Source: Macrostomum lignano (lineage: Eukaryota). From it: DNA of 64,000 bases. Position 1 is the stretch's first letter; each line of letters starts with the position of its first letter. The notes beneath the pieces are model-generated. The model saw only the letters and a list, made by a program, of their open reading frames with translations, ran no database searches and was not told the DNA's origin. This document shows, piece after piece, positions 1 to 64,000 of this stretch. A program made the position numbers and the translations under genes. The stretch covers positions 1 to 64,000 of the forward strand of contig NIVC01000086.1 of NCBI GenBank assembly GCA_002269645.1, read 5' to 3'.

Positions 1-354
1 CCGGCCGAGGACTGGCGACACTCTGCAGGACGACAGCTGGCTGTTGGCCAATTGATCACTTTTCAGACACTTCCGTTATGAAGACAGGATTGATCCGTCC
101 GAACTGAACCTTTGATATGCAGTTGTATTCGCATGACAGATCTATTTTTCATAATTGAATTTTTTTACTTTTTTAACTTGGCTACTTCGAACAGAGTTTT
201 TAAAAGATTTTTTGACTCTTTCCAAATGTCTGCTCTTTGGTCCATTCCTTCTAATTGCTTATTATGCGTTTCGTATTTAAAAGCAAATATGGTTTCAAAA
301 CAACCCCCTGTATTCATTGTACCTTTGCTCCTGACAGTTCCTCTTCAAACCCTG

Positions 355-950
355 TCCCAATGTACACCCGCTCTCTCCCTGACCCTATAACCCAACCCCG
401 CTCCCTAGTGTACACTCATTCTGTCCCTTACTTCTCTACCCAACCCCGCTCCCCAATGTACACTCCTTCTCTCCCTTACCCCTCTAACCCAACCCCCCGC
501 TCCCCAATGTACACTCCTTCTCTCCCTTACCCTCTAACCAACCCCCGCTCCCCAATGTACACTCCTTCTCTCCTTACCCCTCTAACCCAACCCCGCTCCC
601 CAATGTACACTCCTTCTCTCCCTTACCCCTCTAACCCAACCCCGCTCCCCAATGTACACTCGTTCTATCCCTTACCCATCTAACCTAACCCCGCTCCCCA
701 ATGTACACTCGTTCTATTCCTTACCCCTCTAATCCAACCCCGATCCCCAATGTACACTCCTTCTCTCCCTTACCCTCTAACCCAACCCCGCTCCCCAATG
801 TACACTCGTTCTATCCCTTACCCATCTAACCTAACCCCGCTCCCCAATGTACACTCGTTCTATTCCTTACCCCTCTAATCCAACCCGATCCCCAATGTAC
901 ACTCATTCTCTCCCTTACCCCTCTAACCCACCCCCGGTCTCCAATGTACA
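355..950. repeat. ~49-50 bp C-rich minisatellite (ccccgctccccaatgtacactccttctctcccttacccctctaacccaac), ~13 copies
   Basis: Recurring atgtacac core about every 49 bp. Explains ORF 255..683. Confidence 0.95.
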
Positions 951-1694
951 CTTATTTTACATCAGAGAAAACAAATAGCGAGTTTCCCTTTGTATATTAA
1001 TAGTGAAGGCAAACCAGCGTGATAATTTTTTTACAGAAGCCGCCGCCTTTTTCAAAACAGAACTATTTTACAATGTTTAATCGATTTTTTTACTTTTGTG
1101 ATAACTTCTAAGGCTATATATACGCTGTGCTATTTTTCCTCTATGCGATTGGCGTTTTTGTGCCTTAATGTTCCCTACTCTTAGTAGTATATGAGTTAGA
1201 TTTACTATAGCTGGGCTTTGCATCGAATTACTCATTGTTTTTAAAGCTGTTTTACTAATAGAGAAGTATTTTTATCTGTTTTTTTGTACCGCCAGGCCCT
1301 ATCGGATTACATTGCTTATTGAATTTTTTTGTCTGTATAATCTTCTATTAACTGAAGTAGGTAACCTTTTAAATAGTTTCTACTCCCAGGCACCGCTTGT
1401 TGTTGCTGGGAAGAAAATACAGAATATTCTTTTTTCGAAAACTGCTAAAATGCTCTTCCCAGATTATTTTTGTTGAGTTTATATTGACAATAATATAATC
1501 CATCTCCTTGTTGCTGACCTAAATAAATGTGTCTCAAGATTGATAAGCTAATATGATGGACTTTTGATGCGCTCTCGCTTGTCCTGACTCCACCTCTTTT
1601 TCTATATAGCTCACTTTTTGCTTTATTCTTACATGTGCTATGAAACTGGCTTGATTTCAGTCAACACTTACTAGACTAGATAACTCATACGGTG

Positions 1695-2612
1695 AGCTGA
1701 ATCTATGTGTCTGTAGCTGAATCTGTATGTCTGTAGCTGAATCTGTATGTCTGTAGCTGAATCTGTATGTCTGTAGCTGAATCTGTATGTCTGTGCTGAA
1801 TCTGTATGTCTCTGAATCTGTATGTCTGTAGCTGAATCTGTATGTCTGTAGCTGAATCTGTATGTCTGTAGCTGAATCTGTATGTCTGTAGCTGAATCTG
1901 TATGTCTGTAGCTGAATCTGTATGTCTGTAGCTGAATCTGTATGTCTGTAGCTGAATCTGTATGTCTGTAGCTGAATCTGTATGTCTGTAAGTGAATCTG
2001 TATGTCTGTAGCTGAATCTGTATGTCTGTAGCTGAATCTGTATGTCTGTAGCTGAATCTGTATGTCTGTAGTTGAATCTGTATGTCTGTGGCTGAATCTG
2101 TATGTCTGTAGCTGAATCTGTATGTCTGTAGCTGAATCTGTATGTCTGTAGCTGAATCTGTATGTCTGTAGCTGAATCTGTATGTCTGTAGCTGAATCTG
2201 TATGTCTGTAGCTGAATCTGTATGTCTGTAGCTGAATCTGTATGTCTACAGTTGAATCTGTATGTCTGTAGCTGAATCTGTATGTCTGTAGCTGAATCTG
2301 TATGTCTGTAGCTGAATCTGTATGTCTGTAGCTGAATCTGTATGTCTGTAGCTGAATCTGTATGTCTGTAGCTGAATCTGTATGTCTACAGTTGAATCTG
2401 TATGTCTGTAGCTGAATCTGTATGTCTGTAGCTGAATCTGTATGTCTGTAGCTGAATCTGTATGTCTGTAGTTGAATCTGTATGTCTACAGTTGAATCTG
2501 TATGTCTGTAGCTGAATCTGTATGTCTGTAGCTGAATCTGTATGTCTGTGGCTGAATCTGTATGTCTGTAGCTGAATCTGTATGTCTGTAGCTGAATCTG
2601 TATGTCTGTAGC
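1695..2612. repeat. 20-bp minisatellite (gctgaatctgtatgtctgta), ~45 copies
   Basis: Near-perfect tandem array. Explains ORF 1671..2636. Confidence 0.97.
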
Positions 2613-2954
2613 TTCAGCAGTAAATAAGAAGTTCATCAGTAGTTAAGGCCTGTATGAGCAAATTATCGTAAATAAAAAAGAGTCTGAGACCATTACGCAT
2701 GTTATTATTTGTCTTTTCCCTGTTTCCACCCTTTTTCTTGCGAGTCGTTTACTTAATCCTCGTGTCGCAGTTTCCTGCAACTATTCTCCCTTTCTTCGGT
2801 TCAAGGCGGGAGTGAAGCCCGTCTAAGCTCCCCCTGAAACCCACCGCTTCTTCCCCTCCCTTGTACAATATTTATTTCGTCTTCCTTTCTAGAGCTCACG
2901 GCCTCGCTAGCGTATCTCTCTACCCTCAGAGTTCTCCATGACACTTGTCACCCC

Positions 2955-3090
2955 CCCCCAGCCAATCAGCGCCACTCCCGTGTGACGCAAACCGAACAGG
3001 ATCGAAAAATACTTTTAGGCCCCAGAATAAAATAGATTTAGCACGAACTGGCTTCGGGTTTTGAGTACACGCTTGTATGCGCATGCGGAG
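2955..3090 (+). promoter_or_regulatory. Putative proximal promoter of NR-A
   Basis: CAGCCAATCAG (CCAAT box) ~2960, TGACGCAA ~2984 and GCGCATGCG ~3079, all 60-190 bp upstream of the ATG at 3153. Motif match only. Confidence 0.3.
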
Positions 3091-3152
3091 ACTTTACCCT
3101 ATCGCCTGTTGAATCCAACACTTTAATTTCATATCGAAAGAAGCAACAACCA

Positions 3153-5581
<2,429 letters not shown>

Positions 5582-5585
<4 letters not shown>

Positions 5586-5832
5586 TAAACAATGGGATAG
5601 TGTTTATTGCTCGCTGATAAACAATGGGATAGTGTTTATTGCTCACTGATAAACAATGGGATAGTGTTTATTGCTCACTGATGAACAATGGGATAGTGTT
5701 TATTGCTCACTGATAAACAATGGGATAGTGTTTATTGCTCACTGATAAACAATGGGATAGTGTTTATTGCTCACTGATAAACAATGGGATAGTGTTTATT
5801 GCTCATTGATAAACAATGGGATAGTGTTTATT
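5582..5832. repeat. 32-bp minisatellite (ctgataaacaatgggatagtgtttattgctca), ~8 copies, overlapping the NR-A stop codon
   Basis: Units start at 5582, 5614, 5646 and onward. Each has an internal inverted repeat ATAAACA/TGTTTAT. Confidence 0.95.
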
Positions 5833-7414
5833 ATCTATAATTTCCATACTTATATACTTATATTAGACCAATCTGGTATCTGATTGTCTAATTTTGCCTC
5901 AGACAAATCTTCCAAGCCTCAATCATTGCTAAGCGGGTTCAAGCTCGGGACTGATCTCTAGTCAGATTAACATTACCTGTGCCGGTCTATTTTATCTGTG
6001 TGTACATTTTGGCATCAGTTTAAATTTTAAAAGTTTCAACAGATTGCTTTCATTTTTAATCAATGTGCTATACGTTGTACTTCGTTAAGTTTATCAGCTA
6101 ATTAGCTATGCAGATGTTGATTAGTATAGTAATAGCATAGAACAATGTGCACTTTGCGTGTTTGTTTAACTGCCTCACCCTCGCATTCGCAAATCCGGAT
6201 TGTAAAAAATGAAAAGCGCCATATAAATTTTCATAAAATCGTCTAGAAAAATACACCCCGATGCGTTTGTGTTTGCTATGAGTAGTATAGCTGGCATTGT
6301 GCTGGCGAATCTTGTTCTGTCATAGCTGAGATGAATCTAAATGTTATTTTCTCGCAAGCTTTTCATTATTGCTATTGTTTTTTGTCTGTTGTCGGAGGAA
6401 GTGCAGAGAGTACTTATTAGTATTGATTTAATATCTGGCCATCCGGAAAGTTGTTGTGGCATTTATTACGAATTATAATCAGTTAGAGCAAAAAGCATAT
6501 TCTAATATATTTATTTAACAAAAATAATCACCCAGTTTTAATTTTTTATTTGTATTGCATCACTTTCACAGTTGGAAAGGAGAGGTTTAACTGAAAATAG
6601 GAATTTGCGCAATGAGGAGCAATGAAAGAATAAGCGCAATAAATTTCCTGATGGCCGGATACATTACTGTCAGATCTGGCTGCTGAATTGCTGCTTTTTG
6701 TTGCTTGTTGTATTAAAGAAGCTTTCAGTTAGCAGAGCAAATTCTAACTGCTGCTGCAATTGCAACACTGTGACTTTTCTGTTTTTTTTTATTTCACTGT
6801 CTAAAATAGGGCATAGAATTCAAGAAAAAAAAATATTCTAAAGCTACCCTACTTTTTAAATTATAAATTAGCCCTAAGCCAACAACTGGTCTTTAACTTT
6901 TAAGGAGTACCCAAGATGTCTTAAAAAGAGTTGAAGACTAACCTATTTAAACTTAACTGCATCTTTAAAAAAATCTGTAAAGCTAACCACAGACTTCTTT
7001 AAAAATCAAAAAGCCAAAGATTCATTTCTTAGAAACTGACATAAATTGAAGCCCTGTATTTCTTATAAACATAGACATACTTTTTTTTAAATAGTTAAAA
7101 ATCAACTCTGATTCTTAGAAATCAAAAATTGGTAATGAATAGTCTTGCATTTCTTAGTAATTGAGAAAATTGGCTTCATAGAAAGTGACGTAGACGAACT
7201 TTTATTTCTAGGAAACTGACCGAAACTATCGTTAAAATTCACAGAAACCCTATATTTCTTAGAAGCGCTAAAATTATTCCTAATTTTTTCTTAAAAAATT
7301 AACAAAAACTGACCAATATGTTTCTTTAAAATTTGAGCTAACTACATGTAGGCTTTGATTTCGTAGAAATACCTGAAAATCTAGTGTAACTTTCTTAGAA
7401 ATCAATTTTATTGC

Positions 7415-10400
7415 ATGCTGGCGGGCCAGACGAAGGACACGGCCATTGATGTCGACGAAGCAGCCGCTGCCCCGGCTGAGCAGCGGCCGATTGTTGACCT
7501 GCTGGGCGGCTGCTCCGTGTGCGACCTGCGCGCAACCGGCGTTCACTACGGCGCGGCCACGTGCAACGCTTGTAAAACGTTTTTCAAACGCACCGTGCAC
7601 TCCTGCCTGACTTACCAGTGCGCCAGGCGCCTGTCTGGCGCCAGCGATGATCAGCTGTGCCCGGTGCGCGAGCCCAATAGGAAGCAGTGCCCCGCCTGCC
7701 GGTGGCGCCGCTGTCTACGCGCCAACATGCGACCGGGTCTGCTGCGCAGCGTTGAAGCCGGCACAGAGACCAAGCGGTATCCAAGGCTGCGTCCTCAGCA
7801 GCAGCAGCAGGAAGGCAATGCTAGGTAAGCACTTGTAGTATGAGCTTGAATATCGACTCATATTTGGCGAATGTACCAAAAAGGCTTAAACCATTTTAAT
7901 GGACTCCTGTTCGGCAGTCTTAACGTCCTGGTTCCTAGGATGCGCTGCATACATACATGTACAGACTCAGATCCCATTAAATCTCCTCAGATCCCATTAA
8001 CCCCCCAGATCCCATCCAAACTCTACCCCACATCCCATTAACCCCCAGATAACATTAACCCTTCATACCATTAACCCCCAGATAACATTAACCCCCAATA
8101 CCATTAACCCCTACCCCAGACACCATTAACCCCACCCCAGATACCATTAACCCCCACCCCAGATACCATTAACCCCCACCCCAGACACCATTAACCCCCA
8201 CCCCAGATACCATTAACCCCCATACCATTAACCCCTACCCCAGATACCATTAACCCCTACCCCAGATACCATTAACCCCCACCCCAGACACCATTAACCC
8301 CCACCCCAGACACCATTAACCCCCACCCCAGATACCATTAACCCCCCCCCATACCATTAACCCCTACCCCAGATACCATTAACCCCCCATACCATTAACC
8401 CCTACCCCAGATACCATTAACCCCCACCCCAGACACCATTAACCCCACCCCAGACACCATTAACCCCCACCCCAAATACCATTAACCCCCACCCCAGACA
8501 CCATTAACCCCTACCCCAGATACCATTAACCCCCCCATACCATTAACCCCTACCCCAGATACCATTAACCCCCACCCCAGACACCATTAACCCCCACCCC
8601 AGACACCATTAACTTCCACCCCAGACACCATTAACCCCCACCCAGATACCATTAACCCCCACCCCAGACACCATTAACCCCACCCCAAATACCATTAACC
8701 CCCACCCCAGATAACATTAACCCCCCCATACCATTAACCCCTACCCCAGATAACATTAACCCCCCCCCCATACCATTAACCCCCACCCCAGATACCATTA
8801 ACCCCCCCCCATACCATTAACCCCTACCCCAGATACCATTAACCCCCCATACCATTAACCCCTACCCCAGATACCATTAACCCCCACCCCAGACACCATT
8901 AACCCCACCCCAGACACCATTAACCCCCACCCCAAATACCATTAACCCCCACCCCAGACACCATTAACCCCTACCCCAGATACCATTAACCCCCCATACC
9001 ATTAACCCCTACCCCAGATACCATTAACCCCACCCCAGACACCATTAACCCCCACCCCAGACACCATTAACCCCCACCCCAGACACCATTAACCCCCACC
9101 CCAGATACCATTAACCCCCACCCCAGACACCATTAACCCCCACCCCAAATACCATTAACCCCCACCCCAGATAACATTAACCCCCATACCATTAACCCCT
9201 ACCCCAGATAACATTAACCCCCCATACCATTAACCCCTACCCCAGATACCATTAACCCCCACCCCAAATACCATTAACCCCACCCCAGATACCATTAACC
9301 CCCACCCCAGATACCATTTACCCCCACCCCAGATACCATTAACCCCCACCCCAGATACCATTAACCCCCCCCCCGATCCCATTAACCTCCCAGATCCCAT
9401 TAATTCCCCCCAGTTACCAACCATTAACAGTAGGAATACCAAGCCATTTTTCCGCCCGTCGAACTACCAAGAGGGGGGATCCCTCCTGACAATTTTTTTG
9501 CTGCGCCGGAACGGAGCAACGCAGGCACACGAAATTCAAGAACACGGGCTAACTTTTTGTTGCGCACCTTCTCAAACAAGAATCAAGTTCAGGGTGTTCA
9601 TAGTCACCTGGTGCCACCTGTTGAAGGTCCAGAAGCTCCACCTGGGTAAAGCCCAGTGACCAACGAAGTCAGAACTTATGCAGACACATGTGGTCGACGT
9701 TCTGATAAAATTTGGGGACTTGGCAAGGCTGCACTGAAGCGCAGTGCTGATTGGCGCACAGGGGTGCACTGAATACACTGGCGCTTATGGGAAAAATCCG
9801 ACCTTCTGGCAGAATCGTCGAATATCTCGACGGTCTAGAGGGCTGGCGACTTGATTCTTGTTTGAGAAGGTGCGCAACAAAAAGTTAGCCCGTGTTCTTG
9901 AATTTCGTGTGCCTGCGTTGCTCCGTTCCGGCGCAGCAAAAAAATTGTCAGAGGGGGAAATCCCCCCCTCTTGGTAGTTCTACTGTTAATCCCTCCGGAT
10001 CCCAATCACCCCTCCAGATCCCAAGAATTCCCAGGTTACAATGCTCCCAAGATCCTTTGATTTCCAGGTTGTTAATGCCCCCAGATGTCAAATATTTGGG
10101 ATCCTTGAAGCCGGAGTGTAATCCCATATTATTCCATGAAATACCTCTCCATTACAGCTCCCAGCCACCTTCATCGACCTCCGACTTTCCTAATCAGCCA
10201 ACGGCGAGTTTCCCTCCTGCCAATGGCGCTTCTGCCTCTACCGCCGCAGCTACTTCCGCCGCTACACTTCCGCTGCCTCCTCCGCCGTCTCCGCTCCCGC
10301 CCCCGCACCCGCATTCGCCTGCGGCAATGCAGTCGTTAACTCTGCTAAGCCAGCTGGCCACTATCGATTCTCCAACGTTTAGCCTTAGCGACGTGTCTGC

Positions 10401-12448
10401 TAGCGGCGTGGCCGAGACCCCGGCCAGGCTGGCCTACACGCTGACGCTGTGCACGGACAGGCTCATTGCCGACCTGGTCAAGTTTGCCAAAGCTGTGCCC
10501 GGATTTGGCCCGCTGCCAATGCAGGACAAGGCGAGTTAATTGGGTGGCGTGGGAGGTGATTCTCATCATATCTGGCATTATTCTGGAATTCTAGGATCCC
10601 CATTCTGGGATTCTGGGATCCCCATTCTGGGATTCTGGGATCCCCATTCTGGGATTCTAGGATCCCCATTCTGGGATTCTGGGATCCCCATTCTGGGATT
10701 CTGGGATCCCCATTCTGGGATTCTGAGATCCCCATTCTGGAATTCTGGGATCCCCATTCTGGGATTCTGGATCCCCATTCTGGGATTCTGGGATCCCCAT
10801 TCTGGGATTCTGGGACCCCCATTCTGGAATTCTGGGATCCCCATTCTGGGATTCTGAGGTCCCCATTCTGGAATTCTGGGATCCCCATTCTGGGATTCTG
10901 AGATCCCCATTCTAAGATTCTGAGATCCCCATTCTGGAATTCTGGAATATCCCATTCTGGGATTCTGGAATATCCCATTCTGAAATTCTGGGATCCCCAT
11001 TCTGGAATTTTGGGATCCCCATTCTGGAATTCTGGAATATCCCATTCTAGGATTCTGGAATATCCCATTCTAGGATTCTGGAATATCCCATTCTGGAATT
11101 CTGGAATATCCCATTCTAGGATTCTGGAATATCCCATTCTGGATTCTGGAATATCCCATTCTAGGATTCTGGAATATCCCATTCTGGAATTCTGGAATAT
11201 CCCATTCTAGGATTCTGGAATATCCCATTCTGGGATTCTGGAATATCCCATTCTGGAATTCGGATATCCCGTTCTGAGCTTCTGAGAACAGCAATTCTTG
11301 AATTGCGGCGAGTCTCGTTCTTGAATTTTCTTGGATTGTAATATCCTTTTTTAGAAACTCTAGAATCCCGAAGTTTAGCTAATACGATAGGCGTCCTTTA
11401 TCTCTTTTGGCAGGTGCTATTGTTGCAGCTTCACTGCCTTGAATTAATCGCATTTGAGGTAGCGATGAACTCAGTCCCCTACAATGGCAACATCGTGTTC
11501 TGCTCAGACCTGAGTATAAATGAAGCATACGGTCTTCAATTTCGCGGCTTCTTCTCGCCGAAAACTGGTCAACACCTGCGCTGCTTGATTCGATGGCTTA
11601 CCCTGTGGCAGGTGACTGGAATTCATTTCTGTCAAGAAGAGTGTTGAATTATAGGAGTGAATTTTTTTTACAAATTAGAAAGTTTAGCGCCTGTTGAGCT
11701 CTTAATGGAAGGGTTACTGAAGTTGCGCATTCGTGGGCGTGTTGGGGGAGGGTTAGAGCCAGTGTACATTAATAGGCGTGTTGAGGGGAGGGTTAGAGCC
11801 AGTTTACATTAATAGGCGTGTTGAGGGGAGGGTTAGAGCCAGTGTACATTAATAGGCGTGTTGAGGGTAGGAGCGGGTGTACATTAATAGGCGTGTTGAG
11901 GGTAGGAGCGGGTGTACATTACATTAATAGGCGTGTTGAGGGGAGGGCTTAAAGCTGGTGTACTGTTGAGGGGCGTGTTGAGGGGAGGGTTGAGAGCAGG
12001 TGTACATTAATAGTCGTGTTGAGGGGAGGGTTTAGAAAAGGGGGCTGTACATTCTCGGAAAGTATTTGGGCACACTTTTGTTACGTGCTTTTTTTTAATC
12101 AAATTTTCTTAATTTCTCTTTCTTCAGGTAACCCGATCGGAATTTCTGCTTCTAAAAGCAATATTTTTATTTGAGGGTTCTGCCGGACATGGCTGGCAAG
12201 ATCCTGGCCAAATCGAGCTGGTGCAGACCAGCTACCTGCGCGAGTTGCGCCAGCTCTGCCCGGATAGCCTGCGCCGCAGCAGTCTGCTGCTGCTTATGAA
12301 CAACCTGATGGCGTTGAAGATTGCTTCAGTTGGTTTCTGGTCTACTGTTGTACGTAGCAACGCCTTCCTGCCGCCGCAGCTCGTGTCCGAGATGCTGGAG
12401 TTTTCGTTGAATGAATTTCCTCACGCTGTATCGTCGAGGCGGATTTAA
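7415..12448 (+). CDS. Nuclear hormone receptor NR-B, ~463 aa; join(7415-7824,10068-10530,11414-11611,12128-12448)
   Basis: [30 protein letters not shown]...[31 protein letters not shown]|VLLLQ, WQ|[17 protein letters not shown]-2 LVSEML. All splice phases are consistent (2,0,0) and intron 2 is GC-AG. The exon 2 acceptor could alternatively be at 10034. Confidence 0.9.
7965..9420. repeat. ~22-26 bp C-rich minisatellite (ccccagataccattaacccccac) in NR-B intron 1
   Basis: About 60 variable copies with extreme C skew. Confidence 0.95.
9428..9985. mobile_element. Non-autonomous DNA transposon (MITE) with ~128-bp inverted arms, CAGTAG...CTACTG ends and TTAA flanks
   Basis: 9461-9588 is the near-perfect reverse complement of 9849-9980. 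TTAA at 9424-9427 and 9986-9989. No coding capacity. Confidence 0.85.
10565..11275. repeat. 22-23 bp minisatellite (ctgggatccccattctgggatt / ctggaatatcccattctaggatt) in NR-B intron 2
   Basis: Tandem array. Explains overlapping ORFs at 10478-11294. Confidence 0.95.
11755..12045. repeat. ~40-bp minisatellite (gtgtacattaataggcgtgttgaggggagggttagagcca) in NR-B intron 3
   Basis: About 6-7 variable copies. Confidence 0.88.
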
Positions 12449-12494
12449 TCTAGCAAATTTGTCGATTTATTAACTTATTGGCACACTTTGATGA

Positions 12495-12880
12495 CTGGAA
12501 AGGGTTTGGGCGTGTGTACATTGGCTGGGGTGGGGAAGGGTTTGGGCGTGTGTACATTGGCTGGGATAGTGAAGGAATTGAGCGTGTGTACATTGGCTGG
12601 GATAGTGAAGGATTTGAGCGTGTGTACATTGGCTGGGGTTGGGAAGGAATTGAGCGTGTGTACATTGGCTGGGGTAGTGAAGGACTTGAGCGTGTGTACA
12701 TTGGCTGGGGTAGTGAAGGATTTGAGCGTGTGTACATTGGCTGGGATAGTGAAGGATTTGAGCGTGTGTACATTGGCTGGGGTAGGGAAGGATTTGAGCG
12801 TGTGTACATTGGCTGGGGTAGGGAAGGATTTGAGCGTGTGTACATTGGCTGGGGTAGGGAAGGATTTGAGCGTGTATACT
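12495..12880. repeat. 36-bp minisatellite (gagcgtgtgtacattggctggggtagtgaaggattt)
   Basis: About 10 copies, giving 12-aa periodic ORFs. Confidence 0.95.
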
Positions 12881-13644
12881 GTGGCTTATTAGCAATCGTT
12901 TATAATCAATCGAGTTTTACGGCTATTTGTACAGAGTCGCGCACAATTTGACTCTGTTAGTTTGATTCTGAGCAGCATACAGTATTTGAATTTCTATCAT
13001 TTTAACCAACGACTCTACTCATACGTGTAACAGTGACTTTTCCCTGATGCCTTCGAAATCGTTTAGCAAGTTTATTAAATGCAACAATGCTTTTTGAAAT
13101 CCTTATAATTCGATTATTTTAGTCTTACTCACTGCCTTAATCGTCTTAGATTCCTAGCAGGACTTGTTAAACCGTTTAAAGCCATCATTGTTATTCCGAT
13201 TGCTACATTTTTACAATTTTACTGATGTATAACTATTATATTAAAGGGTCAGAAGCTGTGATTTATTTATTTTTACGCCCTGCCTTTCAATGTCCTTCCA
13301 CGCTTTTGTTAATGACCTGATTGATTACTTTTTAAAGTAGACATCATTCCAATTAGATTAGTAGGAACCTGTATTTAATTGTATTTGGATGGAAGTAATG
13401 TATTCCAATAAAATCCCACATTATCGCTTTGTACCAAAAATACTTCTACATAATAATAATAATAATAATAAAGGTTTCAATTTTTATGCTTTTTTCTATT
13501 TTTCAAAATTTTTGAACTGTATTGGAAATATTAAGTTGACCAAGTTGTTCTCACTCAGTATTATCGTACTGAGATCTTTAAGTAGATTCATTAGATTCGT
13601 TAAGGCAATACAGTTTTCAGAACTGGAGCATTAAATAGTGGGTT

Positions 13645-14250
13645 TGAAGCGTCTGTGCATTGGCTGGGGCAGTGAAGGTTTTGAGCGTGTGTACATTGGC
13701 TGGGGCAGTGAATGTTTTAAGCGGGTGTACATTGGCTGGGGTAGTGAATGTTTTAAGCGGGTGTACATTGGCTGGGGTAGTGAATGTTTTAAGCGGGTGT
13801 ACATTGGCTGGGGTAGTGAATGTTTTAAGCGGGTGTACATTGGCTGGGGTAGTGAATGTTTTAAGCGGGTGTACATTGGCTGGGGTAGTGAATGTTTTAA
13901 GCGGGTGTACATTGGCTGGGGTAGTGAATGTTTTAAGCGGGTGTACATTGGCTGGGGTAGTGAATGTTTTAAGCGGGTGTACATTGGCTGGGGTAGTGAA
14001 TGTTTTAAGCGGGTGTACATTGGCTGGGGTAGTGAATGTTTTAAGCGGGTGTACATTGGCTGGGGTAGTGAATGTTTTAAGCGGGTGTACATTGGCTGGG
14101 GCAGTGAAGTGTTTGATGTGCGGGTGTACATTGGCTGGGGTAGTGAAGGTTTTGAGCGTGTGTACGTTGGTGGGGTTGGGGAAGGGTTTGAGCGTGTGTA
14201 AATTGACTGGGATATAGTGAAGGGTTTGATTATGTGTACATTAGTGAGGG
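13645..14250. repeat. 36-bp minisatellite (aagcgggtgtacattggctggggtagtgaatgtttt), same family as 12495-12880
   Basis: About 16 copies. Confidence 0.95.
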
Positions 14251-14497
14251 GAAGGTGAGTTAAGATGTTTGAGATTGAGATGTATCTAAGTGGTGTGTTA
14301 GGTTTTTTTTGTAAATCCTTGGTTTGAGCGCCTAAAATTTAAAGCTTAAGTCAGATATACTAAAAATGAAAACTTTTTTTAGCTAAATCTTCGAAATCAA
14401 ATTCTGACTTCAGAGCCAGCAAAGTCGACGCAGACAGTAACAGCCATCTTGCAGCTACAGGCAAAGGTTGCCGCAGACTGAGTCCCAACACTTCCTC

Positions 14498-14722
14498 ATG
14501 ACCGACTACTCCGACCCACTGAACCCTCAATTTTCTGGCGTCGGTTTGTGCGCCGTCTGTGGCCTGACCGCCACCGGCGTGCACTACGGAGCCGCTACGT
14601 GCAATGCTTGTAAAGCTTTCTTTAAGCGGACTGTGCACTCCTGCCTGACTTACCTGTGCGCTAGCAGTACCGACGGCCAGTACCAGCCGTTTCTGCAGGT
14701 GAGAGGATTGACTTGCTATGCA

Positions 14723-14783
<61 letters not shown>

Positions 14784-14784
14784 G

Positions 14785-14817
<33 letters not shown>

Positions 14818-14828
14818 GTCTGTCTGTG

Positions 14829-14887
<59 letters not shown>

Positions 14888-14900
14888 GTGTCTGTCTGTG

Positions 14901-14951
<51 letters not shown>

Positions 14952-14952
14952 G

Positions 14953-14995
<43 letters not shown>

Positions 14996-14996
14996 G

Positions 14997-15031
<35 letters not shown>

Positions 15032-15088
15032 GTCTGTCTGTCTGTCTGTCTGTGTGTCTGTGTGCCTGTGTCTGTCTGTCTGTCTGTG

Positions 15089-15163
<75 letters not shown>

Positions 15164-15248
15164 GTGTCTGTGTCTGTCTGTCTGTCTGTGTGTCTGTGTG
15201 CCTGTGTCTGTCTGTCTGTCTGTGTGTCTGTCTGTCTGTCTGTCTGTG

Positions 15249-15279
<31 letters not shown>

Positions 15280-15280
15280 G

Positions 15281-15323
<43 letters not shown>

Positions 15324-15406
15324 GTGTCTGTGTCTGTCTGTCTGTCTGTGTTTCTGTGTCGGTCTGTCTGTCTGTCCGTCTGTCTGTGTGTGTGTCTGTG
15401 TGTCTG

Positions 15407-15454
<48 letters not shown>

Positions 15455-16909
15455 ACAGCCTCAGCCGCAGCACAGTCCCCGCCCGTCCCCCAATTCAGGA
15501 CCCGAAACAGCAGTCGCCGCTGTGTCCGGTGAACAACGCCAGCCGGAAGCAGTGCCCCGCCTGCCGGTGGCGCCGCTGCCTCATGTCCGGGATGCAGCCG
15601 GGCATGCTGCGCACGGTAGCTCCTGGCACCGAGTCGGAGCGATACCCCCGGCTGCACCGGGCTGAGGCTTCAGCCGCCAGGGCCGCTGCCAGAGCCGCCG
15701 CTCGAGCCGCCGCCGCGGCGAATCAAGCAGCTTCTGGTCCGGCAGCTTCAACGAATTCCAGCGCTGACACGCCGCGCACAGCCTCACCGTCTGCTGGAGA
15801 AGTCGAAAGCGAACTGTGCAAAGTAAGGAGCTCCGCGTATGTCTGCCCGCACCCTCTTGAGCCTCTGTACCTGTTCCTGAGTTCATATTTTACAGCCAGC
15901 GCTGAGGCAAATTCTGGCCATTCTGCTGACTCCTGAGCAACATACAAGCGCACCAATACTGTACGCAGACACAGCACTCATACACAGCTCACACAGGTGT
16001 ACAGTGGCCCCTGACTTTCTAATCGTCTTTGAGGGGTTGGCCCTCATGGCTGTGATGTAACGCACGGCATCGAACCAGGGTTCGCGGCGCAAGATTCAGA
16101 CGCTGCTCTGCCAACACCCGGCCGCCCCACACCTCTAGAAGCTCAGCAACCGTTGTGAATGCCTCTCAGTAACTTGAATATATGCATCGCCTGACCGTCG
16201 GTTGCAGACCATCCGCTCCATGGACAGGCCCCAGTTCTCAATGGAAACATCAACAATGGGCGAAGATTTCCTCTCCGTGGAGCCGCGCGAACTGGCCGTG
16301 ATTGTCCTGCCCTGTCTGGATGCCCACTCGGCCAGGCTGGTACAGTTCGCCAAAGACCTGCCGGGCTTCAGCCGGGTCGCCATGCCCGACCGCATCCGCC
16401 TGTTGCAGGCCCACTGGGCCGGTCTGGTCTCATTCGAGCTGTCCATGAACTCGGTGCCCTTCACCGGCCTGCTGTACTTCGCGGCCAACGTCTGCGTGCC
16501 CCCAGGCCGGGTGAGCGCGTTCAACAGCAGCCTGGCCATGCGTGCCAGCCAGCAGATTCGATTGACAGCTCGACTGCTCACCGAGTGGAACGTCAGTCGC
16601 ATCGAATTCCTGCTGCTAAAAGCAATCTTTATGCTGCAGTGCCCGCCAGGCCAGCATTTCGACAATCCGGACGAAATCGACAAGTTGCAGTCGACTTTTC
16701 TTAGAGAGCTTCGCCGAATCTGTCCGGATGTTGTCCGCCGCGGCAAATTGATGGCTCTGTCAGGCCGCATCAACTCGATTCGATTATTCTGTTTGGGCTT
16801 CTGGTCCTCCTATTTTGATAGGCAGGCCATTAGAATGCCGCAGCTTTTCTCTGAGATGCTGCAATCTTCGGTTAACAGCGAGCCGTCTTTGGTTACTATG
16901 GACGCGTAG
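14498..16909 (+). CDS. Nuclear hormone receptor NR-C, >=408 aa; join(14498-14698,15499-15822,16208-16909), with a possible extra small exon from 15896
   Basis: [40 protein letters not shown]...|[67 protein letters not shown]-2 LFSEML. Donors GTGAGA 14699 and GTAAGG 15823; acceptors at 15498 and 16207; all phase 0. Confidence 0.87.
14715..15455. repeat. (TCTG)n microsatellite with TG interruptions in the NR-C DBD intron
   Basis: Direct reading. Explains the CLSV/TDRQ ORFs. Confidence 0.97.
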
Positions 16910-17285
16910 GTTACTATGTTAACTATAGACGCGTAGGTTATAGTCGTGTAGGTTACTATGGTAACTATAGACGCGTAGGTTACTATGGTAACTATAGACG
17001 CGTAGGTTACTATGGTAAATATAGACGCGTTGGTTACTATAGACGCGTAGGTTACTATGGTAACTATAGACGCGTTGGTTACTATGATAACTATAGACGC
17101 GTAGTTTACTATGGTAACTATAGACGCGTAGGTTACTATGGTAACTATAGACGCGTTGGTTACTATAGACGCGTAGGTTACTATAGTTACTATGGTTACT
17201 ATTATGATGTAGTTTACTATGGTTACTATGGTTACTATGACCACGTAGTTTACTATGGCTACTATGATTGCGTAGGTTACTATGG
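16891..17285. repeat. ~27-bp palindrome-containing minisatellite (ggttactatggtaactatagacgcgta), overlapping the NR-C stop codon
   Basis: Tandem degenerate copies containing GTTAC...GTAAC and ACGCGT palindromes. Confidence 0.9.
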
Positions 17286-17804
17286 TATTCTTTGCTTTAC
17301 ATGTCTTTGATGTTGTCTCCTGTATTTACCTGCTTCTCTTGTCTTTAATCTTCTCTTCTTGTATGTCTCTTTCAAAAAAAATTATCGAATTAATATTTAC
17401 GAAAAAGAACTTTCGATCAAGACGCTCTGTTAGTTTACAGGCGGCACACTTTTCGCTAGCAAGTGTTGTCAGAGAATATCCAGTCACAGTGTCTGCACAT
17501 GTTATTTTTTGCACATTGAATCTCTATTGTAGGCTAATGATGTGTAAGCTTCTGTCCCTGGGAACTGCTTGATTGCGTAGCTACAGTTTCATTACAATCC
17601 AGATTCCATTGCATTATGCATGTCATGCTTGTTTTTATCTGCACTCGCAACTGTCTGCGTCCAATTGGACTACTACTAACAGTAGCCACCGTGCGAGTGT
17701 ATTAATATTGAAGTTTATCGCTTTTTTTGCTTTACATTCAGGCTGGCTAAATTCTGAACTAAGTATTAAATCAGCTGCTAAGGTAGATTGACACCAAAAG
17801 ATAC

Positions 17805-18300
17805 GGACATTTAGACAAATGGAAATTTAGACACACCGACATTTAGACACATGGTGGGCCCTCAGACACATGGAAATTTTGACACACCGACATTTAGACA
17901 CATGGTGGGCCCTCAGACATTAAAATTTTGACACACGGACATTTAGACACATGGTGGGCCCTCAAACACATGGAAATTTTGACACACCGACATTTAGACA
18001 CATGGTGGGCCCTCAGACATTAAAATTTTGACACACGGACATTTAGACACATGGTGGGCCCTCAGACACATGGAAATTTTGACACAAGGACATTTAGACA
18101 CATGGTGGGCCTTCAGACACATGGAAATTTTGACACATGGACATTTAGACACATGGTGGGCCCTCAGACACATGGAAATTTTGACACAAGGACATTTAGA
18201 CACATGGTGGGCCTTCAGACACATGGAAATTTTGACACACCGACATTTAGACACACGGACACCAAGACAGATGGAAATGTAAACATATGGACATTTATAC
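17805..18300. repeat. ~51-bp minisatellite (gacacaccgacatttagacacatggtgggccctcagacacatggaaatttt)
   Basis: About 9 copies. Confidence 0.93.
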
Positions 18301-18629
18301 ACATGGTACACACGGTCTTATTCATGACACTGTTACTAGCTGCAAATTTTCCTACATCAATATGCCTTGCTCTCGTTTGCTACAAGGCCTTTGCTTTTAT
18401 AATCATGTCTTGCCCTCAGTGCTAAATACTCAGTGCTAAGTATTAGCTAATTCCTTCTATGTACGCACATTCCAACGCCAGAATTTTTTGTTATTCTGGT
18501 TGATCGCATTGAGCCCTTCGAATTTTGTATTATTGTTGTCAAAGCAGAGCATACCTGCCAATGCACTTGCAGAGGCTTCTGTGTCCTTGTCGCAGTTAAT
18601 TCACCGTTCACGGTTGTTAGTTTTTCCTA

Positions 18630-19175
18630 CACCCTGACACCACCCCATCCTGCCTCAGATCCTCAACCCTGACACCACCCTATTTTTCCTCAGATCCTCC
18701 ACTCTGACACTACCCCATCCTGCCTCAGATCCTCCACCCTGACACCACCCCATCCTTCCTCAGATCCTCCACCCTGACACCACCCCATCCTGCCTCAGAT
18801 CCTCCACCCTGACACCACCCCATCCTGCCTCAGATCCTCCACCCTGACACCACCCCATCCTGCCTCAGATCCTCCACTCTGACACCACCCCATCCTGCCT
18901 CAGATCCTCCACCCTGACACCACCCCATCCTGCCTCAGATCCTCCACCCTGACACCACCCCATCCTGCCTCAGATCCTCCACCCTGACACCACCCCATCC
19001 TGCCTCAGATCCTCCACTCTGACTCCACCTCATCCTCAGATCCTCCACTCTGACTCCACTGCATCCTCAGATCCTCCACTCTGACTCCACCTCATCCTCA
19101 GATCCTCCACTCTGACTCCACCTCATCCTCAGATCCTCCACTCTGACTCCACTTCATCCTCAGATCTTCCACTCT
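18630..19175. repeat. 35-bp minisatellite (ccaccctgacaccaccccatcctgcctcagatcct) grading into a 31-bp variant
   Basis: About 16 copies. Confidence 0.93.
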
Positions 19176-19714
19176 AACCTCAATCAAAGCTTTTAATGTA
19201 TTATTTCATGTATTGTTATCGAACATATTTTGTCTAGTGCTTGCTTTGCGCTTTTCTGTAAAAAATAAAAAGTTATTAAAAATTTAGATTGTAAACTAAA
19301 TCGAGTGTTTACAATGCTACTTCACTATCTGTCAGTTTGTGCATAGAATAACAATCCTGTTTCCTGACGAATTAATTTTCGGTAGATAACTGCCCGAAAC
19401 GATTTGCTCATTTAGGTTTATTAATTTAGCTTTGTGAAAATAAACTACCTGTCTAAATTATAGATAGATAAGGCCGCGAGCGCAAATCAGTGTGTGACCT
19501 TTCGCTCTGAGTTTTATACATGACAAAAATCGGTTAATTAGTTATCAATTAAAAGTGCAAGAGAGCCTCATGCTAGCAGGAGTACATGTAGTATTGACCG
19601 CACAGTGTTAAAGTACATGTTCGAGAGTACAAGTGGAAAGTGAGTGATGGTGTGCGAGTGGTTAGATAACAGGTGAATTTTCACCTGTTAGACACGGAGT
19701 GCAATATTTTAAAC

Positions 19715-20165
19715 ATATATCTACCTGTTTGAACACCCATATCCACCTGTTTGAACACCCATATCCACCTGTTTGAACACCCATATCTACCTGTCTGAAC
19801 ACCCATATCTACCTGTCTGAACACCCATATCTACCTGTTTGAACACCCATATCCACCTGTTTGAACACCCATATCCACCTGTTTGAACACCCATATCCAC
19901 CTGTTTGAACACTCATATCCACCTGTTTGAACACTCATATCCACCTGTTTGAACACCCATATCCACCTGTTTGAACACCCATATCCACCTGTTTGAACAC
20001 CCATATCCACCTGTTTGAACACCCATATCTGTCTGTTTGAACACCCATATCTAACTGTTTGAACACCCATATCCACCTGTTTGAACACCCATATCTGTCT
20101 GTTTGAACACCCATATCTAACTGTTTGAACACCCATATCCACCTGTTTGAACACCCATATCTGAT
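19715..20165. repeat. 22-bp minisatellite (atatccacctgtttgaacaccc)
   Basis: About 20 copies. Confidence 0.95.
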
Positions 20166-20303
20166 AGATTGTACAAGCACAAGTCTGGCAACTATATATA
20201 TAAAGTCCCTACCGTCTGTACATTCAATCTGAGCAATGACGGATCGCCAGCTACAAGTCAAGAGATTCACAGTCGCTAATAATTTGGCTGTTCCGCTAAT
20301 AAC

Positions 20304-23300
20304 TCAAATTTCCGGCGCCGATGGCTCCATGGCGGCTGCTGACCGTGGCTGCTGCTGCTGCACCATCGCCGACGCCGTTGCCGTCGCTACTCCCGAAGTC
20401 GACGCCTGTTCGGCGGCGGCCTCGCAGTACGGCGGCGGCGGCGCCTCGGCGGTGTAAGCTGGCGGCGGCCCGTACGGGTGCACCGTGACCGGCGCCTTGA
20501 AGTGGAATGCGTAGTTCAAATAGCCGCTGCTGCCGCCCACCGCCTGCGTGCCCGACTGCGGCTGGCTGGTTGCTACGACAACAACGCCCGAATTGGCACC
20601 GTCGACGCGGCCAGTCGCGTTGACCCGGCGCCGCTCGTGACCTATATGGAAGCATGATGGGTTAGGGCACTAGTCAGTTTGCGGGAAGGTTTTAGGCGAC
20701 CCCAGCCAGCGAGGAGGCCGGCAGTCTGTGGAGCGCGCACAAGCGCACTGATTACCTATATGTACGCAGGCGCGCTTGGTCCTGGCTTTCTCATAGTCAC
20801 ATGCACGGGAACACTGGCTAGTAGGTTAGCCCCATATATGTAGGCGGGAATCGCAGACCCCAGGCCAACGAGGTTGGGTTCAAGTTCACGGCTTCGATAT
20901 CTATGGCAATTCTCTACCGATTTTCTTGTGTGATTTTTTATCACACCTGCCCTGTATGGCCAGATGTGCAACCGACAGCTACGGCTGTTCAGTCCAAGGA
21001 CTGGGAAGTCGCCACCCTCAAATACCCCAGAAATTGCAGGCACCTATTTTCAGCTGGGTGAACTGAAGCAATGCAGAGTTAAGTGTCTTGCTCAAGGACA
21101 CAAATTTTTCCGAGTGGGTCGAGAATCGAACCCACGACTATTCGGTAGTTAATCGGACGCTCTAACCACTAGGCTTACAACCACCTTGTGTGATGCTTCA
21201 TTTTAAAACTCAACTGTGTTCTAATAGTTTATAAAAATTCAATTACACTGAATGCTTCGCTGTGGCTACACAGCTTGCTAAAGTACTTACTTTGACCCTA
21301 GGATAGAGCACTATCAAGGATGCTTTTTTCTGCACTAAAATGATATTGATGTAATCAATTCGAGACTCAGACGCCCGTCATTTTGCTACCCTCGTCGGAA
21401 TGGATCTCTATGAATGCTTTAATTGGCTTTTGATTGCTTCAGGACTGGAGGTTTGAAAAACGGGCATGTTGCCTATGACAACAAAACTTTTTCAAAATTT
21501 TGATGCCCATGACGGCATTTTTATTTTAGCCAATGCTCTCTAATCCTCGTGCTGAGCTTCCGGTTACGCTGATTGGGGTTTACCTTAGATACGGGAAATA
21601 ATATCCTGATCATGATAACGGCAGCTTGCCGTAACGGCAGATCGCCTTAAGAAGAGAAACACGGGACTTTGATCGGCTGTAAAAATTAAACGATTCAAGC
21701 TCTGGTGTCTGATGTCAGAGGCCCGCGTCAGTCTCAGCTGGTTGTTCGGTGCATCGCGGGTCGCCGTCAGCTCTCTTTGAACTGGCATGTTAACCAAGGG
21801 AATTGTTGGTCCTCTGTTATCAATAAAAGTTACCGCAGCAGGGGCATACCAAAGCTTTTAATCATCCTCACATCATCATAATTAGAATCATAATTTCATA
21901 TTAGGTGACATTTGCTTTACATTCACTATTCGATAGATCTACAGTAACAAGCTACCAAAGCAGAAAGGAGATCGGTTCTGTCAGCTTTGAGCAAATCCGC
22001 TCTACTTATACATGCAAGTGGGGCAAATATTTGATCAGCACCCTGCCAAACCCTGTCTTACTGGACTTATAGCTAATTGCAGGCCCCATACTACTCGTAT
22101 AATTATAGTTACTCATAACCATGCATGAGCGTCGGTTCAGTAAAGGGCGACCCAGTTGAAATTGTAACAATGCTAGTCGAGACACTGGACTGTCGTCGAT
22201 GCCAATTTTAGTATCCTGATCCTACTAAAAATCAAAACTTTGGTTTAACTAAATAGCCAAACGATATCCTGCTTCTAGAACTGACTAAATGACACCCGGG
22301 TTCTTAAGCTAACCAAATGACATCTGGGTTCTTAAGCTAACCAAATGACATCTGGGTTCTCCAGTTAACCAATTGACATCTGGGTTCTTCAGCTAACCAA
22401 ATGACATCCGGGTTCTTCAGCTAACCAAATGACATCCGGGTTCTTCAGCTAATCAATTGACATCTGGGTTCTTCAGCTAACCAAATGACATCCGGGTTCT
22501 TCAGTTAACCAATTGACATCTGGGTTCTTCAGCTAACCAAATGACATCCGGTTTTATATAGGACCAAACAACCTCACAATGTCGTTTGCTAGTATCTGAG
22601 TTCAACGCCATGTGGAAATCTGAGCCCCAAACCTATTGGGGTCTAATGAGGCTGTAAAATGATTCGCGTGTACCAAGGCGACACTTGAAACTCACCAGAC
22701 TGTCCGATAAAAGCAAAGCCCCAAACGCAGCTCCAAATCCAGCCAACGAGGCACACGGGAGTCAGCAGGAGCTGCATCAGGGCGATGCCCAGCTGGATGC
22801 AGGCGGAGCAGCAGGTGTCCCGACAGTCGAAATCTTTCCTATTGCTGCACGGGCAGCACAGAGAGAGCCCGGCCATCAGAGTGCCTAAATTAAGGATAAA
22901 CATGATTGCACTTTTAAACAGTTGCTCAGCTATAAAAAATGCTATAATTTTTCCCAAGAATCCTGCGTTGAGAAGCTATGTCAGGACCCTGCAGCAATGA
23001 CAGCACATTGCACAGTGCAGCTATGTCAGGACCCTGCAGCAATGACAGCACATTGCACAGTGCAGCTCTGTCAGGACCCTGCAGCAATGACAGCACATTG
23101 CACAGTGCAGCTCTGTCAGGACCCTTGCAGCAATGACAGCACATTGCACAGTGCAGCTATGTCAGGACCCTGCAGCAATGACAGCACATTGCACAGTGCA
23201 GCTCTGTCAGGACCCTGCAGCAATGACAGCACATTGCACAGTGCAGCTCTGTCAGGACCCTTGCAGCAATGACAGCACATTGCACAGTGCAGCTATGTCA

Positions 23301-24256
23301 GGACCTTGCAGCAATGACAGCACATTGCACAGTGCAGCTATGTCAGGACCCTGCAGCAATGACAGCACATTGCACAGTGCAGCTCTGTCAGGACCCTTGC
23401 AGCAATGACAGCACATTGCACAGTGCAGCTATGTCAGGACCTTGCAGCAATGACAGCACATTGCACAGTGCAGCTATGTCAGGACCCTGCAGCAATGACA
23501 GCACATTGCACAGTGCAGCTATGTCAGGACCCTGCAGCAATGACAGCACATTGCACAGTGCAGCTATGTCAGGACCCTGCAGCAATGACAGCACATTGCA
23601 CAGTGCAGCTATGTCAGGACCCTGCAGCAATGACAGCACATTGCACAGTGCAGCTATGTCAGGACCCTGCAGCAATGACAGCACATTGCACAGTGCAGCT
23701 ATGTCAGGACCCTGCAGCAATGACAGCACATTGCACAGTGCAGCTATGTCAGGACCCTGCAGCAATGACAGCACATTGCACAGTGCAGCTCTGTCAGGAC
23801 CCTTGCAGCAATGACAGCACATTGCACAGTGCAGCTCTGTCAGGACCCTTGCAGCAATGACAGCACATTGTACAGTGCAGCTATGTCAGGACCCTGCAGC
23901 AATGACAGCACATTGCACAGTGCAGCTATGTCAGGACCCTGCAGCAATGACAGCACATTGCACAGTGCAGCTATGTCAGGACCCTGCAGCAATGACAGCA
24001 CATTGTACAGTGCAGCTATGTCAGGACCCTGCAGCAATGACAGCACATTGCACAGTGCAGCTATGTCAGGACCCTGCACTACATGCTTCTTCAGACACTC
24101 ATATATGGACTCACCCAAGCCAGGCACAATAAAGTTGCATGTACACAACGCCACGGCCCACTGAATGGAGAAGGAGGGCACAGTCAGCCGGCTGTACTTG
24201 TCCTGTTCCGTCGTGTTAGTCGCTGGCGACGGCATTGTCGAAATAGTGGCCGACAT
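20304..24256 (-). CDS. STUM: Stum/SPEC3-family small membrane protein with Cys-rich loop and PPxY tail, 222 aa; complement join(24256-24115,22884-22696,20641-20304)
   Basis: Spliced sequence AVALCTCNFIVPGLG|TLMAGLSLCCPC...QLGIALMQLLLTPVCLVGWIWSCVWG matches the Stum motifs N-x-x-x-PGLGT and (V/L)GWIxSxxWG. Both donors are G|GTGAGT, acceptors TTTAG 22885 and TATAG 20642, both introns phase 1. The symbol is a family-level call and orthology is untested. Confidence 0.85.
20750..21180 (-). mobile_element. tRNA-derived SINE with a MIR/CORE-like central domain, in stum-like intron 2
   Basis: Minus strand reads AGCCTAGTGGTTAGAGC (A box), GGGTTCGATTCTC (B box), then TGTGTCCTTGAGCAAGACACTTAACTCTGCATTGCTTCAGTTCACCCAGCTGAAAATAGG, which resembles the CORE of MIR. 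The 3' boundary is uncertain. Confidence 0.7.
22285..22550. repeat. 28-bp minisatellite (gctaaccaaatgacatccgggttcttca)
   Basis: About 9 copies in stum-like intron 2. Confidence 0.93.
22972..24078. repeat. 45-46 bp minisatellite (atgtcaggaccctgcagcaatgacagcacattgcacagtgcagct) filling stum-like intron 1
   Basis: About 24 copies. Confidence 0.97.
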
Positions 24257-25127
24257 GTCGCTTTTAGGTTAAGGTTCAGTTTAGGCGATCGCAGATCGAA
24301 AATGAAGAAATCTAGGTTCTAACTCCGGCACCAGCCAGTCCATTCAATCGCGTTGCGAGGGGATCATTGGTGTGTGAAGGACTCTTTCCCTCGCCCTACA
24401 GTCCGCAGCAATCAGCTTGGGGGAGTCGTTAAAGAGCTGCCATTGACTGCAACCCCATTTTGAGTACAGGCAACCGTCCACTGCATGCTGACTGTCCTTC
24501 CCTAGAAAATCCTCTCCCATACCTCCTACAGGAAGCCGACTGCAGCTACAGAGCATATTTGGGTTGGTCCTGACAACCACAGCTTTGAGAGGCCCTCCGG
24601 GGTCCTGGCCAGCCACCGACGGAATTGTTTGCCCTGGCCTCGCTTCCTCTCTATTAGGTTCCGGCCATTGCCCAACCTGTGGGGTGGGTACGAAATACGC
24701 GTAGTGCGCGACATCCCCAACCTTGGTTGCTATGACAACTTCCGACGTCCCCTCGAGCCAATTAGTTTAACCCTACTAAATCCCGCGGGCATGCTAAACG
24801 TGTACATACGACCCGAACAGCTATGTTGACGCACAAAGGGATTTCTTTGTATGCCAAAAATCTTAACAAAAGCTATACATGTTGTCCGGTGCGGTGAATT
24901 GGCTATAAACAGGAAGCTGACATTGTACATACAATTTACTGTGTGTGCTCTGCAGTTGTGCAAGCAGACATTTGTGTGTACGCATACGAGCTAAATTCTG
25001 GTTCAAAATTACACCTAAATCTACGTACTATCGGTTAGTTGTGATCGATTGAGACTTTTATCTTGATCATACCGGCTTTTGAAGTTGGACTGCGGACGAT
25101 TACAAATAGCTAGAAAATAGCTACTCC

Positions 25128-25330
25128 TGGGGGGTTGCCATCATACTCGTAAACCCGAAAAATCACAACTCCGAATGCACTTCCCATCATAAACCTGAAA
25201 CATCATAACCCGAAATATCATAAACCCGAAATACGAGCGTACCAGAATCCCGAAATATCATAACTCCGAATAATGTCAACACTATTTTGGTTTTCGGAGT
25301 TGTGATTTTTCGGGTTTGTGATGACCCCGG
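25128..25330. mobile_element. Small degenerate MITE/foldback
   Basis: aaacccgaaaaatcacaactccgaa (~25151-25175) is inverted at ~25293-25317, with internal cataa(a)cccgaaa repeats and GGGG/CCCC outer ends. Confidence 0.6.
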
Positions 25331-25889
25331 CCTTCCACTCTTGGGAATTGGCTAAAAATACGATTATAGATCAGCAAGTACGGTTATGCACGTACGAATA
25401 CACTGCGCGTGTCTGTACATACTACATGTGGCTCTGAACTAAAATAAAAAATGAAATAAAAAGTTTATCAGGCTAATTTTTCATCAAATTGCCAACAAGT
25501 TCCGCCGAAATTTAAGCTCTCCTATATCTATATATCTCTTTAGTGTAGAGTTTGGTCTCGGTCGATTCTTCTTGACCAAATTTGTCTATCGCGAAATCCA
25601 ATCAGCGCCATATCCAAAAAAGCAAATCTTTACAAAATCCGTTTAACTCAGCAGAAATGATACACTTTTAAATGTATATTTTGACTGTTCCCGCGAGGTT
25701 CTCCAACCCAAGGCGACCAAAATTGCGATAACTCTAATCATATTTTTTTTCAAAATCTTTCTCGACAAACTTGTGAGTGTACTGAAAACTCGCTAATTAC
25801 GTCTACATGTACTCCGAAAACCGGCAGCTCCGGCGAAATTTGAACGATTCGCTAGCGCAGCGCTAATTTTCTGCTTTAGTTGTCCATTT

Positions 25890-26281
25890 CAGGGGCGTCG
25901 CCAACGGCGGGGGGGACAGGGGACATGTCCCCCCCAGTAAAAGATCTGGGGGGGCATGCCAGTGCTTTGTCCCCCCCCCACCCCACCTTGTGGCCCATTG
26001 TGGAAATCAATAATTTTGCTGCATGGCGACAAAAATGAGTGCCTGTGGCGCTAAAATGAGTGCCTGTGGCGCAAAAATGAGTGCCTGTGGCGCTAAAATG
26101 AGTGCCTGTGGTGCTAAAATGAGTGCCTGAGGCGCTAAAATGAGTGTTTTTGGCGCTAAAATGAGTGCCTGAGGCGCTAAAATGAGTGTTTTTGGCGCTA
26201 AAATGAGTAGGATGTAGGATTCTAAAATGTAGAATTCTTGGCTTTGTTCCCCCCACCATAAAATACATGGCGACGCCCCTG
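25890..26281. mobile_element. hAT-superfamily MITE (392 bp)
   Basis: 14-bp perfect TIR CAGGGGCGTCGCCA/TGGCGACGCCCCTG and a perfect 8-bp TSD GTCCATTT (25882-25889 and 26282-26289). Internal ~21-bp tandem repeats (ggcgctaaaatgagtgcctgt). Confidence 0.9.
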
Positions 26282-27929
26282 GTCCATTTTGTCATTTACT
26301 ACTGAAAATAGAAAGCTTTGGTTTTGAGTGTGGAAGTCTCAAGGACTGCTTAACAACACAGGACGTCACACTTGCAAATATTGGCAGAATTCTAAAAGGC
26401 CGCTTTGAATGTACATGTATGTGTCTATATGGTTTAGTGGCCTTTTTGCCAGAAAGAAATACCAGAAATAACGGGATTCCTAGATGCGTTTCTAAAGTGT
26501 ACTTTGAAAGTGTAAAGTGTTAAGTAGTCCTTGGGAAGTCTTTGAGCATTAACTAGATAACGGTCGACAGAATCTAAATAGTGTGCTCAGTATATAAGTA
26601 AAAGAACAAAAGACCAATTCAAAAGACAGGCCGTAGTTTTTTATTTGGATTCATTGGCCCTATGTGATGGGTTTCGGCCTTTTCGGCCCCTTTCGGGAAG
26701 CCTTCGGGCCTCAGGTCTCAGAAATAAATCAATTAGAGTCCTGGCCCCCCACTCCTTGGTCAGTCCTATGGTAGCTTTATCGTGTGGCGAGCAGTCTAGG
26801 TCCTATAGCTAAGAGAGGGACAGCGAGAAAAGCAGGGAGAATTTCGAAGGTAGAGATCAGCTAATCCGCAGATTAACTAACCCGCTGCCACCAGCCCGTG
26901 CGTCCTCGCTCACCAAACCGGAACTTTCGAAATCGGGCTTCCGACTAGAGGGGGCTTAGCACTTACCTGCCAACTAGTGTCTTTTTGCTGTCAATCTCGA
27001 AGTCATAGCCGATGATAAGGGACACTGCTGGGACTTGATCGGATTGGCCATGCAGGTACAGAGGGGACTTGTGCAGGGGATTCTTGCAGTGGCGAGCCTA
27101 TGGGGTAGCTACATGTACTATTACATTGCTAAATACGAGGAATTGTACTTTTGGCCTTCAACGCGCCAACCAGCATCTCGTAGCGCTGATGATAGGCTAA
27201 CTCGAACATCAGAGACCGCATGATTCATCACCCGAGCGCTTGGCTAACCTAGAGTGCACAGAGTATATCTCTAGCGCCGATTTTGCACTATTGTCAATTT
27301 TGCTCACTGATTTGATAGATTGATCGACTGAGAACTGCCTTGCCATTGGTCCACTATGACCGGCGCCTACTAGCTTAGCTATTCATCTGAGCCATCGGCG
27401 AACAAAGAAATAAAACCGATAAAAATAACTGTCAGATTTAACCTTCTCCTGAATCACTTCACACTTCAGATTGAATTGGAGTATCAGACTACTAACAGTA
27501 TTATTGAATGATTTCTGCCTCGATAACAGCACTGTTGAACAAAATGAGCAAATGTGTGCGCCTAATGCAGCTACTGAAACAGGGGACAGATAAGGGATCA
27601 CCCAATCAAGCAAGTCTAGGTAGCCTCTCACCCAACCAATCAGAAACTCAACAGCCGGAGACCAGGTAATCCACAATGACCGAATCGGCTTAGTGCTTCG
27701 CAGCTGTAGACCCGGGATGATGCTGATGTCACAATCTTCGCAGATAGCTATAGCAGGTGATGATCTTTTAACCTTGATGTTCGCTGCTGACGACCGGGGG
27801 GATTCGTCCTTGATGATGACGGGGGGAGTCGCGATCCGGGGATCAAGAGACGACGGTCGCGTGTAGCAGCCGGGTGTCAGGTGACAGATGACCGGCCAAG
27901 TTGCAGTCTGAGCAGGCCATAAACGCCGG

Positions 27930-28035
27930 TTTTTATAGCCGCCAACTGGATCGCAATTTGTTATAATGAAACACCTCGACGCTGATTGGCTGAGCCGATT
28001 TGTTATAACTGACGTCGAATTTTTTGATTGGCTGA
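27930..28035 (-). promoter_or_regulatory. Putative minus-strand core promoter (2x CCAAT + TATA)
   Basis: Minus strand has GCTCAGCCAATC twice (~28027-28037 and ~27985-27995) followed by CTATAAAAA (27938-27930). A perfect CAG|GTAAGT donor lies downstream at 26967/26966. Confidence 0.45.
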
Positions 28036-31000
28036 GCTTGTTGCCACCCAAACTCACGTGACCAGAAGATCCTATCAGTTCCCTCAGGGCCATAAAAATA
28101 CGCCAGGTGCAGTCATAAATCTCTCAAAATCGCTACATATAATGATTTATGACCTTTCGCATGGGAATGACAAAAATTAATGAAAAAATACACATTAGAA
28201 AGATCTTATTAAGTAGAAAGTGAAGATGATGAAGAGAAATCGCTAATCGCTAATCCCAAAGTACTTTTAGGGGTAAAACGCATAAGCTGTCAAAGCTGTC
28301 AAACGTTTGAGTGAAACACGAACTTAGGCCCTGGCGTCATAAATCTGATAGCGTGTCAAAAAACTATGAGAAAAAAGCGACCGCCCGCATCCTCTCAGAC
28401 CATCTGGCGCCAGCCTCAACACTGAGTGAGGCGCAGGTGGCTGTCAAACCAGTTCAAAAGCGATGATTTACAACCCCAAGTAGCGAAAACCGCGCCTATG
28501 TTACTATAACTACAAGTATGGCAATATTATATAGCTACAAAAGTCCTACTAGTATGAATTCTAGGAAAATTACATAAAAAGGAGAAAAATTCCCATAGCC
28601 TGCTGTTAGTAGGCTAGCAAGTTTGGAGCCCATGTGCTAGCGTGGAATTTGCAAAAAAGTGCGTCATCATATGGAACAAAGTGTAAAATACCGTTGAGAT
28701 TTTAGAGTTCATTAAGCGCCACATTCAAGATTTTTCAAGGAAACAAAACTCCTAGTAATAATTGTTAGTAATGACCTCCCTGCAGCTTTTGTTCTGTTCT
28801 ACGATGCCGGAATTCTAAAATTTTATTAAGAAAGTCCTAAAAGTTAGCGCATTTATTTTCCGTGTTGTTTCCGTGTTTAGTTATGAGTTATAATAAAATC
28901 ACTCTTTTCATTGCTTTAAGCCCTGATAAAAATAGACAAAAAAGTGTGCAAATTAATTTTTAAAAAATTGGTTAATCTCTTTGTCTACACTTGTATTTAA
29001 GATTCAGAAATTAACTGCTCAATTATTTAGCAGATTTTAATTAGCTGTGCTGCTACTGCAGCTAACTCTAGCGCATTCATGTATATAGCTGCTGACTGGC
29101 CTGACTGTGCTGAGTCCGCTGTTGATAAATGAAAATTGGTAAATCTGAAATTGGTGAATTCGAAATTCAATTGAACCACCTTTTTTACTCATCAACTTAA
29201 TCGCATTGATTTCGAAAAATTTATTTCGAACACACATCTCAGATCTCACTGACATGACACTGCCTAGCTAGGCTTATTCCAAATCTATAATTTAGCTATG
29301 CCTATGGGCATGATGGCTGTATCTGAAATATTAAAATAGCAAAGTATAAAATTAAAAATATTTTAAATATTTTGGGTGTTATAACTTAATCTTAAGACAA
29401 AAACTTATTTAGGCCTATGCAATAAACAAAAATTAGGCCCTACCAAGAATCATGCATGACAAGACATATCTAGTTCTAAGTTCTATGCTTTTGTTTGCTT
29501 TTATTGGGAAAAATCTATAGTCAAAGTTGAGGAAGATCTCTCTAGACCAAATTTCTAGCTAGACTGCCTAGACAACTCAATTTGTCCAACTTTTAAGATA
29601 TTTTTTAGGTGATTTTAGGTCTTATTGGAATAAGAATAGAAAACCTATAGACAGGCAACATGGGGTATAAAATTGTGGCTCAAAAACGCAAGGCAACATT
29701 TAATCTTATAGTATATAAAATCTGATGCAATGTGTCATGTGACAGTGCTAATCCTAATTGAACCTTCTAAAGCCAAAGCTGTTAAGCCAGGCAAAATAAT
29801 TGTTAAATCTTAGAATGACCACCCTCCTTTCATTTCAGCATGACAGTCATCAGTCTACACTCTGTCCATGTGGTCTCTGGCAAATATAGCTAGGTAAATC
29901 CAAAATTTTATTTAAGAATTCTAGTTATACTTATAGTTATACTGTAGCCTATTGCATTGCACTTCAATATTAGGCCTTATCTCCTAACCCTTGATTTCAA
30001 CCACAATGTAACACTTGAAAATTATAAAATTGCAACAAATGGTTGGATACCTATTGTCAATTTATTCCAATAGAGGTTTTAGGGGTTTCTCATTCATCCA
30101 TTTGTTAAGTAGACAAAAAGCCTTTTGCTTCTAAAACTGTTCATTTGCTAGGAAATAGGAGAGAGGAAAGGAGTAAGGTGAGGAGCCACTTAATAACATG
30201 TCTGTTATTATTGTTAAAATGTTATGGGTTCTATCATTTTAACAAACTATTTCACCTAAGGTTTACTTCATACATCAAGTATACAAAGCAAAAAATTCAA
30301 GAAGGATATATAAAAAAAATGGATTTTTTTGTAAGAAAACTGTGTTTATTGTCCAGGATGGAATCTTGCATGACAAGTTTGGAACAAAAAGTTGCATGCA
30401 ATTTTTTGCGCAATTATAATTACCAGGTACCCATGAATGCACCATTTTTTTGCCACTTGAATTTCTTAGCAACTTTTTTATGTTTAAAGTTTAAATAAGT
30501 TTAAATAAATCTTTAAAAATAAATTATATTACTATTTTTTAGTTTAATGTAGTTCTTAGTAGCTTTGTTTTTAAATTTGCAATAACTTTGTTTTACTCTA
30601 ACAAGTGCAATATTCAAAATTTAAATGAAATTATGCAAGATTTCTTAGAATATTAAGCTGCGCGCAGTAAGCTTTTTAAAGTTGCGCAATTTTGCTAGAA
30701 TGCATGGAGTGCATCCAGGATTTTGTATAAAAATTCCATCCTGGCATATTGTTGGATTTAAATGTAGCAATAGTAGGCCCTAACTAGTGCCTAATTGCAA
30801 ATATTAATTCAGAGCTTATTAAAGCTCCTTCAAAGCCTAAGAAAAAATGTAGTGAAACTTTGTGTGCACATGCATTTAATTTTTTTACTTACTATATAGA
30901 ATTTTTACTTTTCTGTAGTAATTTCTACAGAAATAATAATAAGCTTGATTAGAAACCAATCAAACTAAAACTTTTGAAAGTTTTCTAGAGATTAAAAATA

Positions 31001-32482
31001 TCAATAAATATTCTTCTTTTTCAACAATTCTTGGATAGGCCTACAAGACATGCTTGGTTTCAAATCTAGAGTTTATTGCATACTATGTCTTGCCCTTCCA
31101 AAATAACCTTTTCCCTAATGGCTTGTCTATAAACTAGTTTAGATTGTCATATTTGAAGAGACCAACCCCTGCAGCACTTTAACAAATATCAACAGAAATT
31201 GTTAGGTAGCTTCAATCTCACTCTGCATTCTTACTCTTATTTCCTAGCAGATGAACAGTTTAAAAAGAGTTTTTGTCTGCTTAGCAGGCAAATTATATTT
31301 AGACAAAATTACTGGCCCCCATTTTAGAACTTCAATAAGTAGTCCTAGGTTTGAATTAGGAAATGCTGCTAGATATAGCTAACTAGTTTAACTAGGACAA
31401 CAAAGAATATCAATGTCAACCATCTATCTAAAATGAGTTTATATCTAGACAACTCTGCCAAATGCTAAGGTTGATTTTATCAAATCCTATTCCAATTCAT
31501 TTGGACAAGGTGCTATAGTAGATAGACAATTTATAGCTATATTTCTAATTGCATTTTCTGCTTTGGCAGAGGCTCTATAGTCTAGACTTTAATTTGAATG
31601 ATATATTTCTATTCAAATGGCTAAAAGGCTAGCTTTTCTAAGTTTTGCAAACTATAGAGGTCAAATAGGCTACATTGTACTAGTTCTAGTAGTTGGAGGA
31701 AAAACCTGCAAGTGTAAATGGACAATCTATATTAAGCATTGCCAAAGGATCATATATAGGGAAACTATCGTTGATTAATATAGTTTTGTTTATCTGCAAT
31801 TGCAAGTTCATCTATTTTCATGTTATAAAATTATTTGTGTGACATACTCAAAGTACATAAAAAGCCATTAATAAAAAAAACATTAGACAACCTAAACAAC
31901 CCTACATGCTTAGATAAAGATTCTTTAAGTTTAAAGATACAAGCGTATAGTTACTTTTGTATCTTGAACTTTTATTTAAAAAAACATGCTTTCATCTATT
32001 TTAACTAGGCCCTAATTATGAGTTTTTTTAGATATATAGCTTTTGATATGTATCAACATAAATGACAATATATGTATAAGTATAACCTGACAATGATATA
32101 GTTATAGTTGATAATGTATTCTGCCATGTGCTATATTCTTAGATGTTTTTGTTCACAAATATTTATTTGCAATAGTGTCTAGGGCACCCTTCCTATATGA
32201 CCATATTGGGATATCCAGATAAATATATATTTTTGTTTAGCTATTCTATTAATTAAATAAACATGCTGTTATTTTCTATTTTAATATTATATATCATGTC
32301 TAGTTACAATATATCATATTATAATCCTGAGTCATGAGATCTTATATTGCTTACTTGCAATTATAGGCGATACAAGTATTAAAACTTTAATGTACGTCAT
32401 CACCTAGATCATCAACTCTGCATCTAGCCAAAGTCACTAATAGACTGTCAAATCTTTGCAGAAAACCCCACGCCAATCAACA

Positions 32483-35122
32483 ATGTCGCACGCTTTATTC
32501 GCTGGCTCTGGCGGTTCCGTAGCTCCAGCCTCTCGCTATCTGGTGGAATTCAAGGCTGGCAAGATGACACTGCAGGATGGTTGGGTCCGGCCTATCAATA
32601 AAAAGGGCATGGTCTACGTGCACCAGAGCGACGACAATCTGATGCACTTTTGTTGGAAAGATCGAACCAGCGGCTTGGTTGAAGACGATTTGATCATCTT
32701 TCCTGATGATTGCGAATTTAAACGGGTGACTCAGTGCACAACTGGACGGGTTTATCTGCTCAAGTTCAAATCCAGCAGCAAGAAGTACTTCTTCTGGATG
32801 CAGGTGCGCGGTTGGGGCTATCGAGATGCTGAGAATTGGAACCTGGATTAATCAGAGTTCAGACTGGGATAGTAAATTCAGTAGATGAAGAGGGCAGATT
32901 CGGAAGATGAGGATGGCAGATTCGGAAGATGAGGATGGCAGATTCGGAAGATGAGGATGGCAGATTCGGAAGGTGAGGTTGGTTGGCAGATTCGGAAGAT
33001 GAGGATGGCAGATTCGGAAGATGAGGAGGGCAGATTCAGAAGATGAGGATGGCAGATTCAGTAAATAGAAGGGCGGGTCAGTCAGATCCTACTGCTATCA
33101 TGTGTTAACTATCATGTGTTATCATGTGTCCTTAGCTGTGCGGTAAGGACAGTTCAGTTAAACCCCCCCCCCATAAATCCATAAATCCATAAATCCATAA
33201 ATCCTCAACCCTGTCAGGAGCCGAAAGAGGACAAAGACGCCGATCTGTGCAAGAAGGTGAACGATTCGCTGAACAACCCGCCTCAGCCGGGCTCCGGTCG
33301 GGCTGGCGGCGGCGGCGCGGCCTCGGCTGGCGGCATCGGTGGAGCCGGCGGCGGTTCGGGCAGCCTGAGCTCTGCACTTAGCGGCTTAGGCGAGTCGGAG
33401 CTCAGTAGTATGTTTGGCAATATTTCCCAGAGCGAGCTGATGCAACTGCTGCAGATGGGCATGCAGATGGGCCTTAGCCCGTCCGGGATGATGCGACCGG
33501 CCTCTACTGGGGCGGGATCTACTGCTTCTGATGGGGCCTCGGAGGCGCCTACGGGCTCTTCAGTGCCTAGTCGGGTAGGTTTGCTTAGCTTTTTAGGTCA
33601 AGCCAGTGAGAATCGCCACAGATCTATGAGAATTGCCTCAGATTTATGAGAATCGCCCCAGATCTATGAGAATCGCCTCAGATCTATGAGAATCGCCTCA
33701 GATCTATGAGAATCGCCACAGATCTATGAGAATTGCCTCAGATTTATGAGAATCGCCCCAGATCTATGAGAATCGCCTCAGATCTATGAGAATCGCCCCA
33801 GATCTATGAGAATCGCCCCAGATCTATGAGAATCGCCTCAGATCTATGAGAATCGCCCCAGATCTATGAGAATCGCCCCAGATCTATGAGAATCGCCTCA
33901 GATCTATGAGAATCGCCCCAGATCTATGAGAATCGCCTCAGATCTATGAGAATCGCCCCAGATCTATGAGAATCGCCCCAGATCTATGAGAATCGCCCCA
34001 GATCTATGAGAATCGCCCCAGATCTATGAGAATCGCCCCAGATCTATGAGAATCGCCCCAGATCTATGAGAATCGCCCCAGATCTATGAGAATCGCCCCA
34101 GATCTATGAGAATCGCCTCAGATCTATGAGAATCGCCCCAGATCTATGAGAATCGCCCCAGATCTATGAGAATCGCCCCAGATCTATGAGAATCGCCTCA
34201 GATCTATGAGAATCGCCCCAGATCTATGAGAATCGCCTCAGATCTATGAGAATCGCCCCAGATCTATGAGAATCGCCCCAGATCTATGAGAATCGCCCCA
34301 GATCTATGAGAATCGCCTCAGATCTATGAGAATCGCCCCAGATCTATGAGAATCGCCCCAGATCTATGAGAATCGCCCCAGATCTATGAGAATTGTCCAT
34401 TGTTAAGCCTACTCATTCCATCCCGCGCCCAGGTGCAAAGCTCGCCTGGAGTTCGCCCCGCCGGCAGCGGCGCCAATTCCGCGGCTTCGGGCGCCAGACA
34501 GACAATGCCGGAGCGCCCGGCCACCGCGGCCGCCTCCGCCGGTGGAGTCGCCGCCGGCAGCGGCGGAGGTCGCGAGCTTCAACAGACGCCACTGCAGCAG
34601 CAGCAGCGCACAGCCGGCGGTCGAATTCAGCTTAGCGATCTGCAGACAATCCTCACCTCCATCCAGGCTCCCGAAGGCGCCGCTCCGGCTTCGGCTGGCT
34701 CAGCTGGCGCCCAGTTTGACCTGAACGACGCCCTGCCAATCGAATCGCTGCTGCCCCTGCTAGCCGACGCCCAGCTGCAGGCCCGTCTGATGCCTTTCCT
34801 GCCCGACAGTCCGGATCTGCCGCGCAGTGTCGACGAATTGCGTCGTTCAGTTCAATCGCCGCAATTTCGCCAGTGCGTGTCGGCGTTCGCGGCCGCTCTG
34901 CGCACCGGCGAGCTGGGACCGCTGGTTGCCCAGTTCGGCGTCGGCGAGGCCGCCGTTCAAGCGGCTAACGAAGGCAACGCCGAGGCGTTTATGCGCGCCC
35001 TGCAGCAGCCGAAGCCGACTGCCGCCGCCGCTGCTGCTGAAGGCAGCGAGGATGTCGAAATGGCCGCTTCCGCTGCCAAGCCTGACGCCAAGGATGAGGA
35101 GGAGAAAATGGACGAGAGTTGA
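32483..35122 (+). CDS. ADRM1: Proteasomal ubiquitin receptor Rpn13/ADRM1, ~455 aa; join(32483-32803,33218-33574,34433-35122)
   Basis: Pru domain LVEFKAGKM...[55 protein letters not shown]...FFWMQ|[23 protein letters not shown]-terminal DEUBAD-like [29 protein letters not shown]. Phase-0 GT-AG introns. Acceptor TTTGCAG at 32461 implies an upstream non-coding exon or trans-splicing. Confidence 0.96.
32890..33062. repeat. 22-bp minisatellite (ggcagattcggaagatgaggat) in ADRM1 intron 1
   Basis: About 7 copies. Confidence 0.9.
33605..34395. repeat. 20-bp minisatellite (gatctatgagaatcgcccca) filling ADRM1 intron 2
   Basis: About 39 copies. Confidence 0.97.
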
Positions 35123-35711
35123 ACTGACAAGATCTAAAGGTTCCAGTGCAGCCCGTGACTAACTACTCACGTTTAATTATTCAGTAGTAACATTCGGAAG
35201 TTAAATAAGACCCGTCTCACTTGCTTAGTGCAATTATCCTAGTAATAATTTTCCATCTGTCCCGGAGACCAGACAATTAAAATGCTCGAACTTCTACTAA
35301 TAGTACAATAGTACAAGTGAATAATATTAAATTTTCTATTCCTTGTATTTCAACTAAACCCCCGCGCCCGCGCGCTATTCAGTTTCGCCCTATCTATTGT
35401 TTCCGCAATACAGAAGCGGAGCGAGCACTGCGAATTGGGTTTTTTAAAAAGAGTTGAGCTCTCGCTTTCTCTATTTTTGGGCATATATTGTCTGCAATTT
35501 CCTCTTAAACCCTCAAACCAGTTTTTTCGATCTAAATATATCTATCTGACTCTGTCTGTGCTGTCTGGGTTTCTAATACATTTTAATTAGCTGTTTGAAA
35601 GCTTGCTGTTCGCGTTTCTATGTTTCTGCTTTGTTCTGCCAGCCAGCAGTTTAGTTTGATATTCAGGGCTGACAGCCTTTTTTCTATTGCACGGGTTTTT
35701 AGAAAATCCGC

Positions 35712-36498
35712 AGCATGGCTAGATTAGCAATCCATGACTAGATTAGCAATCCACGGCTAGATTAGCAATCCATGACTAGATTAGCAATCCACGGCTAGAT
35801 TAGCAATCCATGACTAGATTAGCAATCCATGGCTAGATTAGCAATCCATGATAGTCACAGCATGGCTAGATTAGCAATCCATGATAGTCACAGCATGGCT
35901 AGATTAGCAATCCAGGGCTAGATTGGCAATCCATGGCTAGATTAGCAATCCATGACTAGATTAGCAATCCATGGCTAGATTAGCAATCCATGGCTAGATT
36001 AGCAATCCATGGCTACATTAGCAATCCATGATAGTCACAGCATGGCTAGATTAGCAATCCATGATAGTCACAGCATGGCTAGATTAGCAATCCAGGGCTA
36101 GATTGGCAATCCATGGCTAGATTAGCAATCCATGACTAGATTAGCAATCCATGGCTAGATTAGCAATCCATGGCTAGATTAGCAATCCATGGCTACATTA
36201 GCAATCCATGGCTAGATTAGGAATCCATGACTAGATTAGCAATCCATGGCTAGATTAGGAATTCATGGCTAGATTAGCAATCCATGGCTAGATTAGGAAT
36301 CCATGACTAGATTAGCAATCCATGACAAGATTAGCAATCCATGACTAGATTAGCAATCCATAATAGTCACAGCATAACTAGATTAGCAATCGATGACTAG
36401 ATTAGCAATTTATGATAGTCACAGCATGGCTAGATTAGCAATCCAGACTAGATTAGCAATCCATGGCTAGATTAGCAGTCCATGGTTAGATTAGCATA
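35712..36498. repeat. 20-bp minisatellite (ggctagattagcaatccatg/a)
   Basis: About 35 copies with occasional atagtcacagc inserts. Confidence 0.95.
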
Positions 36499-36509
36499 AA
36501 TAGCCATCT

Positions 36510-37245
36510 AATTTAGTGACATAGGATTGCTAATCTATATAATTTAGTGACATTGGATTGCTAATCTATATAATTCAGGGACATTGGATTGCTAATCTAT
36601 ATTATTTAGTGACATTGGATTGCTAATCTATATAATTAAGTGACATTAGATTGCTAATCTATATAATTAAGTGACATTAGATTGCTAATCTATAATTAAG
36701 TGACATTGGATTGCTAATCTATATAATTCAGGGACATTAGATTGCTAATCTGTATAATTTAGCGACATATGATTGCTAATCTATTTAATTTAGCGACATT
36801 GGATTGCTAATCTATATAATTTAGTGACATTAGATTGCTAATCTGTATAATTTAGTGACATTAGATTGCTAATCTGTATAATTAAGTGACATTAGATTGC
36901 TAATCTATAATTAAGTGACATTGGATTGCTAATCTATATCATTTAGTGACATTGGATTGCTAATCTGTATAATTTAGTGACATTAGATTGCTAATCTGTA
37001 TAATTTAGTGACATTAGATTGCTAATCTGTATAATTAAGTGACATTAGATTGCTAATCTATAATTAAGTGACATTGGATTGCTAATCTATATCATTTAGT
37101 GACATTGGATTGCTAATCTGTATAATTTAGTGACATTAGATTGCTAATCTGTATAATTTAGTGACATTAGATTGCTAATCTGTATAATTTAGCGACATAG
37201 GATTGCTAATCTATATCATTTAGCGACATTGGATTGCTAATCTAC
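36510..37245. repeat. ~28-30 bp minisatellite (gacattggattgctaatctatataatttagt), core inverted relative to the preceding array
   Basis: About 24 copies. Confidence 0.95.
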
Positions 37246-37679
37246 GCTCGCAGCTACACATGTTTTAGTAGGCACGCGCAAATTGAAAATGGTCTAATTC
37301 GGAATGTGTTTTTTTACGGCAGATGAATATTCAGCTCAGGCAGCAGCTCAAATATGCTAACTAGGTCAGTGCGCCAGTAATGTCAAGACACACCAAAGAA
37401 CAGGCTTATTGAATTAATGATAGCACAAATAGCAACTGTTGCTTCTACATGTGTACATGTATATGGGCTGCATTAGGCAAACTGAGTGCTTTTAGCTAAT
37501 AAAAGTGACGATATTTACCAAGTTGCTCAGTCACTCTCACCTACTGCCCATGCGTTTATTTTACATAAATATTGTATTTCTGGACCTGATTATCGGCATA
37601 TACGAGCTACGATAAGTGCATTGCGATTCTGGCCTGTATTGGAAACTTGCAAACCAAAGTTCGTAGCATTGACAGGAAC

Positions 37680-38130
37680 AGGTAAGCAGCACAGGTAGCA
37701 CTGATAAGCAGTACAGGTAGCACTGATAAGCAGCACAGGTAGCACTGATAAGCAGTACAGGTAGCACTGATAAGCAGTACAGGTAGCACTGATAAGCAGC
37801 AGCACAGGTAGCACTGATAAGCAGTACAGGTAGCACTGATAAGCAGTACAGGTAGCACTGATAAGCAGTACAGGTAGCACTGATAAGCAGCACAGGTAGC
37901 ACTGATAAGCAGTACAGGTAGCACTGATAAGCAGTACAGGTAGCACTGATAAGCAGTACAGGTAGCACTGATAAGCAGCACAGGTAGCACTGATAAGCAG
38001 TACAGGTAGCACTGATAAGCAGCACAGGTAGCACTGATAAGCAGTACAGGTAGCACTGATAAGCAGTACAGGTAGCACTGATAAGCAGTACAGGTAGCAC
38101 TGATAAGCAGTACAGGTAGCACTGATACGC
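37680..38130. repeat. 22-bp minisatellite (acaggtagcactgataagcagt), followed by a ~61-bp duplication at 38130-38250
   Basis: About 20 copies. Confidence 0.95.
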
Positions 38131-39059
38131 AGCGCAGGTAAGCATGCTGTTTAAAGCAGCACCAGCATCATAGTCGAACAGGTAAACAGCGCAGGTAAGC
38201 ATGCTGTTTAAAGCAGCACCAGCATCATAGTCGAACAGGTAAACATCGCACAGTTGCCAGGCAGATACACTTGTCTCCCGCATCATTTGGTCTCCAAACG
38301 CTCGCTACCCGCATTTACTGAATAATTGGCAAAATTCCTCTGCCTCATCTGCCTCCTGTCTCCAGTTTCTCTTCACTCTGCCTCCCTCAGTCCCAGCTCT
38401 TCTCCCCCGGAGCCACACCCAAATTTCAGTTTCCGCCCTAAAAGCTCGGGAGAGACCGGGAGAAGATAATATGTCTGGCTGCCGCTCGAATAGCGCACCA
38501 CACGCCTGAAAGGAAATTGTTCCAATTCTGTTAGTGACTTTTTGCCTGCATGCGAGTCACTCAGGCCCGGGATGAGTGCATCCATCAGTTTAACCAGACA
38601 GGCAATCTGTTTTAATGCCTACGGTTATTAAAGCTATCATAAGCAAGGTGCTCAGCAAATTATCGCCAGAATTTTTACCATCCTCCCTGCCCGTACCTGC
38701 ACAGAGTGTTTTTATTATTGAGCCCTATGGAATATTGCAGTCTGGATGCTTTCCTTGATTGAAAGAATAAACTGCAGGAGTCTGAGCCGCAAAGCAGGTA
38801 CCTCATAACAGGGCGTTTGCATTAATTGGCCAGCATTAGTCTTCAGCAGCTCTCGAAACCAGCTGTTGTCTGCATGATGAAGGGCATAGCAGGCAGAAGC
38901 TTGCGTGTGATGAATAATGAATTTGTTTGTTGTGCAGGAACCGCGAAAAATTTGTACTTACGCTCGTATATCTTGTTTTACTCTGCGAGCCTGCGCTTGA
39001 ATGTACATGTAAGAAAGCTGCTTGATTAATTTGGCTCAATTTAATGTCATTCCCTGTCC

Positions 39060-40068
39060 CCTGTCCGTATTGTGTCTCACTTTAGTGCCATCCCCAGTTC
39101 GTACTGTGTCTCACTTTAGTGCCATCCCCAGTCCGTACTGTGTCTCACTTTAGTGCCATCCCCAGTCCGTACTGTGTCTCACTTTAGTGCCATCCCCAGT
39201 CCGTACTGTGTCTCACTTTAGTGCCATCCCCAGTCCGTACTGTGTCTCACTTTAGTGCCATCCCCAGTCCGTACTTTGGTGTCTCACTTTAGTGCCATCC
39301 CCAGTCCGTACTGTGTCTCACTTTAGTGCCATCCCCAGTCCGTACTGTGTCTCACTTTAGTGCCATCCCCAGTCCGTATTGTGCCTCACTTTAGTGCCAT
39401 CCCCAGTCCGTATTGTGCCTCACTTTAGTGCCATCCCCAGTCCGTACTTTGGTGTCTCACTTTAGTGCCATCCCCAGTCCGTATTGTGCCTCACTTTAGT
39501 GCCATCCCCAGTCCGTACTTTGGTGTCTCACTTTAGTGCCATCCCCAGTCCGTATTGTGCCTCACTTTAGTGCCATCCCCAGTCCGTATTGTGCCTCACT
39601 TTAGTGCCATCCCCAATCCGTACTTTGGTGTCTCACTTTAGTGCCATCCCCAGTCCGTATTGTGCCTCACTTTAGTGCCATCCCCAGTCCGTATTGTGCC
39701 TCACTTTAGTGCCATCCCCAGTCCGTACTTTGGTGTCTCACTTTAGTGCCATCCCCAGTCCGTACTTTGGTGTCTCACTTTAGTGCCATCCCCAGTCCGT
39801 ACTTTGGTGTCTCACTTTAGTGCCATCCCCAGTCCGTACTTTGGTGTCTCACTTTAGTGCCATCCCCAGTCCGTATTGTGTCTCACTTTAGTGCCATCCC
39901 CAGTCCGTACTTTGGTGTCTCACTTTAGTGCCATCCCCAGTCCGTATTGTGTCTCACTTTAGTGCCATCCCCAGTCCGTACTTTGGTGTCTCACTTTAGT
40001 GCCATCCCCAGTCCGTACTTTGGTGTCTCACTTTAGTGCCACCCCCAGTCCGTACTTTGGTGTCTCAG
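39060..40068. repeat. 34-37 bp minisatellite (gtctcactttagtgccatccccagtccgtactgt)
   Basis: About 28 copies with length variants. Confidence 0.96.
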
Positions 40069-40571
40069 CTAAATTATGTGAAGAAAGACAGACCGCGGCC
40101 TCAGTCTGCCGGCTGACAGTTTTCTGAAATTTGTATCAAAGCTTCGTCTTTTATGAAAAATGAATTAGATCAGTTGATGATTAGTTTCTTTCTTATTGAC
40201 CTAATTTCCACTTTCGGACATCTTTCTGCTGAAAGGTACGTGCTATTAATCATTCCTTAGGCGTTAGTGACTTCAGCGCAACTTCAGACAAACTTTTGTG
40301 ATATCATTTTGTTTTTTAATTAAAATCTTGGTCGCACCGAATGAACCGAGTTTTAGATTTTATATTTAGCCAATCTCAAGTTATCGTAGTTGGTTCGTTT
40401 TTAAAGTATTACAGAAATAAGACGAGTCAAGCCTAAGCTTAAGAAATTTATACAAGAATATGCGATTTAAAATACCGTCTCAAGACCAGCCGCATTACTC
40501 AACAATGGACTTTCATTAAAGATAAAAATTTTCTCGTTTTTTAACCTGGTTCGCTGCGAAGAACAAAGCTT

Positions 40572-42615
40572 CGATGAGGTGCAGCTTCAGAGAGACAGAA
40601 GACTTGATGAGTTGCAGCTTCAGAGAGACAGAAGACTTGATGAGGTGCAGCTTCAGAGAGACAGAAGACTTGATGAGGTGCAGCTTCAGAGAGACAGAAG
40701 ACTTGATGAGGTGCAGCTTCAGAGAGACAGAAGACTTGATGAGGTGCAGCTTCAGAGAGACAGAAGACTTGATGAGGTGCAGCTTCAGAGAGACAGAAGA
40801 CTTGATGAGGTGCAGCTTCAGAGAGACAGAAGACTTGATGAGGTGCAGCTTCAGAGAGACAGAAGACTTGATGAGGTGCAGCTTCAGAGAGACAGAAGAC
40901 TTGACAAGGTGCAGCTTCAGACAGACAGAAGACTTGATGAGGTGCAGCTTCAGAGAGACAGAAGACTTGATGAGGTGCAGCTTCAGAGAGACAGAAGATT
41001 TGATGAGGTGCAGCTTCAGAGAGACAGAAGATTTGATGAGGTGCAGCTTCAGAGACAGAAGACTTGATGAGGTGCAGCTTCAGAGAGACAGAAGACTTGA
41101 CAAGGTGCAGCTTCAGACAGACAGAAGATTTGATGAGGTGCAGCTTCAGAGACAGAAGACTTGATGAGGTGCAGCTTCAGAGGGACAGAAGACTTGATGA
41201 GGTGCAGCTTCAGAGAGACAGAAGACTTGATAAGGTGCAGCTTCAGAGACAGAAGACTTGATGAGGTGCAGCTTCAGAGAGACAGAAGACTTGATGAGGT
41301 GCAGCTTCAGAGAGACAGAAGACTTGATGAGGTGCAGCTTCAGAGAGACAGAAGACTTGATGAGGTGCAGCTTCAGAGAGACAGAAGACTTGATGAGGTG
41401 CAGCTTCAGAGGGACAGAAGACTTGATGAGGTGCAGCTTCAGACAGACAGAAGACTTGATGAGGTGCAGCTTCAGAGACAGAAGACTTGATGAGGTGCAG
41501 CTTCAGAGACAGAAGACTTGATGAGGTGCAGCTTCAGAGGGACAGAAGACTTGATGAGGTGCAGCTTCAGAGAGACAGAAGACTTGATGAGGTGCAGCTT
41601 CAGAGACAGAAGACTTGATGAGGTGCAGCTTCAGAGAGACAGAAGACTTGATGAGGTGCAGCTTCAGAGAGACAGAAGACTTGATGAGGTGCAGCTTCAG
41701 AGACAGAAGACTTGATGAGGTGCAGCTTCAGAGAGACAGAAGACTTGATGAGGTGCAGCTTCAGAGAGACAGAAGACTTGATGAGGTGCAGCTTCAGAGA
41801 CAGAAGACTTGAACAGGTGCAGCTTCAGAGAGACAGAAGACTTGATGAGGTGCAGCTTCAGAGAGACAGAAGACTTGATGAGGTGCAGCTTCAGAGAGAC
41901 AGAAGACTTGATGAGGTGCAGCTTCAGAGACAGAAGACTTGATGAGGTGCAGCTTCAGAGAGACAGCTAAGATTTGATGAGGTGCAGCTTCAGAGAGACA
42001 GAAGACTTGATGAGGTGCAGCTTCAGAGAGACAGCTAAGATTTGATGAGGTGCAGCTTCAGAGAGACAGCTAAGATTTGATGAGGTGCAGCTTCAGAGAG
42101 ACAGCTAAGATTTGATGAGGTGCAGCTTCAGAGAGACAGCTAAGATTTGATGAGGTGCAGCTTCAGAGAGACAGCTAAGATTTGATGAGGTGCAGCTTCA
42201 GAGAGACAGCTAAGATTTGATGAGGTGCAGCTTCAGAGAGACAGCTAAGATTTGATGAGGTGCAGCTTCAGAGAGACAGCTAAGATTTGATGAGGTGCAG
42301 CTTCAGAGAGACAGCTAAGATTTGATGAGGTGCAGCTTCAGAGAGACAGCTAAGATTTGATGAGGTGCAGCTTCAGAGAGACAGCTAAGATTTGATGAGG
42401 TGCAGCTTCAGAGAGACAGCTAAGATTTGATGAGGTGCAGCTTCAGAGAGACAGCTAAGATTTGATGAGGTGCAGCTTCAGAGAGACAGAAGACTTGATG
42501 AGGTGCAGCTTCAGAGAGACAGCTAAGATTTGATGAGGTGCAGCTTCAGAGAGACAGCTAAGATTTGATGAGGTGCAGCTTCAGAGAGACAGCTAAGATT
42601 TGATGAGGTGCAGCA
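40572..42615. repeat. 33-bp minisatellite (gatgaggtgcagcttcagagagacagaagactt), ~60 copies
   Basis: Includes 31-bp deletion variants and a right-end cagctaagattt sub-array. Confidence 0.97.
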
Positions 42616-43253
42616 GCAATTTCTGACACTATTTCGGACTCTTGATTCTTGTTATCTTAAAATTCTGAGTTCGCCAGTGCGCGATCGTTCAGAACTTTAG
42701 TCGAAAGTTGTAAAGATATGGGCACAAGTCGGTAGCCACTAGTATTGCAATCAAGCAGGTCACTCGTCAAGACTTCTTGTCCTTGTTCGTCACTGCAAAG
42801 AAGCTGGCAGAGCCCTCCTCCGCAAGCGGACACCCCGGGCTCCCCTTGCACTTTTTTCGCTAGTAGCAGGCGCGCCCGCTGTCACGCCACGCCACAGCTC
42901 TCTGCTGATCGCAGGGAAATCTGAGAGACACGCGATCTGGCGGCAACTCCTGTGCCATTCGCAATGTCCCTAATATTCATTTTTCCCGCGCAGTTGAACA
43001 GTAGTAGGGATACTTATCCCTAAATTGAGATAACAATTTTTTTTCGATTCAAAACTTTCCAGCTTATTTTTAAATAGTAGTAGTAAATAAAAGGTTGGCA
43101 ATGCGAAGAAATAATTTCTCTGCTCTTCTCAGATCCTTTCAGGATTGAGCCGTCGAGTTATTTAAAGTTTTAATTTAACAGAAATAAATTCATCTAATGG
43201 TGCCTGTTGCAAAGTTAATCTCGGATGCTTAGCAAAATCCCTGCTCAAACAGT

Positions 43254-44683
43254 TCAGGGATCGTAGAATGCGTTGCTGGGTCCCTCGGACATGCTGAACC
43301 GGGACCGCTCGTCGTCGCCGGTGGACCTCAGCGAGAGGTGAATCAAGCCGCCCCCGCCACCGCCGCTGCGACCGCCGCAGCTGTTGTCGGTACCGAGCCG
43401 TTTTCGCCTCGTCCTGTCGACGCCGCCGCCGCCGCCGGCGGAACCTCCTTGTGTTGGGGCCCCGGTGGTGGAGCGCGCCGAGCCAGCGTTGCCAGTCTTG
43501 GGCTGCCGGAAGCAGAGCAAGCCGAACATGCGCTTAAACACCTGGCGGAACTGCTTGCTCATGAAGCAATAGAGCACGAAGTTCACCGAGTTGTTGATCA
43601 GGCCCAGCGTGTTCAGCATGCGGATGAACAAATAGAAGAAGCACTGCACCCCCGGCAGGTTGAACATCGGGTCCTCCAGGATGTTCAGCATGCTCATCGG
43701 GATCTCGTACAGGATGTACAGCACAATGATGACCAGCAGGAAGCTGGTAGTTCGTCGGTGATCCCTCGATCGACGCTGTCGTCGAGAATTTTTCGACGCT
43801 GAGCCTCTCGACGATCGCTGTGTCCCCTGGGTCGGCATTGGCGACAGCTGCGACAGCGAGTGCTGCGGCGACGGCGAAGGCTGCCGCGTAGTCTCGACCT
43901 CCGAGTTGGCGAAGCTCTCGCAGCCGCGCCTGCTGCTGCTGCTGTTGTTCCGGTTCATCCGCCAGTCCTCGAACGGCTGTTCAGATTCACCAGCGACTCG
44001 CGACGCTTCTCTGTCTTGCGCAGACTCTTGATGATGAAGAAGCAGAAGCAGGTCATGATGAGGCAGGGCAAAACCTTCTGGGCCAGGCCGTTGAACAATC
44101 GGATTTTGAATTCGTGCCGCTCGTCCAGACTCGGTCTGTACATCACCGGGCTGTGGCCGCTCTGCCCGGTGTTATTGTGCGTGTCGTTAAAGCCGCGGAT
44201 CTGCAGGCTGCTGGCATAGGGAACCACGGCCACCAGGTTGGCCAGGAAGGCCAGGCAAACGGCCAGGCGGGCGCGGGCCAGGCTGAACCACACCTTGGTG
44301 CGGCTGGAGGCGTAGTAGCGCAGGTAGAAGAAGCGGAACAGAGCCAGCAGGACGCCGCACCACAGGGCGAAAGCGTGCATCAGGTACATGGCCACGTTGC
44401 AGAACAGGTAGAACACCTGGTAGTCGTAGCTGTGGCTCATCTGGTCCAGGGGAACTACCGAGGTGACCAGGAACATGAGCACTTTGATTAGGTCGCTCAC
44501 CGCGATGCCTAACAGTATGCTGTTAGTTGGCGAGATCATCTTCTTCTTGCTGAAGATGAGTATGTTCAACACGTTCAGCAGGATTGAGGTCACGGATATG
44601 ACTGCGATTAGCGGCAGGCTGATCTGATTGAAGGCCTGAGCGACTAAGCTCTCCGAGCAGTTGTTGCGTCTGGCGTCAGACAT
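43254..44683 (-). CDS. Class A (rhodopsin-like) peptide GPCR of the sex-peptide/myosuppressin/Srw-like group. Single coding exon with one apparent 1-bp deletion near 43980
   Basis: TM1 NVLNILIF, TM2 SPTNSILLGIAVSDL, TM3 ALWCGVLLALFRF, TM5 KVLPCLIM, TM6 RRTTSFLL...YEIP, TM7 NNSVNFVLYCFMSKQFR. ORFs 43955-44683 and 43254-43958 join by a -1 shift in ICL3. A 5'UTR intron runs 45228-44685 (GTGAGT...CCGCAG|GATG). Confidence 0.9.
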
Positions 44684-44691
44684 CCTGCGGG

Positions 44692-44696
<5 letters not shown>

Positions 44697-44731
<35 letters not shown>

Positions 44732-44754
44732 CCAGTAGTAGTAGTAGTAGTACC

Positions 44755-44800
<46 letters not shown>

Positions 44801-44802
44801 CC

Positions 44803-44839
<37 letters not shown>

Positions 44840-44901
44840 CCAGTAGTAGTAGTAGTAGTAGTAGTAGTACCAGTAGTAGTAGTAGTAGTAGTAGTAGTAC
44901 C

Positions 44902-44938
<37 letters not shown>

Positions 44939-45000
44939 CCAGTAGTAGTAGTAGTAGTAGTAGTAGTACCAGTAGTAGTAGTAGTAGTAGTAGTAGTACC

Positions 45001-45055
<55 letters not shown>

Positions 45056-45192
45056 CCAGTAGTAGTAGTAGTAGTAGTACCAGTAGTACCAGTAGTAGTA
45101 GTAGTAGTAGTACCAGTAGTAGTAGTAGTAGTAGTACCAGTAGTACCAGTAGTAGTAGTAGTAGTAGTACCAGTAGTACCAGTAGTAGTAGT
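44697..45192. repeat. (TAG)n microsatellite with TAC-CAG interruptions in the GPCR 5'UTR intron
   Basis: Direct reading. Explains the poly-L/poly-V ORFs. Confidence 0.97.
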
Positions 45193-45529
45193 CCCCTAAT
45201 TCCTACTTCAATTTCTGCCAGCACTCACGGCAGAGGCCGCAGCTGGCGTCAGCCAGGCCAGCCTCAATTTAATCTAGTTTGGACGCGAGCCCCACTCGGA
45301 CACTGCAGTGTCGCAACTCCCCAGAGACAGGCGGGGAAACCGTGCCAGCCAGAGCTAGTCTCAGGCGGCCGAGTGTGAACCCAGCAACCATTCGGTGAAT
45401 TGACCACTGCTCTGTCATAGCGCGTTTTTCATTTTTAAGCATGCTGCTCCGCCCGCTGTTTAAATGTGCAGATTTCAGAATTGCAGAATTCGATGGCTTT
45501 TGCTAAAACCCACAGTACTGAATACTCAA

Positions 45530-46170
45530 TAGTAGGAATCGGTAATGAGAATCGGTAGTGAGAATCGGTAGTGAGAATCGGTAATGAGAATCGGTAATGA
45601 GAATCGGTAATGAGAATCGGTAATGAGAATCGGTAGTGAGAATCGGTAGTGAGAATCGGTAATGAGAATCGGTAATGAGAATCGGTAATGAGAATCGGTA
45701 GTGAGAATCGGTAGTGAGAATCGGTAGTGAGAATCGGTAGTGAGAATCGGTAATGAGAATCGGTAGTGAGAATCGGTAGTGAGAATCGGTAGTGAGAATC
45801 GGTAATGAGAATCGGTAATGAGAATCGGTAATGAGAATCGGTAATGAGAATCGGTAGTGAGAATCGGTAGTGAGAATCGGTAGTGAGAATCGGTTGTGAG
45901 AATCGGTAATGAGAATCGGTAGTGAGAATCGGTTGTGAGAATCGGTAGTGAGAATCGGTTGTGAGAATCGGTAATGAGAATCGGTAATGAGAATCGGTAG
46001 TGAGAATCGGTAGTGAGAATCGGTAGTGAGAATCGATTGTGAGAATCGGTAATGAGAATCGGTAGTGAGAATCGGTAGTGAGAATCGGTAATGAGAATCG
46101 TTAATGAGAATCAGTAACAAGAATCGGTAATTAAAATCCGTAATGAGAATCGGTAATGAGAATCGGTTGT
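45530..46170. repeat. 13-bp minisatellite (gagaatcggtagt/aat)
   Basis: About 48 copies. Confidence 0.96.
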
Positions 46171-46669
46171 GAGAATCGGTTGTAGAGAACTATTTAAGTC
46201 ATTCAAAATGTTCCCTTGTACTAATACTACGAGGTACTTTTGTATATTTCAGTCAAATTTTGAGCATAAAGTCCCCAGTGGTTCAGCTGCTCAACTCACT
46301 GCTCTCTCTACTAATTCTGTCTCTCTTTTCCCTCGTCTGTTCGAGTGGTGACTGTAACTTTTCTCTTTTACATCTAACTGGTTAGCTTTTGCAGTTTTGT
46401 TTGTTAGCCAGAAAGCATTAGCGTAGCCCCCCCCCTTACTAACCAATTACAGAGCGGTTCCGCCAGGCAACTGAGAAGCGCCAACTCAAAGTTTGCTGGG
46501 ACCTAATCTCTTCGCTCTCGCCATGAATTAAAAAATTGCTTGCTTGTTGTGTTTGCTTCTTCGAACTCTTAGCTACTTTCAGATTCGCGGTCGGTCCAAT
46601 TTGAATACTTTTATTCCCGGTTTCCAGTACTGCTCTGCGTCCATCTCTGGCTGTGATCTAGTCCCATCA

Positions 46670-47595
46670 GTTATGCCCTCCTCTCCTCTGATCTATCCCC
46701 TCTCTCCCCTCTCTCCTCTGATCTATCTCCTCTCTCCCCTCTCCCCTCTGATCTATCCCGTCTCTCCCCTCTCCGCTCTGATCTATCCCCTCTCTCCCCT
46801 CTCTCCTCTGATCTATCTCCTCTCTCCCCTCTCCCCTCTGATCTATCCCGTCTCTCCCCTCTCCGCTCTGATCTATCCCCTCTCTCCCCTCTCTCCTCTG
46901 ATCTATCCCCTCTCTCCCCTCTCTCCTCTGATCTATCCCCTCTCTCCCCTCTCCGCTCTGATCTATCCTCTCTCTCACCTCTCCTCTATGATCTATCCCC
47001 TCTCTCTCTCCTCTCCCCTCTAATCTATCCCTTTTCCCCTCTCCCCTCTGATCTATCCCCTTCTCCCCTCTCCCCTCTGATCTATCCCCTCTCTCCCCTC
47101 TCTCCTGATCTATCCCGTCTCTCCCCTCTCCGCTCTGATCTATCCCGTCTCTCCCCTCTCCCCTCTGATCTATCCCGTCTCTCCCCTCTCCGCTCTGATC
47201 TATCCCGTCTCTCCCCTCTCCGCTCTGATCTATCCCCTCTCTCCCCTCTCTCCTCTGATCTATCTCCTCTCTCCCCTCTCCCCTCTGATCTATCCCGTCT
47301 CTCCCCTCTCCGCTCTGATCTATCCCGTCTCTCCCCTCTCCCCTCTGATCTATCCCCTCTCTCCCCTCTCCTCTCTGATCTATCCTCTCTCTCACCTCTC
47401 CTCTCTGATCTATCCCCTCTCTCTCCTCTCCCCTCTAATCTATCCCTTTTCCCCTCTCCCCTCTGATCTATCCCCTTTTCCCCTCTCCCCTCTGATCTAT
47501 CCCCTTTTCCCCTCTCCCCTCTGATCTATCCCCTTTTCCCCTCTCCCCTCTGATCCATCCCCTTTTCCCTTCTCCCCTCTGATCTATCCCCTCTC
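46670..47595. repeat. ~30-bp pyrimidine-rich minisatellite (ctctgatctatcccctctctcccctctc)
   Basis: About 30 copies. Confidence 0.95.
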
Positions 47596-47885
47596 TTTTA
47601 GTGTCGGTTGTCTCCAAAATTAAAAAATTGTTCTTATTAATGCAATCCTTCAAAGAAAGCGATCAAATGACCTTTTCGAGTAATAATACTGCACAGACTC
47701 GAGCAGTACAAACTTGTTTTAAAAACTTGTTTTGTCCGTGTAACGGAGAAAACAATAACGGAAATATTTTCGCCGAATTAAATGTCGTACGAGCTAACAG
47801 GATTCAGTCTGTCGAACTCGCTATTTCAAGTGCTAGCCTAATTTATGTAGATCAAAGAGGAAGACGGAGAGTCTGACAGGAATAA

Positions 47886-47887
<2 letters not shown>

Positions 47888-47977
<90 letters not shown>
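47888..47977. repeat. (GA)n microsatellite
   Basis: Direct reading. Confidence 0.98.
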
Positions 47978-47981
<4 letters not shown>

Positions 47982-48189
47982 TGCTGGCAAACATATCGCA
48001 GCCGAACTATTCCGGATGTCAGAAGCGGAATGGTTCACCAGACTTCCTGGGGATGGAGAAGGAGAGAGTTGTAAAGGATTGACAGTTAGAGGGCCTCTGG
48101 GGCACCAGTTGAAGACATCCCCTCTCCTCTATCCCCTCCACTGGTCCCCTGTGGGGCACCAGTTAGGGAGTCTGTGGGGCACTAGTTGG

Positions 48190-50975
48190 AGACTCTGTGG
48201 GGCTCCAGTTGAAGACACTGAGGGACACTAACTGAAGACACTGAGAGACACTAACTGAAGACACTGAGGGATACTAACTGAAGACACTGAGGGATACTAA
48301 CTGAAGACACTGAGGGACACTAACTGAAGACACCGAGAGACACTAACTAAAGACACTGAGAGACACTAACTGAAGACACTGAGGGACACTAACTGAAGAC
48401 ACTGAGGGACACTAACTGAAGACACTGTGGGGCGCCAGTTGAAGACACTGAGGGACACTAACTGAAAACACTGAGGGACACTAACTGAAGACACTGTGGG
48501 ACACTAACTGAAGACACTGAGGGACACTAACTGAAGACACTGTGGGACACTAACTGAAGACACTGAGGGACACTAACTGAAGACACTGAGAGACACTAAC
48601 TGAAGACACTGAGGGACACTAACTGAAGACACTGAGAGACACTAACTGAAGACACTGTGGGACACTAACTGAAGACACTGAGGGACACTAACTGAAGACA
48701 CTGAGAGACACTAACTGAAGACACTGAGGGACACTAACTGAAGACACTGAGGGACACTAACTGAAGACACTGAGGGACACTAACTGAAGACACTGTGGGA
48801 CACTAACGGAAGACACTGAGGGACACTAACTGAAGACACTGAGAGACACTAACTGAAGACACTGAGGGATACTAACTGAAGACACTGAGGGACACTAACT
48901 GAAGACACTGAGGGACACTAACTGAAGACACTGAGAGACACTAACTGAAGACACTGAGGGACACTAACTGAAGACACTGAGGGACACTAACTGAAGACAC
49001 TGAGGGACACTAACTGAAGACACTGAGGGACACTAACTGAAGACACTGAGGGACACTAACTGAAGACACTGAGGGACACTAACTGAAGACACTGAGGGAC
49101 ACTAACTGAAGACACTGAGGGACACTAACTGAAGACACTGTGGGGCGCCAGTTGAAGACACTGAGAGACACTAACTGAAGACACTGAGGGACACTAACTG
49201 AAGACACTGAGGGACACTAACTGAAGACACTGAGGGACACTAACTGAAGACACTGAGGGACACTAACTGAAGACACTGAGGGACACTAACTGAAGACACT
49301 GAGAGACACTAACTGAAGACACTGAGGGACACTAACTGAAGACACTGTGGGGCGCCAGTTGAAGACACTGAGGGACACTAACTGAAGACACTGAGGGACA
49401 CTAACTGAAGACACTGTGGGACACTAACTGAAGACACTGAGGGACACTAACTGAAGACACTGTGGGACACTAACTGAAGACACTGAGAGACACTAACTGA
49501 AGACACTGAGGGACACTAACTGAAGACACTGTGGGGCGCCAGTTGAAGACACTGAGGGACACTAACTGAAGACACTGAGAGACACTAACTGAAGACACTG
49601 AGGGACACTAACTGAAGACACTGAGGGACACTAACTGAAGACACTGAGGGACACTAACTGAAGACACTGAGGGACACTAACTGAAGACACTGAGAGACAC
49701 TAACTGAAGACACTGAGGGACACTAACTGAAGACACTGAGAGACACTAACTGAAGACACTGAGGGACACTAACTGAAGACACTGAGAGACACTAACTGAA
49801 GACACTGAGGGACACTAACTGAAGACACTGAGAGACACTAACTGAAGACACTGAGGGACACTAACTGAAGACACTGAGGGACACTAACTGAAGACACTGT
49901 GGGACACTAACTGAAGACACTGAGAGACACTAACTGAAGACACTGAGGGACACTAACTGAAGACACTGTGGGGCGCCAGTTGAAGACACTGAGAGACACT
50001 AACTGAAGACACTGAGGGACACTAACTGAAGACACTGAGGGACACTAACTGAAGACACTGAGGGACACTAACTGAAGACACTGAGAGACACTAACTGAAG
50101 ACACTGAGGGACACTAACTGAAGACACTGAGGGACACTAACTGAAGACACTGAGAGACACTAACTGAAGACACTGAGAGACACTAACTGAAGACACTGAG
50201 AGACACTAACTGAAGACACTGAGAGACACTAACTGAAGACACTGAGGGACACTAACTGAAGACACTGAGGGACACTAACTGAAGACACTGAGGGATACTA
50301 ACTGAAGACACTGAGGGACACTAACTGAAGACACTGAGGGACACTAACTGAAGACACTGAGAGACACTAACTGAAGACACTGAGAGACACTAACTGAAGA
50401 CACTGAGAGACACTAACTGAAGACACTGAGAGACACTAACTGAAGACACTGAGGGACACTAACTGAAGACACTGAGGGATACTAACTGAAGACACTGAGG
50501 GACACTAACTGAAGACACTGAGGGACACTAACTGAAGACACTGAGGGACACTAACTGAAGACACTGAGGGACACTAACTGAAGACACTGAGGGACACTAA
50601 CTGAAGACACTGAGGGATACTAACTGAAGACACTGAGAGACACTAACTGAAGACACTGAGAGACACTAACTGAAGACACTGAGAGACACTAACTGAAGAC
50701 ACTGAGGGACACTAACTGAAGACACTGAGAGACACTAACTGAAGACACTGAGGGACACTAACTGAAGACACTGAGGGACACTAACTGAAGACACTGAGAG
50801 ACACTAACTGAAGACACTGAGGGACACTAACTGAAGACACTGAGGGACACTAACTGAAGACACTGAGGGACACTAACTGAAGACACTGAGGGACACTAAC
50901 TGAAGACACTGAGAGACACTAACTGAAGACACTGTGGGGCACCAGTTGAAGACACTGTGGGGCGCCAGTTAGTGG
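48190..50975. repeat. 23-bp satellite (gaagacactgagggacactaact), ~120 copies
   Basis: Long homogeneous array with gag/gtg and ggggcgccagtt variants. Confidence 0.97.
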
Positions 50976-51577
50976 CATTGAGGGCACTCAATGTATATAG
51001 AATACTCTAGCGACTAAAATTGTGCATTGAGAGTGAAGCTCCCATAGAAATTCCTGATCTCTTTAACAAAGGTTAATAACGATTTCCCCATTTTTCCATT
51101 GTCTCCTCTGGATCTGATCCCAGATTTAATTCAAAAAAGGCGAAAAAGGAGCTCCTCATACCAGAATTCCCAGCCCCTGGGCACGGGCCAAACGAGTGAA
51201 CTTTTTTTCCATTTTTATCGCCCTCTCTCAGTCTCCGGCCGCAGCCTCATCACTCTTTAATCTGGGGATTCTTTTATGGCGGACCAGCGAGGCTGCTTAG
51301 TTGTCCGCCCTAGGGAAGTAGAGGCGGCCCAGTCGACTGCACTGCGGCTTGAATAGGGAAGAACATACTCTGGCCACCCAAACAGAAGACAATCAAATTA
51401 ATTCTGCATGCAGTTTTATTGCTCCTTGGGTTCGACGACATCTACTATTTTAAAAGCGTTTTTATTATCGGAGTTCTCTGTAAGTACAGCGCATTGCAGT
51501 GTCAGTAATTCATTATTTTCTCACTTGGACAGAACTTGCGTCATTCTACTCCTTTCTCGAATATTTTTAAACTCTGC

Positions 51578-52355
<778 letters not shown>

Positions 52356-52887
52356 TTACTCATTGATGTTTGTGTCTATTCACTGTCTACTACACTATCT
52401 GTTCACTCGCCAATTCTCAGCCACCCTAACAATCAAATACCTACGAAAGCAATAGTACAGAACGAAAGGCATATTTTTGAATACTCAACCACGCGGGAAA
52501 TTTTGCCAGCTGTTCCCAAAAATGATTTCCAAAACACAGGAAAATTGAGCAAACTGATAGCTCACGCGGCAAGATAAGTAGCTGATCTTACAGTGCAGAA
52601 TCCTAGCAGCTTTTTCAGGTAAGAAGTCTGCGCTCGAATTGACTTGATTAGCCGAATCTCTGGGGCTGCTCGCGATTCCCTGTAGCTATCGGGTCCTCGG
52701 CAATGTGGCGTCTGCTTTTCACAAACATCTCACAGACCTGCTCAGAAGCTGCGCCCCATCCCTACATCTGGCTCCTAGCCGCCTCATTGGATTCGGCTTT
52801 CCCAGACTCCCGTGCCTTCAGCTGTAGGCCAACGGGAACGGTTCCCATTGCATTCTGCCTTGTCTATCTGCCTTTGTGTCACGATTC

Positions 52888-53145
52888 GTCTGAGTGTCTC
52901 AATGTCTTAAGTGTCAGTGTTTTAGTCTCAGAGTGTCTTAGTGTGTCTTAATGTCTTGGTGTCTATAAGTGTCTCAGTGTCTCAGTGTCTTAATGTTTGA
53001 GTGTCTGAGTGTCTTAATGTTTGAGTGTCTGAGTGTCTTGGTGTCTTAGTGTCTGAGTGTCTTGTTGTCTGTTTTAGTGTCTGAGTGTCTCAGTGTCTTA
53101 ATGTTTGGGTGTCTTAATATTTTAGTATCTGAGTGTCTTAGTCTT
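52888..53145. repeat. Degenerate 8-bp repeat (gtgtctta/gtgtctga)
   Basis: Low-complexity tandem pattern. Confidence 0.7.
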
Positions 53146-53815
53146 TCAGAGCACTCGTGGCTTAATGCATTTAAGCCTTATTGTCTTTTCCTTCTTATTG
53201 TCCATTTTTACGTAGTCTTCCTGAGTGAAGTATTTTAGTCTGATACATTTCGAAAATTAATAGTTTTGCTAAGCTACCAAATGTTGAATTAATCAAATAA
53301 AGCAGCTATTGAATGCTGTTTAAAGTGTTACGCTATGTATTTTTAGAGATTCTTAGAAAAAGCTGTTATGGTGTTTGTTCGAGAAATTTTCAGTCCAATA
53401 AAATTTGTTACGTTGTTAGCAGCTGAAGAATTCAATAAATATTTATGAGTGTTAACAAATTGAAGTTCATACATAGTAAGTAGAACAGGCACGCAGATGT
53501 GTAGTATCATTAGAAGTAGTTAATATCACAAGCTATGCTTTAGAAAACGTTGTCTGCTACTAGATTTCAGTCTGCCGCTTAAACCAGATAAAAATACTTT
53601 CAGATCGGGAACATCTTCGTAACAGACACCTAACCTGTGTAAAATGTAAAAAATGAAGCCAGCCTTGGCCCAGCAGGATAAGAAATCGTAGCTGTTGAAT
53701 TGTTGAAAATCATTCTGTGACACTTATAAAGTTGCACGTTACTCAACACACTGTCGTCAGATATGCAATCACAAGCGAACCAGCTGAAATAAAATCACCT
53801 TCAGGCTGCATCTAA

Positions 53816-56800
53816 TTAGTGCTTCTTCACACGATGCTTGGTGCGCTTTACGCGCAAACGCCAAGCATGCCGCCCAGCTCGGCGATTGAACCACGTCACC
53901 TTGCGCACACTCTTCGGCGCCGGCCTCTTCCAGACGGTCTTTCGCCACTTCTTGAAGTGTACGCGCCAACTAGAACCATAGCGCCGACGATATTTTCGCT
54001 TGACGTAGAACCACTTCCAGTTGGACCCGTATCGGTGCTTAAACCATGCGATGCTGTACTTCCTTAAACGATGCTTCGTGCGCTTTACGTGCAAACGCCA
54101 AGCATGCCGCCCAGATCGGCGATTGAACCACGTGACCTTGCGCACATTCTTTGGGCTCGGCTTCTTCCAAACGCGTTTCAGCCACTTCCTAAAGTGCACG
54201 CGCCACTTGCGACCGTAGCGTCGACGGTAGACCACTCGGGTGTAGTACCAGCGCCACTTGCGACCGTAGTGTCTCTTGTACCAGGTGACCTTGTGCAGGA
54301 CGCGACGCTTCGGCGACGGCTTCTTCCAGACCGTTTTCACCCACCTTCGGAAGTGAGATCTCCATTTAATTCCAAATTTTCGATGATAAACCAGCCGAGT
54401 GTAATACCACCTCCAATTCTTAGGATAATGCTTTTTAAACCATCTCAAAGTGTGCACTATAACGTGCGGACGTTTTGGAGCCGGACGCTTCCACGTGTGC
54501 TTTTCCCATAGTTTAAAATGCACCCTCCACTTCCGACCAAATCGATGCTGATAAACAACTCGAGTGTAGTACCAACGCCAGTTTGTTCCATAACGTCGCT
54601 TGAACCAACCAACCTTGTGCAGGACGCGACGCTTCGGTGACGGCTTCTTCCACACTCGCTTCAGCCACTTCCTAAAGTGCACGCGCCACTTGCGACCGTA
54701 GCGTCGACGGTAAACCACTCGGGTGTAGTACCAGCGCCACTTGCGACCGTAGTGTCTCTTGTACCAGGTGACCTTGTGCAGGACGCGACGCTTCGGTGAC
54801 GGCTTCTTCCACACTCTCTTCAGCCACTTCCTAAAGTGCACGCGCCACTTGCGACCGTAGCGTCGACGGTAGACCACTCGGGTGTAGTACCAGCGCCACT
54901 TGCGACCGTAGTGTCTCTTGTACCAGGTGACCTTGTGCAGGACGCGACGCTTCGGCGACGGCTTCTTCCAGACCGTTTTCACCCACCTTCGGAAGTGAGA
55001 TCTCCATTTAATTCCAAATTTTCGATGATAAACCAGCCGAGTGTAATACCACCTCCAATTCTTAGGATAATGCTTTTTAAACCATCTCAAAGTGTGCACT
55101 ATAACGTGCGGACGTTTTGGAGCCGGACGCTTCCACGTGTGCTTTTCCCATAGTTTAAAATGCACCCTCCACTTCCGACCAAATCGATGCTGATAAACAA
55201 CTCGAGTGTAGTACCAACGCCAGTTTGTTCCATAACGTCGCTTGAACCAACCAACCTTGTGCAGGACGCGACGCTTCGGTGACGGCTTCTTCCACACTCG
55301 CTTCAGCCACTTCCTAAAGTGCACGCGCCACTTGCGACCGTAGCGTCGACGGTAGACCACTCGGGTGTAGTACCAGCGCCACTTGCGACCGTAGTGTCTC
55401 TTGTACCAGGTGACCTTGTGCAGGACGCGACGCTTCGGTGACGGCTTCTTCCACACTCGCTTCAGCCACTTCCTAAAGTGCACGCGCCACTTGCGACCGT
55501 AGCGTCGACGGTAGACCACTCGGGTGTAGTACCAGCGCCACTTGCGACCGTAGTGTCTCTTGTACCAGGTGACCTTGTGCAGGACGCGACGCTTCGGTGA
55601 CGGCTTCTTCCACACTCGCTTCAGCCACTTCCTAAAGTGCACGCGCCACTTGCGACCGTAGCGTCGACGGTAGACCACTCGGGTGTAGTACCAGCGCCAC
55701 TTGCGACCGTAGTGTCTCTTGTACCAGGTGACCTTGTGCAGGACGCGACGCTTCGGTGACGGCTTCTTCCACACTCGCTTCAGCCACTTCCTAAAGTGCA
55801 CGCGCCACTTGCGACCGTAGCGTCGACGGTAGACCACTCGGGTGTAGTACCAGCGCCACTTGCGACCGTAGTGTCTCTTGTACCAGGTGACCTTGTGCAG
55901 GACGCGACGCTTCGGTGACGGCTTCTTCCACACTCTCTTCAGCCACTTCCTAAAGTGCACGCGCCACTTGCGACCGTAGCGTCGACGGTAGACCACTCGG
56001 GTGTAGTACCAGCGCCACTTGCGACCGTAGTGTCTCTTGTACCAGGTGACCTTGTGCAGGACGCGAAGCTTCGGTGACGGCTTCTTCCACACTCTCTTCA
56101 GCCACTTCCTAAAGTGCACGCGCCACTTGCGACCGTAGCGTCGACGGTAGACCACTCGGGTGTAGTACCAGCGCCACTTGCGACCGTAGTGTCTCTTGTA
56201 CCAGGTGACCTTGTGCAGGACGCGACGCTTCGGTGACGGCTTCTTCCACACTCGCTTCAGCCACTTCCTAAAGTGCACGCGCCACTTGCGACCGTAGCGT
56301 CGACGGTAGACCACTCGGGTGTAGTACCAGCGCCACTTGCGACCGTAGTGTCTCTTGTACCAGGTGACCTTGTGCAGGACGCGACGCTTCGGTGACGGCT
56401 TCTTCCACACTCGCTTCAGCCACTTCCTAAAGTGCACGCGCCACTTGCGACCGTAGCGTCGACGGTAGACCACTCGGGTGTAGTACCAGCGCCACTTGCG
56501 ACCGTAGTGTCTCTTGTACCAGGTGACCTTGTGCAGGACGCGACGCTTCGGTGACGGCTTCTTCCACACTCGCTTCAGCCACTTCCTAAAGTGCACGCGC
56601 CACTTGCGACCGTAGCGTCGACGGTAGACCACTCGGGTGTAGTACCAGCGCCACTTGCGACCGTAGTGTCTCTTGTACCAGGTGACCTTGTGCAGGACGC
56701 GACGCTTCGGTGACGGCTTCTTCCACACTCGCTTCAGCCACTTCCTAAAGTGCACGCGCCACTTGCGACCGTAGCGTCGACGGTAGACCACTCGGGTGTA

Positions 56801-59800
56801 GTACCAGCGCCACTTGCGACCGTAGTGTCTCTTGTACCAGGTGACCTTGTGCAGGACGCGACGCTTCGGCGACGGCTTCTTCCAGACCGTTTTCACCCAC
56901 CTTCGGAAGTGAGATCTCCATTTAATTCCAAATTTTCGATGATAAACCAGCCGAGTGTAATACCACCTCCAATTCTTAGGATAATGCTTTTTAAACCATC
57001 TCAAAGTGTGCACTATAACGTGCGGACGTTTTGGAGCCGGACGCTTCCACGTGTGCTTTTCCCATAGTTTAAAATGCACCCTCCACTTCCGACCAAATCG
57101 ATGCTGATAAACAACTCGAGTGTAGTACCAACGCCAGTTTGTTCCGTAACGTCGCTTGAACCAACCAACCTTGTGCAGGACGCGACGCTTCGGTGACGGC
57201 TTCTTCCACACTCTCTTCAGCCACTTCCTAAAGTGCACGCGCCACTTGCGACCGTAGCGTCGATGGTAGACCACTCGGGTGTAGTACCAGCGCCACTTGC
57301 GACCGTAGTGTCTCTTGTACCAGGTGACCTTGTGCAGGACGCGACGCTTCGGTGACGGCTTCTTCCACACTCTCTTCAGCCACTTCCTAAAGTGCACGCG
57401 CCACTTGCGACCGTAGCGTCGACGGTAGACCACTCGGGTGTAGTACCAGCGCCACTTGCGACCGTAGTGTCTCTTGTACCAGGTGACCTTGTGCAGGACG
57501 CGACGCTTCGGTGACGGCTTCTTCCACACTCTCTTCAGCCACTTCCTAAAGTGCACGCGCCACTTGCGACCGTAGCGTCGACGGTAGACCACTCGGGTGT
57601 AGTACCAGCCCCACTTGCGACCGTAGTGTCTCTTGTACCAGGTGACCTTGTGCAGGACGCGACGCTTCGGTGACGGCTTCTTCCACACTCGCTTCAGCCA
57701 CTTCCTAAAGTGCACGCGCCACTTGCGACCGTAGCGTCGACGGTAGACCACTCGGGTGTAGTACCAGCGCCACTTGCGACCGTAGTGTCTCTTGTACCAG
57801 GTGACCTTGTGCAGGACGCGACGCTTCGGTGACGGCTTCTTCCACACTCGCTTCAGCCACTTCCTAAAGTGCACGCGCCACTTGCGACCGTAGCGTCGAC
57901 GGTAGACCACTCGGGTGTAGTACCAGCGCCACTTGCGACCGTAGTGTCTCTTGTACCAGGTGACCTTGTGCAGGACGCGACGCTTCGGTGACGGCTTCTT
58001 CCACACTCTCTTCAGCCACTTCCTAAAGTGCACGCGCCACTTGCGACCGTAGCGTCGACGGTAGACCACTCGGGTGTAGTACCAGCGCCACTTGCGACCG
58101 TAGTGTCTCTTGTACCAGGTGACCTTGTGCAGGACGCGACGCTTCGGTGACGGCTTCTTCCACACTCGCTTCAGCCACTTCCTAAAGTGCACGCGCCACT
58201 TGCGACCGTAGCGTCGACGGTAGACCACTCGGGTGTAGTACCAGCGCCACTTGCGACCGTAGTGTCTCTTGTACCAGGTGACCTTGTGCAGGACGCGACG
58301 CTTCGGTGACGGCTTCTTCCACACTCGCTTCAGCCACTTCCTAAAGTGCACGCGCCACTTGCGACCGTAGCGTCGACGGTAGACCACTCGGGTGTAGTAC
58401 CAGCGCCACTTGCGACCGTAGTGTCTCTTGTACCAGGTGACCTTGTGCAGGACGCGACGCTTCGGTGACGGCTTCTTCCACACTCGCTTCAGCCACTTCC
58501 TAAAGTGCACGCGCCACTTGCGACCGTAGCGTCGACGGTAGACCACTCGGGTGTAGTACCAGCGCCACTTGCGACCGTAGTGTCTCTTGTACCAGGTGAC
58601 CTTGTGCAGGACGCGACGCTTCGGTGACGGCTTCTTCCACACTCGCTTCAGCCACTTCCTAAAATGCACGCGCCACTTGCGACCGTAGCGTCGACGGTAG
58701 ACCACTCGGGTGTAGTACCAGCGCCACTTGCGACCGTAGTGTCTCTTGTACCAGGTGACCTTGTGCAGGACGCGACGCTTCGGTGACGGCTTCTTCCACA
58801 CTCGCTTCAGCCACTTCCTAAAGTGCACGCGCCACTTGCGACCGTAGCGTCGACGGTAGACCACTCGGGTGTAGTACCAGCGCCACTTGTGACCGTAGTG
58901 TCTCTTGTACCAGGTGACCTTGTGCAGGACGCGACGCTTCGGTGACGGCTTCTTCCACACTCGCTTCAGCCACTTCCTAAAGTGCACGCGCCACTTGCGA
59001 CCGTAGCGTCGATGGTAGACCACTCGGGTGTAGTACCAGCGCCACTTGCGACCGTAGTGTCTCTTGTACCAGGTGACCTTGTGCAGGACGCGACGCTTCG
59101 GTGACGGCTTCTTCCACACTCTCTTCAGCCACTTCCTAAAGTGCACGCGCCACTTGCGACCGTAGCGTCGATGGTAGACCACTCGGGTGTAGTACCAGCG
59201 CCACTTGCGACCGTAGTGTCTCTTGTACCAGGTGACCTTGTGCAGGACGCGACGCTTCGGTGACGGCTTCTTCCACACTCGCTTCAGCCACTTCCTAAAG
59301 TGCACGCGCCACTTGCGACCGTAGCGTCGACGGTAGACCACTCGGGTGTAGTACCAGCGCCACTTGCGACCGTAGTGTCTTTTGTACCAGGTGACCTTGT
59401 GCAGGACGCGACGCTTCGGTGACGGCTTCTTCCACACTCGCTTCAGCCACTTCCTAAAGTGCACGCGCCACTTGCGACCGTAGCGTCGACGGTAGACCAC
59501 TCGGGTGTAGTACCAGCGCCACTTGCGACCGTAGTGTCTCTTGTACCAGGTGACCTTGTGCAGGACGCGACGCTTCGGTGACGGCTTCTTCCACACTCTC
59601 TTCAGCCACTTTCTAAAGTGCACGCGCCACTTGCGACCGTAGCGTCGACGGTAGACCACTCGGGTGTAGTACCAGCGCCACTTGCGACCGTAGTGTCTCT
59701 TGTACCAGGTGACCTTGTGCAGGACGCGACGCTTCGGTGACGGCTTCTTCCACACTCGCTTCAGCCACTTCCTAAAGTGCACGCGCCACTTGCGACCGTA

Positions 59801-62800
59801 GCGTCGACGGTAGACCACTCGGGTGTAGTACCAGCGCCACTTGCGACCGTAGTGTCTCTTGTACCAGGTGACCTTGTGCAGGACGCGACGCTTCGGTGAC
59901 GGCTTCTTCCACACTCGCTTCAGCCACTTCCTAAAGTGCACGCGCCACTTGCGACCGTAGCGTCGACGGTAGACCACTCGGGTGTAGTACCAGCGCCACT
60001 TGCGACCGTAGTGTCTCTTGTACCAGGTGACCTTGTGCAGGACGCGACGCTTCGGTGACGGCTTCTTCCACACTCTCTTCAGCCACTTCCTAAAGTGCAC
60101 GCGCCACTTGCGACCGTAGCGTCGACGGTAGACCACTCGGGTGTAGTACCAGCGCCACTTGCGACCGTAGTGTCTCTTGTACCAGGTGACCTTGTGCAGG
60201 ACGCGACGCTTCGGTGACGGCTTCTTCCACACTCGCTTCAGCCACTTCCTAAAGTGCACGCGCCACTTGCGACCGTAGCGTCGACGGTAGACCACTCGGG
60301 TGTAGTACCAGCGCCACTTGCGACCGTAGTGTCTCTTGTACCAGGTGACCTTGTGCAGGACGCGACGCTTCGGCGACGGCTTCTTCCAGACCGTTTTCAC
60401 CCACCTTCGGAAGTGAGATCTCCATTTAATTCCAAATTTTCGATGATAAACCAGCCGAGTGTAATACCACCTCCAATTCTTAGGATAATGCTTTTTAAAC
60501 CATCTCAAAGTGTGCACTATAACGTGCGGACGTTTTGGAGCCGGACGCTTCCACGTGTGCTTTTCCCATAGTTTAAAATGCACCCTCCACTTCCGACCAA
60601 ATCGATGCTGATAAACAACTCGAGTGTAGTACCAACGCCAGTTTGTTCCATAACGTCGCTTGAACCAACCAACCTTGTGCAGGACGCGACGCTTCGGTGA
60701 CGGCTTCTTCCACACTCGCTTCAGCCACTTCCTAAAGTGCACGCGCCACTTGCGACCGTAGCGTCGACGGTAAACCACTCGGGTGTAGTACCAGCGCCAC
60801 TTGCGACCGTAGTGTCTCTTGTACCAGGTGACCTTGTGCAGGACGCGACGCTTCGGTGACGGCTTCTTCCACACTCTCTTCAGCCACTTCCTAAAGTGCA
60901 CGCGCCACTTGCGACCGTAGCGTCGACGGTAGACCACTCGGGTGTAGTACCAGCGCCACTTGCGACCGTAGTGTCTCTTGTACCAGGTGACCTTGTGCAG
61001 GACGCGACGCTTCGGCGACGGCTTCTTCCAGACCGTTTTCACCCACCTTCGGAAGTGAGATCTCCATTTAATTCCAAATTTTCGATGATAAACCAGCCGA
61101 GTGTAATACCACCTCCAATTCTTAGGATAATGCTTTTTAAACCATCTCAAAGTGTGCACTATAACGTGCGGACGTTTTGGAGCCGGACGCTTCCACGTGT
61201 GCTTTTCCCATAGTTTAAAATGCACCCTCCACTTCCGACCAAATCGATGCTGATAAACAACTCGAGTGTAGTACCAACGCCAGTTTGTTCCATAACGTCG
61301 CTTGAACCAACCAACCTTGTGCAGGACGCGACGCTTCGGTGACGGCTTCTTCCACACTCGCTTCAGCCACTTCCTAAAGTGCACGCGCCACTTGCGACCG
61401 TAGCGTCGACGGTAGACCACTCGGGTGTAGTACCAGCGCCACTTGCGACCGTAGTGTCTCTTGTACCAGGTGACCTTGTGCAGGACGCGACGCTTCGGTG
61501 ACGGCTTCTTCCACACTCGCTTCAGCCACTTCCTAAAGTGCACGCGCCACTTGCGACCGTAGCGTCGACGGTAGACCACTCGGGTGTAGTACCAGCGCCA
61601 CTTGCGACCGTAGTGTCTCTTGTACCAGGTGACCTTGTGCAGGACGCGACGCTTCGGTGACGGCTTCTTCCACACTCGCTTCAGCCACTTCCTAAAGTGC
61701 ACGCGCCACTTGCGACCGTAGCGTCGACGGTAGACCACTCGGGTGTAGTACCAGCGCCACTTGCGACCGTAGTGTCTCTTGTACCAGGTGACCTTGTGCA
61801 GGACGCGACGCTTCGGTGACGGCTTCTTCCACACTCGCTTCAGCCACTTCCTAAAGTGCACGCGCCACTTGCGACCGTAGCGTCGACGGTAGACCACTCG
61901 GGTGTAGTACCAGCGCCACTTGCGACCGTAGTGTCTCTTGTACCAGGTGACCTTGTGCAGGACGCGACGCTTCGGTGACGGCTTCTTCCACACTCTCTTC
62001 AGCCACTTCCTAAAGTGCACGCGCCACTTGCGACCGTAGCGTCGACGGTAGACCACTCGGGTGTAGTACCAGCGCCACTTGCGACCGTAGTGTCTCTTGT
62101 ACCAGGTGACCTTGTGCAGGACGCGAAGCTTCGGTGACGGCTTCTTCCACACTCTCTTCAGCCACTTCCTAAAGTGCACGCGCCACTTGCGACCGTAGCG
62201 TCGACGGTAGACCACTCGGGTGTAGTACCAGCGCCACTTGCGACCGTAGTGTCTCTTGTACCAGGTGACCTTGTGCAGGACGCGACGCTTCGGTGACGGC
62301 TTCTTCCACACTCGCTTCAGCCACTTCCTAAAGTGCACGCGCCACTTGCGACCGTAGCGTCGACGGTAGACCACTCGGTGTAGTACCAGCGCCACTTGCG
62401 ACCGTAGTGTCTCTTGTACCAGGTGACCTTGTGCAGGACGCGACGCTTCGGTGACGGCTTCTTCCACACTCGCTTCAGCCACTTCCTAAAGTGCACGCGC
62501 CACTTGCGACCGTAGCGTCGACGGTAGACCACTCGGGTGTAGTACCAGCGCCACTTGCGACCGTAGTGTCTCTTGTACCAGGTGACCTTGTGCAGGACGC
62601 GACGCTTCGGTGACGGCTTCTTCCACACTCGCTTCAGCCACTTCCTAAAGTGCACGCGCCACTTGCGACCGTAGCGTCGACGGTAGACCACTCGGGTGTA
62701 GTACCAGCGCCACTTGCGACCGTAGTGTCTCTTGTACCAGGTGACCTTGTGCAGGACGCGACGCTTCGGTGACGGCTTCTTCCACACTCGCTTCAGCCAC

Positions 62801-64000
62801 TTCCTAAAGTGCACGCGCCACTTGCGACCGTAGCGTCGACGGTAGACCACTCGGGTGTAGTACCAGCGCCACTTGCGACCGTAGTGTCTCTTGTACCAGG
62901 TGACCTTGTGCAGGACGCGACGCTTCGGCGACGGCTTCTTCCAGACCGTTTTCACCCACCTTCGGAAGTGAGATCTCCATTTAATTCCAAATTTTCGATG
63001 ATAAACCAGCCGAGTGTAATACCACCTCCAATTCTTAGGATAATGCTTTTTAAACCATCTCAAAGTGTGCACTATAACGTGCGGACGTTTTGGAGCCGGA
63101 CGCTTCCACGTGTGCTTTTCCCATAGTTTAAAATGCACCCTCCACTTCCGACCAAATCGATGCTGATAAACAACTCGAGTGTAGTACCAACGCCAGTTTG
63201 TTCCGTAACGTCGCTTGAACCAACCAACCTTGTGCAGGACGCGACGCTTCGGTGACGGCTTCTTCCACACTCTCTTCAGCCACTTCCTAAAGTGCACGCG
63301 CCACTTGCGACCGTAGCGTCGATGGTAGACCACTCGGGTGTAGTACCAGCGCCACTTGCGACCGTAGTGTCTCTTGTACCAGGTGACCTTGTGCAGGACG
63401 CGACGCTTCGGTGACGGCTTCTTCCACACTCGCTTCAGCCACTTCCTAAAGTGCACGCGCCACTTGCGACCGTAGCGTCGACGGTAGACCACTCGGGTGT
63501 AGTACCAGCGCCACTTGCGACCGTAGTGTCTCTTGTACCAGGTGACCTTGTGCAGGACGCGACGCTTCGGCGACGGCTTCTTCCAGACCGTTTTCACCCA
63601 CCTTCGGAAGTGAGATCTCCATTTAATTCCAAATTTTCGATGATAAACCAGCCGAGTGTAATACCACCTCCAATTCTTAGGATAATGCTTTTTAAACCAT
63701 CTCAAAGTGTGCACTATAACGTGCGGACGTTTTGGAGCCGGACGCTTCCACGTGTGCTTTTCCCATAGTTTAAAATGCACCCTCCACTTCCGACCAAATC
63801 GATGCTGATAAACAACTCGAGTGTAGTACCAACGCCAGTTTGTTCCGTAACGTCGCTTGAACCAACCAACCTTGTGCAGGACGCGACGCTTCGGTGACGG
63901 CTTCTTCCACACTCTCTTCAGCCACTTCCTAAAGTGCACGCGCCACTTGCGACCGTAGCGTCGACGGTAGACCACTCGGGTGTAGTACCAGCCCCACTTG
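53816..64000 (-). CDS. 3' part of a giant (>3,390 aa in window) Arg/Lys/Trp/Tyr-rich tandem-repeat protein of unknown function. 159-bp (53-aa) units, 5' end outside the window, one 1-bp deletion at 62377-62378
   Basis: Stop-free reading for 8.6 kb plus 1.6 kb. Unit lengths (159, 159, 165 bp) are all multiples of 3, there are synonymous variants between units, and a divergent C-terminal cap ends ...KHRVKKH-TAA. Other frames contain stops. Confidence 0.85.

What the first reader, a model, noticed from the sequence alone, without database searches (positions are those of the whole stretch)
53816..64000. Giant polycationic-aromatic (R/K + W/Y) repeat protein encoded by a >10 kb single exon
Seen: the main 53-aa unit RRVLHKVTWYKRHYGRKWRWYYTRVVYRRRYGRKWRVHFRKWLKRVWKKPSPK has 13 R + 9 K (22/53), 6 W + 6 Y + 1 F, 3 H and no D/E/C/M. 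There are roughly 47 A units plus 7 B and 7 C variants, and the frame is still open at the window edge. Unlike the window's non-coding minisatellites, all unit-length variation is in-frame, and diverged B/C/cap units keep the W/Y/G skeleton while changing codons. This argues for selection on the protein. Known: R/K with W/Y drives cation-pi coacervation and wet adhesion, R/W-rich peptides are membrane-active antimicrobials, and Macrostomum has a large K/R-rich repetitive adhesive protein (Mlig-ap1). I do not recognise this W/Y-rich unit as that protein or any named family. Inference: a novel secreted structural, adhesive or granule protein, a multi-copy antimicrobial polyprotein, or a nucleic-acid-condensing protein.
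Basis: partly seen in the sequence, partly recalled or inferred. Interest (0 to 1): 0.92.

Follow-up and report, generated by a model that had tools for sequence, protein, structure and literature searches.

The report
Giant secreted arginine-tryptophan repeat protein gene
The 10-kb repeat is the real, selected 3' end of a giant, extremely positively charged, tryptophan/tyrosine-rich secreted protein of the flatworm Macrostomum lignano; it has no relatives outside that species and no known function, and is most plausibly a glue- or matrix-type material.

Summary
Window 53816-64000 (minus strand) carries 61 complete 159/165-bp units (47 A, 7 B, 7 C), a partial unit at the edge, a diverged 110-aa cap and a TAA stop.

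It is coding. Between unit types pS is 0.71-0.93 and pN 0.20-0.32 (omega about 0.1) in the claimed frame only. All six Trp positions are invariant.

One correction: a 158-bp unit (62288-62445, CCC to CC at about 62378) breaks the frame. It is probably a long-read homopolymer error.

The window is M. lignano contig NIVC01000086.1. The missing 5' part lies on two other contigs. It has six exons encoding a signal peptide, a Ser-rich stretch, a weak VWA-like domain and 17-aa [FY]KKK[YF]GxxWxxH[YF] repeats. These run in frame into the 53-aa array (17+17+19).

The protein is therefore secreted, over 4,500 aa, and carries about +22 charge per unit. No homologue exists outside M. lignano. By architecture it is not Mlig-ap1.

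The tissue is unknown. My best reading is a secreted polycationic, aromatic matrix or adhesive protein. The antimicrobial-polyprotein and DNA-condensing readings are disfavoured.

The parts
53816..53818 (-). TAA stop codon of the gene
   Evidence: ORF end in the ORF listing. Sequence '...aag cac taa'. Same end as the GenBank CDS PAA91463.1.
   Evidence: Translation. Alignment of its internal unit with A/B/C shows 20 invariant columns, including all six W.
54149..62287 (-). In-frame block of 51 units (41 A, 5 B, 5 C; 159 or 165 bp) that is continuous with the cap and the stop
   Evidence: A units differ from their consensus by 32 nt in total across 41 copies. B and C copies are virtually identical to each other.
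62288..62445 (-). The single 158-bp A unit. CCC has become CC at about 62377-62378, which shifts the reading frame. It is otherwise identical to the consensus A unit.
   Evidence: The same deletion recurs 5 times in L002 and twice in L003.
62446..64000 (-). Upstream units (partial A, then B C A A B C A A A), open in the other frame (63999..62446). The array continues beyond the window.
   Evidence: L001 shows 9 more in-frame A units up to record position 65495.
54472..54789 (-). Example of a B + C variant pair (B 54631-54789, C 54472-54630). The seven such pairs start at 63888, 63246, 61333, 60691, 57187, 55273 and 54631.
   Evidence: Codon-level divergence from A gives omega about 0.1.

Best explanation
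What is shown.
- The array is the terminal exon of a real, transcribed protein-coding gene of Macrostomum lignano.
- The deduced protein has, in order: an N-terminal signal peptide (MRLGGIAPLYATAVLLLIVALAPTATA|KRE); a Ser-rich acidic stretch; a degenerate VWA-like domain; about 500 aa of lysine/aromatic 17-aa repeats ([FY]KKK[YF]G-x-x-W-x-x-H[YF]-x-x-W); at least 71 copies of an arginine-enriched 53-aa unit made of three such repeats (17+17+19, ending KKPSPK); and a diverged cap.
- It is therefore a secreted polypeptide of over 4,500 aa and over 600 kDa. It has roughly +22 net charge and 12 Trp/Tyr per 53 residues, and no Cys or acidic residues in the array.

What is inferred.
- Each 17-aa repeat forms a short amphipathic helix with an aromatic stripe.
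- The protein is stored and released by a gland cell as a polycationic material.
- It condenses with polyanions (sulfated or carboxylated glycans, glycocalyx, mucus). It coheres and adheres through electrostatic, cation-pi and pi-pi contacts.
- It would thus be a cohesive or adhesive matrix component, functionally analogous to the polycationic Mlig-ap1 and to R/K/Y/W-rich mussel foot proteins. The VWA-like domain would act as a protein-docking end.

The producing tissue is not known. Adhesive organ, cement or shell glands, rhabdites and mucus are all open.
For: Identity of the window.
- The window equals NIVC01000086.1:1-64000. L001 overlaps it exactly.

Coding.
- Omega is about 0.1 in one frame only.
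- Within-A variants are 10 synonymous to 4 non-synonymous events, P = 1.1e-4.
- All W are invariant.

Transcription.
- Both ends are CDS features of the Mlig_3_7 annotation.
- That annotation was built from RNA-seq and a de novo transcriptome, and was filtered against repeat-overlapping transcripts. The filter explains why both models are 'partial' (PMC5730564).

5' end.
- P0003 maps to six exons with an ATG and GT/AG boundaries on L002 and L003.
- In L003 the last exon reads in frame from the 17-aa repeats into 11 A units.
- The older UniProt model P0002 joins the same N-terminal region to the array.

VWA-like domain.
- Pfam PF00092 gives E = 0.0015.
- PDB hits are collagen VI alpha3 and vWF A1.
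- The only non-Macrostomum hits of an exhaustive phmmer search are two multi-VWA proteins, aligned to residues 108-213.

Repeat structure and composition.
- The repeat period is exactly 17.
- AlphaFold predicts helix with pLDDT 64-91 over P0003 residues 270-400.

Precedent.
- Mlig-ap1 is a giant secreted K/R-rich cohesive protein of the same animal. Its action is blocked by polyanions such as heparin (PMC6410801).
Against: - I found no expression, localisation or proteomic data. Gene IDs are absent from the text and stored supplements of the papers checked. Six N-terminal tryptic peptides are absent from the stored, truncated part of the footprint and tail proteomes.
- The 5' and 3' halves lie on different contigs, so their physical continuity is inferred from identical units and from P0002.
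- As assembled, the frame is broken once in the window and 6-9 times in each of the other two copies. If those breaks are real, most of the array would not be translated.
- The structure model of the array itself is uninformative, with pLDDT 50.6.
- The VWA hit is below Pfam's threshold. By my own reading, the MIDAS DxSxS motif is not conserved (DKNAI).
- No AATAAA or ATTAAA lies within 1.5 kb downstream of the stop.
Confidence: 0.55

Rival explanations
1. Polyprotein precursor. The array is cut at the many basic sites into short R/W-rich antimicrobial or signalling peptides. For example, ...RRRY-Gly-Arg-Lys would give an amidated RY-NH2 end.
For: - The A unit contains YGRK twice. Gly followed by two basic residues is the classical convertase/amidation signal (own knowledge).
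- R/W-rich peptides are membrane-active (own knowledge).
- The protein enters the secretory pathway.
Against: - Across 21 copies of the 17-aa repeat, only 6 have two basic residues after the Gly. The others read YGEA, FGSA, YGLK, YGKD, YGTN, YPKN, FGIK, YGSN and YGSS.
- In contrast, the Trp at +3 is kept in 20 of 21. Selection therefore acts on a structural G-x-x-W motif, not on a cleavage site.
- There are no acidic pro-pieces to neutralise the cargo.
- Basic pairs are so dense that cleavage would leave di- to penta-peptides.
- Over 140 copies and 600 kDa would be unprecedented for a prohormone.
Confidence: 0.12
2. Decaying or truncated gene copy. The frameshifts are real, translation stops within the first dozen units, and most of the 10-kb array in the window is an untranslated relic.
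For: - There is one frameshift in the window, and 6-9 in each of L002 and L003.
- DV1 worms carry redundant gene copies (PMC5730564).
Against: - The dominant lesion is the same one-base loss in a C3 homopolymer, always in the same direction. The remaining indels sit mostly toward the contig end or N gap.
- This pattern is typical of PacBio consensus error in near-identical repeats that short reads cannot polish. The assembly used Canu plus Pilon.
- The 51 units downstream of the shift contain no further indel or stop over 8.1 kb.
- A-unit variants in the main ORF are biased towards synonymous changes.
- The B, C and cap units lie 3' of the shifts and evolved under omega about 0.1.
Confidence: 0.12
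3. Intracellular nucleic-acid-condensing protein, of the protamine or SNBP type.
For: - The array has extreme R/K content and pI about 12.
- The UniProt model P0002 starts without a signal peptide.
Against: - The better-supported model P0003 has a canonical signal peptide encoded by spliced 5' exons on two contigs.
- P0002's start is an internal Met of the same sequence.
- 11% Trp, a VWA-like domain and the very large size are unlike sperm nuclear basic proteins (own knowledge).
Confidence: 0.05
4. It is part of the already characterised adhesive protein Mlig-ap1, one of its K/R-rich regions.
For: - It is from the same species.
- Mlig-ap1 has over 3,600 aa of extremely basic repeats described as 'GRK'-rich.
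- Our unit contains GRK twice.
Against: - Mlig-ap1 is 5,407 aa, and its C-terminal KR region is at most about 1,100 aa (residues after 4310). Here at least 3,760 aa of one array run straight into the stop.
- The Mlig-ap1 repeats are described as G/R/K low-complexity regions, and the peptide used to raise the Mlig-ap1 antibody is SRKPRRKNRKSRKP. That peptide is absent from all frames of the window and L001-L003.
- None of 18 Mlig-ap1 primers matches, allowing up to 2 mismatches.
- The described Mlig-ap1 architecture has no VWA-type domain, and ours has no C-lectin/vWD/C8/TIL/EGF core.
- Mlig-ap1 maps to scaf1170.
- A direct alignment was impossible because Mlig-ap1 is not in the searchable protein collection.
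Confidence: 0.03
5. Non-coding minisatellite that happens to have an open frame, like the many others in this window.
For: - The window holds dozens of minisatellites.
- A 159-bp unit has a sizeable chance of one open frame.
Against: - Omega is about 0.1 in one frame only.
- The Trp, Gly and Pro columns are invariant.
- The array is continuous in frame with spliced upstream exons.
- It carries annotated, transcript-derived CDS.
Confidence: 0.02

Closest known systems
Mlig-ap1 (Macrostomum lignano adhesion protein 1; GenBank MH586844; Wunderer et al. 2019, PMC6410801)
   Same: - Same animal.
- Giant secreted protein with a signal peptide.
- Thousands of residues of tandem, extremely basic repeats.
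- Repeats that short-read assemblies break.
- It provides a plausible functional model: a polycation that binds negatively charged glycans and provides cohesion.
   Different: - Mlig-ap1 repeats are G/R/K low-complexity regions that flank a Cys-rich C-lectin-vWD-C8-TIL-EGF core.
- This protein has a 53-aa unit with 11% Trp, 11% Tyr and 11% Val, no Cys, a VWA-like N-terminal domain and a 17-aa helical sub-repeat.
- None of 18 Mlig-ap1 primers and no antibody epitope is present.
- No expression or RNAi data exist for this gene.
Mussel foot proteins mfp-3/mfp-5 and sandcastle-worm polycationic cement proteins (recalled from memory, not tested)
   Same: Secreted proteins rich in Arg/Lys together with Tyr (and Trp in mfp-3). 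Cation-pi and electrostatic complexation drive coacervation and wet adhesion in these proteins.
   Different: - Those proteins are small (5-10 kDa), Gly/Asn-rich, intrinsically disordered and depend on DOPA.
- There is no sequence similarity: no hits.
- Here the protein is over 600 kDa, built of regular and probably helical repeats. Whether its Tyr is modified is unknown.
VWA-domain extracellular matrix proteins (collagen VI alpha3, von Willebrand factor A1, matrilins)
   Same: Residues about 108-213 of the N-terminal part align weakly to VWA. Such domains mediate protein-protein docking in extracellular matrices.
   Different: The score is below Pfam's gathering threshold (19.2 against 23.8 bits). 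The metal-site motif appears lost. Nothing else in the protein resembles these families.
Arg/Trp-rich antimicrobial and cell-penetrating peptides (indolicidin, tritrpticin, lactoferricin-type; own knowledge)
   Same: R + W composition. The unit would be expected to bind anionic membranes and lipopolysaccharide.
   Different: Those are 10-25-mer peptides released from small precursors at defined sites. Here the putative sites are not conserved among diverged repeats, and the product is a giant polymer.

Membership tests
Protein-coding exon (versus non-coding minisatellite) | Excess of synonymous over non-synonymous change, in one frame only | tested here: met
   In the claimed frame pS is 0.71-0.93, pN 0.20-0.32 and omega about 0.10. 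The other five frames have omega 0.2-2.9 with stops. Within-A variants are 10 synonymous to 4 non-synonymous, P = 1.1e-4.
Protein-coding exon (versus non-coding minisatellite) | Uninterrupted reading frame through the whole array | tested here: not met
   One 158-bp unit at 62288-62445 (CCC to CC) shifts the frame. It is probably an assembly error, but that is unproven.
Secreted protein | N-terminal signal peptide on the same transcript | tested here: met
   - P0003 starts MRLGGIAPLYATAVLLLIVALAPTATA|KRE: a basic n-region, a hydrophobic core and A-x-A before the cut. This is my own reading, as no SignalP tool was available.
- It is encoded by spliced exons on L002 and L003.
- The last exon runs in frame into A units in L003.
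- The link to the window's contig is inferred.
Mlig-ap1 | Cys-rich core (C-type lectin, vWD, C8, TIL, EGF modules) between the K/R-rich regions | tested here: not met
   Pfam finds none of these in P0003, the units or the cap. The array has no Cys. The unseen stretch between L003's array and record position 65495 could not be read.
Mlig-ap1 | G/R/K low-complexity repeats containing the antibody epitope SRKPRRKNRKSRKP | tested here: not met
   The epitope and its sub-strings are absent from all six frames of the window and L001-L003. The unit has only 3.8% Gly.
Mlig-ap1 | Matches the published Mlig-ap1 probe and dsRNA primers (transcripts RNA815_13121, _317.1 and _27695) | tested here: not met
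   None of 18 primers matches the window or L001-L003 with up to 2 mismatches.
Mlig-ap1 | Direct sequence identity to MH586844 | not testable with these tools
   A probe made of published Mlig-ap1 peptides retrieved nothing, so the protein is not in the searchable collection.
Mlig-ap1 | Expression in adhesive gland cells and a non-adhesive RNAi phenotype | not testable with these tools
   No expression data were found for Mlig025189 or Mlig034012.
VWA domain (PF00092) | Profile score at or above Pfam's gathering threshold | tested here: inconclusive
   The score is 19.2 bits against a 23.8 cut-off, E = 0.0015. Weak but consistent hits go to collagen VI and vWF A1 and to two multi-VWA proteins. 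UniProt labels fragment P0005 as VWFA.
VWA domain (PF00092) | Rossmann-like alpha/beta fold and a MIDAS DxSxS motif | tested here: inconclusive
   The AlphaFold model has pLDDT below 50 over residues 49-259, and Foldseek found nothing. By eye the motif position reads D-K-N-A-I, so it is not conserved (inference).
Neuropeptide or antimicrobial polyprotein precursor | Conserved mono- or dibasic processing sites (Gly-[KR][KR]) flanking each peptide copy | tested here: not met
   Only 6 of 21 17-aa repeats have two basic residues after the Gly, whereas the Trp at +3 is kept in 20 of 21.
Sperm nuclear basic proteins / protamine-like | Nuclear protein without a signal peptide | tested here: not met
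   A signal peptide is present.

The most novel reading that the evidence does not exclude
The 17-aa [FY]KKK[YF]GxxWxxH[YF]xxW motif and its arginine-rich 53-aa derivative define a previously undescribed, Macrostomum-restricted protein repeat. It would be an aromatic-striped cationic helix polymerised more than 70 times into a secreted polycation of over 600 kDa. This polycation would work as a cation-pi glue, coacervate or antimicrobial barrier material in a gland type not yet characterised at the molecular level. It would be a second giant polycation, independent of Mlig-ap1, in the flatworm secretory toolkit.
Probability: 0.35. Interest if true: 0.72.

Novelty: new variant of a known kind. 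Interest (0 to 1): 0.58.

Why it matters
- Giant repetitive secreted proteins are what flatworm glues are made of, and they are systematically lost or fragmented in short-read transcriptomes. This gene is currently split into two 'hypothetical, partial' GenBank entries and mislabelled UniProt models ('Reverse transcriptase domain-', 'CARD domain-containing').
- Joining the pieces shows one secreted protein with one of the most extreme Arg/Lys plus Trp/Tyr compositions one could design for cation-pi cohesion. It is built from a regular, selectable 17/53-aa module.
- If it proves to be a glue, cement or barrier component, it offers a short, DOPA-free, recombinantly tractable motif for wet-adhesion and coacervate materials.
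- It would also give a second handle on how M. lignano handles polycations in secretion and release.
- It is a clean example of how to tell a coding array from the surrounding non-coding minisatellites.

Tried and rejected
- **Pfam.** Scans of the units plus cap, and of the N-terminal region of P0002, gave nothing at E up to 10.
- **Array structure.** Single-sequence AlphaFold of A-B-C-A-cap gave pLDDT 50.6 and was unusable.
- **N-terminal structure.** The P0003 model is confident only for the 17-aa repeats. Foldseek against the PDB gave no hit below E = 0.5.
- **Helix or strand.** A hydrophobic-moment scan could not separate helix from strand periodicity.
- **Fetching Mlig-ap1.** A 105-aa probe of published Mlig-ap1 peptides found nothing. 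The published supplement holds the repeat alignments only as images.
- **Expression data.** Mlig025189 is absent from all searchable paper texts. Neither ID occurs in the stored supplements of three papers, and a fourth had no supplement held as text.
- **Footprint proteomics.** Six N-terminal tryptic peptides are absent from the stored (truncated) Wunderer datasets.
- **Literature.** A search for Trp/Arg-rich or rhabdite proteins in Macrostomum returned nothing relevant.
- **Non-coding satellite.** I considered and rejected this reading.
- **Contig end.** I could not read record positions 65496-72754, because the flank limit is 10 kb and no other called gene lies there.


Full report
**1. What is in the sequence**

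Tandem Repeats Finder reports a 159-bp array from 54158 to the window end: 61.6 copies at 86% matches.

Its composition is 13 R, 9 K, 6 W, 6 Y, 1 F and 3 H, with no D/E/C/M. It has pI about 12 and net charge +22.

Typing every unit gives:
- 47 A, 7 B and 7 C complete units
- a partial A at the window edge
- a TAA stop at 53816-53818

The B-C pairs recur as blocks, and copies of B and of C are virtually identical to each other. A copies differ from their consensus by only 32 nt across 41 copies. The array is therefore young or homogenised.

**2. One correction to the observation**

The frame is not continuously open.
- The frame that is open from 62485 to 53816 has stops upstream of 62488.
- The units from 63999 to 62446 are open in another frame.

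The cause is a single 158-bp unit at 62445-62288. In it, the CCC of ACACCCGAG is CC, at about 62377-62378. The unit is otherwise identical to consensus A.

Across the window plus the 1.5 kb beyond it, 70 whole units measure 62 x 159, 7 x 165 and 1 x 158 bp.

**3. Is it coding?**

Yes.
- Nei-Gojobori comparison of the A, B and C consensus units (49-71 nt differences) gives pS 0.71-0.93 against pN 0.20-0.32 in the claimed frame, so omega is about 0.10.
- The other five frames give omega 0.2-2.9 and contain 1-6 stops.
- About 8% of random substitutions in a unit create a stop. The chance of none in 49-71 changes is 0.002-0.015.
- Within A units I count 10 synonymous events, including a TCA to AGC Ser-to-Ser triple change, against 4 non-synonymous events. 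The neutral expectation is 22% synonymous, giving P = 1.1e-4.
- An alignment of A, B, C and the cap's internal unit has 20 invariant columns. These include all six Trp, the second Gly and the P-x-P-K end.

This sets the array apart from the window's other minisatellites.

**4. Where it comes from and what else belongs to it**

*Source.* A protein search with A-B-C-A-cap found a single cluster: PAA91463.1, 'hypothetical protein BOX15_Mlig025189g1, partial' of Macrostomum lignano. It is encoded on NIVC01000086.1 (72,754 bp) at 53816-55495. The fetched locus overlaps the window base for base, so the window is positions 1-64000 of that contig. The array continues in frame for at least 9 more A units, to position 65495.

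*The existing annotation.* The annotated CDS skips 483 bp, which is exactly one A+B+C block. This looks like a mapped collapsed transcript rather than a real intron. That is evidence for transcription, and it explains the 'partial' labels.

*The N-terminal region.* The same 90% cluster holds UniProt A0A1I8IPI2. This is a 4,094-aa model from the older assembly that joins a non-array N-terminal region to the array. Searching with that region found BOX15_Mlig034012g1 (P0003, 709 aa, partial), which lies on NIVC01001672.1 (L002) and NIVC01002000.1 (L003).

*Exon structure.* P0003 maps to six exons with an ATG and GT/AG boundaries. In L003 the last exon reads in frame from the N-terminal repeats straight into 11 A units.

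*Deduced architecture.* The protein has, in order:
- a signal peptide, MRLGGIAPLYATAVLLLIVALAPTATA|KRE
- a Ser-rich acidic stretch
- a VWA-like region
- about 500 aa of Lys/aromatic repeats
- the 53-aa array
- the cap

**5. The VWA-like region**

The evidence is weak but consistent.
- Pfam PF00092 gives E = 0.0015 and 19.2 bits, below the 23.8-bit cut-off.
- The best PDB sequence hits are collagen VI alpha3 and vWF A1.
- An exhaustive phmmer search of P0003 against 1.84 billion representatives found only two hits outside M. lignano, at E = 5e-5 and 4e-4. Both are multi-VWA proteins aligned to residues 108-213.
- By my own reading, the metal-site motif is not conserved.

I treat this region as a probable degenerate VWA domain.

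**6. The repeat module**

The N-terminal repeats have a period of exactly 17. They fit [FY]KKK[YF]G-x-x-W-x-x-H[YF]-x-x-W. The A unit contains the same motif at positions 8 and 25 and a degenerate third copy ending KKPSPK, so 53 = 17 + 17 + 19. The array is thus an arginine-enriched, acid-free triplet derivative of an older Lys-rich repeat within the same protein.

Single-sequence AlphaFold gives helices with pLDDT 64-91 over P0003 residues 270-400. For the array itself the model is unusable, with pLDDT 50.6. Foldseek finds nothing.

The aromatic spacing (i, i+4, i+8, i+11/12) would put Trp, Tyr and Phe on one helical face. This is inference.

**7. The frameshift**

Indels per array:

| Array | Whole units | Units with frame-breaking indels | Units with the CCC to CC deletion |
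|---|---|---|---|
| Window + 1.5-kb extension | 70 | 1 | 1 |
| L002 | 45 | 9 | 5 |
| L003 | 43 | 6 | 2 |

- The dominant lesion is the same CCC to CC deletion, always in the same direction.
- The remaining indels sit mostly toward the contig end (L003) or the N gap (L002).
- The assembly is Canu on PacBio reads, polished with short reads by Pilon. Short reads cannot be placed uniquely in near-identical repeats.

I therefore read the shifts as consensus errors. This needs accurate reads to prove. If the shifts are real, this copy would be truncated.

**8. Function**

The sequence shows a secreted, Cys-free, acid-free polycation of over 4,500 aa, with about 23% aromatic residues in its array.

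My best-supported mechanism is a gland-stored polycationic matrix or adhesive protein. It would condense with polyanionic glycans and cohere through charge, cation-pi and pi-pi contacts, with the VWA-like end acting as a docking module.

The precedent is Mlig-ap1, the giant K/R-rich cohesive glue protein of the same worm. Its action is blocked by heparin-like polyanions (PMC6410801).

The step from 'secreted polycation' to 'adhesive or matrix' is inference, and the tissue is unknown. I found no expression record for either gene ID. I also found none of six N-terminal tryptic peptides in the stored part of the footprint and tail proteomes.

**9. Rival readings**

- *Antimicrobial or neuropeptide polyprotein.* YGRK looks like an amidation and cleavage signal. 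However, only 6 of 21 repeat copies keep two basic residues after the Gly, while the Trp at +3 is kept in 20 of 21. There are no acidic spacers.
- *DNA-condensing protein.* This is contradicted by the signal peptide.
- *Part of Mlig-ap1.* This is contradicted on several counts:
  - Mlig-ap1's C-terminal KR region is at most about 1,100 aa, against at least 3,760 aa here.
  - Mlig-ap1 has G/R/K low-complexity repeats and a Cys-rich core.
  - The antibody epitope is absent.
  - None of 18 Mlig-ap1 primers matches.
  - A direct alignment could not be run, because Mlig-ap1 is not in the searchable collection.
- *Non-coding satellite.* This is refuted.

**10. Novelty and verdict**

The gene's two ends already sit in GenBank and UniProt as uncharacterised or mislabelled fragments. 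No paper I could search mentions them.

No relative exists outside M. lignano, either in 5.8 billion clustered proteins or in 1.84 billion representatives. Other Macrostomum proteomes are probably not in those collections.

I class it as a new variant of a known kind: giant repetitive secreted polycations of flatworm secretions, here built from a new aromatic 17/53-aa module.

It is a real and interesting lead for bioadhesion and materials work. The interest is moderate rather than exceptional until the tissue and function are shown.

Noticed in passing
window 3153-3668 (+), 14468-14752 (+), 16202-16909 (+): Two nuclear-receptor DNA-binding domains (zf-C4, E = 6e-18 and 3e-14) and one ligand-binding domain (Hormone_recep, E = 1e-12). 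This looks like two tandem nuclear hormone receptor genes whose introns are filled with minisatellites.
   Followed up: partly
window 43254-44683 (-): Two adjacent ORFs together match an Srw-type / rhodopsin-family 7TM receptor (E = 5e-22 and 2e-11). This is probably one GPCR gene, next to a (GTA)n-like array at 44696-45192.
   Followed up: partly
window 34400-35122 (+): An ORF carries an RPN13_C (UCH-binding) domain, E = 4e-28. It is likely the C-terminal exon of the proteasomal ubiquitin receptor Rpn13/ADRM1.
   Followed up: partly
window 1-53200: The density of unrelated minisatellites is extraordinary. Periods range from 4 to 57 bp, many arrays are 0.5-2.7 kb long, and TRF reports 93 rows. 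Several yield long spurious ORFs on both strands. This fits the reported 15% tandem-repeat content of this genome (PMC5730564).
   Followed up: no
window 28001-32000: A 4-kb stretch with much lower G+C (0.30-0.36, against about 0.47 elsewhere). It has no tandem repeats or long ORFs. Its nature is unknown.
   Followed up: no
window 52316-53815 (minus-strand 3' flank of the gene): No AATAAA or ATTAAA hexamer lies within 1.5 kb downstream of the TAA stop. The polyadenylation site of this gene is therefore not obvious from the sequence.
   Followed up: partly
L002 18800-26245 and L003 16300-23540: - The other two copies of the array carry many 1-2-bp indels (9 of 45 and 6 of 43 units).
- L002 shows the pattern A x10, B, C, A, A, B, C just before an N gap. 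This mirrors the window's 3' end.
- That copy may therefore hold only about 46 units, against at least 71 here, which would be copy-number variation between paralogous or allelic loci.
   Followed up: partly
UniProt models P0002, P0004, P0005: Automatic names of fragments of this gene disagree with one another: 'Reverse transcriptase domain-containing', 'CARD domain-containing' and 'VWFA domain-containing'. For the first two I found no support in Pfam scans.
   Followed up: partly
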